Part shown: positions 1 to 64,000 of the stretch, piece by piece
Position numbering within the stretch: position 1 is the first letter of the stretch
How the letters are laid out: the number at the start of each line of letters is the position of its first letter
Assembly (NCBI GenBank): GCA_905250055.1
Contig: CAJNOF010000004.1
Span: forward strand, 951,250-1,015,249
Reading direction: 5' to 3'
Length of the DNA: 64,000 nt
Source: Rotaria sp.
Taxonomy: Eukaryota
The notes under the pieces: generated by a model
Databases searched by the model: none
Told to the model about the DNA's origin: nothing
Seen by the model: the letters and a program-made list of their open reading frames with translations, nothing else
Translations under genes and position numbers: made by a program

Positions 1-3000
1 GTATAGTAGAAAGATGCACTATGAAACTCTGAATCTAGTGAACAGAATAGAATTTTCATGTTGACTAGGTGTCCTAAATAAAAAGAGCGAGTGTTCCTAT
101 AGGTTGTAAAAGATATTACATAGAAAAATGTTTCTTTTTTTTTACAACAAAGGTCATTATCGATATTTTTATTATTTATAGACCAAATAAATAATTCTGA
201 ATCATATATTACTTGAAAGCGAATTAAAAAAAAAATACAAAGCCGTATATAAAGTTACGTGACAATATTATAGTACAATATACTTTGATATAGAAAAACA
301 ATACTTTTACTAATCTTATTGTGATTAATTATACAAGGTAGAAGGTGTTTACACAAGAACTAAGTATTATATTATTCGCAGACTTTCATCTGTATTTTCT
401 TTTTATACTCAAAACTAAAGATCAACAGATGATTCTGTGCGATCCAATTTCAGAACAAATAAGAAGAATGAGACCTAGAAATTTGGTAATAATGATAAAA
501 GGATGGAACGCATAAGAGGTTAAATTGACTCACTAGTACTTTTCTTGGGCAATCCAATAGAATCATATATCAACAAAAAAAAGGATGTTCAGATTAACAT
601 TTTAGTACTAGTTTCATGAGACTTCGATCGAATTTCGAAACCTAAAAGCTATGGACAAAGTAATGCATTTTAGAGCATCATTCTAATAATCCGTCGTGTC
701 ATAGTCGACTCAATTTGAGAATAAGCAGATATAACAAAATGCTACTGAAATTATTAATTTGGTAGCTATTTAATGAAGCTTTAATTCCATATATGAAGCA
801 CTAATTGATTGTTTAAATTAACGAGATATAGGCCTGATCTACTGGTAGACACTGTTAGCATATTTACTATATACATCATTCACACTTATCTTTCAACAAA
901 ACATTTTAGTTTAAAATTTGAAATGATCACAACTGTGATATTGCTCGTTTAATAGTTCTTTTAATAAGCTATAAACTGATATACTTTTCAAAGTAAAAAA
1001 AAAAAAATTTCAGCCTACTTAGTAAATCCCTGAGTACACTATTGTCCATATGCAGTATTGTGTTGATGTAACCAATATTTAGAATACTCCGATTAGATAA
1101 AGTTCAATTGTAGTCAAAACGAATATGATATACAAAAATCAGTAGAAAATTCTGATCGATCAGACAACAAATGTACTGAATAGAAATCATTCTTTCATTT
1201 TCTAGACATATTCCATGTTGCAATTTAATAATCTTTAATAAATTTTCACATTTATTTGTAATATGGAAAAGTGTTTTCATGCAATGTAGTTTCCGTCTGA
1301 TTCCTAGGAAAGACCAACGGCAAAATTTTTAATAGAAGAAAAAAGCTTCCGGAAATTCTTTCAATCGCACCTAAGTCAACTCAGAATTTTACATTAATTC
1401 CGAATATCATATTAGTTTTGACTCAGATTGAACTTTTTCTTATCCAAATTTTCTAAATATTGGTTTAATAGACACAAAGCTGCACCTAGAAAATAATGTG
1501 CTTAGAGATTTATTAAGAATAATATATTATATTAGTTCTGGACCATAATCAATCGTTTTGAATGATAATAATAATATTCTATACTTATTTCATTGATATA
1601 AGTATTATTTTATTCTATAGTATTTGACGTCAAAACTCAGATCATGTTAGGCGGCATCCATATAACATTGTTAGAAAACAACCAGGCTAAACATAAGACA
1701 TTGTCTACTTGTTCAACGGATGCTCATTATTCGTTCTTAAACTCATAATAAGAAGACATAAAGAAAAACATGACGTTATTAATAGTTCATTAAAGATCTC
1801 TGAAAGTTTTAGGAGACAGCGCATAGAAAAACAGAAGGAATTGAAACTAAATGCATTCAATATTTTTCTTGATTTTCTATTTTACAGTAACAATAACTGA
1901 TGAAGATTGATTGGTCTTATCAATGTACTATATTGATGAAAGAACTTTTTAAACGGATATCTTCGCATTTCATTTCATCGCTTCCTGAGGATTCAAGTTT
2001 GTGATATGAATATGAAATCTGAACTTATTGACATTATTTTTATGATCATCTCATTTTGATATCGAAATATGATGATCAAACAAAAAAAATTTGTATATAA
2101 TATATATAATTATGTTCATTACAAAAAAAAAATATATCATTCGAGATATTCTATTCTAAATGTCTCTCGAGAAATTAACATGATGTAAACAAACTTTTTA
2201 TTGATATTAACAAAACTAAATTATCCACCGTGAAATATTTATAAAAGATGAATTTGCAAAGAATTTCTTTGTTTGACTCAAAGCATTTCTTATTCAAGTA
2301 TAGTAAAAATATAGTCTTATCAACAAAGAATAAATAAACTTGTACCTATTTTTCTGAAGCTAAACAACAAAGGAACAAATTCCTCGAGAAAAAATCTTTT
2401 TTTTTTATGAATATGAAACTATAAATGTTTTGAGCACAGAGACGGTAATGAGTTCGAATCAATCAAGAAAGAGTATATCTTGTTAGGAGAGTAAAAATTA
2501 ATTAAAAACGCTATATGACACTTGTCTCACCTACGTATCTGATACTTTATGACAGTTCTATTATATTTTTGTAGGCAAAAAGTATCTTCTTTCTAGTAAC
2601 ATTGACTCTGACATGCTCACCTTTATATATTCTTAAGGTAAACATTAGTTGTTCAATTTAATTAAATTTCCAAGTCCTAATAAGACATTTTGTCCTAATT
2701 GAACCTGACTCATTTATGCCTTCGAGCTTAGAAGAAAGTCTTCATCGAAATGATTTCATCACTGTGAGTCTATCTTTCAGTCACATAAAAGTATAAACAT
2801 ACATCTTTGTCTTATTATTAATATTGGATTATTTTTACATATGAAATGAATATATCGTTGTGTTCGAGGAGGACTGTTGATGTCTATGGTATCAAATGAA
2901 AAGTTGGTTATGAAATTCTTTGATAACTAATGATATTTAAATGAAATTACACAAGTCATTGTGATTTATCATTTTTATGGCATCGTTTATATACGTATTT

Positions 3001-6000
3001 GACGAGTTTTTATCTGTTGTTTACTTTTTGGTTCTTTATTAAAGAAGACATTCATTTTCTACTATAGGATCTATTCTTTTCAGATTTTCATATTTATCAT
3101 CAGTTAGTTTATCATATGGTTTTATTGTACATGCATTTGTTTATATCTGTTCGTGCACTTAAAAGTGTCAAGAAATATTAAAAATGATGATGAAAATTGA
3201 CATAAAGTAAGATAATGCTAATCTAAAGATTCTTATTTAACGACTCGGAACATCATCCTTCAACAAAGTTCAACTCTTGACCTTCAAAACACAGACATCT
3301 TGTTTTTTTTTTTGGGATCATATCTGCTCTTTATCAACAATTTAAAACATATTATAGGAATGAATCTTTCGAAAAGCAATAGTTTATTTTCAATTGAAAT
3401 ACAAATATTGACTATTCGTGTCTGTTTTCATCGGAAAAATTAATTAAGAAAAATCTTCTATGTTGACTCTTCCTCTATCGAATAACCTTATTAAAAAAAA
3501 AAAAACTTACTAAGAATCAAATCATTCTAATTAAGTCACGACTCGTAGCAAAAGAGTCAATCAAAAAAAAAAAAGATGTTTTCCATGTAGTTTGTTAAGA
3601 CGTTGTGATGCATGTTAGATCTCATTAAATATATTTTTTATGCTTGAAATAATATATGAACGCAAAGAACCTTTTCGAACAGGTTACATCATATATTGAT
3701 GAAAAATATGACTTTATAATCTATCATTAAACGTCAAAAGTCACAAAATAATATTTTTAACATAGAACTGAATAGTTTGTTTTATTTTTATATCAAAGGA
3801 ATTCGAGTTTATTAATTGTAAGTAACACGTTATGTTTTGTAATTAATAGAACTCAGTTAGTTTAAAAGAAAAAAAGAAACTTTGAACATCGTTCATATTA
3901 ATTATCTATGAATATAATAATTATAAATATATATATAGACAAAGAAACACATCGTTCTACATATTGCAGAATATCAAACGGACAAAAAAAGGATCTATGA
4001 GATCCTTGTTAAAAGTCTCTATTCAAAAGAATATATTAATATAAAATCATGAGTATCTAGGCTTCAAAAGTTTTTTTACTATTAATAACTAATTTGATTT
4101 GTACAAAAGAATTTTTTTTACAGTTTTTTTTTACTCTATTTTAATTATAGCATGATATAATCATTATCGTCCCTCTTAATAAATAGATCTCATAATTGAT
4201 TAAAGTTTCATACACGACGATTATCTTATTTTAGTAGAATTTGTTTATATTAAAAACATAGAAAAAGAACTTTGATTTATAGACTGTTGCCTCAAAATAT
4301 CAATAGGTAATTGAGTTGATTTACTTTAATAGTATCAAGTGACGTCGAACCAAAATTTCATTTATAGTAATCCGATAAAATTTTATATTTCATTATAGAT
4401 ATTGATCCTTGTTTTTTTTTTTCTTTTAGTATTCATAATTAAAAACAGCTCTGGGCAGAGATAATGTGTTCATAATTATTTATGACTTAATAACCTTATG
4501 ATTCTTTGTCTTACAATAGAAAATACCCTTCAATAATCTACTCAATGTATTTGATGTAATAATAGAAGTTATTTCTATTGATTGTTTATATATATGTATA
4601 TATGATGAATTAAAATCTAGTAATTGTTGAATTCTCCATATACCTTTTGATTTCATTTATCATATTGAATAATTAACATTAATTCTCAATAGACCTTTGT
4701 TTATTCTTGTCAAATTTAGCAGAAACCTAAATACTATGTATATATAATTGTCAAATATTCGAATATTGAATGTAACGATATGCAGGTGATTTGAGAATGA
4801 AGAGAAAAATAACAAAACATTTAAGTGAATAATTTTATAATGTTGTCATCGGAAAAAACAATTAGTAATAATTCTCTTTTTCTTTTTTTTTTTTTTATTA
4901 TTATTTAAAATTACTGATATATAAAATTAAAAAAATGACACGGCAATCATTCATTTTTTTTCTTTATTAATTAATAATAACAATAAAGGCAAAAGTTTAT
5001 GGGCATTTGCATATCAATAAAAGTGTTCCGTGTCAGTTAATAATTTAAGTGAATCACATTTTTTTTTTTCTCTTTATAGATAGAAATATTGTTTATGACG
5101 TTCTTCCTTTTTCTTTTTTTAATGTGATACAAACCATGAACAATTAATAAAAATACAACGTACTCGATACTATTCGTTATGTCATGTAAGTCAATAGTTT
5201 TTTTTGACGTATAAACATCATATTTATGATTCGATATAATAAGAAAAATGAAGTATGTAAATTTGACATGTGAATATGCATTGTAAGCATGAAATTTGAA
5301 GAAAAATTTTAATGTCAAAATGTATCTTATTAAGATATACCTTTTAAGATTGCATAATATATTCTAGTTTTTATCTAAATTAAAATATTTATTTAAAGTA
5401 TCATGAATATATTTATTATTATCATTTAGTTTTTGAGATGTTACTCTTGAAGATATTATTGTCTAGTACTTAAAACAATCTGAAAATAAATATAAAAAAT
5501 TTATTTTCGTTTAATTATGTAGTAGGAAGCTAGGTCTTTCGACAATTCCATTGTACTTAAACATGTAGTCAAAAAAAAAGATACTTCATCATGATTAAAA
5601 AGAAATCATGAGAAAAAAAAACAGCAGTATTCATTAGATATTCTTTAAACTAGAATGTCGCCGGTAAGTATTAGTTAATCAAATAGATATAAAGATAAAA
5701 GTCGGTATTCATTGTCAATAAGAAGCTTGTTTTTTTTTGTTATAAATATTCAGGATATAATTAATTCATACAGTACTTACAAATGCTTTCTGTTTAAAAA
5801 TTACATGAAAACATAATGACAGATTTGTCTCTTAGTTTTGTTTAACATTATGATGATTTATACCATGATTGTCAAATGAATATTTTAATTTTCATTGTTA
5901 ATTATATTAAGTGTTGCAAAAGAAAACTTCTATTTATATATATTTTTTTCTGCATGACATCTAAATTTGATCGGAAAGTATGAAATAACACATTTCTACA

Positions 6001-8580
6001 CTCAGAAGATGAATATAACGTTGCAACGTATTCTCTTTTTTTTCTATCAGAATAATCTTATAAATATACGTGGTGATTAACATTTTACTTTTCATATCTT
6101 TTAAATATGTTTAATCTCGATGTTTCTTTCATTTGACATGTGTCAATTAATAAAGTATCTAAACTTACTTTTGTTTCTTATAATTTTTTGAAGTTATTGA
6201 ATATATTTTAAGACATCTTATATTGTATAATGCTTTTATTATATTCAAATTTAAACGTTTTTCATTTAATTTAACAATAATATGATGATACTTGGTCATA
6301 CATTTAATAGAAACTCATTTTCTCATATTTACATCAATAGACACTAGCTACATCAAGAATGCCTATAAAGCATGCTATAAATATCATATAGAAAAAAAAT
6401 GTTAAGAACGTATAAAGAAATAAATGTATAGAAATCTGACATTGTTAAAGACTTAGTCACGAAACATTTTCCTGTTTATTTGCCAAGTAGTCAGAAGTAT
6501 CCATATAGGAATAATACATAAAACTACGTCGTATTATTTTCTTTAGTAATATATATAGTTTCTATTGTGAGTCAACCACTGTTTCATTGAAAAAGTCATG
6601 TTGACAAAGGTGAACTTGCTTTCTATTTTTTTTTACAGAAATTGTCATATTTTAATTATATTATTTTCTTGAACGTTACGAAGACATTTTATTCTTATTC
6701 AGGATCAAAATATGAATAGAAAACATTATTTGATTAGGTTTTGAGTTGATAAGGTAAAACAAAATTGTGCCCAAATATAGATATCTCCAATATGTCTCAG
6801 AGCACGCACTTGTATATAGTCTTGTAAATCTATCTAATTGTTTGTTGCAAGAGCTAAAAGCAAGTGTTTACCTCATGAGAATCATCGGATCATGAGCTAG
6901 AAATGTATTCATGCAATTTTTCTTTTAATTTAGTTTTACTGTTTAGAAAATTGAATTTTTCTCTTATTCAGTAGCAAAATTAGATTTACAAAAAAAGTGT
7001 AAAATGTGTCCACATAGTTTAGTAGTTTTTTTTTATTATTGTAGCTCAATTGTAAATTAACATAGATCTTATATTCAAAATTAGTATCAAAAACTGTACG
7101 TAATAACCTATGTGTTAGTAAAAATTGTTTGTAATAATAAATACACTTGGGGGTCCTCCTCAGATTTATTTTCTGAAAATTTTGCCTCTATTTTCTCAAA
7201 GAGTCAGGTTTTTTGTTATAAAAAAACTTAAAACACATATGATTCAATGTAGTTTTTCATGCTTATTCTAAATATATTATCTATTTTAATCTACAATTGA
7301 GCTATAGCAATAAAAAAAAAACGCTACATACGAAAGAATTATTGAATTGTTTTTGTCAATCTAATTTTGTCACTGAATAAGGAAAAATTTGATTTCCTCA
7401 ACAATCAAACAAAATTAGAAAGAGACTACATGGATACGTTTCTAGTTCACGACCTGACCGTTCTAATTAGGTAAAGCACTAGTTTCTAGCTCTTGTCACA
7501 AAAAAATGATATAAATTTGTGAAACTATTTAAAAGTACGTGTCACAAGACATTTTAGATATATCCATATTTGGACAGGATTTTGTTTAACTTTATCAACA
7601 TAAAATCTAGTCAAATAGCGTTTTTCTGTTCCGTCTTTGATGCTAAGTTAGAAAATAGTTTTTTTATTAAATTCCTGTAGAAAAAAAGGCGCATATTTGT
7701 TAATGCTACATTTTTAGTCATTCAAGTTTTTTAGTTTTCTTCCCAGCGAAGTAGTGGTTGAATCAAAATAAAAATTATATATTCGTAATTAACTCGTGAA
7801 GTTGTATCAAAACATTTATAAATAAACGAGAAAAATACATGTACTAGGTTTTTGCACCGTGCGTACCTCAAATAGTTCACCAATTATCGTAGTACATTTT
7901 GATCTTAAAAATTTCTTGAATAAGAGTGTATCATATTAATCACTAGAAACTGAATAATAAGAATCAACATAAATATATTAGTTTATGATAAAGTGTATGC
8001 CTCTAGCACGAGTTTCTGTAACCTTCCAGAATCATTAATATCTAGTTTCCTCCATAGATCCGTCTTGAAAAAAAAATATGTTGTCTAATTAAACCATAAG
8101 AACACTCATGCTGTGCCAGATAGAACAGAAAAGAGAGAAAATATCATAATAAAATATTTTTCTTTGAAATAGGTTAGTATGATAAGTAAAAGGTAACAAG
8201 TCAGCTAGACATACATTTGAAATTTTCTCAAAAAAGAAAATTTTCTAATATTGTATAGAGTCATTTTAAACTTTCTACTTTTTACTTACTTTAGACAAAT
8301 CAATAAAAAGTATTTTATTGATTAGCATATCTATATAAGAATAGAGATATATAAAACAATAAATCTTTTCTATTAAAAAAACAAAAACTTGTAGGAGAAT
8401 AGATGGTTAACATTAACCAACATTATATACAAAGCAGCTATTAGTAAAACGAAGATTTATTTTCTTCGATAGTTCTGCGTAATTAGTCTTTTCTTTTTTT
8501 AAGTGCTATTTTTATGTGATTTCAAAAGTAGAATTATCAATAATTATCATCATAATCTATACGATAAATATATTTTTTCC

Positions 8581-8587
8581 ATTAGTC

Positions 8588-8618
<31 letters not shown>
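8581..8618. repeat. Poly(T) homopolymer tract, 38 nt
   Basis: An uninterrupted run of 38 T. Many other A or T runs of 10-13 nt occur across the window. Confidence 0.9.
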
Positions 8619-8624
<6 letters not shown>

Positions 8625-9046
8625 AAAGATTTTTTTAGAAAACATTAGTTTAAACTTTGACTGTAAATATTTTTTTGACATTGACAAAACTGATAAGTAG
8701 AACATATATAATTTAGTTTGGTTATTCATTATTTAATGAAAAGTATTCATAAAAAAAAAATTACCTAGAAATCCTGCAGGATATTTCATCACGTAAACTT
8801 CTAATTAATAAACGTTTCTAGGCTAATTTTATAAAGCATTTTAATGAGATATATTTTTCTCTATCATTCTATAGAAAACTTTCAACAAGAAAACAAAGAC
8901 AATATGAAGTATGTTACAAAGAAAAAAAAAATGAATGTGTCATCATAAGTTTATTCTTTTCTAAATGACGTTCTTTATTATTATTTTTTTTATAATATTT
9001 TTATTGATTATAGATTTTATTTTTTTTTTTTTTTGTTTTCCGAATA

Positions 9047-10219
9047 ATGACTTCAATGGCTAATTCTTCAATGAATAATTTAACGAATCCATTATCTCAT
9101 TATTTTCTTGATAGTTTACATTTCTTTTTTAATCATATTTATTTATTATTACTTACTATAATTGGTTCAATTGGAAATGCATTTGTTATTATTATTTTTT
9201 GTCAAAGAGCATTTCGTACAAAAATTGGATCAATTGGTTCAAATATGTCTGTTTATCCATTTTTATTTTATATGGCTATATCAGATACAATGTATTTAAT
9301 CATATTATTTTGTTTATGGTTATCAAATTATATTAATGTTTTACATCGTCCAGTTATTTGTCAACTTACATTATATATAACATATGTCTGCAATTTTATC
9401 AATGCTTATTATACAATAGCATTTACTACTCAACGTTTATTTGCGGTTATAAATCCATTTCGAGTATCTCATGTTCTTTCTTGGTATCGTTCTCGATGTT
9501 TATCATTATCAATAATAATAATTGCTTGTTTAATATATTCATATTTACCATTTTTAATTGGTATTGTTGATGGTAAATGTTATTCTCGTCCAGAATTTCG
9601 TTGGGTAAATATATATATGGACATAATTGATTGTATTATTGTTTTTCTTATACCATATATTGTTATAATAACAATGAATATTATTATTCTTATATCATTA
9701 CATCGTATGAAACAAGATCGACATGAATTTCTATTTCGAAGTCATTCACATTTAAATAGACGACGTGAATTAACACGTCGTAATGCATCACGTAAAATAA
9801 CAAAATTATTATTAACTGTTTCGACATCATATTTAATTATAGGTGCACCTTATGCATCTATACATACATGGCGTTTATTAAATAATCGACAAGAAGACAA
9901 TAAAAATTCACAATTAATTAAACAATTAGAACATTATGCACTTTATATATATCATATATCATTTGCAATGAATTTTTATATTTATATGGTAATTGATGCA
10001 AAATTTCGTCATGAATTAAAACGTTTTTTTACAAAATCTAAACAAAATTTTAATCATTATTTTCGACAAAAGAAATTCTTTGAAAATAACAATCAATTAG
10101 AATTAGCAGACAAAAATTCTACAACAACAGTTGCATACACATTTAATGGAGATCTACAGAATATTAATCATAATCATAATCTTATGAGAAACTATTGTTG
10201 TTGTCATATTCATTTGTAG
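9047..10219 (+). CDS. Rhodopsin-like (class A) 7TM G-protein-coupled receptor, single exon, 390 aa
   Basis: One uninterrupted 1173-nt ORF with seven hydrophobic segments. Class-A hallmarks visible: GN in TM1, MAISD (conserved Asp) in TM2, TTQRLFAV at the TM3 end (DRY variant), NFYIYM in TM7 (NPxxY variant), basic-rich third loop (NRRRELTRRNASRK). AT-rich codon usage matches the other genes. Confidence 0.8.
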   Translation: MTSMANSSMNNLTNPLSHYFLDSLHFFFNHIYLLLLTIIGSIGNAFVIIIFCQRAFRTKIGSIGSNMSVYPFLFYMAISDTMYLIILFCLWLSNYINVLHRPVICQLTLYITYVCNFINAYYTIAFTTQRLFAVINPFRVSHVLSWYRSRCLSLSIIIIACLIYSYLPFLIGIVDGKCYSRPEFRWVNIYMDIIDCIIVFLIPYIVIITMNIIILISLHRMKQDRHEFLFRSHSHLNRRRELTRRNASRKITKLLLTVSTSYLIIGAPYASIHTWRLLNNRQEDNKNSQLIKQLEHYALYIYHISFAMNFYIYMVIDAKFRHELKRFFTKSKQNFNHYFRQKKFFENNNQLELADKNSTTTVAYTFNGDLQNINHNHNLMRNYCCCHIHL

Positions 10220-10466
10220 ATTATAAAACCACAAAAAAAAAAAGAAAGAATGTGTTAATAAAATATTTATAAGAATAGTTATCTTTTCTTTTCTTCTTCT
10301 TCTTTGTTAATTTTACATTTGCAATATATCTTTAAACGAAAAGAATTCTTATCATTATTCATTGTCTATGATCTACGTAAATGCGTATAAGTACTCTTCA
10401 GGTAGTTTGTTTTTCCATATTAAATTTTTTTACATTCATTTAGAATTTGTTACAAATTATCAAAAA

Positions 10467-12928
10467 ATGTCAGAAATAAATGAAATAGCAAAGGGTTTGC
10501 CGAAATCTGCTAGAATGAAATTTGAAGAATTTATATTATTTTATTTTTTAAGGAATAAAGTCAAAGAAATTTGAAGGCAATGGAGTTCAATTTAGATGCA
10601 AAATTATTGGTATGAAAATTACGTAAAAAGAAAATTTTGAAAATTGAATTAATTTTCATTTAAAATAAAGGAATGGAAGATTTACGATTTGATCTTGACG
10701 AAAAACTATGTCTCGAGTCAATATTTAGACTTAAAGCTATTGTACGTGCTCGTGGTGAACATAAACAAAGAATTCAATTAAATTTAACTGTGAATGGAGT
10801 TAAAGTTATCGATGAAGCTACTAAAGTATGAATAAAAAAATGTTATTTTATTTTTCTAAATTAAAGTATTATTTATTAGGTTCAAATTGCTGATCATGAA
10901 GTTACACGTATATCATATGTTATATTGGATCCAGGTGATATACGTGCATTTGGATATATTTACAATACAAGTGATGGTCGTCATCAATTTTGGGCTATTA
11001 AAACTGAACGATCAGCAGTAGTAACTGTTATTGCATTTAAAGATCTTTTTGAAACAGTTATGGAACAATTTAAAAATTCAGAAAAGGCTAAAGCAGAAAC
11101 GAATCAGCCAACATCTACATTTGTTTTACCAGAACCATCAACTGTTTCAATACAAGTAACGATAAATGAAATCTATTTTATTTATACAATTTTTTTTTCA
11201 GCAATCATCATTAACATCTAGTTCTGCCTCTACACCACAGCCACCAGTAATATCTGTAGAACCTGTTTCTAAATCAGCACAAGCTTCTACAGTACGCATA
11301 GTATTTTATTCTCAATCTTTTGAATAGAAATTAATTCTTAGACGCCATCGTTTGCTAATGTATGGGGAGATAGTCCTTCAGCGATGATTTCACAAACAGC
11401 ATCAGCGCCCAAAGTATGTGTAATAATTAGTTGACGATCTTTTTAATAAAAATTCCCTAGACTTTTTCGTTTGATGATACTTGGGGCAATAGTCCTTCAG
11501 CAACAGTTTTACAAACAACATCAACGTCCAAAGTATGTATATATTTTATTATGCACCTTTTTAATAGAAATTAACTCGTAGACGCCTTTGTTTCATGATG
11601 CGTGGGGAGATAGTCCTTCAACAACAATTTCCCCAACACCATCAATATCCAAAGTACGTATGGTATTTTATTCTCAATCTTTTTAATTGAAATTTACTTG
11701 TAGAATCCTTTGTTTGATAATATATGGGGAGATGCTCCACCAACAATGGCTTCACAAATAACACCAGCACCCAAAGTACATATGATATTTTGTTGTCTTT
11801 CGTTCTAATATAAGTTAACTAATAGACGGTTTTGTGTGATGATGTTTCGGGAAATAGTTCTTCAAAAACGGTTTCACAAACACCATCAGCGCCCAAAGTA
11901 TGCATAATATTTTATTATCGACCTTTTTCAATAAAAATTACCTAGTAGACGCCTGCGTTTGATAATGTGTGGGGAGATAGTCTTTCAACAACAATTCCTC
12001 GACCAACACAAACAGCTCAACAACCATCAACACCTAATATCAATCCGTGGAATATTAACGAGCCTGTAATGCCTATTATACAACAAGCTTCTCGTGTAGA
12101 AAATGTACGTTTTTAAAATTATTTTTCCTAGCCCATACAAAAACATTCGTTATCCAAGCAGACAAACATTTTCAAAAATGCGTTTAAACGCATAAAAAAG
12201 GGCTCAAAATCCATAAAAAGTGGATGTGTTTGGGTCACAATCGCGGTTCCCGACTGTCAGCGAAAAACGACCACTTTTTGCCCTTTTTGTGCGTTTTCAG
12301 CAAAAAAACGGTGATAAACGCGTGTAAATGCATAAGACGATCATAAAAAAGTTGTCATCTTTTTCATACTCATAAATCACAATCATAATTACAATCACAG
12401 TTCACGAAAAGGAAAAAGATAACTACTTTTTATGTTCTTTTTATGCGTTTATACGAGTTAACAAGCGTGTTTTTGCTGAAAACTCGTTTAAACGCATCAA
12501 AAGGGCAAAAAGTGGTCGTTTTTCGCTGACAGTCGGAAACCGCGATTGTGAGCCAAACACGTCCACTTTTTATGGATATTAAGCCCTTCTTTATGCGTTT
12601 AAACGCTTTTTTGAAAATGTTTGTCTGCTTGAGTAATGATGATTATCTTTATATTCAGCCTCTTGCTAATGTATTCAATATACATGCATCGCCATCAACA
12701 GCCACTAAAACAAATCAACAATCAGGTTCTATCGTAGATACTGGTGATCTATTTTTAACGTTTACGACGACTGCACCAATGCATACTGTTAATACTAATA
12801 TGTTTGTTCAACCAACTCAACAAACATCTTTTGTTTATCAACAGCAACCAAATTCTTCTGGTTTGATATCTCTTACACCTATTGCTCCGCCAACAGCAAC
12901 AAATTCATTTGATGATTTGTTTTCATAG
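10467..12928 (+). CDS. Disabled (Dab1/Dab2)-like PTB/PID-domain endocytic adaptor, multi-exon
   Basis: Resolved exons: ~10553-10609 (..GNGVQFRCKIIG, phase 1 donor gtatga), 10671-10825 (MEDLRFDLDEKLCLESIFRLKAIVRARGEHKQRIQLNLTVNGVKVIDEATK), 10880-11155 (VQIADHEVTRISYVILDPGDIRAFGY...HQFWAIKTERSAVVTVIAFKDLFETV), 11202-11291, six 72-nt mini-exons at 11342-11413, 11461-11532, 11582-11653, 11704-11775, 11826-11897 and 11949-12104, and a last exon 12659-12928. The PTB domain matches vertebrate Dab1 blocks GEGVRYKAKLIG, LCQDSMMKLKG..RSKGEHKQKIFL, HAVHEISYIAKD..RAFGY and [23 protein letters not shown]. The 5' end is unresolved: the candidate ATG at 10467 is in a different frame from the exon-1 frame, so there is either an upstream exon or a 1-nt indel. 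Confidence 0.75.
11342..12104 (+). repeat. Tandem array of six duplicated exon+intron units (~120 bp period) inside the Dab-like gene
   Basis: Each unit has acceptor (t)ag|AC, a 72-nt phase-0 exon, then donor gtatg/gtacg. Encoded peptides: TPSFANVWGDSPSAMISQTASAPK, TFSFDDTWGNSPSATVLQTTSTSK, TPLFHDAWGDSPSTTISPTPSISK, NPLFDNIWGDAPPTMASQITPAPK, TVLCDDVSGNSSSKTVSQTPSAPK and TPAFDNVWGDSLSTTIPRPTQ.... The introns are also mutually similar (...ttttaatagaaattaact.gtag). Confidence 0.8.
12157..12629. mobile_element. Non-autonomous MITE/foldback-type element with ~150-bp terminal inverted repeats, in the last Dab intron
   Basis: Left end agcagacaaacattttcaaaaatgcgtttaaacgcataaaaaagggctcaaaatccataaaaagtggatgtgtttgggtcacaatcgcggttcccgactgtcagcgaaaaacgaccactttttgccc is the near-perfect reverse complement of the right end (...gggcaaaaagtggtcgtttttcgctgacagtcggaaaccgcgattgtgagccaaacacgtccactttttatggat...aaaatgtttgtctgct). 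The central ~180 bp is unique and non-coding. The ORF-track ORF 12548..12928 begins inside this element, so the true last Dab exon starts after the acceptor at 12657/12658. Confidence 0.7.
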
Positions 12929-13444
12929 TCAACAATAGCTAAAACAATGCTTGTTTCCTCTACTGTTTCTAGCTAGACCAAATTAATCTATGAAATAGAA
13001 AGCAAATCAAAATATCGAAATATTTTCCAAGTATAATCTTAAGTTTTTATCATTTTAGCTTTGAACAAAGGCGAATATGAATGAATAAACATTTTTTGTT
13101 TTCTTTTGTCACTTTTTGTCTTTGTAAAAGCTATCCATCATAATTCAGTATCTTTTTTTTTTCTATTGAGTAATTAATATTCGTAATCTTGAATATTAAA
13201 ATTTTGATGATATATGGACAGATAAATATCTAAATAACTACCAATAAATGATTTTCAGTATATCTATAGTTTTCTTTTGTCATTAAAAATATGATTTATT
13301 TGTTTAGTTTGACAGTCTTTCTAAAAATCTATTTATTATATAATTCCCTACAAATTATCATTATTTCAAAAAGAGACATGAATGCAATTAACCATATAAA
13401 TGATATATACTAAACTTTTTACTTTTTCTTATAGGTTTATATCT

Positions 13445-14083
13445 CTATTTACAGTATAACCTCTCTAATGTGAGCACTATGGGGACCGGTCAAAAGTGCT
13501 CACTTTAAGGAGGTGCTTATTATTGGGAGGTTTTTAAATCCTTCATGAAGAGTCTGAATATTCACCCGAAAACACTTTTCGAATGTGCAGTGATATTGTA
13601 CTTCTTTTCAATAATTTATTTATTCAAATAATAATTTCTTTTCTAAGATAACAACTTTTTACAACACCAAAACTAAGTTTTTCTAAATAGAGGTAAATCG
13701 ACACATGGTGACATTATTTGATGTTAGCGACTATTATTACAAAAATGAGGACATGTCACACCAAACAACATTAATTATACTAAGTAATTTTCTTCTTCTA
13801 ATTACGTCCGATTAGTCTATGTCGGTCAAATATGTGTCCTTTGTTTATTTTTAATAAAGCAGACGACATAAAATCATTTATATGTCAGTTACAAAACACA
13901 TTGCTCATATTATAGAGGTTGTTATTGCTCGTAGGACCAATACAATGCGCTCATTAACAGAATGAGGAGATGCTCACAATTGAGAGACTCATTTCCAGCA
14001 AAATTTACTCGGGCGGCCCACAGAGCGCTCAGTATAAGGAGTTGCTCATTAGTGGGAGGTGCTCACATATAGAGGTTATACTG
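13445..14083. mobile_element. MITE-like element (~640 bp) with ~28-bp imperfect terminal inverted repeats
   Basis: 5' end tacagtataacctctctaatgtgagcac and 3' end gtgctcacatatagaggttatactgta are reverse complements with 2-3 mismatches. Internal sub-repeats include gtgctcac, ggaggtgct and gggaggt. No ORF. Confidence 0.5.
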
Positions 14084-15282
14084 TATTTTTTTTCAGAAAT
14101 AAAGAATTAAATTAAAACTCCTATACATTTAAATTTCATAATTATAAAAAAATTGTTAATTAATATAATTTCCATTATAGTGACGTCTTGATAGAACGAA
14201 ATCATCTTCATTAGACATGATACACAGATGTAAAAAAAAGGTTTTTTTCTAACAAAATGTTCTTTTTTCTTTCTTTATTTTGTATATGTTACCATATTTA
14301 ACGTTTGATAGTGGGATCGAGGAAGAAGATAAACAGCCCATTTCTTCTATCAGTATCATCGTTTTGTTGTCTTTCTATCATATGTTTTATGTTATAACAT
14401 ATCAAAAAGAACGAAAAAGTATTTAAAAACGGTTTTCTAGTAAATGAAGTAGTTTTTCTTTCTTTCAAAAGCTGCCATTTATCTCAAAATCAACTATTTG
14501 TATAAGATAGAATCATTGAATTTTCAAATTCAATTGAAATATACAAACTATCGAAAAATAGCTTGAAGACATTATATGAATCTAAAAAATAAATGACTTC
14601 TCGTAACCATAATTCATTTAAAACAGAGATATGATCGTATAGGTTTTATTAACGATGCTAAAATATAAAGTAGATCAGTGTTTTTTTGAATAACTTTCGA
14701 TAGGAACATCATAGAGACTTGCAATTTTCAGCATGTCCGAGAGAAGACTCGAAGCCATCGAAATATATCAAAGTTTGATGGATCAATCGGTTACTAATCA
14801 AATTTCAATGGCTCTAAGTTCCCTCTCTTGAATGGTCAAAACCACATGTCTTTGAAATGTTCCTATCAAGAGTCATTCAGAAACATGGACCTGTCTTATA
14901 TTTTGGCTTTGATAATAGTCTTAATACTTTACAATCAGATTGATCATGTTTATTCATGCCTTTTTATAGTTATCTTTGTTTCTTGATGTACTACCGTTAG
15001 TTGAGTCTGAACATTAGCATTTTTCTGTAAGTAAAATCGTTACTAAATAATATTCTAACTATGAAATCTATTAAAATTTCACATAATCAATAAACTAGGC
15101 TTCTTTCATATGAAAAATATCAATTATTTTATTCCAAATAAGTCCTGAAAACAAAAGCTAGTCTTCTAAACAGAAATTTTCATGTCAATTATTATATTAA
15201 TCGGTTTATTTTATTGATTATTCGAAGATTTCAAAAACAAAAATGGACGGAAAAGAATTGTGATTAATGAAAATAAAATTCA

Positions 15283-15715
15283 GATATTTGTTTTATCTTT
15301 AATTTGTGTTTCCAGATCATTTATCATAAAAGCAATTGGATCAGCTGGTCGATTAAGTACGATTTTTGTTGTCAAGGCCTAAAAAATATGAAGACTAACA
15401 GATAAATATTTAAGTTAAAAATAAAAAACCTACTTTAAGTAAGTCATATAATCCATGTTGCATCATATATTTATCAGCTAGAATATTTGGATCTTCATTT
15501 TGTATTGTTTTTTGTAAAATAGTATCAATTTCTTCATCAGTTGCTTCTTGCTGTTCTCCATTTGCATTCAGAGTTATTAAGCCAAGCATTTGTAAACGTT
15601 TACGTTGTTCAGAATGTAAATTATTTATATCAGTTTTCTCTTTTTTTGATTCAATAAAACGATCATTATGTAATGATTTTACATTTGACCATTCAGTCTT
15701 CTGTTCATCTGACAT
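15283..15715 (-). CDS. Small protein with a C-terminal RIIa/DPY-30-like dimerisation-docking helix pair (2 exons)
   Basis: Exon 1 15434-15715 (MSDEQKTEWSNVKS...DEEIDTILQKTIQNEDPNILADKYMMQHGLYDLLK, donor gtaggt). Exon 2 15283-15378 (ALTTKIVLNRPADPIAFMINDLETQIKDKTNI, TGA stop). The C-terminal ~45 aa resemble RIIa/DPY-30/MYCBP-type docking domains (hydrophobic heptads, conserved Pro). The start lies 106 bp downstream of the HINT stop. Confidence 0.45.
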
Positions 15716-15821
15716 TTCAAAAATCTAAAATAACGCTATGTCTAATAATATCAATACTAATACAAAAAAATGAAATTTAGTTTTTTGTTTTATTCCAAAA
15801 AGAAAAGAAAAAGTTTATTAG

Positions 15822-16485
<664 letters not shown>

Positions 16486-16587
16486 TTAGACTAAATTTGT
16501 CTACAATACAAACAGATTAAATACAGTTCATAATCAATGAAATGAGAAAACTTTATTTATTTGAAAGAACAAAAAAAAAATAAATGT

Positions 16588-17160
16588 TTAAACAGATGAT
16601 TGACGATAATTTTTTGTTTGTAAAATCTTAACACCACACATTACGCAAATACCCAATTTATAAGCACAACCTATATAAAACAAAAATTAATCAATAGCAA
16701 TCAGTAGAATTAAAGACAGACCTTGACAATAAGTACTTCCTGGTTGATGAATTGTACCTTTACAAACTTTACATTTACTAAATTTTGTTGTATATGGACT
16801 GTATCTTTAATAAAAATTAATCTTATTCAATTAAAAAACAATATTAAAGAAGAAAAAAAAAACAAACCGAGTAGATTTTCCTGATAATAATTTATTTTCA
16901 TTTAATTTTCTTCCACCACTTTCTACAAAATAAATATTAAAAAAAAAAAGAAATAAATAAATCTAAAATTCATACCAACTGTATTACGAGAACCACCTAT
17001 AAAAAAATTTATTTATTTTTATTCTTTAAAATATACAAACATACTTTTCCATATTTCTTGTGTTGCAACAGTACCTACTTTTTTCTTACCTAAAAATAAA
17101 TCATTAGTTCTTTCTTTGTTTTTAATTTTATCTATAAAACTTACAATTATCACAAACCAT
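16588..17160 (-). CDS. CRIPT: CRIPT (cysteine-rich PDZ-binding protein), 4 exons
   Basis: Exon 1 MVCDN|C (start 17160), then KKKVGTVATQEIWK, ESGGRKLNENKLLSGKSTR, YSPYTTKFSKCKVCKGTIHQPGSTYCQG and CAYKLGICVMCGVKILQTKNYRQSSV*. This is collinear with human CRIPT (MVCEKCEKKLGTVITPDTWK...FSTCRICKSSVHQPGSHYCQGCAYKKGICAMCGKKVLDTKNYKQTSV), including the C-terminal -SSV PDZ-binding tail. Confidence 0.85.
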
Positions 17161-17245
17161 GATAATTTATTATTATTATTATTATTATTATCTAGAACAA
17201 AAAAAAAAACCACATATATATATTTATTTATATTGATAAATCTAT

Positions 17246-17900
17246 CTAATCAGCTAATGGATTTGCATGTATAGTAACATGTTGTATTCGAACATCTGTT
17301 TCTGGACGGTAATTTTTTTCATTAACTGGTAATTTTTCTAATTCATCAAGTGTTTCAAAGCCATCAATAACTTTACCAAATACAGTATATTTGCCATCAA
17401 GATTTGGTTGTTTTCCATACGTTATAAAAAATTGTGAACCATTAGTATTTGCACCTCGACTTGCCATAGAAACAATACCACGTTGACTATGCTAAATAAA
17501 TATTTTACTGAATGAAAACAGATGAAATAAGAATTCAAATTTTACTTTTAAATTTTGATTGATTTCATCCTAAAATAGAAGAAAAATATTCATAGATAAA
17601 TAAATGAAATTATACAAATTAATAACATTACTGGAAAGTATTCACCCCAAATACTTTGACCACCTTTGCCCGTTCCAGATGGATCACCAGTTTGAATCAT
17701 ATAACCTTTAACATTTCGATGAAAAAGACAATTATCATAGTAATTACTTGCACATAATGCTAGAAAATTCTAAATTTATTTTAATACAATAAGATATTTT
17801 ATATATTGATTTTGAGACTTACTTCACATGCTTTTGGACATTGATCACAATAAAGTTCGATTTTAATGTCACCTAAATCAGTATGTAAAGTAACTGACAT
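17246..17900 (-). CDS. PPIL3: Cyclophilin-type peptidyl-prolyl cis-trans isomerase, PPIL3-like, 3+ exons
   Basis: Exon 1 [26 protein letters not shown] (start 17900). Middle exon [42 protein letters not shown]. Last exon [81 protein letters not shown], near-identical in blocks to human PPIL3. Confidence 0.85.
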
Positions 17901-18046
17901 CTACAAATCAAGAGCATCAAGAAACATAAAATAATCTTGTAGATTTTAGAGGAAAAAAAAAACGATTTTCTGTATAATCATCATTTAGCGTGAATAGGCA
18001 AAAAAAATATTTTACAATAATTTTACACATCATATTCTATTGTTCA

Positions 18047-21000
18047 TATTGATTCGGAATCTGTATTAATAGATACTGGATTATTTTCCATCTCATCTTT
18101 CTTTTGTCGACGATATTCACAGTGAAAAAATAAAATGAAACAAATGACTAGAATAACCGAAAATATTGCCAAGATATACACAGGAACTACAAAATAAAAA
18201 ATTTTGAAACATCTTCTATAAAATATATATATTTAAAATACCAGAATAATCTCGAATATCATTAATTTTTATATCTTGAGCTTCACATTGTTGAATACTC
18301 ATTTGATGAGCTGATGGTGTACGCGAAAAATTTGGTAAAATAATAATAGCAATAATGCTTCCCAATTGACTAAATAAAATCGAAATTTGTTATTTATATA
18401 AACAAAAACACTAGATTTCTTTATGACTTACCTGGCAACCAAAAAAATACCTGAAACAGTAGCTTCTGGTACTGGATGAGTTCTAAAATAATTGACAATT
18501 ATATCATTTTATGAAAGTCAAAACATTGATACACCTACGTTTCAATACTTAGATCCAGACTTAATGGAAGTACTGGTGCATTAGTTAAACCAGCTAGAGC
18601 AAATATAAAATAAAGCCAATAAGATTTTACTTCGTTGACGATGAACTACTTGTCAATAAAATCAATAAAAATTTTGTAAATTAATTTTTCATTTTCTACT
18701 TACTAATCCAATACAGAGCAGTGAAATAACTCCAATAGAATATAAAATTTTTGCTAGTTCTTCTAATTTTTTTGTTTTATCCGCTATAATTCCCATAACA
18801 ATACATCCAATGAGACCAAATATAATAAAACAACCAATACATAAACCTACAGCTATATCATTATAACCAAATGGACACATTATTTGTTGTAATAATGTTG
18901 AAAGTGTGTTGTTATTTGATAAACCAATGCCAACAGTAAAAAATAAGATTAAATATGATTTTGATGTTAAAAGCTAAATAGAAATCAACGAAAATCTCTT
19001 TGTTGTTTTCAATCAAAAACAAAACAAAATCCTACTTTTTTAAAAACTAATTTATATGGACTTTTTACATCTAGAGAAGATAAACATGATGGTGTTGGTG
19101 GTTGTGATGATCGAACCGTCAATGATAAAAATGCTGCAAGAATAGCTGGTATCAATGATAGATAGAGCTAAATAAAATCAATTTGAATAAAAAAACATCA
19201 TTAAAACTAAAGTGGATCACAAAAGTTTAAGACATTTTTTTGTTTCGGTGTTTTCTACGAAATGAAAGAAAATAAATCATATATTTTGATTGCCATATAA
19301 AGCTAGAGTTAAGATTTACGCAAAAGATATATTCCTGACCTAATTGATTGTAGCATGAAGAAAAAGAGGGATACTTCAAATTTTCCATAGTAGATAACAG
19401 TTTAAGATACTTTTAGTATTCTGTTGATTATATCGTTATGGAAAAATAGAGACAATTCTCAAAAATATACCATTAGATGCAGAATTGAATGAGCGATATA
19501 TTAATACGGAAAGCTTTCTAAATTATTAATTACTAACTAAGAAAATGTTTTCTTTTCTAAGTTTTGATGTTCTAGTTTCATATTAGAAAGAGCATTGAAA
19601 ACTGAATAACATTATGTACTTTTGTTTTGAAATAATTCTTTATAACAAGACTTTTTTATATACTAATTAAAATTTAAGTAGTTTCCTAATAATAATGATA
19701 AGAAAAGTGAACTGTAAGCATAGACTTGAGAACTGTAAAAAATAGTGCATTTTGTAGAGCCAATTTTGTTTGACCTAATGAAATACTCTACCTTTCTATG
19801 CAATGTGCTCCTCATGGGATATAGCACTCGATAAATACTAAGCTATGGTGTAAGAAAAAAAAATGGTTGAAAATCATCGTTAATATTAGTGAACAAAGAT
19901 GAAACAGTTGTCTCAGATGATGAATGTTAGGGTCGTTCGGGTTGATCTTGGTCCGAAAATTTTGGAACAGACAGATTTTAATGGACAAGGTCTATGTTTA
20001 GAACTCATTAAACAAAATTATACAGTATTATTCAATTTTCAATGCTCTTTCTAATAAAATACTTGAAGATCAAGATTTATAAAAAAAACATTTCTCTAGT
20101 CTGTAATTAATAATATTAGATTATTACAACTATAATCGTTTGATATCAAATTTAGGTTGACAAATGGTGTATTCAATTACTTCTCCTGAAACGAATTTTT
20201 ATTATTTCACCATTACATTTGAATGTTTGCTAGAAGACATTATAAATTATAGAATGGTGTCATATAACTAACAGATTATTGAATTGAATTTATGAAAGTT
20301 TGAAAGAAAATATGCATACAAAATAAACTGTAACATAAGCTTTTCAAATTTATATATTTTATATAGATGATAATATGTTTGTAGAGGAAAGTAATATCTT
20401 TAATATCTATCAAGCAGTCAAAGAATCAAGTCTAAATGTGTTTTTTTCTGATATTTGTATGCAATAAAAATTATTGAATATTATCATTTTCTTCTTTTTT
20501 TTTATCGACTTCTTCGTGATTCTTTGCTTTTTTATTATGATCTATAAATTCCTTGAACAAAGGATAATCATTAATCAGCTGTCTCAGCATCTATGAGAAA
20601 ATACACTTCCTTCTTTGACCATCTCACTTATTACTCGTCATGTTTAGCAGCATCCTTAATGAACATTCAGTTTGAAAATCAATTTTTATTTCTTTTATAA
20701 TGATGCGAATAAGAACAATTAAATAAATTGCTATTTACAGACAATAGTTCAATATTCAAACAAGAAAAATATAAATGCGTAATATTGATATGAAAAAATC
20801 AAGATAAGATAAGTGTCACGACTGCATGAGTCATCGCTTCTATTTAGTGATAATTGTCACCTTTTAAAATAAGGCTAATTCTATCGGATTCGGGCTTCTA
20901 TATGACCGTAGTCATAATATAGAATAAATATGTTTTCTTGCTTACAAGAAAATAGAAAAGAGCCAAAAAAAGAATCGAAAATTTATTACACTTAAACGTA

Positions 21001-22130
21001 GACTATTCAATTCTTTTTCTAATGATATACTTTTAACAATTGTCTCTATTTTTCGATATCAATATAATCACCAACATACTGAAAGTATCGTAAACCTTTG
21101 CGTGCTAGAGAAAAATTAAAGTTCATGCTACTATCCGTTAGATCTAGTATGGGTACGTTACATAAACATTGACTCCAACTTTATATAGCAATCAAAATAT
21201 ATGATTCACCTCATTTCTTTCCATAGAAAACATCGAAGTAAAAGATGTCTTAAACTTTTGTAGCCTACTTTAAATAGAAAATACTAACTAATAAAGGCAT
21301 TTTATCTTCACGTGGAACAATAATTGGTGGTAGAACAGTTCCAAGAAAAACACCCAGAAAATTAGCTGAAAAAAAAAGTTCACACATCATAATATAAATT
21401 TTATATTTTTTTTTCTTACCTGCAAAACAAAGACTAGTTGCTAAAGTTCGTTGACTTTCTGGAAACCACGAAAAAGCAAATTTCGCTGGAATAAATAATG
21501 TAAATGTTTGCGCAAATGCACAAATAAATTGTCCTATTTGAATTAAAATCAATATTACAAAATAAAGTACTAGAAAATATGTATCTAAAATTAAAAAAAA
21601 AATTTACTTACCGACAAAAACAATTGGATATCGACTTTTAACTGATACAAATCCCCATGTACTTATGACACGAAAACATCCACCAATTAAGTTCATCCAA
21701 ACACCAGTTAAAATCTAAATAAAAAAAAAAATAATTCTCATATCTTAGTTTAATTTCTTTTTGAAGACTTACTCCAAATCGAATACCAAATTGATCAATA
21801 GCCCATGTTGATGGTATCGTAAAAATACTACAAACTACCATAAATATAAGCGAAAGCCAATTAATATCTGCATATGAAACATTAAAATAATTTTTTGCTA
21901 AATTAGCAATTGAAGCAAAATTAATCCATAACTACAACAAAACATATTTTTACAATAGGGAAAAAAGATACAAACTAAAATCTTACAATAGCATTTGACA
22001 TATTGGCTAAACATATACATACTAAATAAAGCCATCGTCGTCTGTAGACTTTAAATTCAGTCGGTGTCTCCTCTACTGTAGATGAAGAAGAAATTTCATT
22101 AGTAATAGCGCCGTACATCTAGAAATTGCA
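18047..22130 (-). CDS. MFS transporter of the FLVCR (feline leukemia virus subgroup C receptor / heme-choline transporter) family, copy A, ~13 exons
   Basis: Exons include MYGAITNEISSSSTVEETPTEFKVYRRRWLYLVCMCLANMSNAI (start 22130), DFASIANLAKNYFNVSYADINWLSLIFMVVCSIFTIPSTWAIDQFGIRFGVSL, GQFICAFAQTFTLFIPAKFAFSWFPESQRTLATSLCFAG, ANFLGVFLGTVLPPIIVPREDKMPLL, a ~2.1 kb intron, then LYLSLIPAILAAFLSLTVRSSQPPTPSC.., ..MCPFGYNDIAVGLCIGCFIIFGLIGCIVMGIIADKTKKLEE.., and a last exon ending TDSESI* at 18047. The blocks align to FLVCR1 ([67 protein letters not shown]). Confidence 0.75.
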
Positions 22131-22195
22131 CAATCAGAATGAAATAATATTAATATGTTCTTTTTTTTCTGTTTCGCAATTCTATCATTAGAAAA
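22131..22195. promoter_or_regulatory. Extremely short divergent (head-to-head) intergenic/5' region shared by the FLVCR-like gene (-) and the NMNAT-kinase ORF (+)
   Basis: The minus-strand ATG of the MFS gene is at 22130. The first plus-strand ATG of the fusion ORF is at 22155, and a more plausible ATG-ATG-GAT start at 22196. Either the core promoters overlap within under 70 bp or the 5' UTRs overlap. Confidence 0.3.
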
Positions 22196-23684
22196 TATGA
22201 TGGATACTAGTAAACTATTCTTGCCTTTATCAGATACAAAAAAGAATATTGTATTATTACTTAATGGTTGTTTCAATCCAATACATAATAATCACATTCG
22301 TTTACTAGAACTAGCCCGAGAACATTTAAATTCATTAAATATTTATCATGTTATTGGTGGTTATATTTCACCAGCTCATGATGCTGGTATTCTAAGAAAA
22401 TTATCTGTTCTTTATACAACATGGCAAAATCGTCTTGATATGTGTCGTTTAGCTGTTCATAATTCATCATGGATTATGGTTGATGAATGGCAAATATCTC
22501 AAGAGAAAAATTATGGTGCACAACAATCTAAACAACATTTAAGTGATTTTCTAAAAAAAATTAATCCTTCAATTCAAGTTGTATCTATTTGTGGTGGTGA
22601 TGCATTACCAAAAATGAAAGTAACATTTAAAAAAGAACTTGTTATGTGTATAATTAATCGACCAATTGATGATTTTGATTTTAATGAATGGTTTCAATCA
22701 TCAACAATAAAACCTTATCATAATAATATTATTGTTCTATATGATAATGATTGTATAAAAACTATGAGTAGTAGTTATATTCGTCAACAAATAAGTAAAA
22801 ATTTTTATGATACTCTTATTGACGTTCTTCATCCATCAGTACTTGATTATCATCAGGAACATAGTATTAATTATCGTTCATCAGATGAAACAATTCTTTG
22901 GTCAGATTTTGATGATAATGAAACTATTGAACTTGGTCAAGGTCGATGTGCTACTGTTTATGCTAAACAATATAAAAATCAACAAGTTGCTGTTAAAGTT
23001 ATTCGTGAACGTAAACAGTTTATAAATGAATCAAAAGTTTTAATATTATTAGCTAATGATACGTCTTATCATACAAATATTATTCGAATATATGGTATAG
23101 GTGATCAATTTTGTGTTATGGAAAAATGTGATATTGATCTTCTTTCATACATTAAATTAAATCGAACATCAATAAATCAAACATTACAAACCATTTTTCC
23201 AAATCAACAATGGTTTCAATTAATTGAACAAATGCTTTCTGGTTTTGTTCATCTTATTTCACTTGGAATTCTTCATCGTGATATAAAAACAGATAATATT
23301 CTTTTATTAAATATGATTGTTAAAATATCAGATTTTAGTGTATCAATTAATCAAAATTCAATAATTAAAATGCCATTAAGAGGATCCATACGTCATTATG
23401 CACCAGAAGCTATTGAAGATAAAAAAATTTATACAGAAAAAGCTGATGTTTATATGTTTGGATGTTTACTTTATGAAATAGTTCATGGTGGTGAACGTAT
23501 TTGGAGTGAAAAATCTATATCTACTGTTGTTCAAAAACGTTCAAATGGTGAAAAGCCAATATTTTCTGTACAATCTGAACCATGGTATATTGATATGGTG
23601 GTGCATGATTGTTGGGCAATGAATCCTAATCAACGATCAACATTTGAACAATTACTACAAAAAACTCGTTTGAAAAAATTATAA
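22155..23684 (+). CDS. Single-exon fusion protein: N-terminal NMNAT-like nucleotidyltransferase domain + C-terminal protein kinase domain (509 aa)
   Basis: Residues ~30-215 form the NMNAT domain: LLLNGCFNPIHNNHIRLLELA (GxFxPxH..H nucleotidyltransferase motif), VIGGYISPAHDA, WIMVDEWQ, ICGGDALPKM and SSSYIRQQI (the ISSTxIR motif). Residues ~250-505 form the kinase domain: G-loop GQGRCATVY, VAVKVI (Lys), HRDIKTDNILL (catalytic loop), DFS (in place of DFG), APE, DVYMFGCLLYEI and a conserved Arg in NPNQRSTF. No stop and no intron-like interruption across 1530 nt. Confidence 0.8.
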   Translation: MFFFFCFAILSLENMMDTSKLFLPLSDTKKNIVLLLNGCFNPIHNNHIRLLELAREHLNSLNIYHVIGGYISPAHDAGILRKLSVLYTTWQNRLDMCRLAVHNSSWIMVDEWQISQEKNYGAQQSKQHLSDFLKKINPSIQVVSICGGDALPKMKVTFKKELVMCIINRPIDDFDFNEWFQSSTIKPYHNNIIVLYDNDCIKTMSSSYIRQQISKNFYDTLIDVLHPSVLDYHQEHSINYRSSDETILWSDFDDNETIELGQGRCATVYAKQYKNQQVAVKVIRERKQFINESKVLILLANDTSYHTNIIRIYGIGDQFCVMEKCDIDLLSYIKLNRTSINQTLQTIFPNQQWFQLIEQMLSGFVHLISLGILHRDIKTDNILLLNMIVKISDFSVSINQNSIIKMPLRGSIRHYAPEAIEDKKIYTEKADVYMFGCLLYEIVHGGERIWSEKSISTVVQKRSNGEKPIFSVQSEPWYIDMVVHDCWAMNPNQRSTFEQLLQKTRLKKL

Positions 23685-25920
23685 GAAAAGAATCAGATGA
23701 GAACTATGACGCACCAATGACAAATTATTGCATACTAAAAAGACAAATATTTAGTGACATCTTTCGTCAGTAACCCATTATAAATTTTTCTTATTAAAAT
23801 AAAAACTTCAGTAAAATTTTTCAGAAGAATTTACATAGAAGATATTTTTCAATTCACTAGAAAAAAACGTATACGCAACGAAAATAAATGAAAAAGATAT
23901 TCATGACTGTTAACCGTCGATTCCAATTTCAATACCGATTCACTCAATTAAATCATATGAAAATCTCTCAATGAAAATTGAATCAGTGATTTGCTAATGG
24001 TCTGATATGGTTTTTTTTCACCCATCACCTAATAATTCGAAGACAATCATCTTGATTTATTCTTTTGTGCAGTGATGGATTTAGGACGAAAGAGCGACAC
24101 AATGCGCATTTTTCCAGTAGAAGGTGGACATGGACTTCCATGCTCAGATATGATTGGATATGACTTAGAGAAGCATTTTTAAGAAAGAAAAACATTTTTT
24201 GGAAAAAGATGCTTTTCGACAAAACCTTTTGCGTTATATATTATTCGACGCAGTTTAAATCTCCTCATTCCGAATATAATATTTTTGTCAATAAGATATT
24301 TTTCTAAAGCTAGACAACTATCTTAAAAAACTGGGTTTTTTGAAAACCTACTGTGCAGTTCAGGGATATATGCACTAACCTTAACTAGAGACATTTGATA
24401 GAAGAACATTCTAAGAAAAGTTGGAATAGTTTAGAAGCTAAATGTGAGTAGGTTGCTCATTTCACGAGACTAATCGTTCGAATGACACTGGGAAATAAAT
24501 ACTTTTTTCTCAGAAGTTAGACAAAACTGTTTACTTTTGTTATATGTCAATTTTGCTGGTGATATTACGACTTTCAGAGTAAATTTTTGGAGAACTAGAC
24601 TTTTAGTTTATTTGACAGTTATGAGAAAGTTATTCATACCATTAGATAAACTATAGATCTATGTATATTTCCCTATATTTAAATGTTGAACAAGTGCGAT
24701 TTTCCAAGTTAGCCATATGTTCGCCTAAATGTATAATATGGGATGAAGGGAACTCAGGATGATCAATTCTTCATTTTGAAGTATTTTTTCGTTTTTTTCA
24801 GCAGAAAATGCTTAGAAATGAGCCGATACGACCCCTAATTTGACTTAGAAACACGTTTTTTGTGACTTTGATCGCTTTCATTTATGAAAATCCTAGATAC
24901 ATCACTACTTTCATGCATATTTGCTCAATCCTTCGATAAATTCTACGAGCATGATTTCATATTCTTTGTAAGTTTGTTTTATTTCCAGGATTTTCCAAAG
25001 AAAACAAAAGTTTTTGAACGAAGATTTTGTTTCACGCGCATATTTTTCTGTGTTAAAATGACACTTAAATCAATAAACTTTGCTATAGATTTGGTCCTTC
25101 TTGAACTTTCCAGGACATAAGAATTTGCTATAAACTAAACATGATCATTTAAGATCTCCATCGAGTTCGACGATACCAATATTATTCGAAACTACGATTC
25201 CGGTTCGGCTTTCAAAATATCACGTAGAACCAAAATCGTTATATCATCAAATAGATACGAAAATTTTAATTATTTCTTGTTTGACAAAGTTGCACTAGTG
25301 AACTGTTGAGATTAAAGACGAACTGTTTCAATACTTAAACAAAAGAATATTTTGTATATATACTGAAATCTTCAGTCTTAAGAATGAAAAAATGAAGATT
25401 TTTTGACATAGGTTTAAGGACTTTTATATCTAACTGATGATTAAGCGGTTTCATATCGGTTCATATTTCCAGGTTTTTTCGAACTCCTGAGTTTTACTAC
25501 CATCTGTCATGATGAACGCCTAAGCCACAACACTCCTCTATCACAAATGGTGACAGATAGTGTAAACAGTCGAATTGAAGATAGTTGTCCTTCGTTCTTC
25601 TTTTATGCTGACTGTAATATAAAAGGATTATAACCTTTTGTCATCGAAATGTATTATACTAGTAGTTAGGAATGCAGCAAAAACGGAACTCATATTGATG
25701 AATTCTTGTTTTGACAATGTTAGCAATTCTATCGTATTTCACATTTTTATCTCGCACGGATTGCACTAACAGCCTTTTAAACATTTTCTTAAAATAAATT
25801 GTGTGTATAATATTAATGAAAACAGACTTTTCGATATCGATTCAAACATCATTATGATTGAAAATATTATTCATAGTAGTCAAGAAGTATTTCGATATAT
25901 CAATATCCGAATGTTACGTG

Positions 25921-26418
25921 TCAAATGTTCATTTGTGCATGACATTTATGCCAGTAGGTAACAAAATGTTTGACATTATTTTTTTGAATATCATTATCAA
26001 ATGATGCTGGACGTATTTTAATCAATGAGTTTATAGCAGCTTCAGCTGAACAAGTCCATCGAACAGCTAAATAGCAAGCAATAAAAATAGCTAAAATACC
26101 TTGACCTCGTATTGATTGCATGAGTACTGGCTCGCCACGATCTCGTGCTGCTAATACAACATTAATAAAATCAATAATCTGCTCAAATGTTGGACAACAA
26201 TGTTCAGCTATTGAGAAACACACATGCTTGAATGAATTACTATGCGGTGGAATATTCATGTCAATATTCACTAATAGACGAATTCCTTGTGAGCGAAGAT
26301 ATTGCATATGAGAGTGATGAAAAGGTTGAGCACTTGCAGCGAGAACACGATCTTCGATCCAGGAAAAATAAGGTGGCATTGAATCATAAGCTGCATTACA
26401 ATTTAAATAATTATTCAT
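25921..26418 (-). CDS. DUSP23 (VHZ)-like dual-specificity phosphatase fold, single exon, catalytic Cys and Arg substituted (predicted pseudophosphatase)
   Basis: The 165-aa ORF is collinear with human DUSP23 over its whole length: PYFSWIEDRVLAASAQP, LLVNIDMNIPPHSNSF, EHCCPTFEQIIDFINVV, GEPVLMQS. The signature VHCALGFGRTG (CX5R) is replaced by LMQSIRGQGIL, so Cys becomes Ser and Arg becomes Ile. The general-acid position is D to E (SIAEHC vs RIPDFC). Confidence 0.7.
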   Translation of the reverse strand: MNNYLNCNAAYDSMPPYFSWIEDRVLAASAQPFHHSHMQYLRSQGIRLLVNIDMNIPPHSNSFKHVCFSIAEHCCPTFEQIIDFINVVLAARDRGEPVLMQSIRGQGILAIFIACYLAVRWTCSAEAAINSLIKIRPASFDNDIQKNNVKHFVTYWHKCHAQMNI

Positions 26419-27636
26419 AGTCTCTATTCAATTGACATAGAAAGAAATTTGAAGGTGCATAGCAACCAATACAAGTTTTTCTTTTATATTTCAATGTTTT
26501 TTCTGTAAAGACGACCAAAAAAATCTATAGAATAATAAATTTCCAGTCGAATGGAAAAATGAATTCACATTCTCTTCATATAAAATTTGAAAAATGAAAT
26601 TATATTTTACTATATAATATTAATAATAAAAATAACATTAAAGTTCTAATAATGAGAATATCAATGAGAATATCGTCGTTGATATCTATAGTGAAATGTA
26701 CATAAATAAAATGTTGCGATCATCTATAATGGTATTAAATATGAGCTTGATAGTTTCAAACTGACAAATTTCTAAATATCGTCAAAGTACCAACCTAAAA
26801 TATTGACCTCACGCGTTCTCATCGTACGATAATGGTCTGCAATTATGGTGAATGAATTTATTATGGCAGCGAAATGTTAATTAGCCATCAGCAGTTAAAT
26901 TCATTATAGGCTAAAGATTTTTCATCTACGAAAATTTCGACCTTATCTTTCTGGACTATTTTTAACCGACTGTTAGAAACTCGTAATGGCTAGTATAGTT
27001 TTCAGTTCATCATTTCGATAGAAAATAACATAAAAGACTCTTCTTTTTTCCAAAGAATGTGGATATGTTGGCTAGGGACGTCAGTTATGGTTTTTATTCT
27101 TAGGAACTGAGAACTCGGTGCGAACTACCACTTCTAGAAACCCGGAAACACACAGTCATTTGCCATAAAAGGAAAACATAGATATATCTAAACATCTTAG
27201 TATATTGGCAAAGACAAGGAAACAAATTCCCAAGTTGGTTTTCCTTGTTCAGTAATGAAACCCCAAGGAACGGGAATTCTGATACCCCTAGTATTGCTAT
27301 GGGTGTGGTCATCCCTATGGGTTCTACGAAAGATATATGCACACATCATACGCACACAGACACTTAACAACTCCATGTTCTGATGCATACTTTTTTTCAG
27401 CAAACAATGTGTGATATTGACAGGCATATTCATCGTTTTCCTATCTCATTCTGTTATCAATCATTCGGTCGAGATGCTTGACACTCTGATATGACAAATA
27501 TACCTCTGTTTTGAGGAAAGAGAATGTTATCACATATTAACAGAAATAGAAACGTATGGAGTATAAATGTGAGGAGAATGTGATCAGGGTTCCGCATAAT
27601 GTATTTTTATTGAAAAGCACTGTCTTTCTTCTCTGA

Positions 27637-28200
27637 CTGCTTTGTATTAGCACTAGTATCATTCGAACTCAATTACCAACATGCGATAACATTCTCGATC
27701 TCATCATTATCCTGGATTCGTTCGGCAGTATTGCGTGAGCGGACTTTGCTAGGGTAGTCGAAACGATGAAAATTGTGGCATCAATCTTGAAGATTGGATC
27801 GAAAAAAGTGATGATCGCCGTGATCAATTACTCGAGTAACGTTCAAGTGCCTATCATATTTGCTAATATGAAACTATCAACATTTTCGATTCAATGGCTC
27901 ATGAACAGGATCAGAACGATCCAACATTTGAAAGGAGGGACTGACACAGTCAAAGCTTTCCTACAAACAAAGATAGTATGTGATGCTACATGTCGATCTG
28001 TTAACGAAGGAGTTGCTCGACCAATGTTGGTCTTCACTGACGGTCAGAGCAAGGTTGCATCAGAAACAGCAAAACAGGCGGCATTTTGAGAAGCTCAATG
28101 CCAACAAACATTTATTCTGTTGGAGTTGGTGATTACAATTGAGTAAAATTAAGAGTGATTGCCTCTGATCCTTCTTATATCTTAACGATGGCTAACTATT
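27637..28200 (+). pseudogene. von Willebrand factor A (VWA) domain, isolated, disrupted by an in-frame TGA and a 3' frameshift/stop
   Basis: Reading frame DNILDLIIILDSFGSIA*ADFARVVETMKIVASILKIGSKKVMIAVINYSSNVQVPIIFANMKLSTF...HLKGGTDTVKAFLQ...RPMLVFTDGQSKVASETAKQA matches the canonical VWA profile (DIVFLLDGSGS.., RVGVVQYS, Y.GGGTNTG.AL, IVITDG.S). TGA at 27736-27738 interrupts it. The C-terminal VWA segments (IYSVGVGDYN, RVIASDPSYIL) appear in a +2 frame and then after another stop. Confidence 0.5.
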
Positions 28201-30142
28201 AACAACTAACTTTATTGATTAACCAAATTATTCACCAAACGTGTATGATGTCAGCCTTTGTCGCATCCAAAGTGAAAGTGGATACAGAAGTGCCGGCAAG
28301 TACGTATCGTTATTACCGTATAGACATGGGTATGTTTAGAGCAGGAGACAGCGCCTTCTTTGAATTGATGATAAGCTTTACTACTAAGTTCGTGATAAGT
28401 AATAGATGTATGCAATCTTCTAGAAAATATATACGAAAGGGCAACACTCGTGCATTCATTTGGACGACCAATATGAACTACAAGCTGACTCGAGTCGTGA
28501 AGTCTCGTACAGAAAGGTCGGAACAGAGCAACACTAGAGAAGTTCAATAATGAGGTGATACGATAATGAGCCAGAGTTTCAAAATATTTGTTTTGACGAT
28601 GTTCTTCATGAATGCCGTGTCACCTTGAATTCATTGAACCTGGAACACCAAAATATTACTTCAGTGTTCTCGGTGTCGATCCGATCAACGAGTTTGACTT
28701 TATACCACGAATCCTTGATATAATTAGTGGTATTGTTCGATAAACAGTTTTTGGATGTCTTCTCTTTTTATTTTGCATCTCTCTTGAATTAGATTTAAGA
28801 ACTGAAAGTATAATATGACGGTAGCATTCACTAATAAACAATTCGGCTTATTATATTTGCTAATAGCTTCTGGGTTTTCGTATGTCGATTTTTAGAAATA
28901 ATTTTTTCCATTTACCTCAGCGAAAGTTCACAATGCTATCACCATCAATCGACTTTACAAAATTTAGGGTTTCAACCATTCTTCTAACGTTCCATAAGAT
29001 CATATCTGAAAAGTTGTCGATAAAAGTATTAGATGCATCACGAGATGTAAAGATAATGGTGACAAAATCTGAATATTTCTCTTCCCAACCTCCTGTCCCA
29101 CAGTGGACAGCCTGGCGATAAAATCGATTTCAGAGATCTGAAGCTATTATGTAACTGATATGAAAGTTGCTAGGTATCTGCAATTAACTATACCTTGAAT
29201 TCTAATTAGAGACAACTAGTCATCTTGTAGCACCACCCAAAAAGTAGGTAAAATAGGCGAATATCTCTAATAGAGAGCTAGATAAGTAGAATGCATATTT
29301 CAAATTGACGTTTTAATTATATTAATTCGATATTTTTATAGTTATTTGGCGTTGTATATTTATTAAATATACTACAGGCATTTCGTTCTTTTTTAAGTTT
29401 TTATTTTTGATGTAACAGGACTAAAAGCATATTTATCATATACTAGAAGATAACGACTGCTAAATAGTGCAACTGTTTCGCCGGATTTTTCCAGGACTTT
29501 TACTTGAGTTTTAATTTACTCTCTGACAGAACGTGCCATCAGCCAATTTTGATGAATGCATATAAATGCGAATATAAGCCCTTATTGAGATACGGCGTCT
29601 CAATTATAGTCTTTTATCCACAATCATTCAAAGCAACTGGTGTAATAACGATGTATCTTTCACATCGAATTAAGTTTCCAATAGATAATACTAACTCAAA
29701 TATATAATATTTTAAAACTTCTACGTCGATTGTTTGGTTCTAAACATAATCCATAGATGAGTGAAGAGCACAGCCATTGTACTGTTGTATTCCGCAAAGA
29801 AAAATGCTCATAAGTCGAGATCCGCTCAATCGATTTTAATAATTTTTTTATTATTTTACTGATCTAAGGATGGTCATTCACTTCTGAAAAAATCAATTTC
29901 CCACGTGTTTTAGTTTCCGTGTAATCATAGCAACAGTGTTAAATACCTAGCTTCTAATGCCACCTGTCAGAAGAAAACCAATTTTTTTTTATTCCATTGC
30001 TTTTTTTTAAAATTAATTGTAGAGCTAGAGTTGTAGTATTCATCAAGAGCTTTTAGAATATGCCTTTATTTTTAGCTTCAGAGAAAGTCTTATGAATGAA
30101 AAACTGTTGATAATGAGCGTTGAGACACTTTTTCATTTTTGC

Positions 30143-30660
30143 GTAGGGCGACATTAAAATCATCGGCGTTTCGTTTGGAGAATTTTTTTTTGTTGTAATT
30201 TGGTTGGATATCAGAGAGAACTAAGATAAAAATAATTTGAGAAATAAAAGAGGTTTGTTCCATAAAGTTCGTTAGTGCAAGAATTTTATATAAGATAAAA
30301 AAAATGAATTTTGAGACGAAATGTAGGGCGAAATTTTTAATTTTGTTTTTGCTATAGCTCAATGAATACTTAACTGTTTGCAACAAAAATTTGATCGTTG
30401 TTCAGGCTCATAGAGTAGAGTAATACTCCAAAAACTCAATTGAAAATATCTCTCCGTTCTGAAGAAAATTCAATTTTACTAGAAAAACGTAGGGCGCAGA
30501 GCCCCAACCAGGCCACTAGGCCTGCCTGCCTGCCTGGGCCTGCCTGCCTGTCACAGGCACAGGCCACGATTTTTAGGCCTGGCCTGTCACAGGCAGGCCA
30601 GGCCGACCCCTTCGACAGGCCAGGCAGGCCGCCTAAAAATGCCAGGCCGCCTGGCCTGTC
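30143..30660. repeat. Left boundary block of a composite repeat locus: three GTAGGGCGA(c/a)(a/c)ttttt motifs followed by a ~165-bp GC-rich (GCCTGCC)n/(GGCAGGCC) block
   Basis: Motif copies at 30143, 30323 and 30489. At 30497-30660, ccaggccactaggcctgcctgcctgcctgggcctgcctgcctgtcacaggcacaggcc...caggcaggccaggccgacc...caggccaggcaggccgcc is about 65-70% GC, against roughly 30% for the surrounding window. Confidence 0.6.
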
Positions 30661-30796
30661 TAATTTTTCTTCGATATAAAACTTTTACCGCATAATTGGG
30701 ATTTATTGCTAGAAAAAAATTCAGTTGAGTCAGTTTTCAAGAATGATATTTGAATATAAAGAATTTGACCAATACTTGAGAATAAATATTGACGAT

Positions 30797-31025
30797 ATAC
30801 AGTGCTGTGAAAAATTATAGAATCACTAGCTTAATTTTAGGTTTTAGCTGATTCTCTACTAACTTAAATCGATGAATAAAACAAAAACACTGCTAGTGTA
30901 TGCATTCAAGTACTTGAATGCATACACTAGCAGTGTTTTTGTTTTATTCATCGATTTAAGTTAGTAGAGAATCAGCTAAAGCCTAAAATTAAGCTAGTGA
31001 TTCTATAATTTTTCACAGCACTGTA
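30797..31025. repeat. Near-perfect long palindrome (hairpin), ~113-bp arms, centre ~30911
   Basis: atacagtgctgtgaaaaattatagaatcactagcttaattttagg...cactgctagtgtatgcattcaag|tacttgaatgcatacactagcagtg...cctaaaattaagctagtgattctataatttttcacagcactgtat. Only a single mismatch was seen between the arms. Confidence 0.8.
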
Positions 31026-32756
31026 TGTAAATGATCAAATCTATTACTAATATGAAAAGGTTATTACCATAATGAAGAGGTTCAATAAGTAATGGAACCT
31101 CTACCCCTCGAAAAATTTGTTTTTTCCTACCCAAAATTAATTGAGAAGGGTTTCGAAAGTGATCTCTGGTAGAATTAGGTCTGTTAATCCTCTTTGATCT
31201 ACACTCAGGTCGTTTGAAACAATCAATTAGTGTATTATATCCCATTGTCGATGATAATTAGATGTATTTAGCCATCAATATGATAGTCGGCTATATTGAT
31301 TTTCATATAGTTTGATAGAAATATTTAAGTGTTCTGAAATGCTAGTAACACGTTAAAAGAAAGGAACTAACCATTAAAAAACGTCCAAGAAAAACTTTTC
31401 AGCGGACTTTATTTTAAGTGCATTTCTTGACTGATATTTCGCTAGTTTTGATTAGAGGAAGTAAAGTCTGGATAAAAACTAAAATCATCTATATAGACCG
31501 GCATTTAGTATTAAGTTGACTTATGTGAATTTGGAATCTGTTTATGAACTTTTTTCGTAGAAAATCACTCTAGTCCTGCTCAGAATCAAGTCGAAAAATG
31601 AGTATCGACAAAAAAGTGTATCAGTAGTTTAAGCAGACGCCATGTTGTGCTATAGTGTTATTGTGCAGCTGTAGAAATTTTTTCTCGTGCTGAAACAACT
31701 TTTCGATGTGATTCTCTTTTTACCTTAACCCTGAGGATCTGTGATGATCTATTCCACGAAAAAAATCAATGAAAATATTGAAAAGTCACAAAAGTCGTCT
31801 CAGCGTTAAATACTAATTCATAACATGACCTTAGCTTTGATCCAAATTATACTTCTTCTGATTATAATCTACGAATATATCAATTAAAGACATTCACAAT
31901 TATGTCTGGGGACAAGTTTTCATTGGACATTTTTCAGTAGTCAGTTTGCTTTTTTTCGATATGTTGTTGGCATTTCAGAGTTCTTAAAAGCTTTTATCAA
32001 ACTACACGAAAATTAGGCGAATTGACTATCATAATGATGGTTAAATCGACCTGATTATCATCAATAGTCGGATATAATATACTTATTCATTATTTTAAGT
32101 GATCCAAGACAATGTAAATAATCGCCATAGAGCCAATTTCACCGCCCATCACTTTCGAAACACTTGTGAAATGGTTTTACGTAGAAAAAACCAAATATTT
32201 CGAGCGAATCAGTTTTATTATTGGATGATTCGTCTTTTCTATTTGTCACTATTTGCTCCAGAAAATGTTTGAGTCTCAGCTAGTTCAGCTGAAGCTGAAC
32301 GTTTTCTTTGTATTAAATTTGGTAGCTACTGCACGTAGTCCTTCTCTCGATTGTAGTACTATGAATGACATTTTTGTCTGCCAGATCCATCCAAAATATT
32401 CTCGAACAAGAACAAGATTGTTTTCCTGCATATTGGTATCGTTTTATTTCTTTAGTTTTCTAGATACCAATGCTTTTCAATTCATATTAAACGTAGAGAA
32501 AAAATCCATACTGTCAACACCTTTATAATGTGCGCACCTTCCTATAGTGAACAGTTTTAGTTGGCTTTGAGTAGTTTCTGCTCGAAATCGATGACTTCCT
32601 AATGAAAGCCTCCTTATAATGATATATAAATGTTTGTTTTCTGACTTTGACCTACTACAAAAAAAGTGCCTGACGATAGCGATTTTCGTTCGACTTCTGT
32701 TCTCATATACTCTGATGTATATATCAGAAGGGAACATCTCTGTATAATGAACACTG

Positions 32757-33003
32757 AAATACACCCATATTCAAAAGGTTCCCGGACTGTTTTTATTTCA
32801 TAAAAATGAAATGAACTGCACTCATGAGTTTATATTTTGGGTGTGAGGTGTGGGTGTAGGTGTAAGTCTAAAAGAATACCAGACTTACACCTACACTCAC
32901 ACCTACACCCACACCTCACACCCAAAATATAAACTCATGAGTGTAGTTCATTTCATTTTTATGAAATAAAAACAGTCCGGGAACTTTTTGAACATGGGTG
33001 TAT
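32757..33003. repeat. Second near-perfect long palindrome (hairpin), ~115-bp arms with a (GGTGTG/CACACC)-rich core, centre ~32874
   Basis: acacccatattcaaaaggttcccggactgtttttatttcataaaaatgaaatgaactgcactcatgagtttatattttgggtgtgaggtgtgggtgtaggtgtaagtc-taaaagaatacca-gacttacacctacactcacacctacacccacacctcacacccaaaatataaactcatgagtgtagttcatttcatttttatgaaataaaaacagtccgggaac... One or two mismatches. Confidence 0.8.
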
Positions 33004-33137
33004 TTTATTGAATGTTCACATCAGGAAACTTTTATTTGTATCATCTAAATTGATTCTATTGACTTGTTGAACTTTCTACGATGATTAATGCTAAATTATA
33101 TCTTATTATTACTATGATATTTGATTTAAAAAAAGTA

Positions 33138-33322
33138 GACAGGCCTTGCCAGGCAGGCCGAGCGAAACGACAGGCAGGCAGGCCAGGCCGAAGAAAAAAG
33201 ATGACAGGCACAGGCAGGCCGGGATGGATGTAGGCCTGTCATAGGCAGGCCAGGCCTACAAAAAGTGAGCCTGGTTGGACCTCTGGTAGGGCGACATTTT
33301 TGTGATACAAAGTGTAGGGCGA
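33138..33322. repeat. Right boundary block of the composite repeat locus: GC-rich (GGCAGGCC)n block followed by two GTAGGGCGAC motifs
   Basis: At 33138-33285: gacaggccttgccaggcaggccgagcgaaacgacaggcaggcaggccaggccgaag...gacaggcacaggcaggccgggatggatgtaggcctgtcataggcaggccaggcctac. Motif copies at 33287 and 33315. The GC-block composition and the atgacaggcacaggc sub-motif are shared with 30497-30660. Confidence 0.6.
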
Positions 33323-34910
33323 CCTTTTTTGAAGCAATGATTCACTAAAACTGCTTGATATATGAAAATAACATACATGAGCTAGCTCTGTGCCAAGAAT
33401 TGTTTCATACTAACGTGTACGATTAATAAACATTTTCAGAATATTTTCTTCAAAAAATCATTATTTTGAAGTAAAAACCATTATCATTGTGTTCACTTAG
33501 TTTTATATCGTGAATCTCCACAACAACACAAGAAAGTGTTGGGAAAATATGATTTTCATGCACAATCGACATCGCTCTGTCAAACGCAACGCTTAGTCCT
33601 CTCTCATTATTAAATTTATTTTTATCGATTTTTTTGCTTAAATGGTACACTGGCTGTGCTCTTCACTCAGATAGTTTCCAACTTTGGAGCTCTTATTAGG
33701 GAACTTTGAGAACTCACCAGGGAATCTCCACAGATGCTAAAGAATTTTGACTCGAAATTTTGCATATATAATGCTCTCAATGTGACTACTTCATTCTGGA
33801 ATTTTCAGCTATTTGCATTGTTTCGATCGTGAGATATGCATATTCAAAATTTACGTAGCTGTGTGAAAAAGCAAGTTTTGTGCTGGTATTCGTATCGCAC
33901 GACAAAAGCAACAAAAAAAGCTAAAACTTTTAGTATGACATAGTTACATAAAGAACATTATTTTTCAAAGTTTCAAGCTGGAATTCAAGGTCCACTATCA
34001 AAATGACCTGAGTGAAAATTTGAGGTTTTGTTGAAAAACTCATTAAAAAATCTATTTTTTAAGTAATCTTACAAGTAAAAGGGCTTTGACAAACATAGAT
34101 AATCAATATCAAGTGCGAAGAATAAGTACACAAGATACCAAGTTTTTAGCTACTGTACTTGAAGAAATTGTTCTTGGCTTCCTTTTTCTATCCGCTGTGC
34201 ATCATATTTCTATGCCGGTTATTGCTGAACCGTTTCTATCCGTCATGTTTTTGATGGAATTTTTGCAGACGTTCCTCTTATTCTGAAATTGCCGCAGAAT
34301 CTAATTCTTCATGAACTCTTGAAACGTGCAATGATTTGCTAGACTCAGAAACACCCACACAATCTCCTTCATCTTCACCTCTTTTAAACTCTAGTGAAAA
34401 AAGATTTGAATGTAGCACATTGAAACTTGCTTTTGACATGTTTTATCAAAGAAAAATGGCATATCTAAAAAAAAATTCTAAACCGGCACAGACCGACCGG
34501 TCTTATCATCCCAACCGGTTCCAACTCTGAGTGAGACTGCCTTTAATTATATCATACTCGCTAGATATCATATAAATTTATGTATTCATGATGTATGTGT
34601 TCTCTTGAGGTAAAAATTGTATAGACTGTTTCATTATCTAAATTTTATTAAAAAAGAAACTAATTATTATTCTTTGCAACCAATAAACCATTATTATTTT
34701 AAAATAATCTATTTTGTCAAAAGACAGTTTGCAATGATACACGTAATTTTCTGCTGATTTATTATTAATTATTACAATCATAGTACAACAACGAATATGA
34801 ATAAATCAAAATAAACATCTCTTAAACAATGAAGTATGATGTAAAGCATACCAAGTAACTTTCAATACATCCTCTGATATTGGCATTATTTTTGTACGGA
34901 TAAATTTCGC

Positions 34911-36041
34911 ATCAATATAGCCTGTATGTGCAACTAAAAAATATAAAAATAAAAAGTAACCTGTTTTTTTACATTACAAGATTTCTTACTTTGTCCAATG
35001 CCTTCATAACATATTGGAGAATCTGAATCCGCCTCAATAGCATGTGTAGCAGCAAAAGAAATTTTACTATGTGGTACATTAGGATCTCCGGAAATTTTTC
35101 TAGCAACTAAAGCATTCGGCACAATTTCCACATCTTTTGATGTACCATCGATGGTTATCGGACATGTAAAATCATGATAAAGCTCAAAATAAAGCAATTC
35201 AAGACCATGACCACCATACGATCCTACCCAAAGTCCATTAAAACGTGCTAATGGATGATTATTATCACCGGTTCTTGGTTGAGGAATTGAAAGAGGATGA
35301 TAAACAATAGATGAATCATTCGAACAATTTCTTGTAAAATAGATATCACGTACTTCTGGACTATCCATCAAATTATGATCATGTTCAACTAACGATGATC
35401 GTTCATTGATCGGTAATGCTTCTTGTGATAAGCCAAAATATTGTTGATTTGAATCAAAATTTTTTATCCATGACAGTTCTGAATGAAGTACATTACATTG
35501 ATGACATAATATCTGATGAGATTGACAATCAATAGTAAATAATTTAATTTTTGTATAAACAGGTTTTAAAAAAGATTCATCAGCTTCATCATCTTCATCG
35601 TCATCATCATCAAAAAACAATTGTGGTGCACCAAGAGAAGCATTTAATGCTTTAAACTTTTCACCAGTTATAGTTCCATCAGATATATTTAAATAAACAT
35701 TAATGAGACCACCAAAATACTTTTCATTTGATTTCCAATAGCCAAGATATCGACCGTATGGCACAAGAATTTTCGTAAATAAACTTCAAGAAAAATATTT
35801 AATACTTTAAATTTTATGTTATTTATTTTTCGATAATAATATCATACTCGTAAAAACTTTGTTTCATTTCGTTTAGCGGAAATTTTATATTGTACAATTG
35901 ATAGCATAGTCGTTTCCATATGCGATCATCACGTGATACAGATAAAAACAATGAGGAAACCTGAGAAAGTGAACATAAATCTTTTGGTGAATCAAGATGA
36001 GTAGCTATTGCAAAGAGAAGTTCATATGGTAACTTATCCAT
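34911..36041 (-). CDS. F-box domain protein (3 exons; C-terminal domain unassigned)
   Basis: Exon 1 35823-36041: MDKLPYELLFAIATHLDSPKDLCSLSQVSSLFLSVSRDDRIWKRLCYQLY fits the F-box consensus (LP.E(L/I)L..I...L....L..L..V...W..L..D..(I/L)W). Exon 2 ~34962-35764 (256 aa; acidic run DDDDDEDDEADE; ..GLWVGSYGGHGLELLYFELYHDFTCPITIDGTSKD..). Donor gtaaga after ..EGIGQ, then a short terminal exon ending ~34911. The 3' end is tentative. Confidence 0.6.
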
Positions 36042-36154
36042 CTAAAAAAAGCCCGAAAATAAAATTAATCATGTTTGTATTTCATCAAAAAAATAATAAT
36101 AAGAATAAAAACTCAATAAAATATTGCACATGAAAAGCAAAGTTTAATGTTGAC

Positions 36155-36430
36155 GTCTTCTTTTATATTTACATTTAAAACAAGCAAAATAAAAAAGTGT
36201 TACGGCAACCATAATAAATGCCATTGTATACAGAGGAACTAAATCAAAGAAAAAAAATAAGGTTTTTTCTGGATAATTAAATAAGCACAGGTTTTACTTG
36301 AATAATTCAGTATTGCTATTTTATCCTTCATATCTTTTGAGCATGTTTCAGTTAACATTTCATATTGACTAAGTTGACGACCAAGTTTTGGAAAAATAAC
36401 TACCATTAGAATTCCAATAATTTGACTATA
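36155..36430 (-). CDS. Possible small tail-anchored-type membrane protein (2 short exons)
   Basis: Acceptor tttatag|TCAAATTATTGG gives exon SQIIGILMVVIFPKLGRQLSQYEMLTETCSKDMKDKIAILNYS (donor gtaaaa). Acceptor gatttag| gives IPLYTMAFIMVAVTLFYFACFKCKYKRRRQH*, one TM helix followed by a basic tail and stop. No start codon or homologue identified. Confidence 0.2.
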
Positions 36431-38164
36431 AATGATTAATGATTTGAATATTAAAATAAAAATATCAAACAAAATAAAACATAGCTTCGACAAGATTTTA
36501 AATTTTTGAAAGTTCAAAAAGATAACAATAAAGAACTGATCTTTGAATTTTGCTTCATGATAGAAACGTATTTTGATTGTTACTCTTTATATCACTAATA
36601 ATAAGAGAACTATATGTATTTTTTTCTACAGAATCTATATTTCAACAATGCTTTTTTTTTTATTTTGGGAAACATGAATGCATGAAATGATTGGTGAAAA
36701 TTCAATAGAGTATAGCAGAGATCCATAAGTCAGACTCGCGCTTCCTATACCAACCCATAGGACAGCTAAATATGTTGTCTATATACTATAATCGATGAAA
36801 TAAGGTATATAATCCTTCTTAGTAGATTTCCAATAGAATTTTTCGATAACCCAATAAAAGAGAAAAAAAACAGCAAAAAAAACAAAAAGCAATATAATTT
36901 TTTATTTATGGTTTAGTGGGATTTTATTTTATAAACTCTTATCTAAGTTAATTATTTCACCTTGTTTATAAACAATTGCGATATACTTATTTTAAGTTAT
37001 GTTCAACTTTAATTTAAGTTTACTCAAATCTAAGACGTTAGAGTTCGTCAGTGTTCACCAATGTATTCAAGTTGAATCTAGTTTATCTGAGTACGCCTCA
37101 ACCAAAAAAAAGAGAAAGGATTTTTAAGTTCATGCCTTTTGAATAGCATTTGTTTTATCAATGTTTATTTGTCTTCGAATTAAATACTTTAAAAACTTGA
37201 AAATATTGATTGGCCTATTCCTAAAAGTATTTTCGAAAAATTATTTTGCGATGTCAACTCACAAGAAGATATTGATACAGATATCACAATTTGAATACGT
37301 GAAAATGAATAGTCCGGCTAATTTATAAAAGTAAGTGCGTGCTAATTTGTTCATGCAAACAAAAATTAAAATTTATTTTCAAATAAAAGAAAATTATTTT
37401 CTGACTAATTAAAAATGAATTCTACACAGGTTCGATTTTGTCTAGGACATAAACATATCCTTTTTAATCACTACTATGTCTGTAGGACTGTATCAACACG
37501 ATCTGTTACTTTTGAAAAAAAAAGGTACTTTTAGAACTGAGAGGTATCAAGAGAACTACATCTGCTAGTAGAAAGAATACTGACGGCAGTAAATGAAATG
37601 AGATGAATAAGAGAGTATCAAGTAAAGTCACATCTTTGAAGTATGACATTGATTGATTCTAGAGCTTTTTTTCTTACATTAAACTTCTGCAAGAAATATG
37701 ATCAAATCGAAACTCAATTAAATATCCAGTTTTTTTTTTAACTATGAAAACCAGTCAGACATAATAGAATATCTAGGTTATTCTATTGCGGGGAGGAATT
37801 TTTACATAGTTCGAAAATTTAAGCTCAAAGTTTTACCATTAGAAATGCAATTTGTAACTGTTCCATATCAATTTTAATTTTAAATGATATAAAATAAATC
37901 ATTTCTGTGAACTAATATATTCCGAGACTTTGTTTTATAGGAAATAGTGTATATGAATAGTTATTTTGGAAAGTTTATTTGAACTTCTCAGTTTAAACTA
38001 ATGCCAAACTCATAGCGAATAATATTCAATGAGATTATCGATATTAAAAACTATCGTCTTGTATGCTGAAGTTTTCATTTTTTATCTGTGTATAATGACC
38101 AATAATATTTTAAATATGTATAAGTTTTTAAACAAATTGTTTCTTTACCTAGACATTACATTAA

Positions 38165-40962
38165 TTCCAATCGCAGTTGCTTCCGGTATAGGATAAACAC
38201 ATTCAAGACTTAAATCCATTGATATAGGTGATAAAGGTATTGATACAAAACCAACAAAAGCAAATGCAAAATAAATAAAATATCTCCATAGTCGACTAAT
38301 AATAAACTAAAACATTAAATGTATAAAAATCTATTCGATGAATAATTTTCATACCAAAACAAGAACAATATAAGCAACTGAACTTGCTGTATATAATATT
38401 TTTGAAATTTCTTCCAATTTTCCTGTTTTATCAGCAACATAACCAGCTATCAATGAACCTAAACTTCCTGCTCCAATAAAACATCCTAAACAAATTCCAA
38501 CAGTTACATTATCATAACCAAATGGACACATCATTTGTTCAACTAATGTTGAAAGTGTATTAAAACATCCAAGTGCAATACCACAACTAATAAATACAAC
38601 CACATAAGATTTCGATCGATAAAGCTAAAGATAAAAAATATCATAGACTAGTTTTTATTTTTGCTTTCCTACTCTTTTTAAAGATAATATAAATGGTTGT
38701 TGAGTATGAACAACTGCTTTACATGATGGTGTAGGTGGTTCTGATGATCGAATTCCAAGACAAAGTATACCAGCTAATAAAGCTGGTATTACACTTAAAT
38801 ATAACTGAACAAAAAACATGGACAAAAAATTCATAGCAATAGATAGAGATTATACACAAACCAATAAGGGAATTTTGCTCATGTCAGGCACGATAATTGG
38901 TGAAAGAATACTGCCGATAAGTATACCTAAAAAGTTACCTAAAAAAACAATTGAATGGACCCTGTCCGTTATAACGATCTATCTTAAATCAAGATTCATA
39001 TATGTGGTTTTGTAAAACAATTTGTAGTACATCGGTTAGTATATAAGAAATGAAGTTTTTCTTAAATTTTGATGCTTTTAAGGTTCATATGCTGATTATA
39101 ATCTTCGAAAAAAATCTATGGTAATGATAGACATCGTGCTTCCTAAGATATTCCTTGATAGACTTATGCAAATTTTGTTTTTTTTTTTTAATTCCGTTCC
39201 ATAGAGTTATAGATACTCTTCAATTTTCTATAATCAACACACTATTGACTTCTATATGTTTCACAGATCACATCTTTCGGAAAAGTAGGAAATCACTGCC
39301 AACTTGCAAGATTATTCCTAGAATAGACTATTTTTCTACGTAAAGGAATCAGTACATTGAAGATGTTTCAGCAATATTCAACGATTGTATTGCAAAATTG
39401 TTATGCACTAATAATCAACGCAGCACCCATGATGAACTGCTTTATAAACGAGAAAAGATTTTTTGACCTCCAAATCCCTGGAGAAGAGTGCGAAGATATG
39501 GAAAAATTCATTTTTGACACGAATACAAGATATTTATTAATTCTTATAATGCTTCATGCATACATCAAACCTGAATACTCTGAATAAAAAAAAATGTGAA
39601 GAATGAATAATAAAAAGAGCAGAGCTTCTTCCTGCGACTATGTTCCGGTACTCAGCTCCATGTGTCTCGAGAACAAGAAGTATTTTTCTGTTTATAAATG
39701 GGTTATTTATAGCAGTTCATCATGGATACTGTACTGATTATTAGCGCATTAAAATTTTTAACTGAACCATTGAGTATTGTTAGAATAATCTCAACATACC
39801 AGCCCTTTCATTTGAGAAAATATGTATTGTAACAGACAATCGTGCAAGTTGACAATGAATTTCTGCTGTATCAAAAGATTTTATCCGTGAAACATATAGA
39901 GCTGCGCAAATTTGAACACATTGAAATATCATATAGTCAAGAAATGACCTAGACTTACGAAAAGGGACAATTTTTAAGTATGAAGAAACCAACGATGAAA
40001 ACTATTGATTATAGAAAATTGAAGAGTATTTATAGCTATATCGAACTGAGTTTAAAAACAAAATTTCCATAAGTTTATTTTACAGACTACAACATCTATG
40101 AGTACCATATATATTCCTGAAGGATGTAAATCAGCTTTAGTGCATAAAAATTTGATGAAAATTTGATTTCTTAAATATCGTTCAACACATTGCAAACAAC
40201 TCTACAAAACCACGCATATGGTATTCTCGTTTAAGACAGGTCTCCAAGTTCAGTGGGATCATTAAAATAAAAATTTCTTTCAAATCATACTTCCGATAGC
40301 AATCGAATTAGCTAATGAACGTTGTTTTTCAGAAAACCATATAAAACTAAATTTTGTTGGAATAAATAGAATAAAAGTTTGCGCTAATGCACATACAAAT
40401 TGTCCTAAAATTCACAATTTCTTTTTCTTTTGAAATACATAATGTATATTATATTTTACCAATCATCAATATTACAAATCGTCCTTGTGCACTAATTACT
40501 GTCAATACACTAAAACATCGAATAATACTTCCAATAGCATTCATCCAAACACCAATATACATCTATTAAAAGAAAAAAAAAATAATTAAAGTCATATTAT
40601 CGTAAAAGCATATCTCAAATCAAACCCCAGCACGAACACCAAGTTTATCAATTAACCAAGTTGATGGTAATGTAAATGGTATTGTTACAATCATATACAT
40701 TAAACTAAGCCAATTAATTGCATCATAACTAACCTTATAATATTCTACACCTAAATTTGCAATAGGTGAAAAATTAATCCATATCTAAAGATAAATATTA
40801 GATGAATTAATTTAATAGTTTTAACTTACTAAAGCATTGGATATTTGAGCTAAACAAACAACAAATAAATAGAACCATCGTCGTTTATAAGTGATATAGA
40901 CTTTGGCAATTGATTCATTTATCTCTTCATTATCACTTTGACTTAGTTCTTCATAATCAGCC
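38165..40962 (-). CDS. MFS transporter of the FLVCR family, copy B (tandem paralogue of the 18047-22130 gene); 3' end not resolved
   Basis: Start MADYEELSQSDNEEINESIAKVYITYKRRWFYLFVVCLAQISNAL (ATG 40962). Exons parallel copy A: GQFVCALAQTFILFIPTKFSFIWFSEKQRSLANSIAIG | SNFLGILIGSILSPIIVPDMSKIPLL | LYLSVIPALLAGILCLGIRSSEPPTPSC.. | ..MMCPFGYDNVTVGICLGCFIGAGSLGSLIAGYVADKTGKLEE.. | ..SIPLSPISMDLSLECVYPIPEATAIGINVMSR (donor gtaaag at ~38165). Further 3' exons were not located. Confidence 0.7.
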
Positions 40963-41962
40963 ATCTGAAAATAGAAATTTCTTTTGAAAAGAAAATTCTT
41001 TTTTTCCTATTATTAGAAATATACAAAAAGCAATAAAAGTCGATTTGTCATATATTTCAATAGATCCTACATTCTGAAAATTTATTTTATAAAATGTAAA
41101 GAAAAAAAAAATGGATTTCAAGAGAAAGAATTTTTAATTCGTTGCACATTAAAATAATATTTATACATTTCCCATTAGAGATGTCTGAGTCAAGTTGTAA
41201 CCCTGGCCTCAGTAGCCGAGACCAAAACTACGAGAAAAATATTGCCAAGACTAGAACTCAAGTCTATAGTAAAATATTCTATCGTTTTACGCAAATTATC
41301 TTAGAAATCATATGAGTCAGAACATAGTTCAAGAGACATCACTTGAAAAACTGCTAGCCATCGACTAAAAAAATCAAAAAACCGCGTATTGAGGAATTAT
41401 TTCAAACATAATACGAATTTGTCCTGGAATAGCTTTCTCGAAACCGAGACTATGACCGGGACCAAAGAACTTTTCTCACACATACCTACTGTCCACTCAT
41501 AAAAACAATATCACAAAACTCTAAACTAACTTAAAACAAAGGAATTGCGATGGTGAACTCCACTATCTCTGTCTAAATGAAATAAAAACTATAGATATGC
41601 AGAGTAAACTTTGTTCGTATCTTAACTGAGAAAAATTTTCTGACGCTTACCCTACACTATCTCACACATCTCTAATAAAAACCAGATTATAACTAAATAA
41701 AAATCAATTTTTCTCTTTTTTTTCCGATGAAATAAAAGCTTTTTCTCGTGATATTTGTTTTTGTTTTCACTAATTCTTTGAGCAACATTGATTATTGCTC
41801 TAGTCTCTGCATATCTAAAACTTTGGTTGAGTTAATACATATAAAAAGAAAAACAACATTGAAGCACCGGTTATTTCTGTTTTTATCTGTATAAATAGTA
41901 AAAATAATACAAGAAGACAAAAAAGAAAAAAAAGTTTCTTGATTCTTTTTATTTTTATTTTA

Positions 41963-42760
41963 ATAATGTTCTTCAATTGGATTTCCTTCATCAACAAGAC
42001 CATGTTCAATCATCGCTTTTTGTCGAAGTTTTTCAATATGTTCTTTTTTTTCAATATCTTGTTTTTGTAATTTAAGAATTTCTTCAATTGATACTTCATA
42101 AAGTGGTACACGTAATGGTTTATGAAAATCTAATTCACCAATAAGTAAAACATTTTCACCACGTATTACAAATAAACCACGAGGAATATCGGCATATTGT
42201 TGACCAACACAAATACGTTCAAATGCTTGATGAAGAACAAGATTACCTTTTAAAAAGAGATTTTCAATAACAAACGTTTATTTTTAATATTATTTAGTTT
42301 TTTTTTCCAATGCAAATATTTAACTAGAACTTTCAATTGTACATAATCATTCTTTTTCTTTTTGAAACTTATTTACTGCAATACAGATATGCTAATTAGA
42401 GACATGCTTAATCCTTTAGTTTGCATTTAATATATAAGAATATATCACTCAGTTCAATAGTAATAGTATCTCATGAAATTGATCCATCGTCTTTTGAAAA
42501 GAAGTTTTTTTTTTCTATCAGAAAATGACATGAACTGTATTTTTTTCACACATACCGAATTGATCAAGGCTTCTTAAAAAAGCAATAAGTGTTCGACCAT
42601 CACGTAGCATAACCATTAGCTGTTCTAAGCAAATATGTACCATAGAAATAGTAGATATTATATTGTATAATCAATTATACATTTTGATTCCTTACTATCG
42701 ATGTCGCCAATCAATGTTGCCATACCAGATAGATAAAAATCATTGTTAACAATACTCAAA
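41963..42760 (-). CDS. LSM1: U6 snRNA-associated Sm-like protein LSm1, 3 exons
   Basis: MDLSIVNNDFYLSGMATLIGDID | KQLMVMLRDGRTLIAFLRSLDQF | GNLVLHQAFERICVGQQYADIPRGLFVIRGENVLLIGELDFHKPLRVPLYEVSIEEILKLQKQ...EEHY*. Collinear with human LSM1 (TASLIEDIDKKHLVLLRDGRTLIGFLRSIDQFANLVLHQTVERIHVGKKYGDIPRGIFVVRGENVVLLGEIDLEKESDTPLQQVSIEEIL). Confidence 0.85.
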
Positions 42761-43214
42761 TCCATTATTAGTTTATTGATTTTATAAAAATAAAAATCTA
42801 AAACATAATAATTTAACAAATTTTATTTTGTTCTCGTTCAATGCACACATAGACAATCGCTTAAATCGTATTCAACCCTTTTTTTTTTTACTCCGCCTCG
42901 TTTCGCATATGTAATTGAAAGTTTTCCTTTTCTCTTCTATATACATATATATCATTATTCAATCACGTATGCAGCTCACTACTAGAGTATCAATTAGGTT
43001 AAACATAAGCGAAAAAAAGGAGACAGACGCCTTGTCTTCTTCGTTTTTTTTTCTTCTCCTTCGCATCTTTTTTTTTTGTTATGTGTAGGCGAAACATGTA
43101 TGTATATATGTATATATATATATATGTATATTTAAAAGCGAATTGAAGTAAAGGAAGAAAAAAACAAAATGATAATGTTATAGATGTATTGATCAAAGTT
43201 GATCTAATATTATC

Positions 43215-44258
43215 ATGGGCAATTCAAGAAGTAATTATGAACGACATGAAGATGATGAGCAACAACAACGAATTGTTATTGGAAAAGAATTTCGTCTTGT
43301 TCTTGGACAACTTAATTTATCATCAAATATAATAAAACGAAAAAAAAATTTTTCAAATAATAAACAACAAAATCCTCGAAAAGTTTCTTTATCGTCATCA
43401 AACTCAACAATAACATCATCATCGTCTTTCGATAATCATCATTCATCTGTTTATGTTATTCAACTTGATATACCTACTTCTCCATTCGATTCAAATGAAC
43501 TCGATACTCATGCTTTTATTCAATATTTATTTCATCAAGATTCTTATGGTAAAGAACTTACACATATATTTAAAATTCCTATTCCTACTACAAATAATAA
43601 TAATCAAAAATCTCAATCAAAAACCTTACCAACACTTAAAATAGTTGCGATTTATTATGATCAACCAACAACAACTAATGAATTAAATATTGAAACAATT
43701 TCCTTACTCTCTGAACATGAACTTGAACAAAAATGTCAAGAATTTAACGAAAAAAATATTTTATCTATTTATACATCAAGTAGATTAATCTTTTATTCAT
43801 TTTGTTATTTTTTTTCTTTTCGATTTAATTTAGAAACACAAGCCTATATCATTTATACAAAAAAATCAATAATGCATAATAAATATAAATTAATTCGTTC
43901 AACAACTATGTCAAAAACCATACTTGAAAATTTTGAATGGCTTCATCCGTTTATTAACTATTCAAATTTAGGTTATCGTTTATGTGGAATGATTCCTATT
44001 ATTAATTCTTCGTTAAATACCTCATTTACTATTTATTGGTTATTCGAACAAACAGAAACAAATGAAACTCTTCAATATGACTATTGTATAATTGAATATC
44101 AATTAAAAACCTTCTCATTTAATAGTTGGACGTCATTACTTAATTTAATGTCAAAACAAGAATGGAAGTTAGTAGCAACATTCGATTACAATCAAAAGAA
44201 AAAACATGGAGAACAAATATATTTTCTACTTTTTTTTCAAAGAATAAAAAATTATTAG
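43215..44258 (+). CDS. N-myristoylation-motif (MGNSRS) protein of unknown function, 347-aa ORF (possible in-frame 54-nt intron at ~43786-43839)
   Basis: Long ORF starting MGNSRSNYERHEDDEQQQ (Gly2 and Ser6 fit the N-myristoylation consensus). Ser/Asn-rich linker, then a conserved-looking C-terminal region (..FEWLHPFINYSNLGYRLCGMIPIINSSLNTSFTIYWLFEQTE..YDYCIIEYQLKTFSFNSWTSLLNLMSKQEWKLVATFDY). Divergent from LSM1, whose start codon is ~455 bp upstream. Confidence 0.5.
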   Translation: MGNSRSNYERHEDDEQQQRIVIGKEFRLVLGQLNLSSNIIKRKKNFSNNKQQNPRKVSLSSSNSTITSSSSFDNHHSSVYVIQLDIPTSPFDSNELDTHAFIQYLFHQDSYGKELTHIFKIPIPTTNNNNQKSQSKTLPTLKIVAIYYDQPTTTNELNIETISLLSEHELEQKCQEFNEKNILSIYTSSRLIFYSFCYFFSFRFNLETQAYIIYTKKSIMHNKYKLIRSTTMSKTILENFEWLHPFINYSNLGYRLCGMIPIINSSLNTSFTIYWLFEQTETNETLQYDYCIIEYQLKTFSFNSWTSLLNLMSKQEWKLVATFDYNQKKKHGEQIYFLLFFQRIKNY

Positions 44259-44377
44259 AAATAAAACATAAATATGCTTAATTATTATTATCAAACGATA
44301 AGGGCTGAATTAAAGGATGAAAAAGCAATATTAAGATTTGATTGGGGTTTAGTTGTAAAACTAAACTAAACATTTTC

Positions 44378-47300
44378 TTTTTAATATCGACTAATATCTC
44401 GTCCAAATAAATGAGTACGAACCCAATCAAATGCAAGTAATGTTTTCGTTCGTCCAGTAAACATTTCAGTAAGATAAAATGATTTCCATAAATAAGCAGC
44501 ACTACGACCTGATATTGGTTTTAAATCAAATACATCAAGAAGTGGTTTTGTACCAGTAAAATCAGCTACTGCTGCATCACCACCAACATATGCTAATGAG
44601 CCCATATGTTTATATTGAAATGGTTTTAAATTTTGTTGTTCAAAATTATTTAATTGTAAATCAGTTAATTTATTAAGTAATCCAGCGACATAACGACCTT
44701 CTTGAGATGCAACTTGAGCTGTTGCTGGTAAGGCACGAATTTTTTGATCGGCTTTTTCAAGAGCTGAACGAAGTGCAGCAAGTGTTAGATAACCAGACTT
44801 TTCTTTATCAGCTTCTTCAAATGCTTTTTCGACACTCTTGGAAACTACTTCAAGCTAAAAAGAAAATGAGATTGAATTTTTATAGAAAAAAAAATTATAA
44901 ATATTGTTTACAAGATACTCAACGCAGAGATGAAACGAGTCTACTTTATTTTGTTTCCTGTTTTTATCATGTCGACTTATTCAAAACTCCTATTGGCCTT
45001 AAGGTTATCTGTAGAGGTCATGTAATGAAATCTTGTTGGCAGTTGACCATGTTAGATAATATTATTTATCTGAAAGCATTTTTATAATCAGTTCATTGGA
45101 TATATTGGTAAAAACTTTAAGCTTGCAATGAATAATGCGGAGACGGAACTATTACTAGTCGTCAATAGTCCAGACTAGTCACATGTTTGGTTCAACATTC
45201 GATAGAAATTGAAAAGTTATGTACATTCTTTAGCGAATAAGTGTAACGTATCTGTAGCATGCAATGTATGTATGATATTTTCCTCTTCTTACTACTTCGC
45301 ATCTTATGGATTGTCCTTATATTTTTGGCCTGACGTCGTACATCGTATTGTACTTTGTCCATCCCATATTATACTTATCTTCTCTCCTTGCTATCGTTTA
45401 CTTTCCTCTTCTTTCCTTCTCTTCCATGGAAGAGTATATAAGTGTATGCTTTGTATGTAAACGATGCTATTCTTGATAGGAAGAAACATAATAAAGCGTA
45501 GTGTCATCAGCGCTAACACTTCTTCTATCTAAAATCGTCACAATAAGTCGAAGGTATTTATAAGAATATTCGTTTAGAAAAGAGACAGTTTCTTATTTGT
45601 GAACACCGGACTGGTATGCTACGAAGTAAAAGAATGAAAATCGGAAATAGATATTTCTTAAAAATTGATACTTTAATCGATAATGTTTGCAAGTCATTTT
45701 TAATAATGAATTCTATGAAGAACGGAAACGCAATAAATGTTTCGAGAATCTTCATTATATAAGTAGTTTGTGAAGGACTGCTCCGATATAATTAATCAAA
45801 GAGGAAAAGACACTTCTAAAGAAAAAAAGAATATCAATTATTTTCTTCCGTTTTATCACTTTAGTTTTAATTATAATTCGAAACTCTTTTGACTTTTCAT
45901 CGGCTTTGTTTGAGAAAATTTCATCATAGCGTATAGTGCAAAAGTCTTTGCATCATTTTTCAATCACTAAAAGGCAATTGGTTAGAGTCGAAATCAGAGT
46001 TTTCCTTTATTTTCGAACATATGTTAAGATTTTTCTTTTAGAGTAAAACTAAACAACTATCAGTAAATTTTCTGAAAAAATCCAAAAACGTGTCTGTACA
46101 AAACAAAATAGGAGTTATGACGCAGTCTCTAATTTGTATCTTGGAACAGTTTCAACCCAACAGAGTTATAGAGCGTTGAATATAGATATTACAATAATCC
46201 AAATATTATCTATTCATTTTCACTAAAGTGCTAGGTTCTATAATCACAGACATTGGTAAAAAAGTTGTTTCTTGTAAAAATACAAAAGTTTCGAAGTGTA
46301 TCAGAAAAGTAAATAGTACACTTTGTAGAGTCAAATGAGCCATTAACAACTATTTCACATTATGAATATCATAGTTTTCATACAAAACTGAGTGAAATAG
46401 TATTCTGTACAAATACTATTGTGAAACAATTTGATGATAATTGTCCAACCTTACTTCAGAATGACAATCTGAACATATATTCGGAAAAAACAAAAAATTC
46501 TGATTCTAGTTCTAACTAACCGTTTTTAAGTAAACGGGAAAATGAGTCGATATTTTGTGTCAAGATTTTTGTGCTATACGTAATCTTTTGTCAGAAATAA
46601 TTAAACAAAAAAAAATATTTAAATACTTGTGGAAATTCTGTCATTTTCTTTTCAACTAATGTTCGAAATTGATGAACATCTAGTGCACCTCGATGTTCTG
46701 TATCGACTTCTTCGAATAATGAATGAATACGATCAACTAATTTTGGTATCTGAATTGTAGCACAATCACCAAGAGCAAATATTGAACTATCATCAACACC
46801 TTTTACACGCAAATATTGATCAGTAAGAAGACCCATACGATTGCTTTGAATATTTAAGCCAATTATTTCTCGAATTTTATTTGTTAATGGTCGAGCTTTA
46901 ATTCCAGTTGCCCAAACAACAACTGAACATGGAAGTGGTTTAAGTTCATTGGAATCTTTTAATTGTATAATGACTTCACGTTGTTTAACTTCTTTAACAA
47001 ATGTATTCATTAATACATCAATGTTTTCACGATGAAAATGTCTTTCGGTATAATCACTTATTTTTTTATCCTACACAAAAAAAAGTTAATCAAAAGACTT
47101 TAATTAATGAAACAAAACAAATCTACCAACCATCATTGATAAAATATGATCAAGTGCTTCGATTAATGTTATTTTTACATCATTAGCAACAAGACGTGGA
47201 AAATAAGTTTGCAGGTCTTCACGAACTAAATCGGCAAGCTAAAATTACATATATAACTTTAATTTAATACTATAATTTCATTTCAGCACTGAGCAAAAGT

Positions 47301-49037
47301 GTGACACAGTGTGAAACAACTCTATTAACTAGACTAGCTTCTACAACAAAATACAAAGTTTTGAATGAAGTCTCTTGAAGATATGAGACTTTTAAAAATT
47401 GCATGTTGTATACACAACGTTTAGGAAAGGTTCTACACCTTGAAAGTCTCATGTCATGAAGAGACTGCTCAAAACTTTTAAATCTTTTTTGAAACTAGTA
47501 TAGTTGAGTTCTGTATATGCAAAACGTCTTAGATCGAAATTCTAAAATACAAGTTATCCGAAAACATGGGATCCAGAAAATATCGACAGCTTACGAAGTA
47601 ATCTCTGTAGATACCAAATCGTGTTTTGATCAAGACGATGTTCATTTCATGAGAAATAGAAAAATCTAGAATAGTTTGGTTTTTTGGACCTTCGTTCTTA
47701 AGACGTCGATATTTTACTAAGTTTATCAACAAAAAAGCTATGATCCTTCAGACGATGTAAAAAATCAATATTTGACTTCTACTCTGTACGAACAAAGTTC
47801 GAAATAAGATTAGAAGATTGTGCAACTAGTATTTCCGTTCTAGAGATGTAAACATATGAATAAAATTTGCTTCTATATATGAAGGATTTTCAAACATTTC
47901 GATACTTTAACAATGAAGATCTGGAAGATCAAATCGTTTGCAACTTTTTTATGACTCATCAAATGAATACCATCTCGTTAGAAAATCCATTTGATACCTG
48001 GAGAGGTTTCTTCGTTAATTAATTCACTCTATATTTTTTTATATCCTTCCGTTGCTATTATTTCTAACAAAACAAATTGCAAATAATTTAATATTTAAGC
48101 AAAATTGATGTTGATTAACTATTTCAATATAGATTTACTTCGGCAGCAAATTCTACACCTGTTGGTCCACCTCCAACAACAACAAAATGGAGAAGACGTT
48201 TTCTTTCGGCTGGTGTTTGTGTTGGTGTCATGGCTGATTCAAAAGCGTCACTAATTGCTGAACGTATACGTCGAGCATCAAGAAGTTCCTTAAGAAAATG
48301 TGCATGTTCTTCAACACCTGGAGTATTAAATGTATTATTTTCTGATCCAATAGCAACAACAAGTATATCATATTTCATTTGAAATTCAGGTCGAACTCGA
48401 GCTAATTTAAATTAGAAACAAAGAAGAATAAATTTTTTCATAGAGAAAAATTTCTTCACCTGAATCTTTAATTATTCTTGATGATGCACCATCTATACGT
48501 CTTGATGGTACAAGTATTGCTTTAACATCATCACCACGAGATACTGTTTGTTCTCCATCACTATTACATGTTATAACTTTTGCTTTTGGATCTACATTAA
48601 CACAATGTGCTTCAATATATTTAACACGTGGTCCAATAAGTGAACGAATTGATTCAATGACTGTTCGAGTTTCAACTGTACCAACACTAACAGATGGTAA
48701 TAATGGTGTCATTAAAAAATAATTACGTGGTGATACACAAACAACTTCATATTTTTGAGTATCAATATGTTTTAAAAGTGGTACAGCACCCCAACCTGTA
48801 TAGAACTATTAAAATAAATAAAAGTAATTAAATTAATATTTCACCTGTTCCAAGTACAATAACACGTGGTTTAGCACCAATAGTCTTATCAGAATCACTC
48901 ATTTCATTAAACCATCGATAATGACGATAACTACGATAACCATAAAATGTACCGAGACCAACAACGGTAATAATGAAAAAATTTTTTAAACGTCGTTTTA
49001 ATTTTCCACCTAATTTAATAGAACCTTTTTTGAATCC
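44378..49037 (-). CDS. Type II (alternative, rotenone-insensitive-type) NADH dehydrogenase NDH-2 with an internal EF-hand, NDI1/NDE/NDB-like; ~7 exons incl. a 1.75-kb intron
   Basis: Exons (minus strand): ~48838-49037 (..GSIKLGGKLKRRLKNFFIITVVGLGTFYGYRS..KPRVIVLGTG, dinucleotide-binding GxGxxG), 48467-48815 (GWGAVPLLKHIDTQKYEVVCVSPRNYFLMTPLLPSVSVGTVETRTVIESIR...), 48143-48397 (..KYDILVVAIGSENNTFNTPGVEEHAHFLKEL..LLHFVVVGGGPTGVEFAAE, second GxGxxG), ~47137-47250 (LADLVREDLQTYFPRLVANDVKITLIEALDHILSMM), 46613-47075 (DKKISDY...VVWATGIKARPL...SIFALGDCATIQIPKLVDR..EEVDTEHRGALDVHQFRTLVEKKMTEFPQ), and 44378-44863 (LEVVSKSVEKAFEEADKEKSGYLTLAALRSALEKADQKIRALPATAQVASQEGRYVAGLLNKL...FQYKHMGSLAYVGGDAAVADF..RSAAYLWKSFYLTEMFTGRTKTLLAFDWVRTHLFGRDISRY*). 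ALGDCA, LPATAQVA.QEG.Y and the C-terminal membrane-anchor helix are NDH-2 signatures. The N-terminus needs a +1 correction in an A6 homopolymer (or an upstream exon) to reach ATGATG at ~49037. Confidence 0.8.
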
Positions 49038-52000
49038 AACATCATAGATTCAATATCTTAGAAATTATACAATACGAGTCTTTTAGGAAACACTGATTAG
49101 TTTAAATAAGTGTGCATCTTTTTTCTGTAATATACCATATGACATTTTTTAGAATGAACTTTTTTTTTTTTGAATCATATGCATCATATTTAGAGATACG
49201 ATAAATGCCAATAGTATTCAACAAAGATTATTTTCAATTTTCTTCTATTGTGGTGAACGCTAGAAAGAGTTCAAATAGTGATTCGAATAGAAAAAATGAT
49301 TTTTCAACAAGAATATGAAGAAAGAAAAATTATCATCATATTCACAAAGATAGAGATTTTAGAAAATCAAAAACCTAGTTTTTCAACATCTAGAATACGT
49401 CAATATAATTTTGTTTAGACTGCATAGAACAATAGAGTAAACTTTTTTGCGACATTTTTTTAGCTGAGATACAGTAATCTTATGCAAGCTTATAAAGTCA
49501 GTTTTTTCAATTTCCGATAGCAAAAGCATTTTTTGACCTTGAATCGAATTGCTCTATCTAAGTCATAAAACATCGTGAAGCACTCGATGATGTCTCATTT
49601 TGCAGAAAATGGTTTTTATTTCTATGTATTCTTGTTTCAAATCATTTTCTCCATAGGAGTCCCTATAGGAATCCTTTTTAACGCTTACGACAATGAAGAA
49701 AGATTGAAAATAAACAATTACAGGATTCACTGTAAATACTAGCGCCCGTCGGATTGAAAATTTTTGGACCTAGTCGAACTATACTTTGATACTCTCAATA
49801 AAATTTTCTAATCGAAATCGGATATTCTCTCCAAAGATACGACATAGTTCTTTCTGGTTTCTTTATATTCGTTAATTAGCATATCATATAAATTTTTCAG
49901 ACGAGTAGAGCCGGTCGAGTTCAAAATTTTTGGACCTACTTGAGTTCGGAACTAACCTGACAAGCTGTAGTATATACAAAACTTTGCAAAAAAATTTTAA
50001 AACTTTTAGAAAAATTTTTTATTCACTTTTTTTTTTATAGATAGAAAAATTCTATACAGTTAGATTTTTGAAAATTTCTCACGAACCAAAAGTTTCCTTG
50101 CGTGATTGTTCAGAAAACCAAGCAAGATTTCGATTAATAATAGGTTTTATTTGATTTAATTGTTTAAATGATAGATTTCGACGTGAATTTATTGTTGTTA
50201 ATTGTTGAAGAAATTGTGTTGATCGAGAAAACATAATTAATTTTGAGAAAAATTCAGATCTTTGTTTTAATACGATGGGATTTTATTTGACGCAAATAAA
50301 TCAAGAAAAAAAAGATATTGAATACTTGATATTTTCTATTTGTCTATATTTACTTCAATCAAAATACAAGTTCACCGCCATCTTTTGAAAAATGCAAAAG
50401 AAAATATATGAATGGTTAATTACATTGATTTATATGCTTCTATAAAAAAAATTCTATACAATCAACTAGTAACTTAGAGGCCAATGTTATGGTCAAATAT
50501 AGCCAAGTTGGTTAGAGTATTAAAACAATGTATATATTCATGTTCGAATCTATCTCCTAGAGTATGTTACTCAATGATGATTTTGAAATGTTTGATCAAC
50601 TTAATGAAACATTTTCAATAATTATCTGCCTTTCTTGGACTGAGAGTAACAATAATATTTGATTCTTTTTTGAAAAGAATTTATTTATTGATAGTGAATA
50701 AAAAAAAACAACTTTTGTAGACGATAAATATTATTAAAAAAATTCTATCTACAAAATATCCTTGTCTATATAAATTGACATGAACTTGTAAAATATTTTC
50801 TATTAAGAATGTTCAATTTTTTTCTGTAGTAATTTTTAATTACGAAAACAGATATTAAAAAAATTTTATTTTTAGCTATTAAATCATTATTAAAAATAAT
50901 TTAATATGAAATTTAGTTGCTTCATATTTTATGGAATCTTGTTGACAAGAAATACAAACATTTGATGAAATACAAATGATTCTATTTATCCTTTTGTAGT
51001 GTGTCCAGTTTCATAGAATTCTATTAATCTTCATTTATTTTACAAGGTCTTTAAAAAAAAAATCATCTTCGAGATAAATCTCGTGAAGAAAAAACTTATT
51101 TATTTTCATCTCTATTCAGATGAAATTTCTAGTCAAATCGAATAATGACTGTATAATGTAGTAGTATCGATGTTCGAATCTACCTTCGAGACTAGAGTCA
51201 GGGATGTCTCTTCATTAATGGCACATAACTGTTCATGCTCTCGATATATTATATATTATCAACAATTGATAACCAAACATTCGAAGATCAATATTCATCG
51301 AATGATTTATCTTAAATTGTTGAACAAACATCTATATTTTATTATTTAAAATATCAAAAACAAAAAAAAAACACCTACAGAGATACCGAAGATATTTTTT
51401 AAAAAAGAAATTGTAACACTTATTGATATGATATAATAAGTTTATTGATGATAAATACGAGAGTTTCAAAGGTATAATAAATAAAATATAAAATCATCTT
51501 AGCTATGTATTAAATCAAACACGACTAATCGAGGTTCGTGCGAGTCCTAGCTAGTCTCACCACATTATTATAAATATACAATAGTAAATAGAACCGTTCG
51601 TCATCCAGATATGCTCTAGTGAAAATTAGTAGAGTATGCTGATAATATTTGCTAGCTACATTCAACGATTATTCATGTAAGCAAACCATCTTGAAGGATA
51701 TATCAATGCTTGTTGTCTACAGTGGGCTCCCTTAGACTCCATAAAAATTCATTGCTATATGAAGCATTCATAACATTTATTGTTACCATGTGCTTCTAGC
51801 TATACGTTCGGGTTACTTACGAGGTAACCTCTTTAAGTGCTCTCTGCCGATACCAGTACTTTTTGCCTATAGATACTATATAGAATTCTTCAAGAATGTG
51901 AGTTGCTATTGAGTTTTTAGTATGTCTATATTTTTGGATCTAGATTTTCGGAAAAATCATATTGTCGAGTTTTGATTTGAAACTTTGTGCATATAGAGAA

Positions 52001-53570
52001 CTCAAACGAATGTATTTTCCATCGAAAAAAAATCCGTAATTTTTTTAAAAATCTGTTCAAAAACTTCTGGTTGTTCTTTAGAAAGTTAACCTAATTGAAC
52101 TCTCTATATTGATAAAGTTTCAAATCAAAATTTGAAACTACGAGTTTTCTGAAATTCTGAAGTTCTCTAGAAAATAGACATATTGCAAAGTCAATAGCTT
52201 AGTTAAAGCTCAATAGGAATTAACATCCTTTTAGAGTTCTATGTAGTATCTATAGGCAAAGAATCATTGAAATCGGTAAGAGACAGGTGCAGAAATTTCC
52301 TGGTTAGTACAGTAGATTGATAATATCTATCAATCATACGTAATTATTCGTCTTATGCAAAACACTTATAAATATATGTGAATACTGAATAACGATGCTA
52401 TTTTGCTGTTTATTCTTCTTCAAACCAAGTCTTCACAGATCCATGATAAACTAGTCATAATTTCGTTTATTATATTTATTTTATCAAACAGGATCTACAG
52501 AGATCTCAAGTAAACAATAAGTGATAGTTCGGAACTTGTTCGTGTTACGGTTCATTGATTTTATGAATTATACAAGCTATTTTGTCGATAAAAGAATAAT
52601 CTTGTAGTCAAATATAATAATCAAACAAATGATCTTTTTTGTGCAAACTAGATTTTATCTTATGGTTAACAATTCAAATCAGAATGTTTATATTGTTGGA
52701 CGAAGTATAAAATCTTGATTTACTATAGACTTGATTCTTATTTATCTTGAGTAAGCAGTGAAAATTGTTAATAATATAAACAAATCTATTTTACAGCAGT
52801 GTACTGTATTATTAGCAAAAATTTGTCTGAGCATCAAAGTAGAAATTATCATTTATCGTTCTTTTAAACATGTCTCTTTTATCTGATTTACTCAATTAAT
52901 GTGGAAGTATCTGATTTTATGGCATTTCTGATGTTTGAAATTACTTGTGTAGAAAATAGAAACAAAAACAGTTTATTATTGAAACGCAGATGACACTATT
53001 AGCCAAAATGGTACGGAATAGTGTGATGATGTTCTTCTCGCTCTCATCTACTCACATCTGCACTCAAAAAAAAAAACAACAGGTGTGAAACATTTGCATA
53101 ACTCAAGGTACTTTGTTCAACAGGATTATTTCCGTTTTTTTTTAACTTGGTTCTTTATAAAAAGAAACCATTTTTCTTTCTTATGAATTTAAATTCTATA
53201 AATGACAAAAAAATATTGATTCCGTTATCGTTCACTAAACAATAATTTGTACTATTTCAACGTTTGAATACGTCAACATTTTTAACTTTTAATATATTTT
53301 TGCATTTGGGCATACTTGTATTCCGACATTTTTATTGATTGGCATTTAAATTGTTTGACATTTTTCTATTCGATCAGAATAGAAGTTATCTTTCACCTAT
53401 CTATTATGAGTATGGAACTATAAATAATCGATTCAATACTTTTTGTGCGCTTAAAAACAAAACAACAATAGGATTTTTAACTTAATATAAATAAATTTTT
53501 CTCAATATCAAATGGCGCTTAAACTATAATAGTTATTTGTCATTTAAATTTCTTTTTTTTTGTCTCAGTT

Positions 53571-54711
53571 ATGTTATTGTTTTATCTAATTTTTTTCTTA
53601 TTCTCGAATCGAATTCATGCAAGAAATGATAGTACGGAATTTATACCAAAACTTGAAGATTTATATCCATTACCTAATAATGATCAAATCGAAATAATTG
53701 CTGCTCAATTTCATCAAAATCCGAACTGGGAACAAGGAAATATGCATATGTCATTAACTGAAGTTGAAGAAACAACACCAAATCAACCTATTTCTCGAGA
53801 ACCGCAAAACAGACCAGGAATATATAAAACAGGTCATAATTATCGTCCTGGAGAAATGCATCCATATCGTATTGATCATTATGGTGTTCATCCTCATTCG
53901 AAACATCATATATTTTTCGTTCGACATGGTAAATTGAAATAAATAAAACACTAATAGACAGAAAAAAAAGGATTTTTGTTTTATTATTTGTTTAATTCTT
54001 CAGGAGTATATTTCTATACAGAAGATGAACCAAATGCACATTTACTTCGTTATGGAAAATATCAAGCTCGTATGGCAGGTTATAAAATCAATCAAATAAT
54101 ACATGGATTAATACAAAGATTAGGTCCTTTGACAAAACCAATTAAATTAGTATCAAGTACACAAACACGTGCAATTGAAACTCTTTATAATATTCGTTTA
54201 CAACTTAGTAATAATCTTCAATTTGAAACAACATTTATTCAAGATACTGGTCTTAGTGAATGCGTGTATAATTATATATTTAAAAAATTGATTTATTTAA
54301 CATTAAAAAACTTATATCATTTTTTATTTTTCTTAGTGATTCAGCTAAACAACGTGTTCGTTGGCTTTATTTTGTTCGTGAATATTTACAACCACTTAAA
54401 TCAAATCAACCTGAACATTCAATAACAATTATAGCTAGTCACGGAAATATTTTAACGGCGTTTAGTCATATTATTAAAAATTTTCTTCTTAGACGAAGAC
54501 CTCCGGCAACATTTCCAACATTTGATCTTCCTCAAGGAACTGGTTTAGCACATGGTGATACATTGTATTATTCTTCTAATGGAGCACAACCAATTCAGTT
54601 ACAACAGATTATTCATATGAATGAAATTCCAATAACGGTCAATCATGCACACTTAAGAAAAGATTTTTATTATGAATGGGCTGCTATGCATCAATGCAGA
54701 GTAAGTGAAAC
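53571..54711 (+). CDS. Secreted histidine phosphatase superfamily (branch 1, PGAM-like) unit 1; 3 exons; probably continues into the 55919-59212 unit
   Basis: Exon 1 53571-~53930: MLLFYLIFFLFSNRIHA (signal peptide) ...HPHSKHHIFFVRHG (RHG motif; donor gtaaat, phase 1). Exon 2: VYFYTEDEPNAHLLRYGKYQARMAGY...PIKLVSSTQTRAIETL...DTGLSEC. Exon 3: DSAKQRVRWLYFVREY...HSITIIASHGNILTAF (second His motif) ...YYEWAAMHQCR, followed by a consensus donor gtaagtg rather than a stop. Confidence 0.7.
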
Positions 54712-55918
54712 GACAAAGGATCGATGATCTATCGCAAATCAACAGATCATTTTAGAATTAAGCTACAATCAGGCTAGATGCATTCAAATCATATGGAATT
54801 TTCAGCCCTATATCATGATGTTTTCATGAAATATTCAATAAATAAAGTTTAAATATAGTTCATTTAGTAATCGAAAATTTACTGTGTGCCTTCATTGAAG
54901 ATTGAGGATGACAAGTTTAATAACTTAAAAAGTGATGGCGTATGTATACAAGACCTTTTTTTTATATATAAATAAGAGAGCTTGATTCAAAAACCGGATA
55001 CTGCAGCTTTACATGTTCTTTTAAACAAACAATAATTAAATGTATATAATGAAGGCATATATAGAAATTTGAGATGAAATATAAACAGAGACAAAAAAAT
55101 TCAAAAAGTATTTCCTGCTTTTTCTAAACGAAACAAAGATGTTTCAAGTAGGAAGTGATGAAAACCATCAAAAAAAGCGAACATTCATGCACTTATTAGA
55201 GATGTATAGGCTAAGCTTTTCCCACACCCTGTAAAACATCTATTCAGTCCAGATTGTCGATATTTTTTTAGAGATGGAAGAGACTACAACTTCTGCAGAG
55301 AATGCTTGTATCCCAGGTCGCGTGTTTTCTTATTTTTATCTCATTTTCTTCCAGAGAACATTTAATAGTGTCTTAAAGTTCGACTCCTGTCAAAAATTAC
55401 TATGAAGTTGTTATAAGAAAAGGACAAAAATTATTACAAATTTCCGCAGGAAGTCGAATATTTCGAGAGGAGATAAGCGATCTCCCTAATCAAGAACTCT
55501 GACCCAGTCAGACAGAATATTCTTACCTTGTCTTTTTTTAAATAATAACCTAATTGGAAGACTGTACAAGTAAGAAATAATATCGCACTATAGATGTGTA
55601 GGGTAAGTTTTGTTCGTACTCTGCATCTTGACGAAGAAAAATTTCCTAATCCTTACTTAACTGTACTCTGATGAGGGGAAGGAAGTATTATATCTCCAAC
55701 TCCACAACAGCATTATAAAAAAAGACTTGGATTGTTTCAAAATGTTTTAATGATTTGTACACATCGATAAGAAAAACTTATCAAAAGAAAAGCTGTATTA
55801 TTAAGTGGCTCAGAAACAGATGGATTCTAATATATGAATTTTTCAACGAACTATTTAAAAACAAAAACATTTTTGTATGAAATAAGATTTTGTTTTTTTT
55901 TGTTTCTCTCATTGTAAG

Positions 55919-58900
55919 TCGTATCATGGTCGTGCCAATATGAGAAATTATATTCAAGCAGGTCTCATTGATAATATATTTGGTAAAGATTATTTTCAAA
56001 ATAAAATGAAAAACTATGAAAGTATTGTTTATATGGAATTAAAATATGAATATGCTACACATATATTACCTATGATGTTGCATACATGTCGTAGTTATCT
56101 TTATCGTCTACCTTTTATTCAAGCAAATACAGATTTTGAATCATTTAATCGTTTAATGTCACCTATACCTGTTCCAGCAACACTACAAGAACAAAGTTCA
56201 AGATTAACAATACCATTATATCAATTTAGTGCATATGGTATGCCATTTCGAGTCGATAATCGTATACAAAAGTTTCGAAAAAATCCAATAATGAGTCGAC
56301 AATTTGTTTCACCTGATAGTGTTCATCCAGAATCACGTATATTGCTTTTCTTAATTCGACATGATAAGTAGATATTACATAATATAGAACAAAAAATATT
56401 TTCTTTCTTTTTCCGATATTCTACGTCTTAATGTCAATACAGGTGATGAAAAAACATCATATTTAACACGTCTTGGTATTAATCAAATACGTGGTATTAT
56501 GTCACAAATACATCATATCATTCATTTACATAAAGAAAAATTACCTGAAGACGGTCATATATTTCCAGTGACTATAGCAGCTGATCCAACAATTCAATCA
56601 GCTGAATCATGTTTTCATGTGCGAAGTCTTTTACTCAGTGCTAACTATACGGTATCAGAACAAGTTACTGATCTTGGACTTCAATATAATTACTTTGGAA
56701 AAAGTATGAACATTTTTTGCAGTGTAGTGGAAAAGCGTTGCTCTCTTCTCATATCTCACCTACTATGCATACTAGAGATTTGAAAATCTATGGATATCTA
56801 CTCCACTAACGAACAAAGATCTCCAAGTGATAAATTACTTTCGAACTGGGACTATATTCTATCGATAGAGTCTAGTGAGTAGATAAATACTCGAGAGGGG
56901 TTCAAGTTGCTGAACTTTTGTTACTGAGATTTCGAATTTTTAGTGAATGTGTGTTTAAGGCCTCAGTTTTCAAGCGAATTTATACTTTTGCACTTGAAAA
57001 CGAGGTTCCCATAGGAGAGACTCACTGAAAATTGGATATCTTAACAACAAAAGCCCCCATAGCTCGATTCACTCACTTTTGGATATTTATTTACTCACCA
57101 GCACCTATCGATTGAATATAGTTTCAGCTTAAAAGCAATTTGTCATTTGAGAAACGTCCTTCGTACACATGTAAATCTGAGATACGAGCTTATCTCAATT
57201 GTTTAGATGGATCGAGAATTATGATGAAAGGCAATGAATAGCATACGTTGAGCCTTTTAACTTCACAGCTCTAAAACAAAAAGAGGAACTTTGTGAATCA
57301 ACCCATTTTTTATCATTGTGTGATTTGTTCAATTTAGCTACTGTATTATATGGTTTCATTGAAGTTCATCAATCCTTCATAGAATTATCATCATTTTTCT
57401 ATCAATATTCTTAGGGGACAAACTATCTGCTGGCTTTTTGAGACTATCACTTAATAATAGTTCAGTAAATAGACTTGAACTGTATACATAAACTTTGTCT
57501 ATAGTTAGCGTATCATAAAAGAACCCTGCACTAAATGAAAATTCCATCCGAATACAGAGGACTCAGAGACAGTAATCTTCGATTAAATCAGCAATTCTTT
57601 TGACTAAAAGAAAACATAGACTAGATTCTACTTTCACAATAAAATATCAGTGATTAATCATGCACTTGATAACAAGTAACGAAAAATTTAGTAAACAATC
57701 TTTTTCGAAGCTAAAAGCTTGACGCAAAAGTAGGCGCTGTTTATCATAATTCTCGTTTTCTCTAAGGATACACCCTTCTTTGTTGACCATTTTCAGTTTT
57801 CGAAAACAGTACAATCGATCTACTTGCAATTAACTGGTTTTCCATCGGGCTGTATCCTAGCTATCCAAGACATTTCATCTAACTTTGTGCCATCGGACTG
57901 AAATTTTTACCACTGATACTTGGAAAAATTCTTCAGAGGTGCAATCGATCTTTTTCATTTTTGACTTTTCTATCCAAAATTACAAGATTAATAAAAGCCA
58001 AGACCTCCGTTTTAGCATCGAAACTTTACGTATTTTTCTCATAAAATTTTGGAGAAGCTTAAGATTACTTAGTCTTAGAAATCTAAGATTTGCTAACGGA
58101 TCTTATGCAAATAGTATATGACCCTCCATATGAAAACCAGAGTTTCTTAGATAAATGCCACAAAAACCTATTTCAAAGATTTTTCTTGAATACGAGTCTC
58201 TTTATTTTCGGTGTAAAAAATCCAACTTGATCAGTCGTGCCGCCTTCAAGAATCAGAAACGGTCAAAAAAGAGGAGCGGAGTATTCTTAAGTAATTGGGA
58301 CGACCTTGTGCTTTTGAACTAAATTATTTGTGTAGTATATGCATACTAAGTTTCAAACCATCAACATGTATAGTAGCTGAGATGTGGAAGGCGAAAAACT
58401 TTTTTTCAGAGATCTTTTTATTAATTCTTTTTAAAAAACACAAGTTTTGTTTCTTTGAAGAAACTACGGCTGATATGATTGATTTTCAACGAGTACAAGC
58501 TCTTTATATGTTACGTCATTATCTTATACCAGATGAAACTGATTCAAAACGTCCATCATTACAAGTTCATATTTTATGTGGTGATGGTCGTTTATTTACA
58601 GCATTTCGTCAAGAAATGGCTTTAAATAATCTTCTTATTCAACCACATCAAAGATTTTCAACACTTAGTGATCCTTATTATAATGCATTGAAACATGGCA
58701 ATGCATTATTCTTTGAAGCTATTGGTCATGAACTATTAAAACTTCATAATGCTTTAGATTTACTAGGATCAAGAAATATATCTGATGAACAAAGAATAGC
58801 AACGGATCAACCACTTCAATTGACAGCACTTGATTTACAATATTGGTTTCGAAGTCGATATGGTCCTTGTACATTAGATTATTTTCTTCAAAATAAAGAA

Positions 58901-59212
58901 ACCTTATCATTATCAGTCACCAATACAGGTTCCATGTATCAAAAATATATTGCTCGAATAATTCGAAAAGAATGGAATCCATATCTTGCTGGTAGTATAA
59001 TATACATTTGTTGTTTCTATTTTTTAATGAAAAATAAAAACATTTTTGTAGGATTATTTATTTATTCATGTCGTCTTCAACTTACATTAACAAGTGGTTC
59101 TAATCAATGTGAACAACAAGCAGCAGGAGCCGGAGCTATTGCAAATGAAGCTGTTGCCCAATGTCGAGAGCAAAATACAGCTAGAGGAGGACCTTTTGGA
59201 AATTGTAGCTAA
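55919..59212 (+). CDS. Histidine phosphatase superfamily unit 2 (tandem duplicate of unit 1), catalytic motifs degenerate; 4 exons incl. a ~1.7-kb intron
   Basis: Exon a 55919-~56365: (SYHGRAN)MRNYIQAG...FVSPDSVHPESRILLFLIRH-D/G (compare unit 1 GVHPHSKHHIFFVRHG). Exon b ~56450-56708: (G)DEKTSYLTRLGINQIRG...VTIAADPTIQSAESCF...LGLQYNYFGK. Exon c ~58471-58994: KTTADMIDFQRVQALYMLRHYL...SLQVHILCGDGRLFTAF (the SHG His motif of unit 1 replaced by GDG) ...KEWNPYLAG. Exon d ~59055-59212: GLFIYSCRLQLTLTSGSNQCEQQAAGAGAIANEAVAQCREQNTARGGPFGNCS*. The acceptor cattgtaag|TCG at 55918/55919 is in phase with the unit-1 donor after HQCR. Confidence 0.6.
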
Positions 59213-60457
59213 ATGAAAAGTGCTTTAATGATACGTTTCTTTTCGGTTTATTTATTTATTTTATTTGTATGAAATTTTTCGAGAATAAATTAATTTAAAA
59301 AAAAATCGTTCGGATCTCTCTCTCTTTTTATATATTATAAAATTAAATTTGCATGTCATTATTGTTCGTGGTTCATTATATAGTCGAGACCGGATACATC
59401 GATTTTCTCACGACATGATATGTCCTTCAAGTTCGACGACAAAAAAAGAAAAAGAGTTGTTATTGTTGTTGTTAAATGATATAATCATGAGGCAGTAACA
59501 TGTTAGCCAATTTTCTGAACCGATTACATCAATATAAACAAAAGTATCTTTTTGCAATTGTGTCAATTTCATACTCATCATTCTTCTTTTTTTTCTCACT
59601 ATCACATCTGTTCGCTATATGACATAAGGAGTTAAGACATGTTCAAGTATTTGCAGCCATCGTCCATGCAATTATTATCTAGTTAACATACATACACGCA
59701 TTCTCTTTCATTCACTTACTAGTCGTGCAATCGACATTGGAAACGAAATGCAAATTTTGTTTGACAGAGATTAAAATTAGGTCATCATATGACATAAAGA
59801 AAGGACCTTTGCTTGATTATCATCATCAACATCATTCGATGAACAGCATACAGTACTTTTGAAGTGACCTTTTCTCTTTCTTTTTATTCTATTCATGATC
59901 TATGCTTTCACATAATCAAGAGCAATCTGTCTGTATATAAGTGAAATTGAAAATAATGAATTTTATATTATTTCAATTAGTCTTTATGTTCAATGAGTTT
60001 TGACTAGACGATAAAAACATGGTCCGTTTTTGTTTCTTTTTTTTTTATGAACAAAAGAGATTCATTTTTCTGATAACATATATGAGATGGCACAACTCAC
60101 GTACACGTGGATGATTTTTTCTAATTAATGTCGTCGACAGTCATTTATCCATGCTTGACCGATTTGTCAAGGATCAGCTTAATGGACTATTTGAGAATAT
60201 AAGATCTTTTGTTCATTTGTAGACATTCAAATAATTCATGTGTTTTTTCTTTCATCTGACATTTTATTAATTTTCTATACATACTGTTCATGAAATATCG
60301 TTTCTCTTTTTTTTCTAACACTTATAAACAATAAAAAAAACAAAAAGAAAAAATTTTATTGAAGAAATTTTTCGATTAGAATCATTGGATAATAAAGCAC
60401 TTGCACGTTGATCTGTTAGAATATCTAAAGCAAAACAAATTTTTTAGTCGAATATAA

Positions 60458-61252
60458 TCAATCAATTTTACCTTTTTCAACAATAACTTTTGCAGTAAGT
60501 CGTTGATGTTTATAAACACATGTCCATATACCTGTATGATATATTTGTGCATGATTAATAATTAAATGTGAAGTTAAAATATTATTAAATAATTTTTTTT
60601 TAATATGTACATCATGAGGTTTTGTTTTATTTAATTGATTTGATAAAAAATGCCATGTTATTGATGATCTATTATAATCAATATCATTCATTAAAATACT
60701 ACAATTTAATTTAATATTTGTATTTGGTTCTACATAAATATGTGTAGGATGTATAATCATTGGTATTTGTATATGTAAATGTATATATATACTAACACTT
60801 GCTTTTCGATTAGTAATTTTACATATATATGTACCTTCATCAGATAGTTTTATTTGATAAATTTCTAATGACCAAAATGAATCTTTTATTGATGTTGAAT
60901 AAAATGATATTGAATAACGTTTATCAGTTGTAAATAATTGTTTCCCAACAGCTAATGGTGATGATATAGATGTATATGGATCTATTTTAAACCACGTTAC
61001 ATGATATTCACCTAAATCACGTATATGACAAGTCAATATAGCTGTAGAAGATAAATTTAATGTTTGATTATGTGTTTCAGTAATGATTTGTGGAAATATC
61101 TTATTAGCTGTTGTTATTTGTATCATTAAAATAACTGAAGAAAGAAAAAAAAAATTAGTTTTTATTCATCAAGGAAATTCAAAGCTTTTTCTCTTGTGGG
61201 AATAACTTACGGAGAATAAATAAAAAAATATGTTTAATAATGATAAGAATAT
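60458..61252 (-). CDS. Secreted/membrane protein with two immunoglobulin-like domains (5' part; further 3' exons below 60458 not resolved)
   Basis: Exon 1 ~61203-61252: MNNILIIIKHIFLFIL (signal peptide; donor gtaagt). Exon 2 60458-61136: ..LTCHIRDLGEYHVTWFKID...LEIYQIKLSDEGTYICKI (Ig domain 1: C..W..D.G.Y.C) and ..LNCSILMNDIDYNRSSITWHF...HLIINHAQIYHTGIWTCVY (Ig domain 2). It ends ..VIVEKG with a donor-like gtaaaattg. Confidence 0.6.
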
Positions 61253-61506
61253 TGTTCATTGTTAAAGGATTGAAAATCAAACATCACTTGTATTTTTAAT
61301 TGATTTTTTATTTGATATCACGTATGATATTTGTTTATATTCGATTGTGTAATAAGGCAACTGTCGTTTTCTTTTATAACTAGAACATGTTGGTACTAGT
61401 AGATCAATGAAACAACGTATACAAAAGAAGACGATTGTAGATTATGCTTCTTCTCTCTTTATAACGATAAGGGAAAGGCGACATGGAAAGAGAAGGAGAG
61501 CGAAAC

Positions 61507-61526
61507 ACAGAGAGAGAGAGAGAGAG
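61507..61526. repeat. (GA)n microsatellite
   Basis: cagagagagagagagagagaaaag, about 9 GA units. Confidence 0.8.
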
Positions 61527-64000
61527 AAAAGAAAAATAAACTTAGACTAATGGAATTAGGAATAAAGAGAAAAGATATCTAGCTTAGCTATGACGATTAA
61601 AGCTGGTGAAACAGAGCGACTTACACAAGAACAATAAATAGAATATTTATTGCCTCTTGTTCAAAAGGGATTTTTAGATAATCAAAAGAAAGATCAAACA
61701 GAGTGCATACAAATAGAATAATGACACTTTTCATTGTTTCTCAATTTTTTAACATAAACGATCTTTTACCAGGTGATTTTATCATTGAATAGATCACACC
61801 ATCACATACTTCATTTTCTTCATGCAATTAGTTTTCCTACTGTGCGTGAGTGAAGTGACAAATACACTTATTACTTCTGATTCTACTGGTACTCTAGAAA
61901 ATAAAGAGAAAATGAGGACGCACTATCGTGAATGCATGTCTATTCGAGTCAATTCGATTTTGACGCTCTTGCACTCACTCTTTGACTCATACCAATAGCA
62001 GTGCCTGTCACTGACATACTAAGTTATTGAGAATCATCATATGACAACGTCAAATTGATTTCTTCTATGAAACGTTCTTTTATCATACTTACTCAAGGAA
62101 AAAAAACAAATATGATTATACATGCTTACAGGTTATACCTTATAGCGACTAGTTCATAATTAAAGAAGTGTTGAACGATGAATAGCAAATCAAGGTTCTT
62201 TTTTTTTCTTTTCACTTTGATTCTTAAGCGTCAATATTAATAATAGATCAATAGCTCAAAGACTGTCAATAAAGAAAAAAATAATTACATAGTTGGTATT
62301 ATTTTTTTATTTGTTTGCAATTTCGATAAGACTTAAACTCGATCAATAGTAATAACAAAATAGAAATATCAAATACTCTTTATTGGCATGTGCAAGACAT
62401 TTGTGATGGTGATCAAGCACGTCAAAGAAACTAATGTGAACAAGATGAGCATAAACATTATACAGGAAAAAAAAGAGAAAATGTAATATAGGATGATCAA
62501 TGGTCAAGTATTATTCTAGTCTAAACCGATAAGAGACATGCCATATTGTACAGTGTATGATCTCTTGAGAAGTTATATTGTCTTGTTTTTGTTACGGATG
62601 ATATAAACAACAGATTGAATTTAATTAGATTGAGACGTTCCTGTATCGTAGAGAAATATCTCATAAGAAAAGAAATATCATATATAGAAATGAGTGTGTG
62701 TTTTTTTTCTATAGAAATACATCAGTTTTGTAGAATGTATTAAAGCGATGATTTCTGCATGACAAGAAGTGAACTATTATTGATGGTGAAGCTTCAATTG
62801 AATGATATAGTCACTCATTACAGCGATGTCTAAAATGACCTTTTTAATCATTCAGACAAATATTTTCCTCTTAATTTAAAATGCTCTAAAGTTGTCTGGT
62901 GACATTTAATTGGTCATATATTTTAGTAGAAACAAAATGAAATTAATTTTCAACGGAAACTGATTTTTGTTGTGTCTTTAATAAGGTTATTCGAAAATGA
63001 TAAACAAGGAATCAAATAAGATATTGATTATGCATCGTTTGACATCATCGAATTGATTTGATCTCGTTTCATCGATACTTTTTATTCAGTAGTATTTTAT
63101 GAGAAAAAAAAGTTCATCTTTGTATGAAAGAAAGTTATTGTGATGATTCAATAGTTCATAAGAGAATAACAACAAAATGTTAATGTACGTTTTTATCAAT
63201 TTTTTTTGATCATCAAATTTACTATAAATGAAAATAAATATGAATGTGCCTTCTCATGAGGTCTTCTTTTCACTCACATCCCTAAGTAACTGTTGAGTAG
63301 CTTTAAATATTGTTCTATATTCTCGTTAAAATGTTACAACTACCAGTGGCTTGCAATGAAATGCTTACTGATTACCAACTGGTTTGCATTAACTATATCA
63401 AACAACAGCTTCAAAAGAACAACAAATTCGCGACAAAAATATAACCCTCAAGACAGTCTACTGATATGTCTGTTTAGCATTTCTATATCGAAAACTCAAC
63501 CGAGTAATAAGGATAGAAAATGTTAACATTATCTTCAAAATTTCAATGATTATCATCGATTTACATCAGAAGCTCGCTCAATTGTTTGAATATGTGATCT
63601 ATACGAAGGCATTGTAAATAGTATGTCGAGGTTAACATCTGATACTTTCAAAAACGGAGAAGATATGCAGTTATATCAGTGATCTCATTTCAATCAACAG
63701 TTTCGTGTAAACTACTAGTAATAAAGAGATAGCGTATAACTTTCTTTTAACGTTCAACGAAGAGCAAACAATGGAAACTCTAGCAATTTTATTTAAATTG
63801 ATGCTTGGTATTGAAACTGTTCAAGAAATGAACATACTATTTTTAGACATATGCAATCTAAGTTCATATGAATATGAAGAGAGAATTTTGTTAAATATAT
63901 TTACAGAATGTTGGATTAAAAAAATCAATCAGCAGTCATATGCACGAGTTATGGTGATCATCTACGACCATAGGTTTTACTTTTCAATTATCTTCATTGT

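What the first reader, a model, noticed from the sequence alone, without database searches (positions are those of the whole stretch)
11342..12104. Disabled-like adaptor whose tail is built from six tandemly duplicated mini-exons encoding F-x-D-x-W-G-D motifs
After a canonical Dab PTB domain, the gene contains six ~120-bp exon-plus-intron cassettes. The exons are 72 nt and phase 0, so any number of copies stays in frame. Each encodes x-P-x-F-x-D/N-x-W-G-D/N-S-P-S-x3-S-Q-T-x-S-x-P-K. The FxDxW/DxW cores resemble the FxDxF, DPW and WxxF peptides that bind AP-2 appendage domains, suggesting a multivalent endocytic adaptor tail assembled by recent exon duplication. The fifth copy, CDDVSGN, is already diverging. 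The last exon also has FDDLF and NPW-like motifs (INPWNINEP).
Basis: partly seen in the sequence, partly recalled or inferred. Interest (0 to 1): 0.6.

Follow-up and report, generated by a model that had tools for sequence, protein, structure and literature searches.

The report
Rotifer Disabled adaptor with repeated mini-exons
A Disabled-type endocytic adaptor gene of the bdelloid rotifer Rotaria sp. Silwood-1 really does carry a tandem array of six intron-plus-exon cassettes, each encoding an F-D-D/N-x-W-G peptide that is the family's conserved DPW-type motif and probably an AP-2 docking site; the array is old, changes copy number between species and individuals, and is an instructive but not revolutionary case.

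Summary
On the + strand, 10467-12928 holds a 12-exon, 463-aa gene. It encodes a Dab1/Dab2-like PTB domain and a disordered S/T/P-rich tail. A 122-bp tandem repeat (11291-11996, 5.8 copies) makes five 72-nt phase-0 mini-exons plus the start of a 156-nt exon. All have GT..AG borders.

The window is Rotaria sp. Silwood-1, and the NCBI model already includes all six cassettes.

The interpretation needs three corrections:
- **Not recent.** Cassettes are 64-81% identical, less than orthologous introns between sister species (83-85%). Arrays of 3-6 copies exist in all five Rotaria species examined; three Adineta orthologues carry one such motif (one exon in A. steineri).
- **Turnover continues.** Two other Silwood-1 isolates carry a 5-copy allele with a hybrid cassette 4/5. 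It removes exactly the degenerate fifth motif.
- **An amplified family motif.** The core is a single DPWG motif in other invertebrate Dab homologues, and sister-species cassettes read FDDPWG, a literal DPW.

AP-2 alpha-appendage binding is therefore the best-supported mechanism, but it is untested. R. sordida annotations list cassette-skipping products, which hints at alternative inclusion. The whole gene evolves fast.

Verdict: real, a new variant of a known kind, of moderate interest.

The parts
10467..10494 (+). Exon 1 (start codon; MSEINEIAKG)
   Evidence: Gene model. It matches the N-terminus of NCBI protein P0001 at 100% identity.
10553..10609 (+). Exon 2, start of the PTB domain (KKFEGNGVQFRCKIIG)
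   Evidence: It aligns to Dab2 RFKGDGVKYKAKLIG.
10671..10825 (+). Exon 3, PTB domain
   Evidence: AlphaFold2 predicts strands and a helix here.
10880..11155 (+). Exon 4, PTB domain C-terminal half (RAFGYIYN...HQFWAIKT...KDLFETV) and start of the linker
   Evidence: The alignment has 44 invariant columns across bdelloid homologues.
11202..11291 (+). Exon 5, S/T/P-rich linker. Its last 27 nt weakly resemble the cassette tails.
11291..11996 (+). Tandem array of 122-bp intron-plus-exon units, 5.8 copies
   Evidence: TRF; alignment A1, mean column identity 82%.
11342..11413 (+). Cassette 1 mini-exon, 72 nt, phase 0, TPSFANVWGDSPSAMISQTASAPK
   Evidence: Included in NCBI model P0001.
11461..11532 (+). 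Cassette 2 mini-exon, TFSFDDTWGNSPSATVLQTTSTSK
11582..11653 (+). Cassette 3 mini-exon, TPLFHDAWGDSPSTTISPTPSISK
   Evidence: One Silwood-1 model (P0176) skips it although the DNA holds it.
11704..11775 (+). Cassette 4 mini-exon, NPLFDNIWGDAPPTMASQITPAPK
   Evidence: It is the left parent of the hybrid exon in the 5-copy allele.
11826..11897 (+). Cassette 5 mini-exon with a degenerate motif (F->C, W->S), TVLCDDVSGNSSSKTVSQTPSAPK
   Evidence: Its motif is deleted in the 5-copy allele of isolates L007 and L008.
11949..12104 (+). Ancestral motif exon (156 nt). It carries the sixth FxDxWG motif (TPAFDNVWGD) plus a second conserved D/N-P-W motif (INPWNINEP).
   Evidence: The orthologous single exon in Adineta steineri begins SSLLGDIWGDSP...ELDLWGNNEP after a phase-0 intron.
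12153..12633 (.). 481-bp foldback (MITE-like) insertion with a TA target-site duplication in the last intron. It is not part of the adaptor, but it explains the truncated public gene models.
   Evidence: The empty site is seen in Silwood-2 and R. sordida.
12659..12928 (+). Last exon, a disordered tail ending in a literal FxDxF motif (FDDLF) followed by S and the stop
   Evidence: It is orthologous to the last exons of the R. sordida and Silwood-2 proteins.

Best explanation
This is the fast-evolving one of two Disabled (Dab)-like PTB adaptor lineages of bdelloid rotifers, seen here in Rotaria sp. Silwood-1.

**Architecture.** The N-terminal PTB domain should dock on NPxY-type receptor tails and on phosphoinositides. 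The rest of the protein is a disordered tail carrying short linear motifs.

**Origin of the array.** One such motif, P-x-F-D-[DN]-x-W-G, is the family's conserved DPW-type motif. It ancestrally began a single exon that follows a phase-0 intron. In the genus Rotaria, a ~122-bp segment spanning that intron and the first ~45 nt of the exon was tandemly duplicated. Unequal recombination then amplified it. The result is a string of symmetric 72-nt phase-0 mini-exons, so any copy number or splice choice stays in frame.

**Proposed function.** Each cassette adds one aromatic-acidic peg on a flexible S/T/P spacer of about 16 residues. The array most likely works as a multivalent, low-affinity, high-avidity ligand for the platform site of the AP-2 alpha appendage. 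That is the site that binds DP[FW] and FxDxF peptides. It would take the role that DPF and FLDLF play in vertebrate Dab2.

**What is shown.** The gene structure, the Dab homology, the disordered tail, motif-specific conservation, the age of the array, copy-number change by unequal recombination, and homology to the DPWG motif of other Dab proteins.

**What is inferred.** AP-2 as the partner, the avidity effect, and regulated cassette inclusion.
For: **Gene and domain**
- 12 exons with GT..AG borders join into a 463-aa open frame.
- The protein is 100% identical to the Rotaria sp. Silwood1 protein P0001, which contains all six cassettes.
- The PTB matches Dab2 and Dab1 crystal-structure sequences at E 1e-28 to 1e-27.
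- AlphaFold2 gives a PTB-like sandwich plus helix for residues ~12-155. Residues 160-377 have no structure and pLDDT below 50.

**Reality of the exons**
- All cassette exons are exactly 72 nt and open, while the introns vary from 47 to 51 nt.
- The same holds for 17 of the 18 cassettes mapped in four species; one is 57 nt, also a multiple of 3.

**Motif constraint**
- Across 24 cassettes from five species: F4 in 22/24, D5 in 19/24, D/N6 in 24/24, W8 in 21/24, G9 in 22/24. Spacer positions are highly variable.
- The tryptophan column is at least 90% conserved across both bdelloid Dab lineages.

**Link to AP-2 ligands**
- Six cassettes in Silwood-2, R. magnacalcarata and R. socialis carry a literal D-P-W (five read FDDPWG, one LDDPWG).
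- Mollusc and other invertebrate Dab homologues have one DPWG[STM] motif 70-140 residues after the PTB.
- A nematode homologue has five [FW]NDPW copies.
- The 13 bdelloid Dab proteins tabulated have no DPF, whereas other Dab homologues have up to 10 DPF or 11 FxDxF.
- DP[FW] and FXDXF share the alpha-appendage platform site (PMC5694535).
- Dab2 binds the alpha ear through DPF and FLDLF (PMC3315808).
- The tail also ends in a literal FxDxF, FDDLF.

**Dynamics**
- Copy number is 3 to 6 in Rotaria. Three Adineta orthologue proteins carry one such motif; A. steineri DNA shows it as one exon.
- The 5-copy allele has a hybrid exon whose crossover lies in the shared TTCACAAA.
Against: - No binding data exist for this protein or motif.
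- In this window no cassette has the canonical proline of DPW. The central D of FxDxF is N in three of the five intact cassettes here (1, 4 and 6), and at position 6 in 10 of 24 cassettes overall. Affinity for the platform site may therefore be weak or absent.
- The cassette exons as a whole are no better conserved than their introns (72-73% versus 73-75%). Differences fall 77/68/46 on codon positions 1/2/3. Only the motif core shows constraint.
- The whole gene evolves quickly. For the PTB, pN is 0.157 and pS 0.162 between Silwood-1 and R. sordida. The neighbouring GPCR gives 0.057 and 0.12.
- Silwood-1 gene models rest on cross-species RNA-seq only, so splicing of the cassettes in this species is predicted, not observed.
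- I did not check that the Rotaria AP-2 alpha appendage keeps its platform site.
Confidence: 0.6

Rival explanations
1. The cassettes are functional docking motifs, but for a different endocytic partner than the AP-2 alpha appendage. Candidates are the mu-homology domain of FCHo/muniscins, which binds runs of DPF motifs; the AP-2 beta2 appendage; or clathrin.
For: The Dab2 DPF motifs bind the FCHO2 muHD as well as AP-2 (PMC3315808). Appendage and related sites are promiscuous for aromatic anchors (PMC3338440). The closely spaced, repeated arrangement resembles the multi-DPF ligands of muHDs (abstract of PMC4731787).
Against: The motif class shared with other Dab homologues is DPW / FxDx[FW], whose defined receptor is the alpha-appendage platform. 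The tail contains no clathrin box, no W-box and no beta2-type [DE]nX1-2FXX[FL]XXXR motif.
Confidence: 0.15
2. The array is a largely neutral by-product of unequal recombination in a disordered tail of a relaxed, redundant gene copy. One motif copy suffices, and extra copies neither help nor harm. Copy number simply drifts, and no valency tuning exists.
For: - Exon and intron divergence among cassettes are equal, and third codon positions show no excess of changes.
- The gene-wide pN is about equal to pS between close species.
- Copy 5 here and copy 3 in R. magnacalcarata and R. socialis have lost the motif without loss of the exon.
- Copy number ranges from 3 to 6, with a segregating 5-copy allele.
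- A second, slower-evolving Dab lineage exists in every bdelloid examined.
Against: - The F, D, D/N, W and G positions are kept in 19-24 of 24 cassettes, while neighbouring positions are scrambled. That is not expected for redundant copies over the divergence seen (cassettes down to 49-64% identical in R. magnacalcarata).
- No cassette in any species has a stop, a frameshift or a broken splice site.
- The one deletion allele found removes precisely the dead motif.
Confidence: 0.17
3. The W-G dipeptides in small-residue, acidic context are GW/WG 'Ago-hook' repeats that recruit Argonaute or PIWI proteins, a family greatly expanded in bdelloids.
For: Five WG dipeptides are flanked by D/N/S/T and spaced regularly in a disordered region. 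Bdelloids have expanded Argonaute families (PMC7943196).
Against: - The conserved unit includes F at -4 and D/N at -2 and -3, which Ago hooks do not need.
- Vertebrate Dab1/Dab2 homologues carry [DE]LFGDMSTPP, with F instead of W, about 50-170 residues after the PTB; homology of the two motifs is my inference.
- Invertebrate homologues have DPWG inside an endocytic adaptor that also carries DPF and NPF motifs.
Confidence: 0.03
4. The cassettes are not real exons. They are repeated intronic sequence that gene predictors string together because it happens to stay open.
For: Silwood-1 and Silwood-2 models were predicted with RNA-seq from another species. Some models skip a cassette that is present in the DNA: P0006 in Silwood-2 and P0176 in Silwood-1. 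No spliced transcript was found in the metagenome collection.
Against: - In a 28% G+C genome, a 24-codon window stays open by chance only about 1 time in 8 (my estimate from base composition). Yet all 18 cassettes in four species are open in the frame that joins the flanking exons. All have lengths that are multiples of 3, and all have AG and GT borders.
- Models for R. sordida, R. magnacalcarata and R. socialis, built with same-species RNA-seq, include them.
- The single ancestral copy is unambiguous coding sequence in Adineta.
Confidence: 0.05

Closest known systems
Vertebrate Disabled-2 (Dab2), a cargo-selective clathrin adaptor (CLASP)
   Same: - An N-terminal Dab-type PTB domain (E 8.5e-29 to PDB 6o5o).
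- A long disordered tail carrying aromatic-acidic AP-2 ligands, including a literal FxDxF (FDDLF here, FLDLF in Dab2).
- A tail region that is alternatively spliced in Dab2 (p96 versus p67).
   Different: - No DPF, NPF or clathrin-box motifs.
- The AP-2-type motif is F-D-[DN]-x-W-G rather than DPF.
- The motif is present in 5 intact copies encoded by duplicated mini-exons.
- The protein is much shorter (463 aa).
- It belongs to a lineage-specific fast-evolving bdelloid copy.
Invertebrate Dab homologues with a single DPWG motif (for example the molluscs Candidula unifasciata, Babylonia areolata and Bulinus truncatus)
   Same: The PTB is followed, after 70-140 residues, by D-P-W-G-[STM] in an S/T/P-rich context. 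Examples are SDPWGASSTPA and NDPWGSPTSTS, against DNIWGDSPSTT here.
   Different: Those proteins have one copy, plus many DPF and FxDxF motifs. Here the motif is amplified, the proline is mostly replaced, and DPF is absent.
Epsin DPW repeats and Eps15 DPF repeats (multivalent AP-2 alpha-appendage ligands)
   Same: They show the same design principle: many weak DP[FW]-type pegs on a disordered string, which gives avidity for AP-2 (motif definitions; the epsin and Eps15 repeat counts are my own knowledge, plus the PMC4731787 abstract).
   Different: They are unrelated proteins. Their repeats are irregularly spaced and, to my knowledge, are not encoded one per symmetric mini-exon.
Panagrolaimus sp. 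JU765 Dab homologue (UniRef A0AC34RFI3)
   Same: A Dab PTB followed by five [FW]-N-D-P-W-[GST] motifs on T-rich spacers. It appears to be an independent amplification of the same family motif.
   Different: It is a different phylum. The spacers are irregular (12-40 residues), and its exon structure was not examined.
Tandem exon duplication in general (for example duplicated cassette exons used for alternative splicing)
   Same: Adjacent homologous exons of the same length and phase with conserved splice sites, which arise and turn over by unequal recombination.
   Different: The classic cases are mutually exclusive exons that encode alternative versions of a folded segment. Here the copies are additive, and each carries one short linear motif.

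Membership tests
Disabled (Dab1/Dab2) family of PTB adaptors | An N-terminal Dab-type PTB/PID domain | tested here: met
   Best PDB sequence matches are Dab2 (6o5o, 1m7e; E about 1e-28) and Dab1 (1oqn, 1ntv; E about 1e-27). ARH, GULP and Numb score only 1e-4 to 1e-6. Pfam PID matches just above its cut-off (21.1 versus 20.9 bits). AlphaFold2 gives PTB-like secondary structure.
Disabled (Dab1/Dab2) family of PTB adaptors | Binding of NPxY peptides and PtdIns(4,5)P2 by the PTB domain | not testable with these tools
   Only sequence conservation can be seen. The blocks GEHKQRI, RISY, RAFGY, HQFWAIKT and KDLF align with Dab2.
Disabled (Dab1/Dab2) family of PTB adaptors | A disordered tail with endocytic short linear motifs (AP-2, clathrin, EH-domain ligands) | tested here: inconclusive
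   The tail is predicted to be disordered. It holds 5 FxDxW motifs, 1 NPW and 1 FxDxF, but no DPF, NPF or clathrin box.
DP[FW] / FxDxF ligands of the AP-2 alpha-appendage platform | Sequence D-P-[FW] or F-x-D-x-F | tested here: inconclusive
   In this window there is no DP[FW]. Cassettes read F-x-[DN]-x-W, that is FxDxF with the last F replaced by W; D is present in 2 intact cassettes and N in 3. The C-terminal FDDLF is a literal FxDxF. Orthologous cassettes in sister species are literal DPW.
DP[FW] / FxDxF ligands of the AP-2 alpha-appendage platform | Located in an intrinsically disordered, accessible region | tested here: met
   Residues 160-377 have pLDDT below 50 and no secondary structure. 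The tail is 42% S+T+P.
DP[FW] / FxDxF ligands of the AP-2 alpha-appendage platform | Direct, W840-dependent binding to the alpha appendage | not testable with these tools
   This needs a pull-down, ITC or NMR experiment. Complex prediction was not possible because only window proteins and search hits may be submitted.
Tandem exon duplication | Adjacent exons, with their introns, are homologous to each other | tested here: met
   TRF finds period 122 and 5.8 copies. In alignment A1 both the intron and exon parts align.
Tandem exon duplication | Copies keep length, phase and splice sites, so each can be included independently | tested here: met
   There are five 72-nt phase-0 exons with AG and GT borders. 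The same holds in three further species.
Tandem exon duplication | Copies are actually spliced into mRNA | not tested
   No transcript data were available. Support is indirect: gene models for R. sordida, R. magnacalcarata and R. socialis used same-species RNA-seq and include the cassettes.
WXX[FW]X[DE] ligands of the alpha-appendage sandwich site | Sequence W-x-x-[FW]-x-[DE] | tested here: not met
   No match anywhere in the 463-aa protein.

The most novel reading that the evidence does not exclude
The symmetric mini-exons act as a 'valency dial'. Alternative inclusion of individual cassettes within one animal, together with copy-number alleles made by unequal recombination in these asexual rotifers, sets how many AP-2-docking pegs the adaptor carries. 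That in turn would set how strongly its cargo is pulled into coated pits. This would be a clean natural example of short-linear-motif avidity being tuned one exon at a time.
Probability: 0.25. Interest if true: 0.55.

Novelty: new variant of a known kind. Interest (0 to 1): 0.38.

Why it matters
Endocytic adaptors work through many weak peptide-domain contacts, and how the number of such contacts evolves is seldom visible. Here each motif sits on its own in-frame cassette. Copy number differs among closely related species (3, 4, 5, 6) and among isolates of one species (6 versus 5). The unequal-recombination junction behind the 5-copy allele can be read directly in the DNA.

If AP-2 binding and alternative inclusion are confirmed, the locus offers a natural series for testing how motif valency affects adaptor function. 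It would also be an example of exon duplication acting on a linear motif rather than on a folded domain.

On the practical side, it shows that the public Silwood-1 models of this gene are truncated because of a foldback-element insertion in the last intron.

Tried and rejected
1. **Origin of the mini-exon tail.** I tested whether the last 27 nt of each mini-exon derive from the tail of exon 5, which would place duplication breakpoints in both exons. The alternative is that they derive from positions 46-72 of the ancestral exon. All three sequences are 52-67% alike, against a null maximum of 56%. The comparison cannot choose between the models.
2. **Tail-only protein search.** A search with the tail alone for more orthologues or transcripts returned only proteins already in hand.
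3. **Metagenome scans.** I ran one scan for a spliced cassette-cassette junction and one for motifs spaced as in mRNA. The first found nothing. The second found two unrelated repeats.
4. **Look-ups of P0001, P0003 and P0004 by exact product** failed. For P0003 and P0004 this fits their being shorter products of a gene whose longest product is on record.
5. **dN/dS by Nei-Gojobori.** The values are inflated across the board in this 28% G+C genome; the neighbouring GPCR gives 0.3-0.45. I use only the relative statement that the Dab gene accumulates amino-acid changes about 3 times faster than its neighbour.
6. **Other motif classes were rejected on sequence:** the gamma-ear/GAE motif (aromatic-G-[PDE]-[aromatic/L/M]; the cassettes have S or A at the last position), WXXF, the clathrin box and NPF.
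7. **Rfam** found nothing on either strand of 9000-14500, and no ORF of 70 aa or more lies antisense to the gene.
8. **Assembly collapse** as the source of the 5-copy allele was rejected. Cassettes 4 and 5 share only an 8-nt exact stretch at the junction, and two independent isolate assemblies show the same hybrid.
Full report
**What is in the sequence**

The window is AT-rich (22-35% G+C) and has very short introns. Between 10467 and 12928 on the + strand, twelve exons with GT..AG borders join into one open frame of 463 codons. Introns are 46-61 nt, except the last, which is 554 nt.

Tandem Repeats Finder reports a single strong array at 11291-11996: period 122, 5.8 copies, score 612. Each unit is a ~50-nt intron plus a 72-nt exon.

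A blind scan for AG, then 72 open nucleotides, then GT recovers exactly five mini-exons:
- 11342-11413
- 11461-11532
- 11582-11653
- 11704-11775
- 11826-11897

All five enter in phase 0. The sixth motif copy opens a longer exon, 11949-12104, which continues into INPWNINEP.

**Whose gene it is**

The spliced protein is 100% identical, over the part they share, to an unnamed protein of Rotaria sp. Silwood1, a bdelloid rotifer. That public model already contains all six cassettes.

The public model ends by reading through the last donor site (…VENVRF-stop). The reason is visible in the DNA:
- A 481-bp foldback element with a TA target-site duplication sits in the last intron at 12153-12633.
- It has 150-nt arms that are 92% complementary, and its DNA fold z-score is -28.
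- The empty site is intact in Silwood-2, and R. sordida likewise lacks the element.

According to the genome paper, Silwood-1 and Silwood-2 genes were predicted by BRAKER with RNA-seq borrowed from R. magnacalcarata. R. sordida, R. magnacalcarata and R. socialis used their own RNA-seq (PMC7943196).

**The domain**

Residues ~12-155 match the PTB domains of Dab2 and Dab1 far better than those of ARH, GULP or Numb (E about 1e-28 against 1e-4 to 1e-6). Pfam PID is matched just above its threshold.

AlphaFold2, run with a shallow alignment, gives the PTB strand and helix order for residues 12-155. It gives nothing but low-confidence coil from residue 160 onward. The tail is 42% Ser+Thr+Pro.

**Are the cassettes exons, and is the motif constrained?**

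I retrieved the orthologous loci of four other species. All lie next to the same upstream 7tm GPCR gene:
- R. sordida (L001, L006)
- Silwood-2 (L002)
- R. magnacalcarata (L003, L004)
- Adineta steineri (L005)

All 18 cassettes mapped in four Rotaria species are open in the joining frame. Their lengths are multiples of three (seventeen of 72 nt, one of 57 nt), and all have AG and GT borders. Their introns vary in length.

Across 24 cassettes from five species, conservation is sharply localised:

| Position | Residue | Kept in |
|---|---|---|
| 2 | P | 19/24 |
| 4 | F | 22/24 |
| 5 | D | 19/24 |
| 6 | D/N | 24/24 |
| 8 | W | 21/24 |
| 9 | G | 22/24 |

The spacer positions are scrambled. The tryptophan column is one of the very few tail columns that is at least 90% conserved across both bdelloid Dab lineages.

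Taken as whole units, the cassette exons are no better conserved than their introns, and third codon positions carry no excess of changes. Selection is acting on a short linear motif and on frame and splice integrity. It is not acting on the spacer.

**Age and dynamics**

- Cassettes within this gene are 64-81% identical.
- Orthologous introns between Silwood-1 and R. sordida or Silwood-2 are 83-85% identical, and 62% against R. magnacalcarata.
- Only the terminal cassette groups cleanly by orthology across species.
- Cassette 1 here shares PSF…MISQ.ASA with cassette 1 of R. magnacalcarata.

Copy numbers in Rotaria, from DNA or protein models:

| Species | Cassettes |
|---|---|
| Silwood-1 | 6 or 5 |
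| Silwood-2 | 4 in the DNA (3 in the public model) |
| R. sordida | 3 |
| R. magnacalcarata | 5 |
| R. socialis | 6 |

The orthologues of A. steineri, A. vaga and A. ricciae carry a single such motif. In A. steineri DNA it is the start of one exon that follows a phase-0 intron and that also carries the second D-L-W motif.

The array therefore arose before the Rotaria species diverged, and it has gained and lost units since.

Turnover is still visible. Two other Silwood-1 isolates (GCA_905331525.1 and GCA_905331535.1) have five cassettes. The fourth is a hybrid: cassette 4 up to …GGCTTCACAAA, and cassette 5 from there on. This is a one-unit deletion by unequal recombination in an 8-nt shared stretch, and it removes exactly the degenerate motif of copy 5. 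Assembly collapse is unlikely, because the two parents are only ~70% identical and two assemblies agree.

**Alternative inclusion**

In R. sordida, the same contig carries two annotated products that differ by exactly one cassette. P0181 has three; P0003 lacks the first. The DNA holds all three.

Two further pairs show the same pattern:
- P0177 and P0004 (P0004 lacks the second cassette)
- P0179 and P0005 (P0005 lacks the first cassette)

To my knowledge, BRAKER/AUGUSTUS reports alternative transcripts only when hints support them. If so, this is indirect evidence for cassette skipping. I could not see the reads, and similar skips appear in Silwood-1 and Silwood-2 models that had no same-species RNA-seq. 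I treat it as a lead only.

**What the motif is**

A whole-library HMMER search with the public protein returned 581 Dab-like proteins. Scanning the best 150 gave the following:
- Ten or more non-bdelloid invertebrate homologues have a single D-P-W-G-[STMLG] motif in an S/T/P-rich context, 70-140 residues after the PTB. Those with source names are the molluscs Candidula, Babylonia and Bulinus. Examples are SDPWGASSTPA and NDPWGSPTSTS.
- Four matches that I take to be vertebrate Dab1/Dab2 (the library carries no names) read [DE]LFGDMSTPP about 50-170 residues after the PTB.
- A nematode homologue (Panagrolaimus sp. JU765) has five [FW]NDPW copies.

The rotifer cassette (…F-D-N-I-W-G-D-S-P-S-T-T…) is thus an amplified version of a family-wide motif. 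In three sister species, six cassettes carry a literal D-P-W: five read FDDPWG and one LDDPWG.

The tabulated bdelloid Dab proteins have no DPF at all, whereas other Dab homologues carry up to ten DPF or eleven FxDxF motifs.

DP[FW] and FXDXF are the two defined ligand classes of the platform site of the AP-2 alpha appendage (PMC5694535; PMC3338440). Vertebrate Dab2 binds the alpha ear through its DPF and FLDLF motifs (PMC3315808). The protein here also ends in a literal FxDxF, FDDLF.

**Most likely mechanism**

The PTB domain selects cargo and membrane. The tail presents five intact F-D-[DN]-x-W-G pegs, one N-P-W and one FxDxF on flexible spacers. Together they form a multivalent, individually weak ligand for the AP-2 alpha appendage, coupling cargo to coated pits. 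The number of pegs would be adjustable by exon gain and loss, and possibly by splicing.

- Shown: the anatomy, the homology, the localised constraint and the dynamics.
- Inferred: the partner and the avidity effect.

Four points count against the inference:
- None of the window's cassettes has the canonical proline.
- The central acidic residue is Asn in three of the five intact cassettes in this window.
- The gene as a whole evolves about three times faster at the protein level than its neighbour.
- A slower-evolving second Dab lineage exists that may carry the core function.

**Rivals**

- A different endocytic partner, such as the FCHo muHD, which also reads DPF arrays.
- Near-neutral drift of a redundant tail.
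- An Argonaute 'WG hook' reading, which is unlikely because F(-4) and D/N are conserved and vertebrates use F in place of W.
- Non-exonic repeats, which is unlikely given 18 of 18 open, in-frame, splice-competent units in four species.

**Novelty and verdict**

The gene is annotated but unnamed. I found no description of the cassette array, though I made no literature search aimed at it. Every ingredient is known:
- the Dab adaptor family
- DPW/FxDxF motifs
- multivalent motif strings
- tandem exon duplication

The combination is what is new: one motif per symmetric mini-exon, with copy-number variation between and within species and a readable recombination junction. It is a new variant of a known kind, of moderate interest.

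Noticed in passing
window 12153-12633: A 481-bp near-perfect foldback (MITE-like) element with a TA target-site duplication is inserted in the last intron of the Dab-like gene. It is present in other Silwood-1 isolates but absent from R. sordida, and the empty site is intact in Silwood-2. There is no second copy in the 64-kb window. It probably explains why every public Silwood-1 model of this gene stops at ...VENVRF/VENVSF and misses the last exon.
   Followed up: yes
window 12926-12928 (stop) and 12929-12975: This allele has a TAG stop right after ...NSFDDLFS. Silwood-2 and R. sordida read on for about 15 more residues (...GDFSSKSTAAKTMLFSS...). The downstream sequence here is still recognisably homologous (STIAKTMLVSSTVSS), so it looks like a recent nonsense change. 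Adineta orthologues also end at ...FDLLGDFS.
   Followed up: partly
window 10671-11155 (PTB exons) versus L001: Non-synonymous and synonymous divergence of the PTB domain are about equal between Silwood-1 and R. sordida (pN 0.157, pS 0.162). The adjacent GPCR gene gives 0.057 and 0.12. This Dab copy is evolving unusually fast. A second, much better conserved Dab-like lineage (P0011-P0017) exists in all bdelloids sampled.
   Followed up: partly
window 9047-10219 (+): An intronless 390-aa family-1 GPCR (7tm_1) gene lies immediately upstream. The GPCR-Dab neighbourhood is conserved in R. sordida, Silwood-2 and Adineta steineri. In R. magnacalcarata and R. socialis, some public models wrongly fuse the two genes (713-740 aa).
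   Followed up: partly
L002 4924-4995 (Rotaria sp. Silwood-2); L008 (Silwood-1 isolate): Public gene models omit a cassette that is intact in the DNA: the third of four in Silwood-2 (P0006) and cassette 3 in Silwood-1 model P0176. This could be prediction noise or a hint of exon skipping.
   Followed up: partly
P0097 (Panagrolaimus sp. JU765, UniRef A0AC34RFI3), residues 283-385: A nematode Dab homologue carries five [FW]-N-D-P-W-[GST] motifs on Thr-rich spacers. This appears to be an independent amplification of the same DPW motif. Its exon structure was not examined.
   Followed up: no
L006 3726-3735 (R. sordida 10x assembly): A run of N (scaffold gap) falls inside the cassette array, between cassettes 2 and 3. 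Copy number in that assembly could therefore be under-counted.
   Followed up: no

What the first reader, a model, noticed from the sequence alone, without database searches (positions are those of the whole stretch)
22155..23684. Intronless ORF fusing an NMNAT domain to a protein-kinase domain
The 509-aa ORF has an N-terminal half carrying both nucleotidyltransferase signatures of nicotinamide/nicotinic-acid mononucleotide adenylyltransferase: GCFNPIHNNHIRL (the HxGH-type motif, here HNNH) and SSSYIRQQI (the ISSTxIR motif). Its C-terminal half has every essential protein-kinase subdomain: GQGRCATVY, VAVK, HRDIKTDN, DFS and APE, with the catalytic Lys and Asp retained. Because the ORF has no intron, the fusion cannot be a gene-model mis-join. 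Putting an NAD+-synthesising enzyme in the same polypeptide as a signalling kinase is an architecture I do not recognise. NMNAT/NAD+ flux is central to stress and axon-survival signalling in animals, so this could be a lineage-specific coupling of NAD metabolism to phosphorylation. The DFG to DFS change keeps the Mg-binding Asp, so activity is plausible. This is the most novel item in the window.
Basis: partly seen in the sequence, partly recalled or inferred. Interest (0 to 1): 0.85.

Follow-up and report, generated by a model that had tools for sequence, protein, structure and literature searches.

The report
NMNAT-like enzyme fused to protein kinase
This bdelloid rotifer gene really does encode one protein joining an NAD-synthesis-type enzyme domain to a protein kinase, but the fusion is an old, uncharacterised family shared with protists and Planctomycetes bacteria, and rotifers most likely acquired it by horizontal transfer.

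Summary
Window 22155..23684 (+) is one uninterrupted ORF; the likely CDS starts at 22197 and gives 495 aa. It is 100% identical to a Rotaria sp. Silwood1 protein. Residues 15-228 are an NMNAT-type nucleotidyltransferase domain and residues 244-495 are a TKL/TK-like protein kinase.

The fusion is conserved and intronless at a syntenic locus across bdelloids (Rotaria, Adineta, Didymodactylos). Both halves are under similar purifying selection.

It is not an animal invention. The same architecture occurs in Naegleria, Willaertia, Tetrahymena (including T. thermophila), a compact GC-rich eukaryote and a Planctomycetota-type metagenome clade. Separate trees for the two halves recover the same clades, so the fusion arose once. 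No other animal has it, so horizontal acquisition by the bdelloid ancestor is the likeliest origin.

Catalytic and ATP-binding residues of both domains are invariant across the family. The two NMN-recognition elements of animal NMNATs (WxxT and the W169 loop) are missing, so NAD synthesis itself is unproven.

My best reading is an active adenylyltransferase-type module coupled to an active Ser/Thr kinase, linking pyridine-nucleotide/ATP status to phosphorylation. I found no literature on this architecture. I rate it a new variant of known kinds, of moderate-to-high interest.

The parts
22155..23684 (+).
   Evidence: the ATG at 22155 and TAA at 23682-23684 were verified
22197..23684 (+). Most likely CDS (495 aa plus stop), single exon. 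It is identical to the annotated Rotaria sp. Silwood1 protein P0001
   Evidence: (L003 10001-11488 translates to the query with no intron)
22239..22880 (+). NMNAT-type nucleotidyltransferase domain (residues 15-228 of the 495-aa protein). It includes the C-terminal helix YHQEHSINY (22848-22874), which matches the C-terminal 'Y-I-x-x-H-x-L' helix of canonical NMNATs
22266..22295 (+). GCFNPIHNNH, the GxFxPx(H/T)xxH ATP-binding and catalytic motif. G24, F26, P28, H30 and H33 are invariant in all 24 family members compared
   Evidence: motif role from PMC12470169
22395..22400 (+). R67-K68, the conserved basic pair (K68 invariant). It aligns to within 1-2 residues of K57/K58 of human NMNAT1
22506..22523 (+). 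KNYGAQ, the family-specific N-x-G signature. It occupies the place of the WxxT NMN-binding motif of animal NMNATs
22590..22607 (+). CGGDAL, the conserved GxD motif (G133 and D135 invariant). The roughly 10-residue segment that follows it in eukaryotic NMNATs and carries W169 is absent
   Evidence: a 10-residue gap against the plant NMNAT; a single short helix 137-144 between the strands
22767..22784 (+). SSSYIR, the SxxxxR (ISSTxxR) ATP beta/gamma-phosphate motif. S192 and R196 are invariant
22881..22925 (+). Short 15-residue linker (residues 229-243), predicted to be ordered (pLDDT 83-87)
22926..23681 (+). Protein kinase domain (residues 244-495), TKL/TK-like. Features: G-loop GQGRCA 22935-22952, VAVK 22986-22997 (K267), alphaC Glu278 within 23022-23036, HRDIKTDN 23274-23297, DFS 23331-23339, RGSIRHYAPE 23379-23408, subdomain IX DVYMFG 23445-23462, subdomain XI Arg480 within 23628-23645
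22116..22118 (-). Start codon of the divergently transcribed MFS_1/cyclophilin gene (MYGAITNE...). Only 78 nt (22119-22196) separate the two start codons, and this head-to-head arrangement is conserved across bdelloids

Best explanation
This is a resident, functional bdelloid-rotifer gene that belongs to an ancient, patchily distributed and so far uncharacterised protein family. In that family an NMNAT-type (HIGH-motif) adenylyltransferase domain is joined by a short ordered linker to a catalytically competent TKL-like Ser/Thr protein kinase. Shown here: the fusion arose once and is inherited or transferred as a unit; both halves are under purifying selection; and the ATP-binding and catalytic residues of both halves are invariant across about five deep clades. 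Inferred: (1) The bdelloid ancestor acquired the gene horizontally from a microbial donor, either a protist or a bacterium. (2) The N-domain still binds ATP and catalyses nucleotidyl transfer to a pyridine mononucleotide (NMN/NaMN) or a related acceptor, although the acceptor pocket is remodelled. (3) The N-domain's nucleotide occupancy or turnover, and probably its oligomerisation as in canonical NMNATs, gates the adjacent kinase. Phosphorylation output would then be coupled to NAD-precursor/ATP status. This would work like NadR, where an NMNAT domain doubles as an NAD sensor, or like GCN2, where an enzyme-derived domain controls a kinase.
For: The ORF and both domains are supported. More than 30 bdelloid 90%-identity clusters carry all three Pfam signatures, down to Didymodactylos at 46% identity. 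The gene is single-exon and syntenic (HIT - Cript - MFS/cyclophilin - gene - Cyclin_D1_bind) in Rotaria and in the chromosome-level Adineta vaga assembly, among intron-bearing neighbours. Its composition matches the host: CDS GC is 27% against 29% for the window, and GC3 is 8%. dN/dS is 0.24-0.47 for each domain in every pair compared. Full-length single-stretch profile hits occur outside animals: Willaertia, Naegleria, Tetrahymena malaccensis, T. thermophila and T. utriculariae, a compact eukaryote (neighbours Symplekin, SET, SNAP), and a clade on contigs carrying PSCyt2, PSD1, DUF1501 and SBP_bac_10, which are planctomycete hallmarks. The NMNAT-half and kinase-half NJ trees recover the same clades. 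Bdelloids are monophyletic at 90/97/100% bootstrap, and the planctomycete plus GC-rich-eukaryote pairing has 86/72/99%. The best non-metazoan hit scores 247 bits, against 52 bits for the best non-rotifer animal hit (fish PTK6, kinase domain only). The motif table shows invariant GxFxPxHxxH, K68, GxD and SSTxxR, and invariant GxG, VAxK, alphaC-E, HRD..N, DFx, RGxxRxYxPE, D(IX) and R(XI). The motif roles are taken from PMC12470169. AF2 with 38 sequences gives pLDDT 91.7 and pTM 0.75 with an ordered linker, consistent with a fixed inter-domain arrangement.
Against: No transcript or protein evidence was obtained; the short contigs I examined were genomic. The NMNAT equivalog TIGR00482 scores 74.5, below its 112.45 cutoff. 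The WxxT motif is replaced by NxG, and the loop bearing W169, whose mutation abolishes NAD+ synthesis in hNMNAT1, is deleted. NMN may therefore not be the acceptor. Outside bdelloids and P0218 the catalytic-loop Lys (HRDxK) is not conserved, so kinase chemistry in the wider family may be atypical. The bdelloid clade is not nested inside any donor clade (bdelloid+planctomycete bootstrap is at most 20%), so HGT rests on taxonomic distribution and not on tree topology. pTM is only an indirect indicator of a domain interface, because no PAE or coordinates were available. Functional coupling between the domains is pure inference.
Confidence: 0.6

Rival explanations
1. It is a bona fide bifunctional enzyme whose N-domain is simply the organism's NMN/NaMN adenylyltransferase making NAD+/NaAD. 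It would be housekeeping or compartment-specific. The kinase would only regulate it, or be co-localised with it, and there would be no sensing role.
For: Among solved structures the N-domain is closest to eukaryotic NMNATs (E 1e-15 to 8e-19). All catalysis and ATP motifs are invariant. Yeast NMNATs also lack WxxT yet are active (PMC12470169). Stand-alone family-type N-domains exist and are annotated as NadD (P0146 and P0154).
Against: The W169 loop is deleted, and WxxT is replaced by a different conserved signature, NxG. The score is below the curated NMNAT cutoff. Tetrahymena, Naegleria and the other eukaryotes are expected to have canonical NMNATs as well; this rests on general knowledge and was not tested here. 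Whether bdelloids keep a canonical NMNAT could not be tested with these tools.
Confidence: 0.2
2. The N-domain has changed its acceptor substrate. It would adenylylate a different small molecule, act as an ATPase/chaperone-like module, or be a ligand-binding pseudo-enzyme. In that case the protein has nothing directly to do with NAD synthesis.
For: Both known NMN-recognition elements are missing or replaced, while the ATP-binding elements are kept. The SxxxxR motif is reported to be dispensable for NAD+ synthesis but needed for the ATPase and chaperone activity of NMNATs (PMC12470169), and it is nearly invariant here. The protein clears only the superfamily-level Pfam threshold.
Against: The second His of (H/T)xxH, which is essential for catalysis, is invariant over very deep divergence. 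That argues for retained chemistry and not mere binding. The best profile and structure matches are all NMNAT/NadD and not other cytidylyltransferase-like families.
Confidence: 0.15
3. It is an artefact: contamination, an assembly chimera, or a decaying pseudogene in the rotifer genome.
For: The gene is intronless and has bacterial and protist relatives, which could superficially suggest contamination.
Against: It lies on a 5.5 Mb Rotaria contig and a 13.9 Mb A. vaga chromosome, with conserved synteny among intron-containing animal genes. Its AT-rich codon usage matches the host. The reading frame is open in more than 30 orthologs, with dN/dS well below 1 in both halves.
Confidence: 0.02

Closest known systems
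Eukaryotic NMNATs (human NMNAT1/2/3, plant NMNAT; EC 2.7.7.1/2.7.7.18)
   Same: It shares the Rossmann-like HIGH-superfamily fold. The GxFxPx(H/T)xxH, GxD and ISSTxxR motifs, the basic pair near K57 and the C-terminal 'Y-x-x-x-H-x-(I/L)-Y' helix all align. It is about 45% identical to human NMNAT3 over the first 90 residues.
   Different: There is no WxxT motif (NxG in its place), and the 10-residue segment carrying W169 is deleted. It scores below the curated NMNAT model cutoff. It is covalently fused to a protein kinase, which no characterised NMNAT is.
NadR (bacterial HTH + NMNAT + ribosylnicotinamide kinase)
   Same: Here too an NMNAT-type domain sits in one polypeptide with a 'kinase' and has a regulatory output. 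The NadR NMNAT domain is thought to double as an NAD sensor (my own knowledge, not tested here). This is the closest precedent for how the protein might work.
   Different: The NadR kinase is a P-loop small-molecule kinase and not a eukaryotic-type protein kinase. NadR also has a DNA-binding HTH domain. No sequence relationship beyond the NMNAT superfamily was detected.
GCN2 (protein kinase + HisRS-like domain)
   Same: An enzyme-derived nucleotide or ligand-binding domain is fused to, and controls, a protein kinase. The analogy is functional only and rests on my own knowledge.
   Different: The GCN2 HisRS-like domain is catalytically dead, whereas here the catalytic residues are invariant. 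The fold classes differ and the domains are in a different order.
TKL-group and Tyr-kinase-like protein kinases (DLK/MAP3K12, TAK1, LRRK2, Src/ITK)
   Same: These are the best solved-structure matches by sequence (E about 1e-15) and by fold (TM-score normalised to the target 0.75-0.84). The protein has all Hanks subdomains.
   Different: There is no specific orthology. The catalytic loop HRDIKTDN and the 'RGS' P+1 region are of the Ser/Thr type. The family-specific activation-segment signature is DF[GSHT]-x(13-16)-RGxxRxYxPE. The catalytic-loop Lys is variable outside bdelloids.
Bdelloid horizontally acquired ('foreign') genes
   Same: The gene is intronless, absent from other animals, and has its best hits in bacteria and protists. 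It is integrated among native intron-bearing genes and its composition has been ameliorated to match the host.
   Different: The donor lineage is unresolved. The acquisition is old, predating the Didymodactylos/Rotaria/Adineta split.

Membership tests
NMNAT / NadD (nicotinamide/nicotinate mononucleotide adenylyltransferase) | N-terminal GxFxPx(H/T)xxH motif with the catalytic second His | tested here: met
   GCFNPIHNNH at 22266-22295. G, F, P, H and H are invariant in all 24 family members. The motif role is from PMC12470169.
NMNAT / NadD (nicotinamide/nicotinate mononucleotide adenylyltransferase) | C-terminal SxxxxR (ISSTxxR) ATP-phosphate motif | tested here: met
   SSSYIR at 22767-22784, with S192 and R196 invariant.
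NMNAT / NadD (nicotinamide/nicotinate mononucleotide adenylyltransferase) | Full-length similarity to solved NMNATs, with an alpha/beta core plus a C-terminal helical subdomain | tested here: met
   9rpk matches with E 8e-19 over residues 13-224; hNMNAT3 and hNMNAT1 match at about 1e-15. The AF2 secondary structure alternates beta and alpha elements and ends with C-terminal helices, at pLDDT above 90.
NMNAT / NadD (nicotinamide/nicotinate mononucleotide adenylyltransferase) | WxxT NMN-binding motif (animal NMNATs) | tested here: not met
   The aligned position reads K-N-Y-G-A-Q, and the family consensus is N-x-G. The motif is also absent from active yeast NMNATs, so its absence is not disqualifying on its own.
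NMNAT / NadD (nicotinamide/nicotinate mononucleotide adenylyltransferase) | Trp equivalent to hNMNAT1 W169 after the GxD motif | tested here: not met
   There is a 10-residue gap against the plant NMNAT exactly at 'LSFCTPGVWI'. No conserved aromatic residue occurs there across the family.
NMNAT / NadD (nicotinamide/nicotinate mononucleotide adenylyltransferase) | Score above the curated equivalog cutoff (TIGR00482) | tested here: not met
   The score is 74.5 bits against a cutoff of 112.45. The Pfam superfamily model PF01467 is passed, at 55 against 21.
NMNAT / NadD (nicotinamide/nicotinate mononucleotide adenylyltransferase) | NMN/NaMN adenylyltransferase activity | not testable with these tools
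   This requires an enzyme assay or genetic complementation.
Eukaryotic-type protein kinase (ePK), TKL/TK-like | Hanks subdomains I-XI with the catalytic Lys (VAxK), alphaC Glu, HRD Asp, catalytic-loop Asn, DFG Asp, APE, subdomain IX Asp and subdomain XI Arg | tested here: met
   K267, E278, D362, N367, D379, E404, D417 and R480 are all present and are invariant or nearly invariant in the family. Pfam gives E 4e-35 and 8e-32.
Eukaryotic-type protein kinase (ePK), TKL/TK-like | Canonical DFG glycine | tested here: not met
   The window protein and most bdelloids have DFS. Family members carry G, S, H or T at this position, and the Asp and Phe are invariant.
Eukaryotic-type protein kinase (ePK), TKL/TK-like | Assignment to the TKL group by phylogeny | tested here: inconclusive
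   The best PDB hits mix TK members (Src/Abl ancestor, ITK, FGFR) and TKL members (DLK, LRRK2, TAK1) at equal E-values. The catalytic loop is of the Ser/Thr type.
Eukaryotic-type protein kinase (ePK), TKL/TK-like | Phosphotransfer activity | not testable with these tools
   This requires a kinase assay.
NadR-type NMNAT-kinase fusion | P-loop ribosylnicotinamide kinase domain and an N-terminal HTH domain | tested here: not met
   The C-half is an ePK domain. No HTH or P-loop kinase profile was hit.
Horizontally acquired bdelloid gene | The best non-metazoan hit exceeds the best metazoan (non-rotifer) hit by at least 30 bits, and the gene is physically linked to native genes | tested here: met
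   The scores are 247 bits (P0039) against 52 bits (fish PTK6). The gene lies on a chromosome-scale scaffold between Cript/HIT/MFS and Cyclin_D1_bind genes that contain introns.
Horizontally acquired bdelloid gene | Phylogenetic nesting within a donor clade | tested here: inconclusive
   Bdelloids form their own long-stemmed clade, and no sister group has support. Only NJ trees without outgroups were built.
Anti-phage defence kinases (MADS mad6, PD-T4-6, Stk2) | Full-length match and the associated system genes | tested here: not met
   The PADLOC hits cover only the kinase domain (mad6 profile positions 58-309 of 659). The bacterial members have no conserved neighbourhood.

The most novel reading that the evidence does not exclude
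The family could be a previously unrecognised class of metabolite-gated protein kinases. In this reading a catalytically live NMNAT-type domain reads, or turns over, NMN/NaMN/NAD+ and ATP and directly switches the fused kinase. That would give protists, Planctomycetes and, through horizontal transfer, bdelloid rotifers a one-protein link between NAD-precursor status and phosphorylation signalling. In bdelloids it might be tied to the heavy NAD+ demand of DNA repair after desiccation.
Probability: 0.3. Interest if true: 0.8.

Novelty: new variant of a known kind. Interest (0 to 1): 0.6.

Why it matters
NMNAT is the universal last step of NAD+ synthesis. In animals its interplay with kinase signalling, for example DLK/MAPK control of NMNAT2 and NMN sensing by SARM1, is a central topic. 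A natural protein that wires an NMNAT-type domain directly to a protein kinase would be a compact and testable model for how pyridine-nucleotide status can control phosphorylation. The family includes a member in Tetrahymena thermophila, a genetically tractable organism, where it is annotated only as 'protein kinase'. The hypothesis is therefore directly testable. For rotifer biology it adds an old, retained and constrained foreign gene to the list of candidate contributors to bdelloid stress physiology. For evolution it is a clear case of a two-domain module moving between bacteria, protists and an animal.

Tried and rejected
(1) I sought transcript evidence from short public contigs (L001, 1688 nt; L010, 1845 nt). 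Both are genomic, with no poly(A) tail or spliced leader, so the single-transcript question stays open.

(2) I considered an ECF-sigma/kinase operon in the bacterial members. One member (P0039) overlaps a Sigma70_r2-like gene by 4 bp, but three other members have unrelated neighbours, so I dropped the idea.

(3) I tested membership of an anti-phage defence system. PADLOC and NCBIfam hits (mad6, PD-T4-6, PglW) cover the kinase domain only, so I rejected it.

(4) A conserved 15-mer upstream of the gene looked at first like a promoter element. It turned out to span the start codon of the divergent neighbour gene.

(5) A scan of GTDB reference genomes returned only a Nanoarchaeota NMNAT-like gene without a kinase. 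The bacterial clade is therefore known only from metagenomes.

The PDB fold search returned kinase-domain hits only, with no two-domain precedent.

(7) The A. vaga omics supplements either did not mention the gene or were truncated before reaching it.

(8) I could not test whether bdelloids also keep a canonical stand-alone NMNAT.

(9) The apparent loss of part of the NMNAT domain in Naegleria P0040 is a gene-model or frameshift artefact. The missing segment is encoded in the annotated 'intron'.
Full report
**Observation**

The window is AT-rich eukaryotic DNA (about 29% GC). The ORF at 22155..23684 (+), 509 aa, exists as described, and all quoted motifs are present.

- Pfam finds CTP_transf_like at ORF residues 36-211 (E 1.2e-14), PK_Tyr_Ser-Thr at 259-502 (E 4.4e-35) and Pkinase (E 7.6e-32).
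- NCBIfam's best N-half model is the NMNAT/NadD equivalog TIGR00482 (E 1.1e-20, aligned over 2-190 of 194 positions). Its score of 74.5 bits is below the curated cutoff of 112.45.
- Against solved structures, the N-half matches eukaryotic NMNATs. A 263-aa NMNAT (9rpk) matches over the whole domain at E 8e-19, and human NMNAT3 and NMNAT1 match at about 1e-15. A bacterial NadD matches only at 4e-4.
- The C-half matches TK and TKL kinases at about 1e-15. By fold it matches kinase domains only, so no solved structure spans both halves.

**Identity and gene structure**

The protein is 100% identical to an annotated 495-aa protein of the bdelloid rotifer Rotaria sp. Silwood1 on a 5.5 Mb contig. That annotation, like most orthologs, starts at the ATG at 22197 (MMDTSK...). 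The 14 upstream codons are not conserved in more distant orthologs.

The public gene model is a single exon that translates exactly. The fusion therefore cannot be a splicing-model artefact.

**Conservation in bdelloids**

More than 30 clusters at 90% identity carry all three Pfam signatures. They come from Rotaria, Adineta and environmental bdelloids, and Didymodactylos carnosus has the fusion at 46% identity.

In Rotaria and in the chromosome-level Adineta vaga assembly the gene sits in the same syntenic block: HIT - Cript - MFS_1/cyclophilin - gene - Cyclin_D1_bind. It is intronless, while its neighbours have introns.

It lies head to head with the MFS/cyclophilin gene. Only 78 nt separate the two start codons (CAT at 22116-22118 on the + strand). 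An invariant 15-mer that I first took for a promoter element actually spans that neighbour's ATG.

CDS GC is 27% and GC3 is 8%, matching the host. Nei-Gojobori dN/dS is 0.24-0.39 for the NMNAT half and 0.26-0.47 for the kinase half in five ortholog pairs. These values are upper bounds, because extreme AT3 bias compresses dS. Contamination, chimerism and pseudogenisation are excluded.

**Distribution beyond animals**

I ran an exhaustive profile search of 1.84 billion representative proteins. Besides the bdelloids, it found about a dozen 50%-identity clusters that match the profile end to end in one stretch. All ten that I tested carry both CTP_transf_like and Pkinase.

- Named members are Willaertia magna and Naegleria lovaniensis (Heterolobosea) and Tetrahymena malaccensis.
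- A follow-up search added T. thermophila SB210 and T. utriculariae. These are annotated only as 'protein kinase' because their N-domain falls under Pfam's threshold.
- A GC-rich clade with an extra N-terminal region belongs to a compact eukaryotic genome with Symplekin, SET, SNAP and MBOAT neighbours.
- Another clade of six clusters lies on prokaryote-style contigs. One 46 kb contig carries PSCyt2, PSD1, DUF1501 and SBP_bac_10/N_methyl genes, which are hallmarks of Planctomycetota. Its neighbourhoods are not conserved.
- No GTDB representative genome carried the fusion at the pattern searched.
- The apparent gap in the Naegleria N-domain is an annotation artefact. The annotated 'intron' encodes the missing QLAVENSDWIAVDEYQ segment in a shifted frame.

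No animal other than bdelloids appears among the hits. The best non-rotifer animal hit is fish PTK6, matching the kinase domain only at 52 bits. The planctomycete-type protein scores 247 bits.

**One fusion event**

I built NJ trees separately from 219 NMNAT-half columns and 237 kinase-half columns. Both recover the same clades: bdelloids (90% and 97% bootstrap, with Didymodactylos basal as in the species tree), Planctomycetota (100% and 100%), Heterolobosea (100% and 92%), the GC-rich eukaryotes (99.5% and 100%), and the same planctomycete plus GC-rich-eukaryote pairing (86% and 72%; 99% with the full length).

The two halves have therefore co-evolved as one unit since a single ancient fusion. 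The bdelloid clade has no supported sister group, so the donor is unresolved. Given the absence from all other Metazoa, the intronless structure and the bit-score gap, horizontal acquisition in the bdelloid stem lineage is the most parsimonious history. Vertical descent with massive loss is not formally excluded.

**Active sites**

I compared 24 members from all clades (invariants also).

The N-domain keeps:
- GxFxPxHxxH, with both His residues invariant;
- a basic pair, with K68 invariant;
- GxD;
- SS(T/S)xxR;
- the C-terminal 'YHxxHxIxY' helix. This is the canonical NMNAT C-terminal helix and not a novel linker motif (compare 'vidyirqhql' in 9rpk).

According to PMC12470169:
- the (H/T)xxH histidines contact the ATP alpha and beta phosphates, and the second His is essential for catalysis;
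- SxxxxR contacts the beta and gamma phosphates;
- WxxT is the NMN site in flies and mammals but is absent in yeast;
- mutation of W169 abolishes NAD+ synthesis.

In this family WxxT is replaced by a different conserved N-x-G signature. The roughly 10-residue segment carrying W169 is deleted. This shows as a gap in the alignments and as a single short helix between the strands in the AF2 model. ATP binding and chemistry therefore look intact, but the acceptor pocket is remodelled, and I treat NAD+ synthesis as plausible but unproven.

The kinase half keeps the GxG loop, VAxK, the alphaC Glu, HRD...N, the DFx Asp and Phe, a family-specific RGxxRxYxPE P+1/APE segment, the subdomain IX Asp and the subdomain XI Arg. 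The catalytic-loop Lys (HRDxK) is present only in bdelloids and in one unplaced member (P0218). The bdelloid protein has the fully canonical Ser/Thr-type set.

**Structure**

AF2 with 12 sequences gave pLDDT 86 and pTM 0.64. With 38 sequences it gave pLDDT 91.7 and pTM 0.75, with the 15-residue linker at pLDDT 83-87. This is consistent with a compact and defined arrangement of the two domains. No PAE or coordinates were available, so it remains indirect evidence.

**Mechanism**

Shown: this is a real, constrained single polypeptide with two catalytic-type domains whose essential residues are conserved across very deep divergence.

Inferred: the N-domain binds ATP and performs adenylyl transfer to NMN/NaMN or a related acceptor. 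Its occupancy or oligomeric state controls the kinase. Canonical NMNATs are oligomers, which I state from my own knowledge. The closest functional precedents are NadR and GCN2.

Rivals:
- a plain bifunctional NAD synthase plus kinase;
- an N-domain with a changed substrate, or with only an ATPase or sensor role;
- an artefact, which is refuted.

**Literature**

Seven full-text searches found nothing describing an NMNAT/cytidylyltransferase-like plus protein-kinase architecture. The proteins exist in public databases as 'hypothetical', 'unnamed' or 'protein kinase'.

**Verdict**

The item is a new variant built from two known kinds of domain. It is not lineage-specific to animals, and in bdelloids it is probably of foreign origin. 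It is interesting because it is conserved, uncharacterised and directly testable in Tetrahymena. It is not categorically new, and its function remains inferred.

Noticed in passing
window 22111-22125 and 22116-22118 (minus-strand ATG); intergenic 22119-22196: The NMNAT-kinase gene and the MFS_1/cyclophilin gene are head to head, with only 78 nt between their start codons. An invariant 15-mer, CCGTACATCTAGAAA, spans the neighbour's ATG in six bdelloid loci. The arrangement implies overlapping or bidirectional promoter and 5'UTR regions.
   Followed up: partly
window ~23690-23770; L001 1600-1688; L010 1570-1640; L009 (R. socialis): The 3' flank has conserved motifs (CACCAATGA(A/C)A and TTAGTGACATCT) shortly after the stop codon, in orthologs that share only 72-79% amino-acid identity. 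In R. socialis this region is translated as a C-terminal extension (…DESYDAPMNYSNIGITTE). In the window the same peptide (DENYDAPMTNY) is readable only in a shifted frame after the TAA. This could be a lost C-terminal tail or a conserved 3'UTR element.
   Followed up: partly
window 25921-26418 (-): This is an intronless 165-aa ORF with a DSP-PTPase-type phosphatase domain (PTP-SAK, E 2.3e-7; polymorphic-toxin Tc-R-P, E 1.7e-5). The HCxxGxxR active site reads QSIRGQGI, with no Cys or Arg, so it would be a pseudophosphatase if it is a gene at all. It is not annotated in the matching public Rotaria locus.
   Followed up: partly
L002 ~6260-6353 (Naegleria lovaniensis PYSW02000002.1): The annotated intron of the Naegleria homolog hides conserved NMNAT-domain coding sequence in a +1-shifted frame. 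This is either a frameshift (assembly error or pseudogene) or a mis-modelled intron.
   Followed up: partly
Adineta vaga gene FUN_000003-T1 (Table S2 of PMC12220480): This is a second bdelloid gene with a Cytidylyltransferase-like domain, here fused to an NAD:arginine ADP-ribosyltransferase. It is flagged as HGT, has its best hits in the ciliate Stentor, and is expressed at 1-4 TPM. It suggests that NMNAT-like domains fused to NAD-related or signalling domains are a recurring protist-derived theme in bdelloids.
   Followed up: no
proteins P0146, P0154, P0103: Stand-alone N-domain versions of the family (232-242 aa) end just after the YHxxHxIxY helix. One is GC-rich and bacterial-looking and is annotated NadD. 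One (P0103) looks like a truncated bdelloid copy, and its cluster also holds a 500-aa member. It is unclear whether these are true single-domain genes or fragments.
   Followed up: partly
proteins P0091, P0092, P0094-P0096 etc.: The highest-scoring non-family kinase hits are giant proteins with 4-10 tandem kinase domains (up to 2911 aa). They come from unidentified eukaryotic contigs and from parabasalid and Anaeramoeba genomes. The kinase half therefore resembles protist-expanded TKL-like kinases.
   Followed up: no

What the first reader, a model, noticed from the sequence alone, without database searches (positions are those of the whole stretch)
30143..33322. About 3.2-kb composite repeat locus bounded by GC-rich GCCTGCC/GGCAGGC blocks and five GTAGGGCGA motifs
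Two ~150-bp blocks of roughly 65-70% GC, against roughly 30% elsewhere, flank the two hairpins. Both share (G)GCCTGCC/(G)GCAGGCC repeats and the atgacaggcacaggc core. Each block is adjacent to copies of a 15-20 nt motif (a/t)GTAGGGCGA(c/a)(a/c)TTTTT: three on the left, two on the right, all in the same orientation. The organisation motifs - GC block ... hairpins ... GC block - motifs looks like a structured element: a transposon with complex termini, a satellite-bounded domain, or clustered protein-binding sites. It is not a simple decay product. The ORF 30440-30679 is just the translated GC repeat.
Basis: seen in the sequence. Interest (0 to 1): 0.55.

Follow-up and report, generated by a model that had tools for sequence, protein, structure and literature searches.

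The report
Nested DNA transposons in a rotifer genome
The locus is a stack of non-coding cut-and-paste transposons nested inside one another in a bdelloid rotifer genome: the two GC-rich blocks are the inverted ends of one hAT-like element, and two of the five "motifs" are simply the 8-bp target duplication it made. This is ordinary biology, although it is neatly documented by sister haplotypes that lack the insertion.

Summary
The window comes from Rotaria sp. 'Silwood-1', a bdelloid rotifer.

- **Outer element.** A 3,910-bp insertion (29759-33668) has 24-nt terminal inverted repeats and a 4-bp duplication (AGAT). It is absent from four other Silwood-1 haplotype or individual assemblies and from the sister species Silwood-2. 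It is present in one other individual. It is therefore a recent, polymorphic transposon insertion.
- **Backbone motifs.** The ~1.1-kb backbone of the outer element carries four same-orientation GTAGGGCGA(C)NTTTTT units.
- **Inner element.** A 2,789-bp non-autonomous element (30497-33285) sits in the third unit. Its termini are CAGAGCCCCAACCAGGC and CAGAGGTCCAACCAGGC, which fit the hAT hallmark YARNG. The ~160-bp GC-rich subterminal regions are the two "GC blocks". They are inverted relative to each other.
- **Target duplication.** The inner element is flanked by a perfect 8-bp target-site duplication, GTAGGGCG. Motifs 3 and 4 are that duplication.
- **The hairpins.** The two "hairpins" are unrelated to each other and are separately nested elements. 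One is a 224-bp palindrome with Tc1-like ends and a TA duplication. It is absent in the other filled haplotype.
- **Coding and classification.** Nothing in the locus has coding capacity. The hAT-like assignment rests on one copy, because no whole-genome search was possible.

Interest is low.

The parts
29759..33668 (.). OUTER element: a 3,910-bp composite non-autonomous TIR transposon of unassigned superfamily. The backbone is about 1,113 bp (29759-30496 plus 33294-33668).
   Evidence: The 24-nt TIRs GAGTGAAGAGCACAGCCATTGTAC / GAGTGAAGAGCACAGCCAGTGTAC match at 23 of 24 positions. Haplotypes L002, L005, L006 and L007 read straight through the site as CCAT-AGAT-AGTTT. Silwood-2 loci L240-L243 also lack the element. 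L001 (individual RSIL802) carries it.
29755..29758 (+). Left copy of the outer element's target-site duplication, AGAT.
   Evidence: The empty alleles have a single AGAT. The filled allele has AGAT on both sides. A 2-bp reading (GA) with a 25-nt TIR cannot be excluded from one copy.
33669..33672 (+). Right copy of the outer element's target-site duplication, AGAT.
30143..30151 (+). GTAGGGCGA unit 1, internal to the outer element.
30323..30331 (+). GTAGGGCGA unit 2, internal to the outer element. In L001 it reads GTAGGGCGG.
30489..30496 (+). Left copy of the 8-bp target-site duplication GTAGGGCG of the inner element.
   Evidence: It directly abuts the left terminus CAGAG.... The same junction is present in L001.
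30497..33285 (.). INNER element: a 2,789-bp non-autonomous hAT-like transposon.
   Evidence: The termini CAGAGCCCCAACCAGGC (30497-30513) and CAGAGGTCCAACCAGGC (reverse complement of 33269-33285) match at 15 of 17 positions. It has a perfect 8-bp TSD. No ORF has a Pfam match.
30497..30668 (+). Left GC block: the left TIR plus a subterminal array of GCCTGCC/GGCAGGC and CAGGCC repeats. GC content is 64.5%.
   Evidence: As single-stranded DNA it folds with z = -8.5. It contains a (GCCT)7 micro-array.
33130..33285 (-). Right GC block: the right TIR plus a subterminal repeat array, inverted relative to the left block. GC content is 58%.
   Evidence: The outer 17 nt (I19) and inner 16 nt (I22: GGCCTGTCTAATTTTT / GGCCTGTCTACTTTTT) both pair in inverted orientation. 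The global alignment score is 70 inverted, 48 direct, and 13 +/- 5 for shuffles.
33286..33293 (+). Right copy of the 8-bp TSD GTAGGGCG.
   Evidence: Removing 30497-33293 restores GTAGGGCGACATTTTT, which matches units 1 and 5.
33314..33322 (+).
30800..31023 (.). Hairpin 1: a 224-bp perfectly palindromic miniature element with Tc1-like ends (CAGTGCTGTG...CACAGCACTG), flanked by TA/TA.
   Evidence: I1: 99% complementary, no spacer. It is absent from L001, which reads GACGATATATATAAATG across the site.
31107..32204 (.). An old long-inverted-repeat element. Its arms are 31107-31488 and 31825-32204, roughly 70-75% identical.
   Evidence: (I3, I4). No clear TSD was found.
32757..33005 (.). Hairpin 2: a foldback element with 114-nt arms about 95% identical. 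Its centre consists of head-to-head degenerate GGTGTA/ACACCC arrays.
   Evidence: (I2). It has no sequence similarity to hairpin 1.

Best explanation
The locus is a nest of non-autonomous class II (cut-and-paste) transposons in Rotaria sp. 'Silwood-1'.

**Proposed history.**
1. A ~1.1-kb TIR element, the 'outer' element, carried four same-orientation GTAGGGCGA(C)NTTTTT units.
2. In some ancestral copy it was hit in its third unit by a hAT-like element, the 'inner' element. The inner element's ends are CAGAG..CCAACCAGGC followed by ~150 bp of GC-rich GGCAGGCC/CAGGCC repeats.
3. Staggered 8-bp cleavage of the target, followed by repair, duplicated GTAGGCG's full 8-mer, GTAGGGCG. This produced the apparent 'motif - GC block ... 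GC block - motif' symmetry.
4. The inner element also contains an old long-IR element and a foldback.
5. The whole composite was later mobilised in trans through the 24-nt outer TIRs. It landed at an AGAT site between a PTP-like phosphatase gene and an F-box gene, where it is still polymorphic.
6. After that, a 224-bp palindromic element with Tc1-like ends inserted at a TA. Alternatively, it was excised in the other lineage.

**Shown:** the boundaries, TIRs and TSDs, the empty sites for the outer element and for the palindrome, and the absence of coding capacity.

**Inferred:**
- the hAT superfamily assignment;
- that the GC-rich subterminal repeats are transposase-binding sites, by analogy with the subterminal repeats of Ac (recalled knowledge);
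- the order of events.
For: **Organism.** Exact protein matches to Rotaria sp. Silwood1.

**Outer element.**
- The empty site is CCAT-AGAT-AGTTT in L002, L005, L006 and L007.
- The filled allele reads CCAT-AGAT-[GAGTGAAG...CTTCACTC]-AGAT-AGTTT.
- Sister-species loci L240-L243 are also empty, so empty is the ancestral state.
- The filled state is independently assembled in individual RSIL802 (L001, GCA_905331505.1; assembly identities from PMC7943196).

**Inner element.**
- The blocks are inverted, with both their outer ends (15 of 17) and inner ends (15 of 16) matching.
- A perfect 8-bp direct repeat GTAGGGCG abuts both termini.
- Deleting the element plus one repeat copy restores GTAGGGCGACATTTTT. 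That agrees with paralogous unit 1 (GTAGGGCGACATT) and with the unit at 33314 (GTAGGGCGACCTTTTT). The flanks on both sides also align with unit 2 (77% over 44 nt).
- An 8-bp TSD plus YARNG termini are the stated hallmarks of hAT (PMC3014272; PMC10741241).
- Published hAT TIRs such as CAGAGCCGGYCC, CAGGGGTCCCCAAAC and CAGTGGTTCCCAACCT resemble these termini.

**Palindrome.** It is flanked by TA, ends in CAGTGCTG, and is precisely absent in L001.

**Coding.** No ORF in the locus has a family match or a homologue.

**Age.** The arms of the nested IR element are only roughly 70-75% identical. Filled and empty haplotypes differ by about 1-2%. The nest must therefore predate its arrival at this site.
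Against: - Only one genomic copy of each element, plus its allele, could be examined. No other copy exists in the window or in about 214 kb of further Rotaria DNA, and no whole-genome rotifer search was available. 'Family' status, TSD variability and an autonomous partner are therefore unverified.
- The inner 'TIRs' are much longer (about 160 nt) than the 5-27 bp usual for hAT. Their middle parts align poorly. The inner half of the left block has the same orientation as the right block (D1, 93% over 27 nt).
- The TSD GTAGGGCG fits the hAT/Ac target consensus nTnnnnAn (recalled) only at position 2.
- The TSD falls exactly on a repeated motif. That is improbable (about 1%) for random insertion and is unexplained.
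- The outer element's TSD length (2-4 bp) and superfamily are unresolved.
Confidence: 0.8

Rival explanations
1. The GC-ended inner element is a Mutator-like (MULE) or other 8-bp-TSD superfamily element (P, Merlin, Zisupton) rather than hAT. The ~160-bp GC blocks would then be true long TIRs.
For: The blocks are 156-172 nt long and inverted end to end. MULEs have long TIRs (which can exceed 300 bp) and TSDs of 7-12 bp (PMC10741241), a range that includes 8.
Against: Both termini read CAGAG, which is the hAT hallmark YARNG. They resemble published hAT TIRs. Strong identity is confined to the terminal 17 nt, and the rest is a shuffled array of short motifs in both orientations, as in hAT subterminal regions. 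From recalled knowledge, MULE TSDs are more commonly 9-11 bp and P-element ends begin CATG.
Confidence: 0.12
2. One reading: motifs + GC blocks + hairpins form one integrated structured element. The GTAGGGCGA units would be functional outer parts of its termini, for example protein-binding sites.
For: All five motifs lie within 3.2 kb, in one orientation, and nowhere else in the window. One hairpin lies about 130 bp inside the left GC block and the other about 125 bp inside the right one.
Against: - The motifs are direct repeats while the blocks are inverted. That is the geometry of TSD plus TIR, not of a symmetric terminus.
- The mobile unit defined by the empty sites extends about 385-350 bp beyond the motifs and ends in unrelated 24-nt TIRs.
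- Hairpin 1 is dispensable, because it is absent in L001.
- The two hairpins share no sequence.
Confidence: 0.05
3. The GC blocks are simple GC-rich satellite or microsatellite expansions, or foreign (bacterial) DNA fragments, unrelated to transposition.
For: There is a (GCCT)7 micro-array in the left block. The composition contrasts strongly with the 29% GC host. Bdelloids are known for horizontal gene transfer (PMC7943196 introduction).
Against: - Tandem Repeats Finder reports no array beyond 31 bp.
- The two blocks have matching inverted outer and inner ends plus a flanking 8-bp duplication.
- The 24-mer shared by both blocks has no match in 596 Gb of prokaryotic genomes or in viral contigs.
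- The translated block has no homologue.
Confidence: 0.03

Closest known systems
Non-autonomous hAT elements and hAT-derived MITEs (for example Ds relative to Ac, and the hAT-N families of Anolis)
   Same: An 8-bp target-site duplication, and termini that begin CAGAG (YARNG). There is a short well-conserved terminal inverted repeat of 17 nt, followed by subterminal arrays of a short repeated motif. The element has no transposase, so it would be mobilised in trans. The TIR sequence resembles published hAT TIRs (CAGAGCCGGYCC, CAGGGGTCCCCAAAC, CAGTGGTTCCCAACCT).
   Different: The subterminal regions are unusually GC-rich (58-65% in a 29% GC genome), and they are inverted as whole ~160-bp blocks. 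The TSD does not fit nTnnnnAn at position 7. No autonomous partner or second copy was seen.
Tc1/mariner-derived palindromic MITEs
   Same: Hairpin 1 is flanked by a TA duplication and begins CAGTGCTG, which is identical to the first 8 nt of the C. elegans Tc1 TIR (recalled). It is polymorphic between haplotypes.
   Different: The whole element is a perfect 224-bp palindrome with no internal spacer. No related transposase or second copy was found here.
Nested or composite transposons mobilised as one unit (for example Anolis hobo_AC elements carrying other transposon fragments, PMC3014272)
   Same: An outer TIR pair moves a cargo made largely of older nested transposons.
   Different: Here the carrier is itself non-autonomous and only about 1.1 kb. 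More than 70% of the mobilised DNA is cargo.
Drosophila Foldback (FB) elements
   Same: Long inverted termini built from short repeated sub-motifs. This is what 'transposon with complex termini' suggests.
   Different: FB termini are long regular tandem arrays (hundreds of bp to kb) with a 9-bp TSD (recalled). Here the arrays are about 150 bp, irregular, carry hAT-type CAGAG tips, and have an 8-bp TSD.

Membership tests
hAT superfamily (inner element 30497-33285) | 8-bp target-site duplication | tested here: met
   GTAGGGCG at 30489-30496 and 33286-33293 matches at 8 of 8 positions and directly abuts both termini. The criterion comes from PMC3014272 and PMC10741241.
hAT superfamily (inner element 30497-33285) | Terminal motif 5'-YARNG | tested here: met
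   Both ends read CAGAG. The criterion comes from PMC3014272.
hAT superfamily (inner element 30497-33285) | Short TIRs (5-27 bp) | tested here: inconclusive
   The terminal 17 nt match at 15 of 17 positions, which is within range. However, inverted similarity continues through about 160 nt of GC-rich repeats and resumes at the inner edge, where 15 of 16 match.
hAT superfamily (inner element 30497-33285) | Transposase with a hAT C-terminal dimerisation domain (in the element or in an autonomous partner with the same ends) | not testable with these tools
   This copy has no ORF with a Pfam match, so it is non-autonomous. No rotifer whole-genome search was available to look for a partner.
hAT superfamily (inner element 30497-33285) | Multiple copies with different 8-bp TSDs, or an empty site | not testable with these tools
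   There are no further copies in the window or in 214 kb of other Rotaria loci. The metagenome scan gave only chance hits. Only a paralogous 'empty site' argument is available.
hAT superfamily (inner element 30497-33285) | Repbase rule for non-autonomous elements: same TSD length and termini that align over positions 1-11 with at most 1 mismatch to a classified element | tested here: not met
   Compared by eye with the few hAT TIRs printed in PMC3014272, the best agreement is 7-8 of 11 positions. Repbase itself was not searched, so this is a very partial test. The rule comes from PMC4455052.
Mutator-like elements (inner element) | Long TIRs and a 7-12-bp TSD | tested here: inconclusive
   Blocks of 156-172 nt and an 8-bp TSD fall within the stated ranges (PMC10741241). 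The CAGAG tips and motif-array structure favour hAT.
Tc1/mariner (hairpin 1, 30800-31023) | TA target-site duplication and TIRs | tested here: met
   The filled allele reads TA|CAGTGCTGTG...CACAGCACTG|TA. The empty allele in L001 has the same length as the predicted empty site, with one substitution. The TA criterion comes from PMC3014272.
Generic TIR (class II) transposon (outer element 29759-33668) | TIRs at the exact boundaries of a presence/absence polymorphism, with a duplicated target | tested here: met
   The 24-nt TIRs match at 23 of 24 positions. AGAT is duplicated in the filled allele and single in four empty Silwood-1 loci. The Silwood-2 loci are also empty.
Satellite or tandem repeat | Head-to-tail arrays of a unit | tested here: not met
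   Tandem Repeats Finder finds only (GCCT)7 (31 bp) in the left block and nothing in the right block.

The most novel reading that the evidence does not exclude
The GTAGGGCGA(C)NTTTTT units may be more than passive backbone sequence. They could be a preferred, possibly sequence-specific, landing site for the GC-ended hAT-like family. Alternatively, they could be a protein-binding array that the outer transposon spreads around the genome. The exact coincidence of the 8-bp duplication with the motif core has about a 1% chance under random insertion into the 1.1-kb backbone, and it is the only hint.
Probability: 0.1. Interest if true: 0.45.

Novelty: new member of a known kind. Interest (0 to 1): 0.2.

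Why it matters
This is mainly a clean-up. An apparently elaborate 'structured locus' resolves into standard transposon anatomy: TIRs, TSDs and nesting.

There is modest value beyond that.
- It is a well-resolved example of a recently mobilised composite DNA transposon, still polymorphic within the species and absent from the sister species, in an anciently asexual bdelloid rotifer.
- At least two other polymorphic class II insertions lie in the same 10 kb: the palindrome with Tc1-like ends and a piggyBac-type MITE.
- This agrees with the published conclusion that bdelloid TEs are recently active (PMC7943196). That paper documented insertion polymorphism chiefly for LTR elements.
- The elements are probably in existing automated repeat libraries as unclassified repeats. 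The boundaries given here would let them be classified.

Tried and rejected
1. **Protein search with the translated GC-block ORF (79 aa) and with a 98-aa ORF spanning two motifs.** The aim was to fish other copies from gene calls on public contigs. There were no hits.
2. **Metagenome scan with CAGAGNNCCAACCAGGC.** It returned 120 or more hits, nearly all in contigs above 40% GC (only 3 of the loci held were below). None had BLAST similarity to the locus beyond the 17-mer, so they are chance hits.
3. **Viral-contig scans** with the shared 24-mer (0 hits) and with GTAGGGCGAMMTTTTT (111 single chance hits, no BLAST similarity).
4. **Prokaryotic-genome scan** with the 24-mer, to test a bacterial origin. 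There were 0 hits.
5. **Rfam.** Nothing reached gathering thresholds. The relaxed scan gave only sub-threshold miRNA-precursor matches on the palindromes. That is the generic behaviour of any perfect hairpin, so it was rejected as evidence of miRNA genes.
6. **tRNA scan.** None found.
7. **Pfam on eight ORFs of the locus.** Nothing credible.
8. **A Helitron reading of the outer element** (insertion between A and T without a TSD) was considered. It was rejected because the element has 24-nt perfect-ended TIRs and a 4-bp direct duplication.
9. **Superfamily assignment of the outer element.** The key paper (Bao et al. 2009) is not held, so it is left unclassified.
10. **Look-up of the window's own contig** failed or was withheld. 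Heterozygosity within a single clone is therefore not demonstrated; what is shown is polymorphism among the assemblies.
Full report
**Source organism.** The window is AT-rich (28.9% GC) and eukaryotic. Three of its ORFs are exact matches to predicted proteins of the bdelloid rotifer Rotaria sp. 'Silwood-1'. That species was sequenced as several single-individual assemblies plus 10x linked-read assemblies by Nowell et al. 2021 (PMC7943196). Their availability made haplotype comparison possible.

**Checking the observation.**
- All five GTAGGGCGA sites are present at the stated positions on the + strand. Four are exact. The one at 30489 reads GTAGGGCGC. There are none elsewhere in the window, nor in 278 kb of Rotaria DNA held apart from the allelic copy.
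- The two GC-rich blocks are real. They are 64.5% and 58-61% GC, against 32% for the interior.
- The blocks hold all 8 GGCAGGCC octamers of the window and 20 of its 22 GGCCTG/CAGGCC hexamers.
- The two large hairpins are real (I1 99%, I2 94%).
- Minor corrections: the 15-mer 'core' occurs only on the right, and the shared part is ACAGGCACAGGC. Only motifs 3 and 4 actually touch the blocks.

**The key structural point.** The two GC blocks are inverted relative to each other, whereas the motifs are direct.
- The outermost 17 nt pair: 30497-30513, CAGAGCCCCAACCAGGC, against the reverse complement of 33269-33285, CAGAGGTCCAACCAGGC.
- The innermost 16 nt also pair: GGCCTGTCTAATTTTT against GGCCTGTCTACTTTTT (I19, I22).
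- A global alignment scores 70 in inverted orientation, 48 in direct orientation, and 13 +/- 5 for shuffles.
- Immediately outside the two CAGAG tips lies the same 8-mer in direct orientation, GTAGGGCG (30489-30496 and 33286-33293).

This is the canonical geometry of terminal inverted repeats plus a target-site duplication. Removing 30497-33293 regenerates ...AGAAAAAC-GTAGGGCGACATTTTT-GTG.... Its 3' continuation agrees with unit 1 (GTAGGGCGACATT) and with the last unit (GTAGGGCGACCTTTTT). Its flanks on both sides align with unit 2 (77% over 44 nt). The left copy as it stands departs from the unit immediately after position 8. Motifs 3 and 4 are therefore one original unit, split and duplicated by an insertion.

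**What the inserted (inner) element is.**
- It spans 30497-33285 (2,789 bp) and has no ORF with a family match.
- An 8-bp TSD and YARNG termini are given in the literature as the structural hallmarks of the hAT superfamily (PMC3014272; PMC10741241). CAGAG fits YARNG at both ends.
- The termini resemble published hAT TIRs such as CAGAGCCGGYCC, CAGGGGTCCCCAAAC and CAGTGGTTCCCAACCT.
- From memory, hobo, Hermes and Tol2 also begin CAGAG.
- The GC-rich part behind each tip is an irregular array of GCCTGCC/GGCAGGC and CAGGCC motifs. It is not a satellite: Tandem Repeats Finder finds only (GCCT)7.
- By analogy with the subterminal repeats of Ac/Ds (recalled knowledge), these motifs are most likely transposase-binding sites. 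That is inference.
- The left block is itself internally palindromic (I17; DNA fold z = -8.5). Its inner half has the same orientation as the right block (D1, 93% over 27 nt), so the termini are not simple mirror images.
- A MULE-type assignment (long TIRs, 7-12-bp TSD) cannot be excluded but is less likely.

**The surrounding (outer) element.** Loci around the neighbouring phosphatase gene were fetched from other assemblies and compared with the window.
- Four Silwood-1 loci run straight from window 29758 to 33669. They are L002 (GCA_905250075.1), L005 (RSIL801), L006 and L007. They read CCAT-AGAT-AGTTT.
- The window reads CCAT-AGAT-[GAGTGAAGAGCACAGCCATTGTAC ... GTACACTGGCTGTGCTCTTCACTC]-AGAT-AGTTT.
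- The 3,910 bp at 29759-33668 are therefore a discrete insertion with 24-nt TIRs (23 of 24 identical) and a 4-bp duplication. A 2-bp reading with a 25-nt TIR is also formally possible.
- Orthologous loci of the sister species Rotaria sp. 'Silwood-2' (L240-L243) also lack it, so the empty state is ancestral.
- The filled state is independently present in individual RSIL802 (L001). There the junction GTAGGGCG|CAGAGCC is identical.
- After subtracting the inner element, the outer backbone is 1,113 bp. It carries the four GTAGGGCGA units 381, 561, 727 and 755 nt from its left end, all in one orientation.
- Its superfamily could not be assigned.

**The hairpins.**
- Hairpin 1 (30800-31023) is a perfect 224-bp palindrome that ends CAGTGCTGTG...CACAGCACTG and is flanked by TA on both sides. 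L001 lacks exactly these 224 bp plus one TA. This is a TA-duplicating palindromic miniature element with Tc1-like ends that is itself polymorphic.
- Hairpin 2 (32757-33005) is a foldback with 114-nt arms about 95% identical. Its centre consists of head-to-head degenerate GGTGTA/ACACCC repeats.
- Between the two hairpins lies a third, older inverted-repeat element. It spans 31107-32204 and its 382-nt arms are roughly 70-75% identical.
- The hairpins share no sequence with each other or with the blocks. Their roughly symmetrical placement is coincidental.

**Order of events (inferred).** The arms of the old IR element have diverged by roughly 25-30%. Filled and empty haplotypes differ by only 1-2%. 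The insertion is absent from the sister species. Most of the nest must therefore have been assembled in a progenitor copy elsewhere and then moved as one composite through the outer TIRs. Only the 224-bp palindrome changed state afterwards.

**Limits.**
- No tool gave access to a whole rotifer genome at the DNA level.
- Attempts to find further copies failed or gave only chance matches. These used spurious-ORF protein searches, metagenome, viral and prokaryotic pattern scans, and the held loci.
- Copy number, TSD variability and the existence of autonomous partners are therefore untested. The hAT assignment rests on the structure of a single copy.
- The exact coincidence of the TSD with a repeated motif core (about 1% under random insertion into the backbone) is unexplained. 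It is the only feature that might hide something less ordinary, namely target preference.

**Verdict.** It is a nest of ordinary non-autonomous DNA transposons. These are new, unnamed members of known kinds. Overall interest is low. The locus does have some value as a clean example of recent class II mobility in a bdelloid rotifer, consistent with PMC7943196.

Noticed in passing
window 25312-25315 (TTAA); L002 11108-11943, also L003 and L004: Other haplotypes carry an 836-bp piggyBac-type miniature element at this TTAA. Its TIR is CCCTTAAAAGCCGAA(T/A)GTCC and the TTAA is duplicated. It is absent from the window, L001 and L007. This is a second polymorphic DNA-transposon insertion within 5 kb of the locus.
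   Followed up: partly
window 32838-32924 (centre of hairpin 2): The centre holds head-to-head degenerate arrays of GGTGTA/ACACCC (TRF). These are permutations and variants of the bdelloid telomeric hexamer TGTGGG used in PMC7943196. A foldback element with inverted telomere-like repeats at its centre is curious.
   Followed up: no
L001 8572-8866 (replaces window 31363-33147): In individual RSIL802 the interior of the inner element is replaced by about 295 bp of AAACCCTTAAAGGGTTT-rich sequence followed by a single N. This is either a further nested transposon in that haplotype or a scaffolding join.
   Followed up: no
window 28535-28620: An 86-bp indel. It is present in the window and L007 and absent in L002, L005 and L006.
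   Followed up: no
L240-L243 11505-16396 (Rotaria sp. Silwood-2), matching window about 34425-34532: The sister species has about 4.9 kb of extra sequence (31% GC) between the F-box gene and the site orthologous to the insertion. It was not characterised.
   Followed up: no
window 30079-30332 versus L001: The 12 differences between the two filled alleles in the 30046-30799 segment all cluster in these 254 bp of the outer backbone. One of them changes motif 2 to GTAGGGCGG. There are none in the next 467 bp. Possible causes are contig-end error or read mixing from a paralogous copy of the outer family.
   Followed up: no
window 22155-23684 (+): An intronless 509-aa ORF. The corresponding gene in other haplotypes carries Pfam CTP_transf_like (NMNAT-type nucleotidyltransferase) plus protein-kinase domains. 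This is an unusual domain fusion.
   Followed up: no

What the first reader, a model, noticed from the sequence alone, without database searches (positions are those of the whole stretch)
44378..49037. Alternative (type II) NADH dehydrogenase with an EF-hand insertion in an apparently metazoan genome
The spliced product has two Rossmann GxGxxG motifs, the ALGDCA and LPATAQVA.QEGxY blocks, and the C-terminal amphipathic membrane anchor of NDI1-type NDH-2 enzymes. It also carries an inserted EF-hand-like loop (EEADKEKSGYLTLAALRSAL, plus EEVDTEHRGALDVHQF), as found in Ca-binding external NDE/NDB enzymes of plants, fungi and protists. NDH-2 is absent from mammals and most model animals. If this is an animal, especially a parasitic flatworm, the gene matters for respiratory-chain flexibility and as a drug target. 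The N-terminus looks like a mitochondrial presequence plus a TM helix.
Basis: partly seen in the sequence, partly recalled or inferred. Interest (0 to 1): 0.65.

Follow-up and report, generated by a model that had tools for sequence, protein, structure and literature searches.

The report
Algal-type alternative NADH dehydrogenase in rotifer
This is an intact gene for a single-subunit "alternative" mitochondrial NADH dehydrogenase in a bdelloid rotifer genome; its closest relatives are in red algae and cryptophytes rather than other animals, so it was probably acquired from an alga-like organism long ago, and its calcium-sensor module looks partly worn out.

Summary
The gene has 7 exons on the minus strand (CDS 50234-44381, 645 aa). 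Pfam, PDB sequence search and an AlphaFold model all identify a type II NADH:quinone oxidoreductase (NDH-2, Ndi1-like), not AIFM2/FSP1. An EF-hand pair sits between the GDCA and PATAQVA motifs.

The host is a bdelloid rotifer (Rotaria, near R. sordida), not a flatworm. The neighbours are animal genes, synteny with R. sordida is conserved, and all six intron positions are shared with Adineta vaga. Contamination is therefore excluded.

In phylogeny the bdelloid proteins fall, with 100% bootstrap, in a small subfamily made of red algae, cryptophytes, Tetraselmis and one choanoflagellate. These share a unique insertion. Sponge and cnidarian NDH-2 lie elsewhere. Ancient horizontal acquisition is the best reading (about 0.75). 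Retention of an old paralogue is not excluded.

Both EF loops in this copy lack the position-12 acidic ligand, so calcium control is doubtful. Glu331 predicts NADH specificity.

This is a new member of a known kind and is of moderate interest.

The parts
44381..50234 (-). Whole coding span of the NDH-2 gene: 7 exons, 6 GT-AG introns of 1077, 49, 58, 900, 60 and 1772 nt; 645-aa product; CDS GC 33%, GC3 8.5%
   Evidence: the exon structure is identical to the annotated R. sordida and A. vaga genes
50087..50234 (-). Exon 1: ATG and residues 1-49. Presequence-like: 8 K/R, and the first acidic residue is at position 42.
   Evidence: tblastn with the P0001 N-terminus, 90% identity; sequence; composition
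48845..49009 (-). Exon 2 (residues 50-104): basic stretch, hydrophobic helix (res 57-75 = 48933-48989) and the start of the FAD Rossmann motif GTG|WGA
   Evidence: AF2 predicts a long helix at 49-91
48460..48795 (-). Exon 3 (residues 105-216): FAD-binding domain and most of the subfamily-specific insertion (res ~183-216 = 48461-48562)
   Evidence: the insertion has pLDDT <50 at 183-213
48139..48401 (-). Exon 4 (residues 217-304): conserved end of the insertion (…ASSRIIKDSARVRPEF) and the NADH Rossmann motif GGGPTG (res 293-298 = 48157-48174)
47131..47238 (-). Exon 5 (residues 305-340): β-strand 2 of the NADH fold, with Glu331 (47158-47160), the predicted NADH-versus-NADPH determinant
46627..47070 (-). 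Exon 6 (residues 341-488): rest of the NADH domain, ALGDCA motif, first EF-hand (loop DTEHRGALDVHQ = 46669-46704)
44381..44854 (-). Exon 7 (residues 489-645 plus stop): second EF-hand (loop DKEKSGYLTLAA = 44774-44809), PATAQVA motif, NDH2_C membrane-association domain (res 571-641 = 44396-44608)

Best explanation
The locus is a functional nuclear gene of a bdelloid rotifer (genus Rotaria, close to R. sordida). It encodes a mitochondrial type II NAD(P)H:quinone oxidoreductase of the EF-hand-bearing NDB/NDE kind.

Shown: the 645-aa product has the complete NDH-2 architecture. This comprises an FAD Rossmann fold, an NADH Rossmann fold, a C-terminal NDH2_C membrane-association domain, and an EF-hand pair between the GDCA and PATAQVA motifs.

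Inferred mechanism:
- The basic, acid-free N-terminus (exon 1) directs import into mitochondria.
- The hydrophobic helix at residues 57-75 anchors the enzyme in the inner membrane.
- FAD takes a hydride from NADH (Glu331 predicts NADH rather than NADPH) and reduces ubiquinone without pumping protons. This bypasses complex I.
- By analogy with the EF-hand-bearing plant and fungal enzymes, the active site probably faces the intermembrane space and oxidises cytosolic NADH.
- In this copy both EF loops have lost the position-12 acidic ligand (Gln474, Ala515), and EF-1 has Arg at position 5. Calcium activation is therefore probably weak or lost, and the module may be only structural.

Origin: the gene belongs to a small NDH-2 subfamily otherwise found in red algae, cryptophytes, a prasinophyte-like green alga and one choanoflagellate. 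It is not the type found in sponges and cnidarians. The most likely history is one horizontal acquisition from an alga-like eukaryote before the bdelloid radiation. This was followed by intron gain, full compositional adjustment, and duplication.
For: Identity as NDH-2:
- Pfam Pyr_redox_2 1.3e-46, NDH2_C 2e-18, Pyr_redox 2.7e-13.
- Yeast Ndi1 2e-83 and PfNDH2 9e-77, against FSP1/AIFM2 at about 1e-5.
- AF2 model pLDDT 82.9, pTM 0.80. Foldseek gives PfNDH2 TMt 0.92 and Ndi1 0.86.
- Motifs are located. Fifty-three columns are invariant across 45 homologues, including both Rossmann motifs, GDC and TAQVA.

Host and integration:
- The best hits are all bdelloids: R. sordida 91%, R. socialis 85%, Adineta 80-84%.
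- Window neighbours are a rhodopsin-type GPCR, an Ig-domain protein and a kinase.
- About 26 kb is collinear with the R. sordida contig at 75-88% nucleotide identity.
- The A. vaga copy sits on a 20-Mb chromosome between Rpb2 and PAN2.
- The six intron positions and phases are identical in Rotaria and Adineta. GC3 is 8.5%.

Origin:
- The best non-animal hit is Rhodosorus at 685 bits. The best non-rotifer animal is Dendronephthya at 424 bits. This gives a score difference of 261 and an alien index of about 182.
- The cnidarian query does not retrieve bdelloids in its top 120 hits.
- NJ bootstrap is 100% for {bdelloids + red algae + cryptophytes + Tetraselmis + relatives}, both on 561 columns and on 426 core columns with another distance measure. 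An all-animal split gets 0%.
- The shared insertion '[AS]SSR…D[SG].[RK].RP.F' is confined to that clade, and its columns were not used for the tree.
- The subfamily collapses to about 5 representatives in a 1.84-billion-protein library.
- Bdelloid amino-acid composition is nearer to cnidarians than to red algae, so composition does not explain the grouping.

EF-hand and cofactor:
- Loop residues are tabulated.
- Glu331 aligns with the Glu of Ndi1.
Against: - No biochemical, expression or localisation data exist here. Import, orientation, cofactor use and calcium response are all inferred.
- The position of bdelloids inside the algal-type clade is weakly resolved (50-62% bootstrap), so no donor lineage can be named.
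- One clade member is from a choanoflagellate transcriptome (Salpingoeca macrocollata). This leaves room for an old holozoan paralogue.
- Only distance trees could be built; no ML or Bayesian program was available.
- Absence from monogonont, seisonid and acanthocephalan rotifers was inferred only from their absence among the listed hits. It was not shown by a direct genome search.
- Pfam still scores the EF-hands just above threshold. Some bdelloid copies (R. socialis; Didymodactylos, from the sequences) keep Glu at EF-2 position 12, so residual calcium binding cannot be excluded.
Confidence: 0.72

Rival explanations
1. Vertical inheritance of an ancient paralogue. On this view early eukaryotes, or early holozoans, had two EF-hand NDH-2 types. 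Bdelloids and one choanoflagellate kept the 'SSSR-insert' type, and every other sampled animal lost it.
For: A choanoflagellate sequence (P0038, Salpingoeca macrocollata) sits inside the clade and is about as close to bdelloids (51-56%) as to red algae (51-55%). Branching inside the clade is poorly supported. The gene is old in bdelloids: the introns are shared by Adineta and Rotaria, and it is present in Didymodactylos.
Against: No other named animal or holozoan appears among the clade members in two searches or in the exhaustive representative search. Sponge and cnidarian NDH-2 form a separate group. The scenario needs many independent losses across Metazoa. Choanoflagellates are themselves reported to hold many algal genes, with about 210 algal HGT events inferred in Monosiga (PMC4046809), and P0038 comes from a transcriptome only. 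Bdelloids are reported to have 8-9% foreign genes (same paper).
Confidence: 0.2
2. The EF-hand pair is still a working calcium switch, so the enzyme is a Ca2+-activated external NAD(P)H dehydrogenase as in plant NDB1/NDB2 and Neurospora NDE1.
For: Pfam EF-hand_1, EF-hand_6 and EF-hand_7 all pass their cut-offs, at 28-30 bits. The region folds as two helix-loop-helix units with pLDDT of about 82-90. Positions 1, 3, 5 and 6 of EF-2 (D, E, S, G) are acceptable ligands.
Against: The bidentate position-12 Glu/Asp is missing in both loops (Gln474, Ala515), and EF-1 has Arg at position 5. Eleven of the 12 bdelloid sequences aligned lack it in EF-2 (T, A or R), and 10 of 12 in EF-1, whereas red-algal and cnidarian loops are canonical. 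The precomputed Pfam annotation of the closest orthologues (P0001-P0003) lists no EF-hand at all. From general EF-hand knowledge (my recollection), loss of Glu12 normally abolishes high-affinity binding. Arabidopsis NDB4, with a degenerate motif, is reported to be Ca-independent (recollection of Geisler et al. 2007, not checked here).
Confidence: 0.25
3. The contig is from a non-animal contaminant, or the gene is an assembly artefact.
For: The protein's nearest non-rotifer relatives are algae.
Against: There are six spliceosomal introns, GC3 is 8.5% and composition matches the host. The flanking genes are a GPCR, an Ig-domain protein and a kinase. Synteny holds over 26 kb with R. sordida. The orthologue lies on a chromosome-scale A. 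vaga scaffold among housekeeping genes.
Confidence: 0.01
4. It is an AIFM2/FSP1-type or AIF-type oxidoreductase rather than an NDH-2.
For: Weak similarity over the NAD(P)H domain only (E about 1e-5 to 1e-6).
Against: The hits to Ndi1 and PfNDH2 are about 80 orders of magnitude stronger. The NDH2_C domain is present. The whole-chain fold matches NDH-2 structures at target TM-scores of 0.86-0.92.
Confidence: 0.01

Closest known systems
Red-algal and cryptophyte EF-hand NDH-2 (e.g. Porphyridium purpureum 'external alternative NAD(P)H-ubiquinone oxidoreductase B1', Rhodosorus marinus, Guillardia theta)
   Same: They share 50-58% identity over nearly the full length. They have the same domain order and the same clade-specific '[AS]SSR…RP.F' insertion. 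They share Glu at the NADH-specificity position and form one clade at 100% bootstrap.
   Different: The algal proteins have canonical EF-2 loops (…DGKL…E), whereas the rotifer loops have lost position-12 Glu. The rotifer gene has six introns, extreme AT3 codon use and a longer N-terminal extension.
Plant NDB1-4, fungal NDE1 and amoebozoan external Ca-binding NDH-2
   Same: The overall architecture is the same, with an EF-hand pair at the same site between GDCA and PATAQVA and an NDH2_C tail. Identity is about 40-44%.
   Different: They lack the SSSR insertion and fall on the other side of the 100% split. Several have Gln rather than Glu at the cofactor-specificity position.
Sponge and cnidarian NDH-2 (Oscarella, Dendronephthya, Rhopilema, Hydra, Clytia), the 'animal' NDH2 of the literature
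   Same: It is the same enzyme family and also bears EF-hands. It is an alternative entry point for electrons in animal mitochondria (PMC13286374).
   Different: Identity is only about 38-41%, there is no insertion, and they form a separate clade. Bdelloid proteins are not among the cnidarian query's top 120 hits.
Saccharomyces cerevisiae Ndi1 and Plasmodium falciparum NDH2 (solved structures 4G6G, 5JWA)
   Same: The catalytic fold is the same: both Rossmann domains, the C-terminal membrane domain, and Glu at the NADH site. E-values are 2e-83 and 9e-77, and target TM-scores are 0.86 and 0.92.
   Different: They have no EF-hand module. Ndi1 faces the matrix. No solved NDH-2 structure contains the EF-hand pair.
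Horizontally acquired alternative oxidase (AOX) in rotifers, springtails and fungus gnats
   Same: This is another non-proton-pumping respiratory bypass enzyme proposed to have entered animal genomes, rotifers included, by HGT (Weaver & McDonald, as cited in bioRxiv 10.64898/2026.06.01.729305).
   Different: It is a different enzyme, at the exit rather than the entry of the quinone pool. The donor proposed for rotifer AOX is fungal, whereas the affinity here is algal.

Membership tests
Type II NADH:quinone oxidoreductase (NDH-2, Ndi1-like) | Two dinucleotide-binding Rossmann motifs (GxGxxG/A), for FAD and NAD(P)H | tested here: met
   GTGWGA at 103-108 and GGGPTG at 293-298. Both are invariant across 45 homologues.
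Type II NADH:quinone oxidoreductase (NDH-2, Ndi1-like) | Pyr_redox_2 core plus the NDH2 C-terminal membrane-association domain | tested here: met
   PF07992 at 1.3e-46 and PF22366 at 2e-18, both far above the gathering scores.
Type II NADH:quinone oxidoreductase (NDH-2, Ndi1-like) | Sequence and fold similarity to experimentally solved NDH-2 that exceeds similarity to other flavoprotein disulfide-reductase-fold enzymes | tested here: met
   Ndi1 2e-83 and PfNDH2 9e-77, against FSP1 at about 1e-5. Foldseek target TM-scores are 0.92 and 0.86, against 0.5-0.7 for SQR and CoADR.
Type II NADH:quinone oxidoreductase (NDH-2, Ndi1-like) | Rotenone-insensitive, non-proton-pumping NADH:ubiquinone reductase activity with bound FAD | not testable with these tools
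   This needs a biochemical assay.
EF-hand-bearing external NDH-2 (plant NDB / fungal NDE type) | EF-hand pair inserted between the GDCA motif and the PATAQVA motif | tested here: met
   EF-hand_7 at residues 453-513 and EF-hand_1 at 496-522 (645-aa numbering), just above the cut-offs. The pair aligns column for column with plant, fungal, amoebozoan and cnidarian EF-hands. The model shows two helix-loop-helix units.
EF-hand-bearing external NDH-2 (plant NDB / fungal NDE type) | Canonical Ca2+-ligating loop (acidic or polar residues at positions 1, 3 and 5, Gly at 6, Glu/Asp at 12) | tested here: not met
   EF-1 is DTEHRGALDVHQ, with Arg at position 5 and Gln at 12. EF-2 is DKEKSGYLTLAA, with Ala at 12.
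EF-hand-bearing external NDH-2 (plant NDB / fungal NDE type) | Active site facing the intermembrane space; Ca2+-dependent activity | not testable with these tools
   Only an N-terminal presequence-like region and one hydrophobic helix can be seen.
Animal (sponge/cnidarian-type) NDH-2, vertically inherited | Groups phylogenetically with other metazoan NDH-2 | tested here: not met
   An all-animal split gets 0% bootstrap, and bdelloids join the algal-type clade at 100%. The reciprocal search fails.
Bdelloid horizontally acquired gene (criteria as used in the bdelloid HGT literature; thresholds recalled from memory) | Much stronger similarity to non-metazoan than to metazoan proteins (score difference of at least 30; alien index of at least 45) | tested here: met
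   685 bits (Rhodosorus) against 424 bits (Dendronephthya). The difference is 261 and the alien index about 182, computed from the E-values.
Bdelloid horizontally acquired gene (criteria as used in the bdelloid HGT literature; thresholds recalled from memory) | Phylogenetic nesting inside a non-metazoan clade | tested here: met
   Support is 100% for the subfamily. Bdelloids nest past Tetraselmis (86%) and past the cryptophytes (62%). The donor is unresolved. A shared insertion supports the same grouping.
Bdelloid horizontally acquired gene (criteria as used in the bdelloid HGT literature; thresholds recalled from memory) | Physical linkage to bona fide animal genes, and domestication (introns, host codon usage) | tested here: met
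Bdelloid horizontally acquired gene (criteria as used in the bdelloid HGT literature; thresholds recalled from memory) | Absence from sister lineages (monogononts, Seisonidea, Acanthocephala) and other animals | tested here: inconclusive
   No such taxa appear among hits above about 410 bits, but their genomes were not searched directly.
AIFM2 / FSP1 | Best match to FSP1/AIF family proteins; no NDH2_C domain | tested here: not met
   FSP1 matches at E of about 1e-5 over the NAD domain only. The NDH2_C domain is present.

The most novel reading that the evidence does not exclude
Bdelloid rotifers may have built a plant- or fungus-like branched respiratory chain entirely from foreign parts. An alga-derived external NADH dehydrogenase (this gene) would join the AOX that others have proposed as horizontally acquired. 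After transfer, the enzyme would have been rewired in three ways. Calcium control was lost through decay of the EF-hand ligands. Duplication produced an NADH form (Glu331) and a possible NADPH form (the Gln paralogue that lost the insertion). The bypass then helps bdelloids survive desiccation and rehydration by keeping NAD(P)H oxidation going without complex I and limiting reactive oxygen.
Probability: 0.2. Interest if true: 0.6.

Novelty: new member of a known kind. Interest (0 to 1): 0.38.

Why it matters
NDH-2 enzymes let mitochondria oxidise NADH without complex I. They are studied as stress-tolerance factors in invertebrates and as gene-therapy tools for complex I deficiency.

Two results add a concrete case of a core bioenergetic enzyme being grafted into an animal respiratory chain. 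First, the bdelloid enzyme is of a different, alga-like lineage from the sponge and cnidarian enzyme. Second, it is probably a domesticated foreign gene. This parallels recent claims for AOX.

It also offers a natural experiment on EF-hand decay in a calcium-regulated respiratory enzyme. That said, bdelloids are already known for thousands of foreign genes, and the orthologues are already annotated as NADH:ubiquinone reductase in public databases. The finding therefore refines known biology rather than overturning it.

Tried and rejected
The species is therefore inferred only from 91% protein identity and 75-88% nucleotide identity to R. sordida.
- I looked for an in-frame ATG near 49037 and found none. 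The ORF there opens after a TGA and is intronic.
- Seven literature searches found no paper on bdelloid NDH-2. The key review (McDonald & Gospodaryov 2019) is not held. Prior mention in that review, or in supplementary HGT lists, cannot be excluded.
- The unnamed 50%-identity hits P0028 and P0030 are intronless genes on short Logan contigs (GC 36-40%). Their organism could not be identified.
- Rfam and tRNA scans of the whole window found nothing.
- No ML or Bayesian tree program was available. I used NJ with two distance measures and two column sets instead.
- Comparing intron positions with cnidarian or algal genes was considered and dropped. Both HGT and ancient paralogy predict few shared positions.
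- The contamination and AIFM2/FSP1 hypotheses were tested and rejected.

Full report
**1. What is in the sequence.**

The window is AT-rich (GC 22-35%). The feature lies on the minus strand. Three-frame translation and splice-site inspection gave six exons between 49009 and 44381, with GT-AG introns and a continuous frame. That product had no start codon. The open frame upstream of 49009 (…IYDVGFKKGSIKL) begins after a TGA and holds no in-frame ATG.

Bdelloid homologues carry about 45 further N-terminal residues. tblastn with that segment found the missing first exon at 50234-50087, at 90% identity. It has a clean donor (TTTG|GTTCGT) and joins the acceptor at 49011-49010.

The full model has 7 exons and encodes 645 aa:
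- Exons: 50234-50087, 49009-48845, 48795-48460, 48401-48139, 47238-47131, 47070-46627 and 44854-44381.
- Introns: 1077, 49, 58, 900, 60 and 1772 nt.
- Composition: CDS GC 33% and GC3 8.5%.

The model is independently validated. The annotated R. sordida and A. vaga genes, reconstructed exactly from their loci, have the same exon lengths (148/165/336/263/108/444/474 nt) and the same intron phases. The gene is single-copy in the window.

**2. What the protein is.**

- Pfam finds Pyr_redox_2 (1.3e-46), NDH2_C (2e-18), Pyr_redox (2.7e-13) and three EF-hand models at 28-30 bits, just above their cut-offs.
- Against PDB sequences the best matches are yeast Ndi1 (2e-83) and P. falciparum NDH2 (9e-77). 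FSP1/AIFM2 reach only about 1e-5, over the NAD domain.
- An AlphaFold2 model built on a 45-sequence alignment is confident (pLDDT 82.9, pTM 0.80).
- Foldseek places the model on PfNDH2 (target TM 0.92) and Ndi1 (0.86), ahead of bacterial NDH-2 and far ahead of SQR and CoADR folds.

The protein is an NDH-2. The AIFM2/FSP1 alternative is rejected.

**3. Whose genome it is.**

All top hits are bdelloid rotifers: Rotaria sordida 91%, R. socialis 85%, Adineta spp. 80-84%, and Didymodactylos in fragmentary gene models.

The window's other ORFs are animal-type. They include a rhodopsin-family GPCR, an Ig-domain protein, a kinase fusion and a Cyclin_D1_bind protein.

The R. sordida orthologue lies on a 291-kb contig with the same neighbours. 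The window aligns collinearly with that contig over about 26 kb at 75-88% nucleotide identity, through introns and intergenic DNA.

In A. vaga the orthologue sits on a 20-Mb chromosome between RNA polymerase II Rpb2 and PAN2.

The host is thus a Rotaria lineage close to R. sordida, not a flatworm, and contamination is excluded.

**4. Where the gene came from.**

After the bdelloids, the next-best hits are not animals.
- Red algae (Rhodosorus, Erythrolobus, Porphyridium, Purpureofilum), cryptophytes (Guillardia, Baffinella; Rhodomonas) and Tetraselmis score 50-58% identity and about 550-690 bits.
- Scores then fall to at most 456 bits for the plant NDB, amoebozoan, fungal and cnidarian proteins.
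- The best non-rotifer animal is Dendronephthya at 424 bits, against Rhodosorus at 685 bits. This gives a score difference of 261 and an alien index of about 182. Both are far above the thresholds I recall from the bdelloid HGT literature (30 and 45).
- The reciprocal test agrees. A cnidarian query retrieves cnidarians and then plants, with no bdelloid in its top 120.

An NJ tree was built from 50 sequences rooted on yeast Ndi1, using 561 columns and 200 bootstraps.
- Support is 100% for a clade of bdelloids, red algae, cryptophytes, Tetraselmis and several unnamed sequences.
- Bdelloid monophyly also has 100% support.
- Sponge (Oscarella) and cnidarian sequences lie in the other half with plants, fungi and amoebozoans.
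- Repeating the analysis on 426 catalytic-core columns, without the N-terminus or the EF-hand module and with a score-based distance, again gives 100%. An all-animal split gets 0%.
- Bdelloid amino-acid composition is nearer to cnidarians than to red algae, so compositional attraction cannot explain the result.

A rare-change character supports the same grouping. An insertion ending in a conserved '[AS]SSR…D[SG].[RK].RP.F' motif is present in all members of this clade. It is absent from sponge, cnidarian, plant, fungal, amoebozoan and heterolobosean sequences and from yeast Ndi1. Its columns were excluded from the tree by the gap filter.

In a library of 1.84 billion representatives the subfamily collapses to about five entries above 430 bits. 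It is therefore small and patchily distributed.

Within the clade the bdelloids branch after Tetraselmis (86%) and after the cryptophytes (62%). Their nearest partner is unresolved (50%), so no donor can be named.

**5. The caveat.**

One clade member (P0038) is from the transcriptome of the choanoflagellate Salpingoeca macrocollata. Searching with it found no other named holozoan, and it is about equally distant from bdelloids and red algae.

This keeps alive the rival that an old paralogue survived only in bdelloids and one choanoflagellate. That scenario needs many independent losses. Choanoflagellates are themselves reported to carry many algal genes, with about 210 algal transfer events inferred in Monosiga (PMC4046809). 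The same paper cites 8-9% foreign genes in A. ricciae.

I put horizontal acquisition at about 0.75 and the ancient paralogue at about 0.2.

Whatever the route, the gene is old in bdelloids.
- All six introns are shared by Rotaria and Adineta.
- Codon usage is fully host-like.
- The gene has duplicated into two paralogue groups plus ohnologue pairs.

**6. How it most likely works.**

Shown: the domain set, the motifs and the fold.

Inferred from family knowledge:
- The N-terminus has 8 Lys/Arg, and its first acidic residue is at position 42. It is a mitochondrial presequence.
- Residues 57-75 form a hydrophobic helix that anchors the protein in the inner membrane.
- FAD accepts a hydride from NADH and reduces ubiquinone without proton translocation. 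The NDH2_C helices provide membrane and quinone access.
- The residue ending β-strand 2 of the NAD(P)H fold is Glu331 (…KITLIEALDH…), as in Ndi1. By my recollection of the plant and bacterial literature, this predicts NADH rather than NADPH use.
- The second bdelloid paralogue group has Gln there and has lost the insertion. It may use NADPH.

The EF-hand pair sits at the same site as in all NDB-like enzymes, so it is a family trait and not an insertion special to this gene. In this copy the loops are DTEHRGALDVHQ (Arg at position 5, Gln at 12) and DKEKSGYLTLAA (Ala at 12).

Among the 12 bdelloid sequences aligned, 11 lack an acidic residue at position 12 of EF-2, and 10 lack one in EF-1. Red-algal and cnidarian loops are canonical. 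The closest orthologues have no precomputed EF-hand annotation at all.

I therefore predict weak or absent calcium regulation. A working calcium switch is given about 0.25. Orientation towards the intermembrane space is inferred only by analogy with EF-hand-bearing plant and fungal enzymes.

**7. Comparison with what is known, and novelty.**

NDH-2 in invertebrates is established (PMC13286374, citing McDonald & Gospodaryov 2019). The bdelloid orthologues are already labelled 'NADH:ubiquinone reductase (non-electrogenic)' or 'EF-hand domain-containing protein' in public databases.

Horizontal acquisition of the companion enzyme AOX has been proposed for rotifers (Weaver & McDonald, as cited in bioRxiv 10.64898/2026.06.01.729305).

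I found no paper describing bdelloid NDH-2 or its algal affinity. The key review and the supplementary HGT lists could not be checked.

The finding is a new member of a known kind. It is a known enzyme class, in an animal group known for foreign genes. The modestly new points are its membership of a distinct alga-type subfamily, its decayed EF-hands, and a possible NADH/NADPH paralogue split. Interest is moderate (0.38).

Noticed in passing
window 22155-23684 (+): One uninterrupted 509-aa ORF joins a cytidylyltransferase-like (NMNAT-type, PF01467, 1.2e-14) domain to a protein kinase domain (PF07714, 4.4e-35). This is an unusual domain combination.
   Followed up: no
window 25921-26418 (-), within 24000-34000: A 165-aa ORF matches dual-specificity phosphatase families of the 'Swiss Army Knife' and polymorphic-toxin type (PF22784 2.3e-7, PF22785 1.7e-5). 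It lies in the only GC-richer stretch of the window (0.31-0.35, against 0.22-0.30 elsewhere). It may be another foreign-derived gene.
   Followed up: no
window 43215-44258 (+): An intronless 347-aa ORF is convergent with the NDH-2 gene, with the stop codons about 120 nt apart. It has only a sub-threshold DUF4177 hit. A syntenic 331-aa gene occupies the same position in R. sordida.
   Followed up: partly
window 47369-47466 (intron 3 of the NDH-2 gene); L001 8031-8286 and 12700-12948: An inverted repeat with 27-nt arms (85% complementary, 44 nt apart) sits inside a stretch of about 250 nt that matches two places in the R. sordida locus. This suggests a MITE-like element. It is single-copy in this window.
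   Followed up: partly
related proteins P0022 (A. vaga) and P0024 (A. ricciae): A second bdelloid NDH-2 paralogue group has lost the SSSR insertion. It has Gln instead of Glu at the NAD(P)H-specificity position (ITLIQS versus ITLIEA) and keeps Glu at EF-1 position 12. It may be an NADPH-using form.
   Followed up: partly
related protein P0038 (EukProt EP00052, Salpingoeca macrocollata): A single choanoflagellate transcriptome sequence belongs to the otherwise algal-plus-bdelloid NDH-2 subfamily. Whether it is genomic, a separate transfer or prey contamination is unknown.
   Followed up: partly
window 9047-10219 (+) and 60458-61126 (-): An intronless rhodopsin-family GPCR ORF (390 aa) and a two-Ig-domain ORF (222 aa) are present. 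GPCR and Ig-domain genes also flank the NDH-2 orthologue in A. vaga, which may reflect deeper conserved linkage.
   Followed up: no

What the first reader, a model, noticed from the sequence alone, without database searches (positions are those of the whole stretch)
53571..59212. Tandem histidine-phosphatase units, probably one two-domain gene whose second domain has lost catalytic residues
Unit 1 has a signal peptide and intact RHG and SHG histidine motifs. Its last exon ends with a consensus donor (HQCR|gtaagtg) rather than a stop. An in-phase acceptor (ttgtaag|TCG at 55918/55919) leads into unit 2, which repeats the whole architecture (compare GVHPHSKHHIFFVRHG with SVHPESRILLFLIRHD) but with the SHG motif replaced by GDG. 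At the RHG|intron junction of unit 2, the donor is ATAAGTAG instead of GTAAGTA. That is either a non-canonical or U12-like splice, or a sign of decay. If it is one gene, it encodes a secreted active phosphatase domain fused to a degenerate pseudo-enzyme domain and a Cys-rich tail.
Basis: partly seen in the sequence, partly recalled or inferred. Interest (0 to 1): 0.55.

Follow-up and report, generated by a model that had tools for sequence, protein, structure and literature searches.

The report
Two-domain rotifer phosphatase gene, AT-AC intron
This is one bdelloid-rotifer gene for a secreted protein with an intact histidine-phosphatase domain fused to a catalytically degenerate copy, and the odd "ATAAGT" splice site is a real, rare AT-AC intron conserved in eight lineages that has caused most public annotations of this gene to be wrong.

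Summary
The window is Rotaria sp. Silwood1 and 53571-59212 (+) is a single 7-exon gene encoding 799 aa. It has a signal peptide, a PGAM5-like histidine-phosphatase domain with all catalytic residues, a linker of about 130 aa, a paralogous second domain (hhalign 99.1%, E 5e-19) and a Cys-containing tail.

The one-gene reading is supported by comparison. In eight bdelloid-type loci the inter-unit donor and acceptor keep their position and phase. In six of them this intron is only 55-122 nt, and unit 2 has no conserved start codon.

The second domain keeps R-H-G but has lost the second Arg and the second His (SHG to GDG/GEG) in the six named species. The nucleophile His is Asn in three lineages. 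The domain is nevertheless open and constrained, so it is a pseudo-phosphatase, not decay.

One correction. The non-canonical intron is AT-AC (56364-56424, 61 nt), not AT-AG. G|ATAAGT...YAC|G is present in all eight loci, and the 18 nt it restores encode a conserved L-N-V-N-T-G that closes the gap against domain 1. It has U2-type features, not U12-type.

No transcript was examined directly. This is a clean new example of known kinds and an annotation fix.

The parts
53571..53928 (+). Exon 1. Start codon, signal-like N-terminus (53571-53621), N-terminal region, and the R118-H119 codons of the domain-1 RHG motif. The Gly codon is split in phase 1.
   Evidence: Identical to the Rotaria sp. Silwood1 model P0119.
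53929..54003 (+). Intron 1 (75 nt, GT-AG). It sits at the same position and phase within RHG as intron 4.
   Evidence: Conserved in 5 of 6 species; absent in R. socialis and in environmental locus L007.
54004..54265 (+). Exon 2. Domain 1, including Arg175 (TQTRAIE, 54159-54179) and Glu205 (LSEC).
54266..54336 (+). Intron 2 (71 nt, GT-AG).
   Evidence: The junction was corrected from homologues (GLSECVDSAKQR).
54337..54700 (+). Exon 3. Rest of domain 1, including His242 (ASHGN, 54434-54448). Ends ...HQCR.
54701..55918 (+). Intron 3 (1218 nt, GTAAGT...AAG, phase 0), the link between the two units. If it is retained, an in-frame TGA at 54725 ends the protein.
   Evidence: donor and acceptor are conserved in all species; the intron is 55-84 nt in four species and 1067 nt in R. 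sordida. No ORF, Rfam hit or repeat.
55919..56363 (+). Exon 4. Linker/N-terminal extension of domain 2, the first beta-strand, and R475-H476 of the domain-2 RHG.
56364..56424 (+). Intron 4 (61 nt), AT-AC with a U2-type-like 5' splice site: ATAAGTAG...TTCTAC, phase 1. If retained, the reading frame gives RHDK then a stop.
   Evidence: The same termini occur in 8 lineages. U2 donor match 5/6, U12 donor match 3/8, no U12 branch site, 68-84% pyrimidine in the last 25 nt.
56425..56703 (+). Exon 5. Starts GT CTT AAT GTC AAT ACA GGT, which completes Gly477 and encodes LNVNTG (56427-56444). Includes PTIQSAE, where the second catalytic Arg is replaced by Gln.
   Evidence: R. sordida models contain RHGLNVNTG.
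56704..58460 (+). Intron 5 (1757 nt, GT-AG, phase 1).
   Evidence: It is 52-56 nt in other genera and 1588 nt in R. sordida, with 70-76% identity to the window.
58461..58991 (+). Exon 6. Rest of domain 2, including CGDGR (58577-58591), where the second catalytic His is Asp.
58992..59051 (+). Intron 6 (60 nt, GT-AG).
59052..59212 (+). Exon 7. C-terminal tail with four Cys (C753, C766, C784, C798). Stop TAA at 59210-59212.

Best explanation
53571-59212 (+) is one protein-coding gene of the bdelloid rotifer Rotaria sp. Silwood1, with 7 exons and 799 codons.

Protein. It enters the secretory pathway through an N-terminal signal peptide (inferred from sequence). Domain 1 (about residues 105-328) is a divergent PGAM5-like member of the histidine-phosphatase superfamily, branch 1. 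It retains the full catalytic set (Arg118, His119, Arg175, Glu205, His242), so it most likely hydrolyses a phospho-ester through a phospho-His119 intermediate. The activity is inferred and the substrate is unknown.

Domain 2 (about 461-747) arose by internal tandem duplication before Adineta and Rotaria diverged. It keeps the fold and the R-H-G strand but has lost the second Arg (to Gln/Pro/Ala) and the proton-donor His (to Asp/Glu) in the six named species. In some lineages it has also lost the nucleophile His (to Asn). It is still open and constrained, so it is most likely a non-catalytic partner domain. My inference is that it takes the place of the second subunit of the dimer that PGAM-family enzymes normally form.

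Gene structure. The intron that splits the Gly codon of RHG in domain 2 is a 61-nt AT-AC intron with U2-type (major-spliceosome) signals. Its paralogue at the same position in domain 1 is an ordinary GT-AG intron. Because gene finders demand GT/GC-AG, public models either truncate the protein at RHDK*, split the gene, or delete the RHG strand.
For: Identity.
- P0119 (Rotaria sp. Silwood1) equals the window translation except at intron 4 and one donor choice.

One gene.
- The junction table shows all six introns conserved in position and phase in six species.
- Intron 3 is 55-84 nt in four species, 58 and 122 nt in L007 and L010, and carries a consensus donor directly after the Cys-Arg/Lys codon.
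- The Met after the junction is ATC in A. ricciae and absent in L010.
- Reconstructed orthologues give open 799-810 aa frames.
- Flanking genes are syntenic.

AT-AC intron.
- G|ATAAGT...YAC|G is present in 8 lineages while the intron interior is not conserved.
- In A. ricciae no GT/GC-AG join within 90 nt is in frame and stop-free.
- The 18 nt after AC encode L/I-N-V-N/D/A-T-G with third-position changes, and they fill the 6-residue gap against domain 1.
- Four of six full-length R. sordida models contain RHGLNVNTG, which only the AT-AC junction can produce. Those models came from same-species RNA-seq, STAR and BRAKER (PMC7943196). AUGUSTUS accepts AT-AC only as a hinted splice site (and my own knowledge), so this is indirect RNA support.

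Fold.
- AlphaFold model with domain cores at pLDDT 80-94.
- Foldseek top hits are PGAM5 (E 1e-7, TM 0.6-0.7), and all listed PDB hits with E <= 0.001 are histidine-phosphatase-superfamily structures.
- The profile search reaches PGAM5-like His_Phos_1 proteins.
- Domain 1 against domain 2: hhalign 99.1%.

Catalytic residues: alignment.

Constraint: dN/dS is 0.44-0.57 in domain 2 and 0.22-0.68 in domain 1.
Against: - No transcript or junction read was examined for any species. Scans of JGI metagenome contigs for the spliced junction 4 and for a control junction 6 both returned nothing, so they are uninformative.
- R. socialis, R. magnacalcarata and A. ricciae were also annotated with their own RNA-seq, yet their models do not use AT-AC.
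- Pfam His_Phos_1 is below the gathering threshold for domain 1 and absent for domain 2. Domain 2 has no sequence-level PDB hit.
- The Foldseek output does not say which domain was aligned.
- Inter-domain packing is unreliable (pTM 0.47), so the 'intramolecular dimer' role is conjecture.
- dN/dS is fairly high throughout, so constraint is moderate.
- Enzyme activity, secretion and substrate are untested.
Confidence: 0.82

Rival explanations
1. Two separate cistrons. Unit 1 ends at the TGA 8 codons past HQCR. Unit 2 is translated from the Met at 55940, either from its own promoter inside the 1.2-kb spacer or as the downstream gene of an SL-trans-spliced operon (bdelloids do trans-splice).
For: - There is a stop at 54725 shortly after the donor, and AATAAA motifs lie in the spacer.
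- A Met follows the acceptor in six of the eight loci.
- The 1218-nt spacer in this species could in principle hold a promoter.
- SL trans-splicing in bdelloids is known to me from the literature; it was not checked here.
Against: - A consensus GTAAGT/GTGAGT/GTACGT donor sits exactly after the conserved Cys-Arg/Lys codon, and a phase-0 acceptor is kept in all eight lineages.
- The spacer is only 55-122 nt in six of them.
- The Met is ATC in A. ricciae and absent in L010.
- The six codons between acceptor and Met are open and similar (S-x-H/Y-G) in all species.
- Unit 2 has no signal peptide of its own.
- Public models in five species are fused.
Confidence: 0.06
2. Unit 2 is a decaying duplicate. 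The G-to-A change at the donor is an inactivating mutation, and the real product ends at RHDK* (478 aa), or intron 4 is skipped through the nearby GT-AG pair as in the Silwood1 model.
For: - The retained intron gives an immediate stop (RHDK*) in most species.
- A. vaga and R. magnacalcarata models end there.
- Catalytic residues are lost in domain 2.
- A GT...AG bypass exists in Rotaria and A. steineri and is used in many public models.
Against: - The same A is present in 8 lineages down to about 40% protein identity.
- Everything downstream (about 320 codons over three exons) stays open, with conserved splice sites and dN/dS 0.44-0.57.
- The bypass donor and acceptor do not exist in A. vaga or A. 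ricciae.
- The 15 codons the bypass would delete change mainly at synonymous sites.
Confidence: 0.05
3. Intron 4 is a U12-type (minor-spliceosome) AT-AC intron, or an AT-AG intron as first proposed.
For: - AT-AC termini are most often U12-type in animals (Sheth 2006).
- Bdelloids retain a few minor introns (PMC10639083).
- An AG lies 18 nt downstream in Rotaria and A. steineri.
Against: - The 5' splice site matches ATATCCTT at only 3 of 8 positions in all eight lineages, but matches GTAAGT at 5 of 6.
- The best match to TCCTTRAY is 5-6 of 8, at variable distances.
- A polypyrimidine tract is present.
- The AG is absent in A. vaga and A. ricciae.
- AT-AG would delete six conserved codons and reopen the 6-residue gap against domain 1.
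Confidence: 0.04

Closest known systems
PGAM5 and PGAM5-like proteins (histidine phosphatase superfamily branch 1, Pfam PF00300; PDB 3mxo, 5muf, 6cnl, 3eoz)
   Same: - Best structural matches (Foldseek E about 1e-7, TM 0.6-0.7).
- Best sequence matches outside the family.
- Shared motifs: hIFLIRHG, SSxxTRAxET, L-x-E, xxCHGNv.
- The catalytic pentad is intact in domain 1.
   Different: - Has a signal peptide instead of a mitochondrial anchor.
- No WDxNWD multimerisation motif.
- Tandem active plus degenerate domains in one chain, with a linker of about 130 aa and a Cys tail.
- Sequence similarity is below Pfam's threshold.
- Apart from PGAM5-like outliers, hits were recovered only from bdelloid genomes and unassigned environmental contigs: 53 hits in 1.84 billion representatives, nearly all fragments of this same family.
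U2-type ('type II') AT-AC introns, e.g. human SCN4A/SCN5A (Sheth et al. 2006, PMC1557818)
   Same: - AT and AC termini combined with an otherwise strong U2-type 5' splice site (ATAAGT).
- A polypyrimidine tract and no U12 signals.
- Borders conserved over long evolutionary distance.
   Different: - Found in a bdelloid rotifer gene. A full-text search for 'bdelloid' together with 'AT-AC' returned no description of such an intron.
- Very short (51-64 nt).
- It has a GT-AG paralogue at the identical codon position in the same gene.
- Dependence on the major spliceosome is inferred from sequence only.
Tandem catalytic plus pseudo-catalytic domain proteins (e.g. receptor tyrosine phosphatase D1/D2, JAK kinase/pseudokinase)
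   Same: An internal duplication gives an intact domain followed by a conserved copy that has lost key catalytic residues.
   Different: - A different fold and chemistry (histidine phosphatase).
- The order and role of the domains are untested.
- The comparison comes from my own knowledge, not from a tool result.

Membership tests
Histidine phosphatase superfamily, branch 1 (domain 1) | RHG motif with a nucleophile His after the first beta-strand | tested here: met
   FFVRHG (R118, H119). Invariant in six species.
Histidine phosphatase superfamily, branch 1 (domain 1) | Second Arg, acidic Glu and second His of the phosphate pocket | tested here: met
   R175 (TQTRAIE), E205 (LSEC) and H242 (ASHGN) align with LRAQET / LLDE / VGHGN of the PGAM5-like protein P0065. 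Invariant in six species.
Histidine phosphatase superfamily, branch 1 (domain 1) | Score above the Pfam PF00300 gathering threshold | tested here: not met
   15.2 bits against a cut-off of 21.7. Five of six orthologues hit, with best E 0.0053.
Histidine phosphatase superfamily, branch 1 (whole protein) | PGM-like alpha/beta fold | tested here: met
   AlphaFold model with domain cores at pLDDT 80-94. All listed Foldseek PDB hits with E <= 0.001 belong to this superfamily, with PGAM5 on top. The output does not say which domain was aligned.
Histidine phosphatase superfamily, branch 1 (domain 2) | Homology to a bona fide member | tested here: met
   hhalign of domain 1 against domain 2: 99.1%, E 4.9e-19, 192 columns. 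The order of beta/alpha elements in the model is the same. No direct Pfam or PDB sequence hit.
Histidine phosphatase superfamily, branch 1 (domain 2) | Complete catalytic residue set | tested here: not met
   - Second Arg is Gln/Pro/Ala in six of six named species.
- Second His is Asp/Glu in six of six.
- The nucleophile His is Asn in A. ricciae, L010 and P0009.
- The acidic position is ambiguous in the alignment.

U2-type AT-AC (type II) intron | AT...AC termini at a junction that restores the conserved reading frame | tested here: met
   56364-56424. The same termini occur in 8 lineages, and this is the only junction that keeps all conserved residues.
U2-type AT-AC (type II) intron | 5' splice site fits the U2 consensus except at +1; polypyrimidine tract present; no U12 5' splice site or branch site | tested here: met
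   GTAAGT match 5/6, ATATCCTT match 3/8, best TCCTTRAY match 5-6/8 at variable distance, 68-84% pyrimidine in the last 25 nt.
U2-type AT-AC (type II) intron | Actually spliced at these sites, by the major spliceosome | not testable with these tools
   Only indirect evidence: RNA-seq-hinted R. sordida models carry the junction. No reads were available, and the JGI scans were empty.
U12-type AT-AC intron | /ATATCCTT 5' splice site and a TCCTTRAY branch site 10-20 nt from the 3' end | tested here: not met
   all eight lineages.
Operon / separate downstream cistron for unit 2 | A conserved independent start codon, and no requirement for a cis-splice donor after unit 1 | tested here: not met
   The Met is missing in A. 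ricciae and L010. The donor and the phase-0 acceptor are conserved in all.

The most novel reading that the evidence does not exclude
The AT-AC intron may be more than a neutral oddity. Two readings are not excluded.

(a) It is a fossil of a U12-type intron that shifted to the major spliceosome in a lineage that has almost lost minor splicing, while its duplicated twin in domain 1 went all the way to GT-AG.

(b) It is a conserved, inefficiently spliced switch. Retention gives an immediate in-frame stop (RHDK*), so the gene could produce either a short secreted enzyme (domain 1 plus linker) or the full enzyme-pseudoenzyme protein.

Either reading would suggest that bdelloid genomes hold more conserved U2-type AT-AC introns hidden behind mis-annotated genes.
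Probability: 0.12. Interest if true: 0.6.

Novelty: new member of a known kind. Interest (0 to 1): 0.38.

Why it matters
Annotation. It corrects a gene model that is wrong in most public bdelloid annotations. The gene is split in A. vaga, and the RHG strand is deleted in Rotaria sp. Silwood1, R. socialis, A. steineri and A. ricciae.

Splicing. It adds a deeply conserved example to a very small class: U2-type AT-AC introns were 24 of 610,067 introns in five model species (Sheth 2006). It also comes with a built-in control, a GT-AG paralogue at the same codon of the same gene. That makes it a handy natural substrate for asking how terminal dinucleotides co-evolve.

Protein. It defines an unannotated, fast-evolving secreted enzyme/pseudo-enzyme family, so far found only in bdelloid genomes and bdelloid-like environmental contigs, that was derived from a PGAM5-like fold.

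Tried and rejected
- Pfam on each unit: below threshold for unit 1, nothing for unit 2.
- PDB sequence-profile search: only weak PGAM5/3eoz hits for domain 1 (E 0.002-0.18) and nothing meaningful for domain 2.
- My first exon 2/3 junction guesses were wrong twice and were fixed from homologues.
- AFDB Foldseek library was not available.
- Long introns 3 and 5: no ORF over 80 aa, no Rfam match, no repeats in the window, only orthology to R. sordida. Origin unresolved.
- A junction-spanning peptide search found only genomic exon fragments and no cDNA-derived ORFs.
- JGI metagenome scans for the spliced AT-AC junction and for a control GT-AG junction were both empty, hence uninformative.
- P0064, a single-domain relative, is intronless at RHG and so says nothing about the ancestral intron type.

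Rejected readings: AT-AG, U12-type, a pseudogenised unit 2, and two separate cistrons. Reasons are given under the rival explanations.

Full report
**What the window is.** The region is AT-rich (about 28-32% GC) and has short GT...AG-bounded interruptions typical of a eukaryote. Homology searches place it in bdelloid rotifers. The Rotaria sp. Silwood1 model P0119 (CAF0772337.1 and others, 785 aa) is identical to the window translation except at two splice choices. The window is therefore Rotaria sp. Silwood1, and the gene is publicly annotated only as 'unnamed protein product'.

**Checking the observation.**
- ATG at 53571 followed by a hydrophobic signal-like N-terminus.
- RHG and SHG motifs in unit 1.
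- A GTAAGT donor directly after ...HQCR at 54700|54701.
- A phase-compatible acceptor at 55918|55919.
- A second unit that is a true paralogue of the first (BLASTP 26% identity over 209 aa, E 5e-16; hhalign on ortholog alignments 99.1% probability, E 4.9e-19, 192 columns).
- GDG in place of SHG.
- G|ATAAGTAG in place of a GT donor at 56363|56364.
- A stop at 59210-59212.

Two caveats apply. An in-frame TGA lies only eight codons beyond the HQCR donor, so the sequence alone could not decide between 'splice' and 'stop'. The exon 2/3 junction also had to be set from homologues (54265|54266 ... 54336|54337, giving GLSECVDSAKQR).

**One gene or two.** I fetched the orthologous loci of A. vaga, R. 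sordida, R. socialis, A. steineri and A. ricciae. I also fetched two more divergent environmental bdelloid-type loci, L007 and L010. All are syntenic: an NDH2-like gene lies upstream on the minus strand and an Ig-domain gene downstream on the minus strand.
- The junction table shows all six introns at the same position and phase in the six named species.
- The inter-unit intron always begins GTAAGT, GTGAGT or GTACGT immediately after the conserved Cys-Arg/Lys codon and ends AAG or TAG in phase 0.
- That intron is 55, 56, 65 and 84 nt in R. socialis, A. steineri, A. ricciae and A. vaga. It is 58 and 122 nt in L007 and L010, and 1067 and 1218 nt only in R. sordida and the window.
- The Met that follows the acceptor is ATC in A. 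ricciae and is absent in L010.
- The six codons between acceptor and Met stay open and similar.
- Spliced at the conserved sites, the six named species give uninterrupted 799-810 aa frames with a signal-like N-terminus.
- Public models in five species are already fused proteins of 735-790 aa.

I take the single-gene reading as well supported. An occasional short isoform ending at 54725 cannot be excluded.

**The odd splice site.** The A at donor position +1 is not an error or a recent lesion. All eight lineages read G|ATAAGT.

That AG does not exist in A. vaga or A. ricciae, which read ACTGGC there. What is shared by all eight is YAC|G, 18 nt further upstream: TTCTAC|GT in the window, 56419-56426.

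Using it gives a 61-nt AT-AC intron (56364-56424; 51-64 nt in the other lineages, the usual bdelloid intron size). It adds the codons CTT AAT GTC AAT ACA GGT.
- Across species these codons read L/I-N-V-N/D/A-T-G, with changes concentrated at third positions (CTT/CTC/CTG, GTC/GTT, ACA/ACT, GGT/GGC). In L007 and L010 the final Gly is Asn and Glu.
- The six residues exactly fill the 6-residue gap that BLASTP had opened against domain 1: RHGVYFYTEDEPNAH against RHGLNVNTGDEKTSY.
- The upstream GT donor used by the Silwood1, R. socialis and A. steineri models (which deletes xLLFLIRHG) is missing in A. vaga and A. ricciae. The nine codons it would remove also evolve like coding sequence.
- In A. ricciae no GT/GC-AG combination within 90 nt joins the exons in frame without a stop.

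**Type of intron.** In all eight lineages:
- The 5' splice site matches the U2-type GTAAGT at 5 of 6 positions and the U12-type ATATCCTT at 3 of 8.
- No TCCTTRAY branch site is present at a fixed distance.
- The last 25 nt are 68-84% pyrimidine.

This is the definition of a U2-type ('type II') AT-AC intron used by Sheth et al. 2006 (PMC1557818). They found 15 in human, 6 in mouse, 3 in fly, and none in worm or Arabidopsis (0.003% of introns). Bdelloids are reported to have lost nearly all minor introns (PMC10639083).

The paralogous intron at the same codon position of domain 1 is GT-AG in the species that keep it (five of the six named species and L010). It has been lost in R. socialis and L007.

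**Transcript support is indirect.** Four of six full-length R. sordida models from independent assemblies contain RHGLNVNTG. On that DNA only the AT-AC junction can produce this sequence. Those models were made with same-species RNA-seq, STAR and BRAKER 2.1.2 (PMC7943196). AUGUSTUS accepts AT-AC only as a hinted splice site (option named; that it requires a hint is my own knowledge).

Against this, R. socialis, R. magnacalcarata and A. ricciae were also annotated with their own RNA-seq and did not get the junction. A junction-spanning peptide search found only genomic exon fragments. JGI metagenome scans for the spliced junction 4 and for a control junction 6 were both empty.

**What the protein is.**
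- Pfam His_Phos_1 is sub-threshold for domain 1 (15.2 bits against 21.7; five of six orthologues hit, best E 0.0053) and absent for domain 2.
- A family profile searched against 1.84 billion representative proteins found only 53 hits. Nearly all are fragments of this same family. Then come PGAM5-like proteins with bona fide His_Phos_1 domains and WDxNWD motifs.
- An AlphaFold model of the R. sordida protein has domain cores at pLDDT 80-94 (overall 65, pTM 0.47).
- Foldseek against the PDB puts PGAM5 first (E about 1e-7, TM 0.6-0.7), and every listed hit with E <= 0.001 is a histidine-phosphatase-superfamily structure.
- Both domains show the same beta-alpha-beta-alpha-beta-alpha-beta-alpha-beta-beta order in the model.

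Catalytic residues:

| Position | Domain 1 | Domain 2 |
|---|---|---|
| First Arg | R118, six of six named species | R475, kept in all eight loci |
| Nucleophile His | H119, six of six | H476, but Asn in A. ricciae, L010 and P0009 |
| Second Arg | R175, six of six | Gln/Pro/Ala in six of six |
| Acidic residue | E205, six of six | Ambiguous in the alignment (an Asp/Glu aligns) |
| Second His | H242, six of six | Asp/Glu (CGDG/CGEG) in six of six |

Domain 2 is nevertheless open in all lineages, rich in invariant residues, and has Nei-Gojobori dN/dS of 0.44-0.57, comparable with 0.22-0.68 for domain 1. The whole gene evolves fast. There is no transmembrane segment. There are 10 Cys, seven of them invariant, and four N-glycosylation sequons.

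**Mechanism, with shown and inferred steps.**
- Shown: gene structure, the duplication, the pattern of catalytic-residue loss, and conservation of the AT-AC termini.
- Inferred: secretion; phospho-His catalysis by domain 1; a non-catalytic role for domain 2, possibly standing in for the second subunit of a PGAM-type dimer; and removal of intron 4 by the major spliceosome.

The result is a new member of two known kinds: a divergent histidine phosphatase paired with a pseudo-phosphatase, and a U2-type AT-AC intron. It has practical value as an annotation correction and is a neat natural GT-AG/AT-AC paralogue pair. It is not a new kind of system.

Noticed in passing
window 54701-55918 and 56704-58460: Introns 3 and 5 are 1218 and 1757 nt, 20-30 times the size of their roughly 55-nt orthologues in R. 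socialis and Adineta. The expansions are shared with R. sordida (70-76% identity) and so predate the split of those two species. They have no ORF over 80 aa, no Rfam match and no repeat within the window. In R. sordida part of intron 5 matches in inverted orientation. Their origin is unknown (old transposon remnants?).
   Followed up: partly
L003 (R. socialis) 4372-4376; L007 2780-2784 and 4309-4322: Intron 1, the GT-AG twin of the AT-AC intron, has been lost precisely in R. socialis and in environmental locus L007. L007 has also lost intron 5, yet the AT-AC intron 4 is retained in every lineage examined.
   Followed up: partly
L001 (A. vaga CP075497) 6001-7602 and 7766-8777: The 2021 A. vaga annotation splits this gene into two models (UJR37133.1, 449 aa, ending RHDK*, plus a 297-aa model) exactly at the AT-AC intron. 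The Silwood1, R. socialis, A. steineri, R. magnacalcarata and A. ricciae models each work around it differently.
   Followed up: yes
window 58985-59055: The Silwood1 public model uses a donor 3 nt downstream (CTGGTA|GTATAA), giving AGRLF. All other species support AG|LF (donor 58991|58992). This is a tandem-donor ambiguity.
   Followed up: partly
window 48000-53570 and 59213-64000: The flanking genes are syntenic in all eight loci: an NDH2-like Pyr_redox_2/EF-hand gene upstream on the minus strand and an Ig-domain gene downstream on the minus strand. tblastx shows strong conservation starting within about 100 nt of the stop codon.
   Followed up: partly
whole CDS 53571-59212: Nei-Gojobori dN/dS is unusually high for an enzyme: 0.44-0.75 between the window and R. 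sordida, in all regions including the intact domain 1. This suggests relaxed or diversifying selection on a secreted protein.
   Followed up: no
L011 (GCA_905250885.1, CAJNOQ010003938.1) 468-1036: A single-domain, intronless relative (P0064, 188 aa) with intact RHG, RAIET and CHGN motifs sits between this family and PGAM5-like proteins in the profile search (E 2e-8). Its species and role were not determined.
   Followed up: partly
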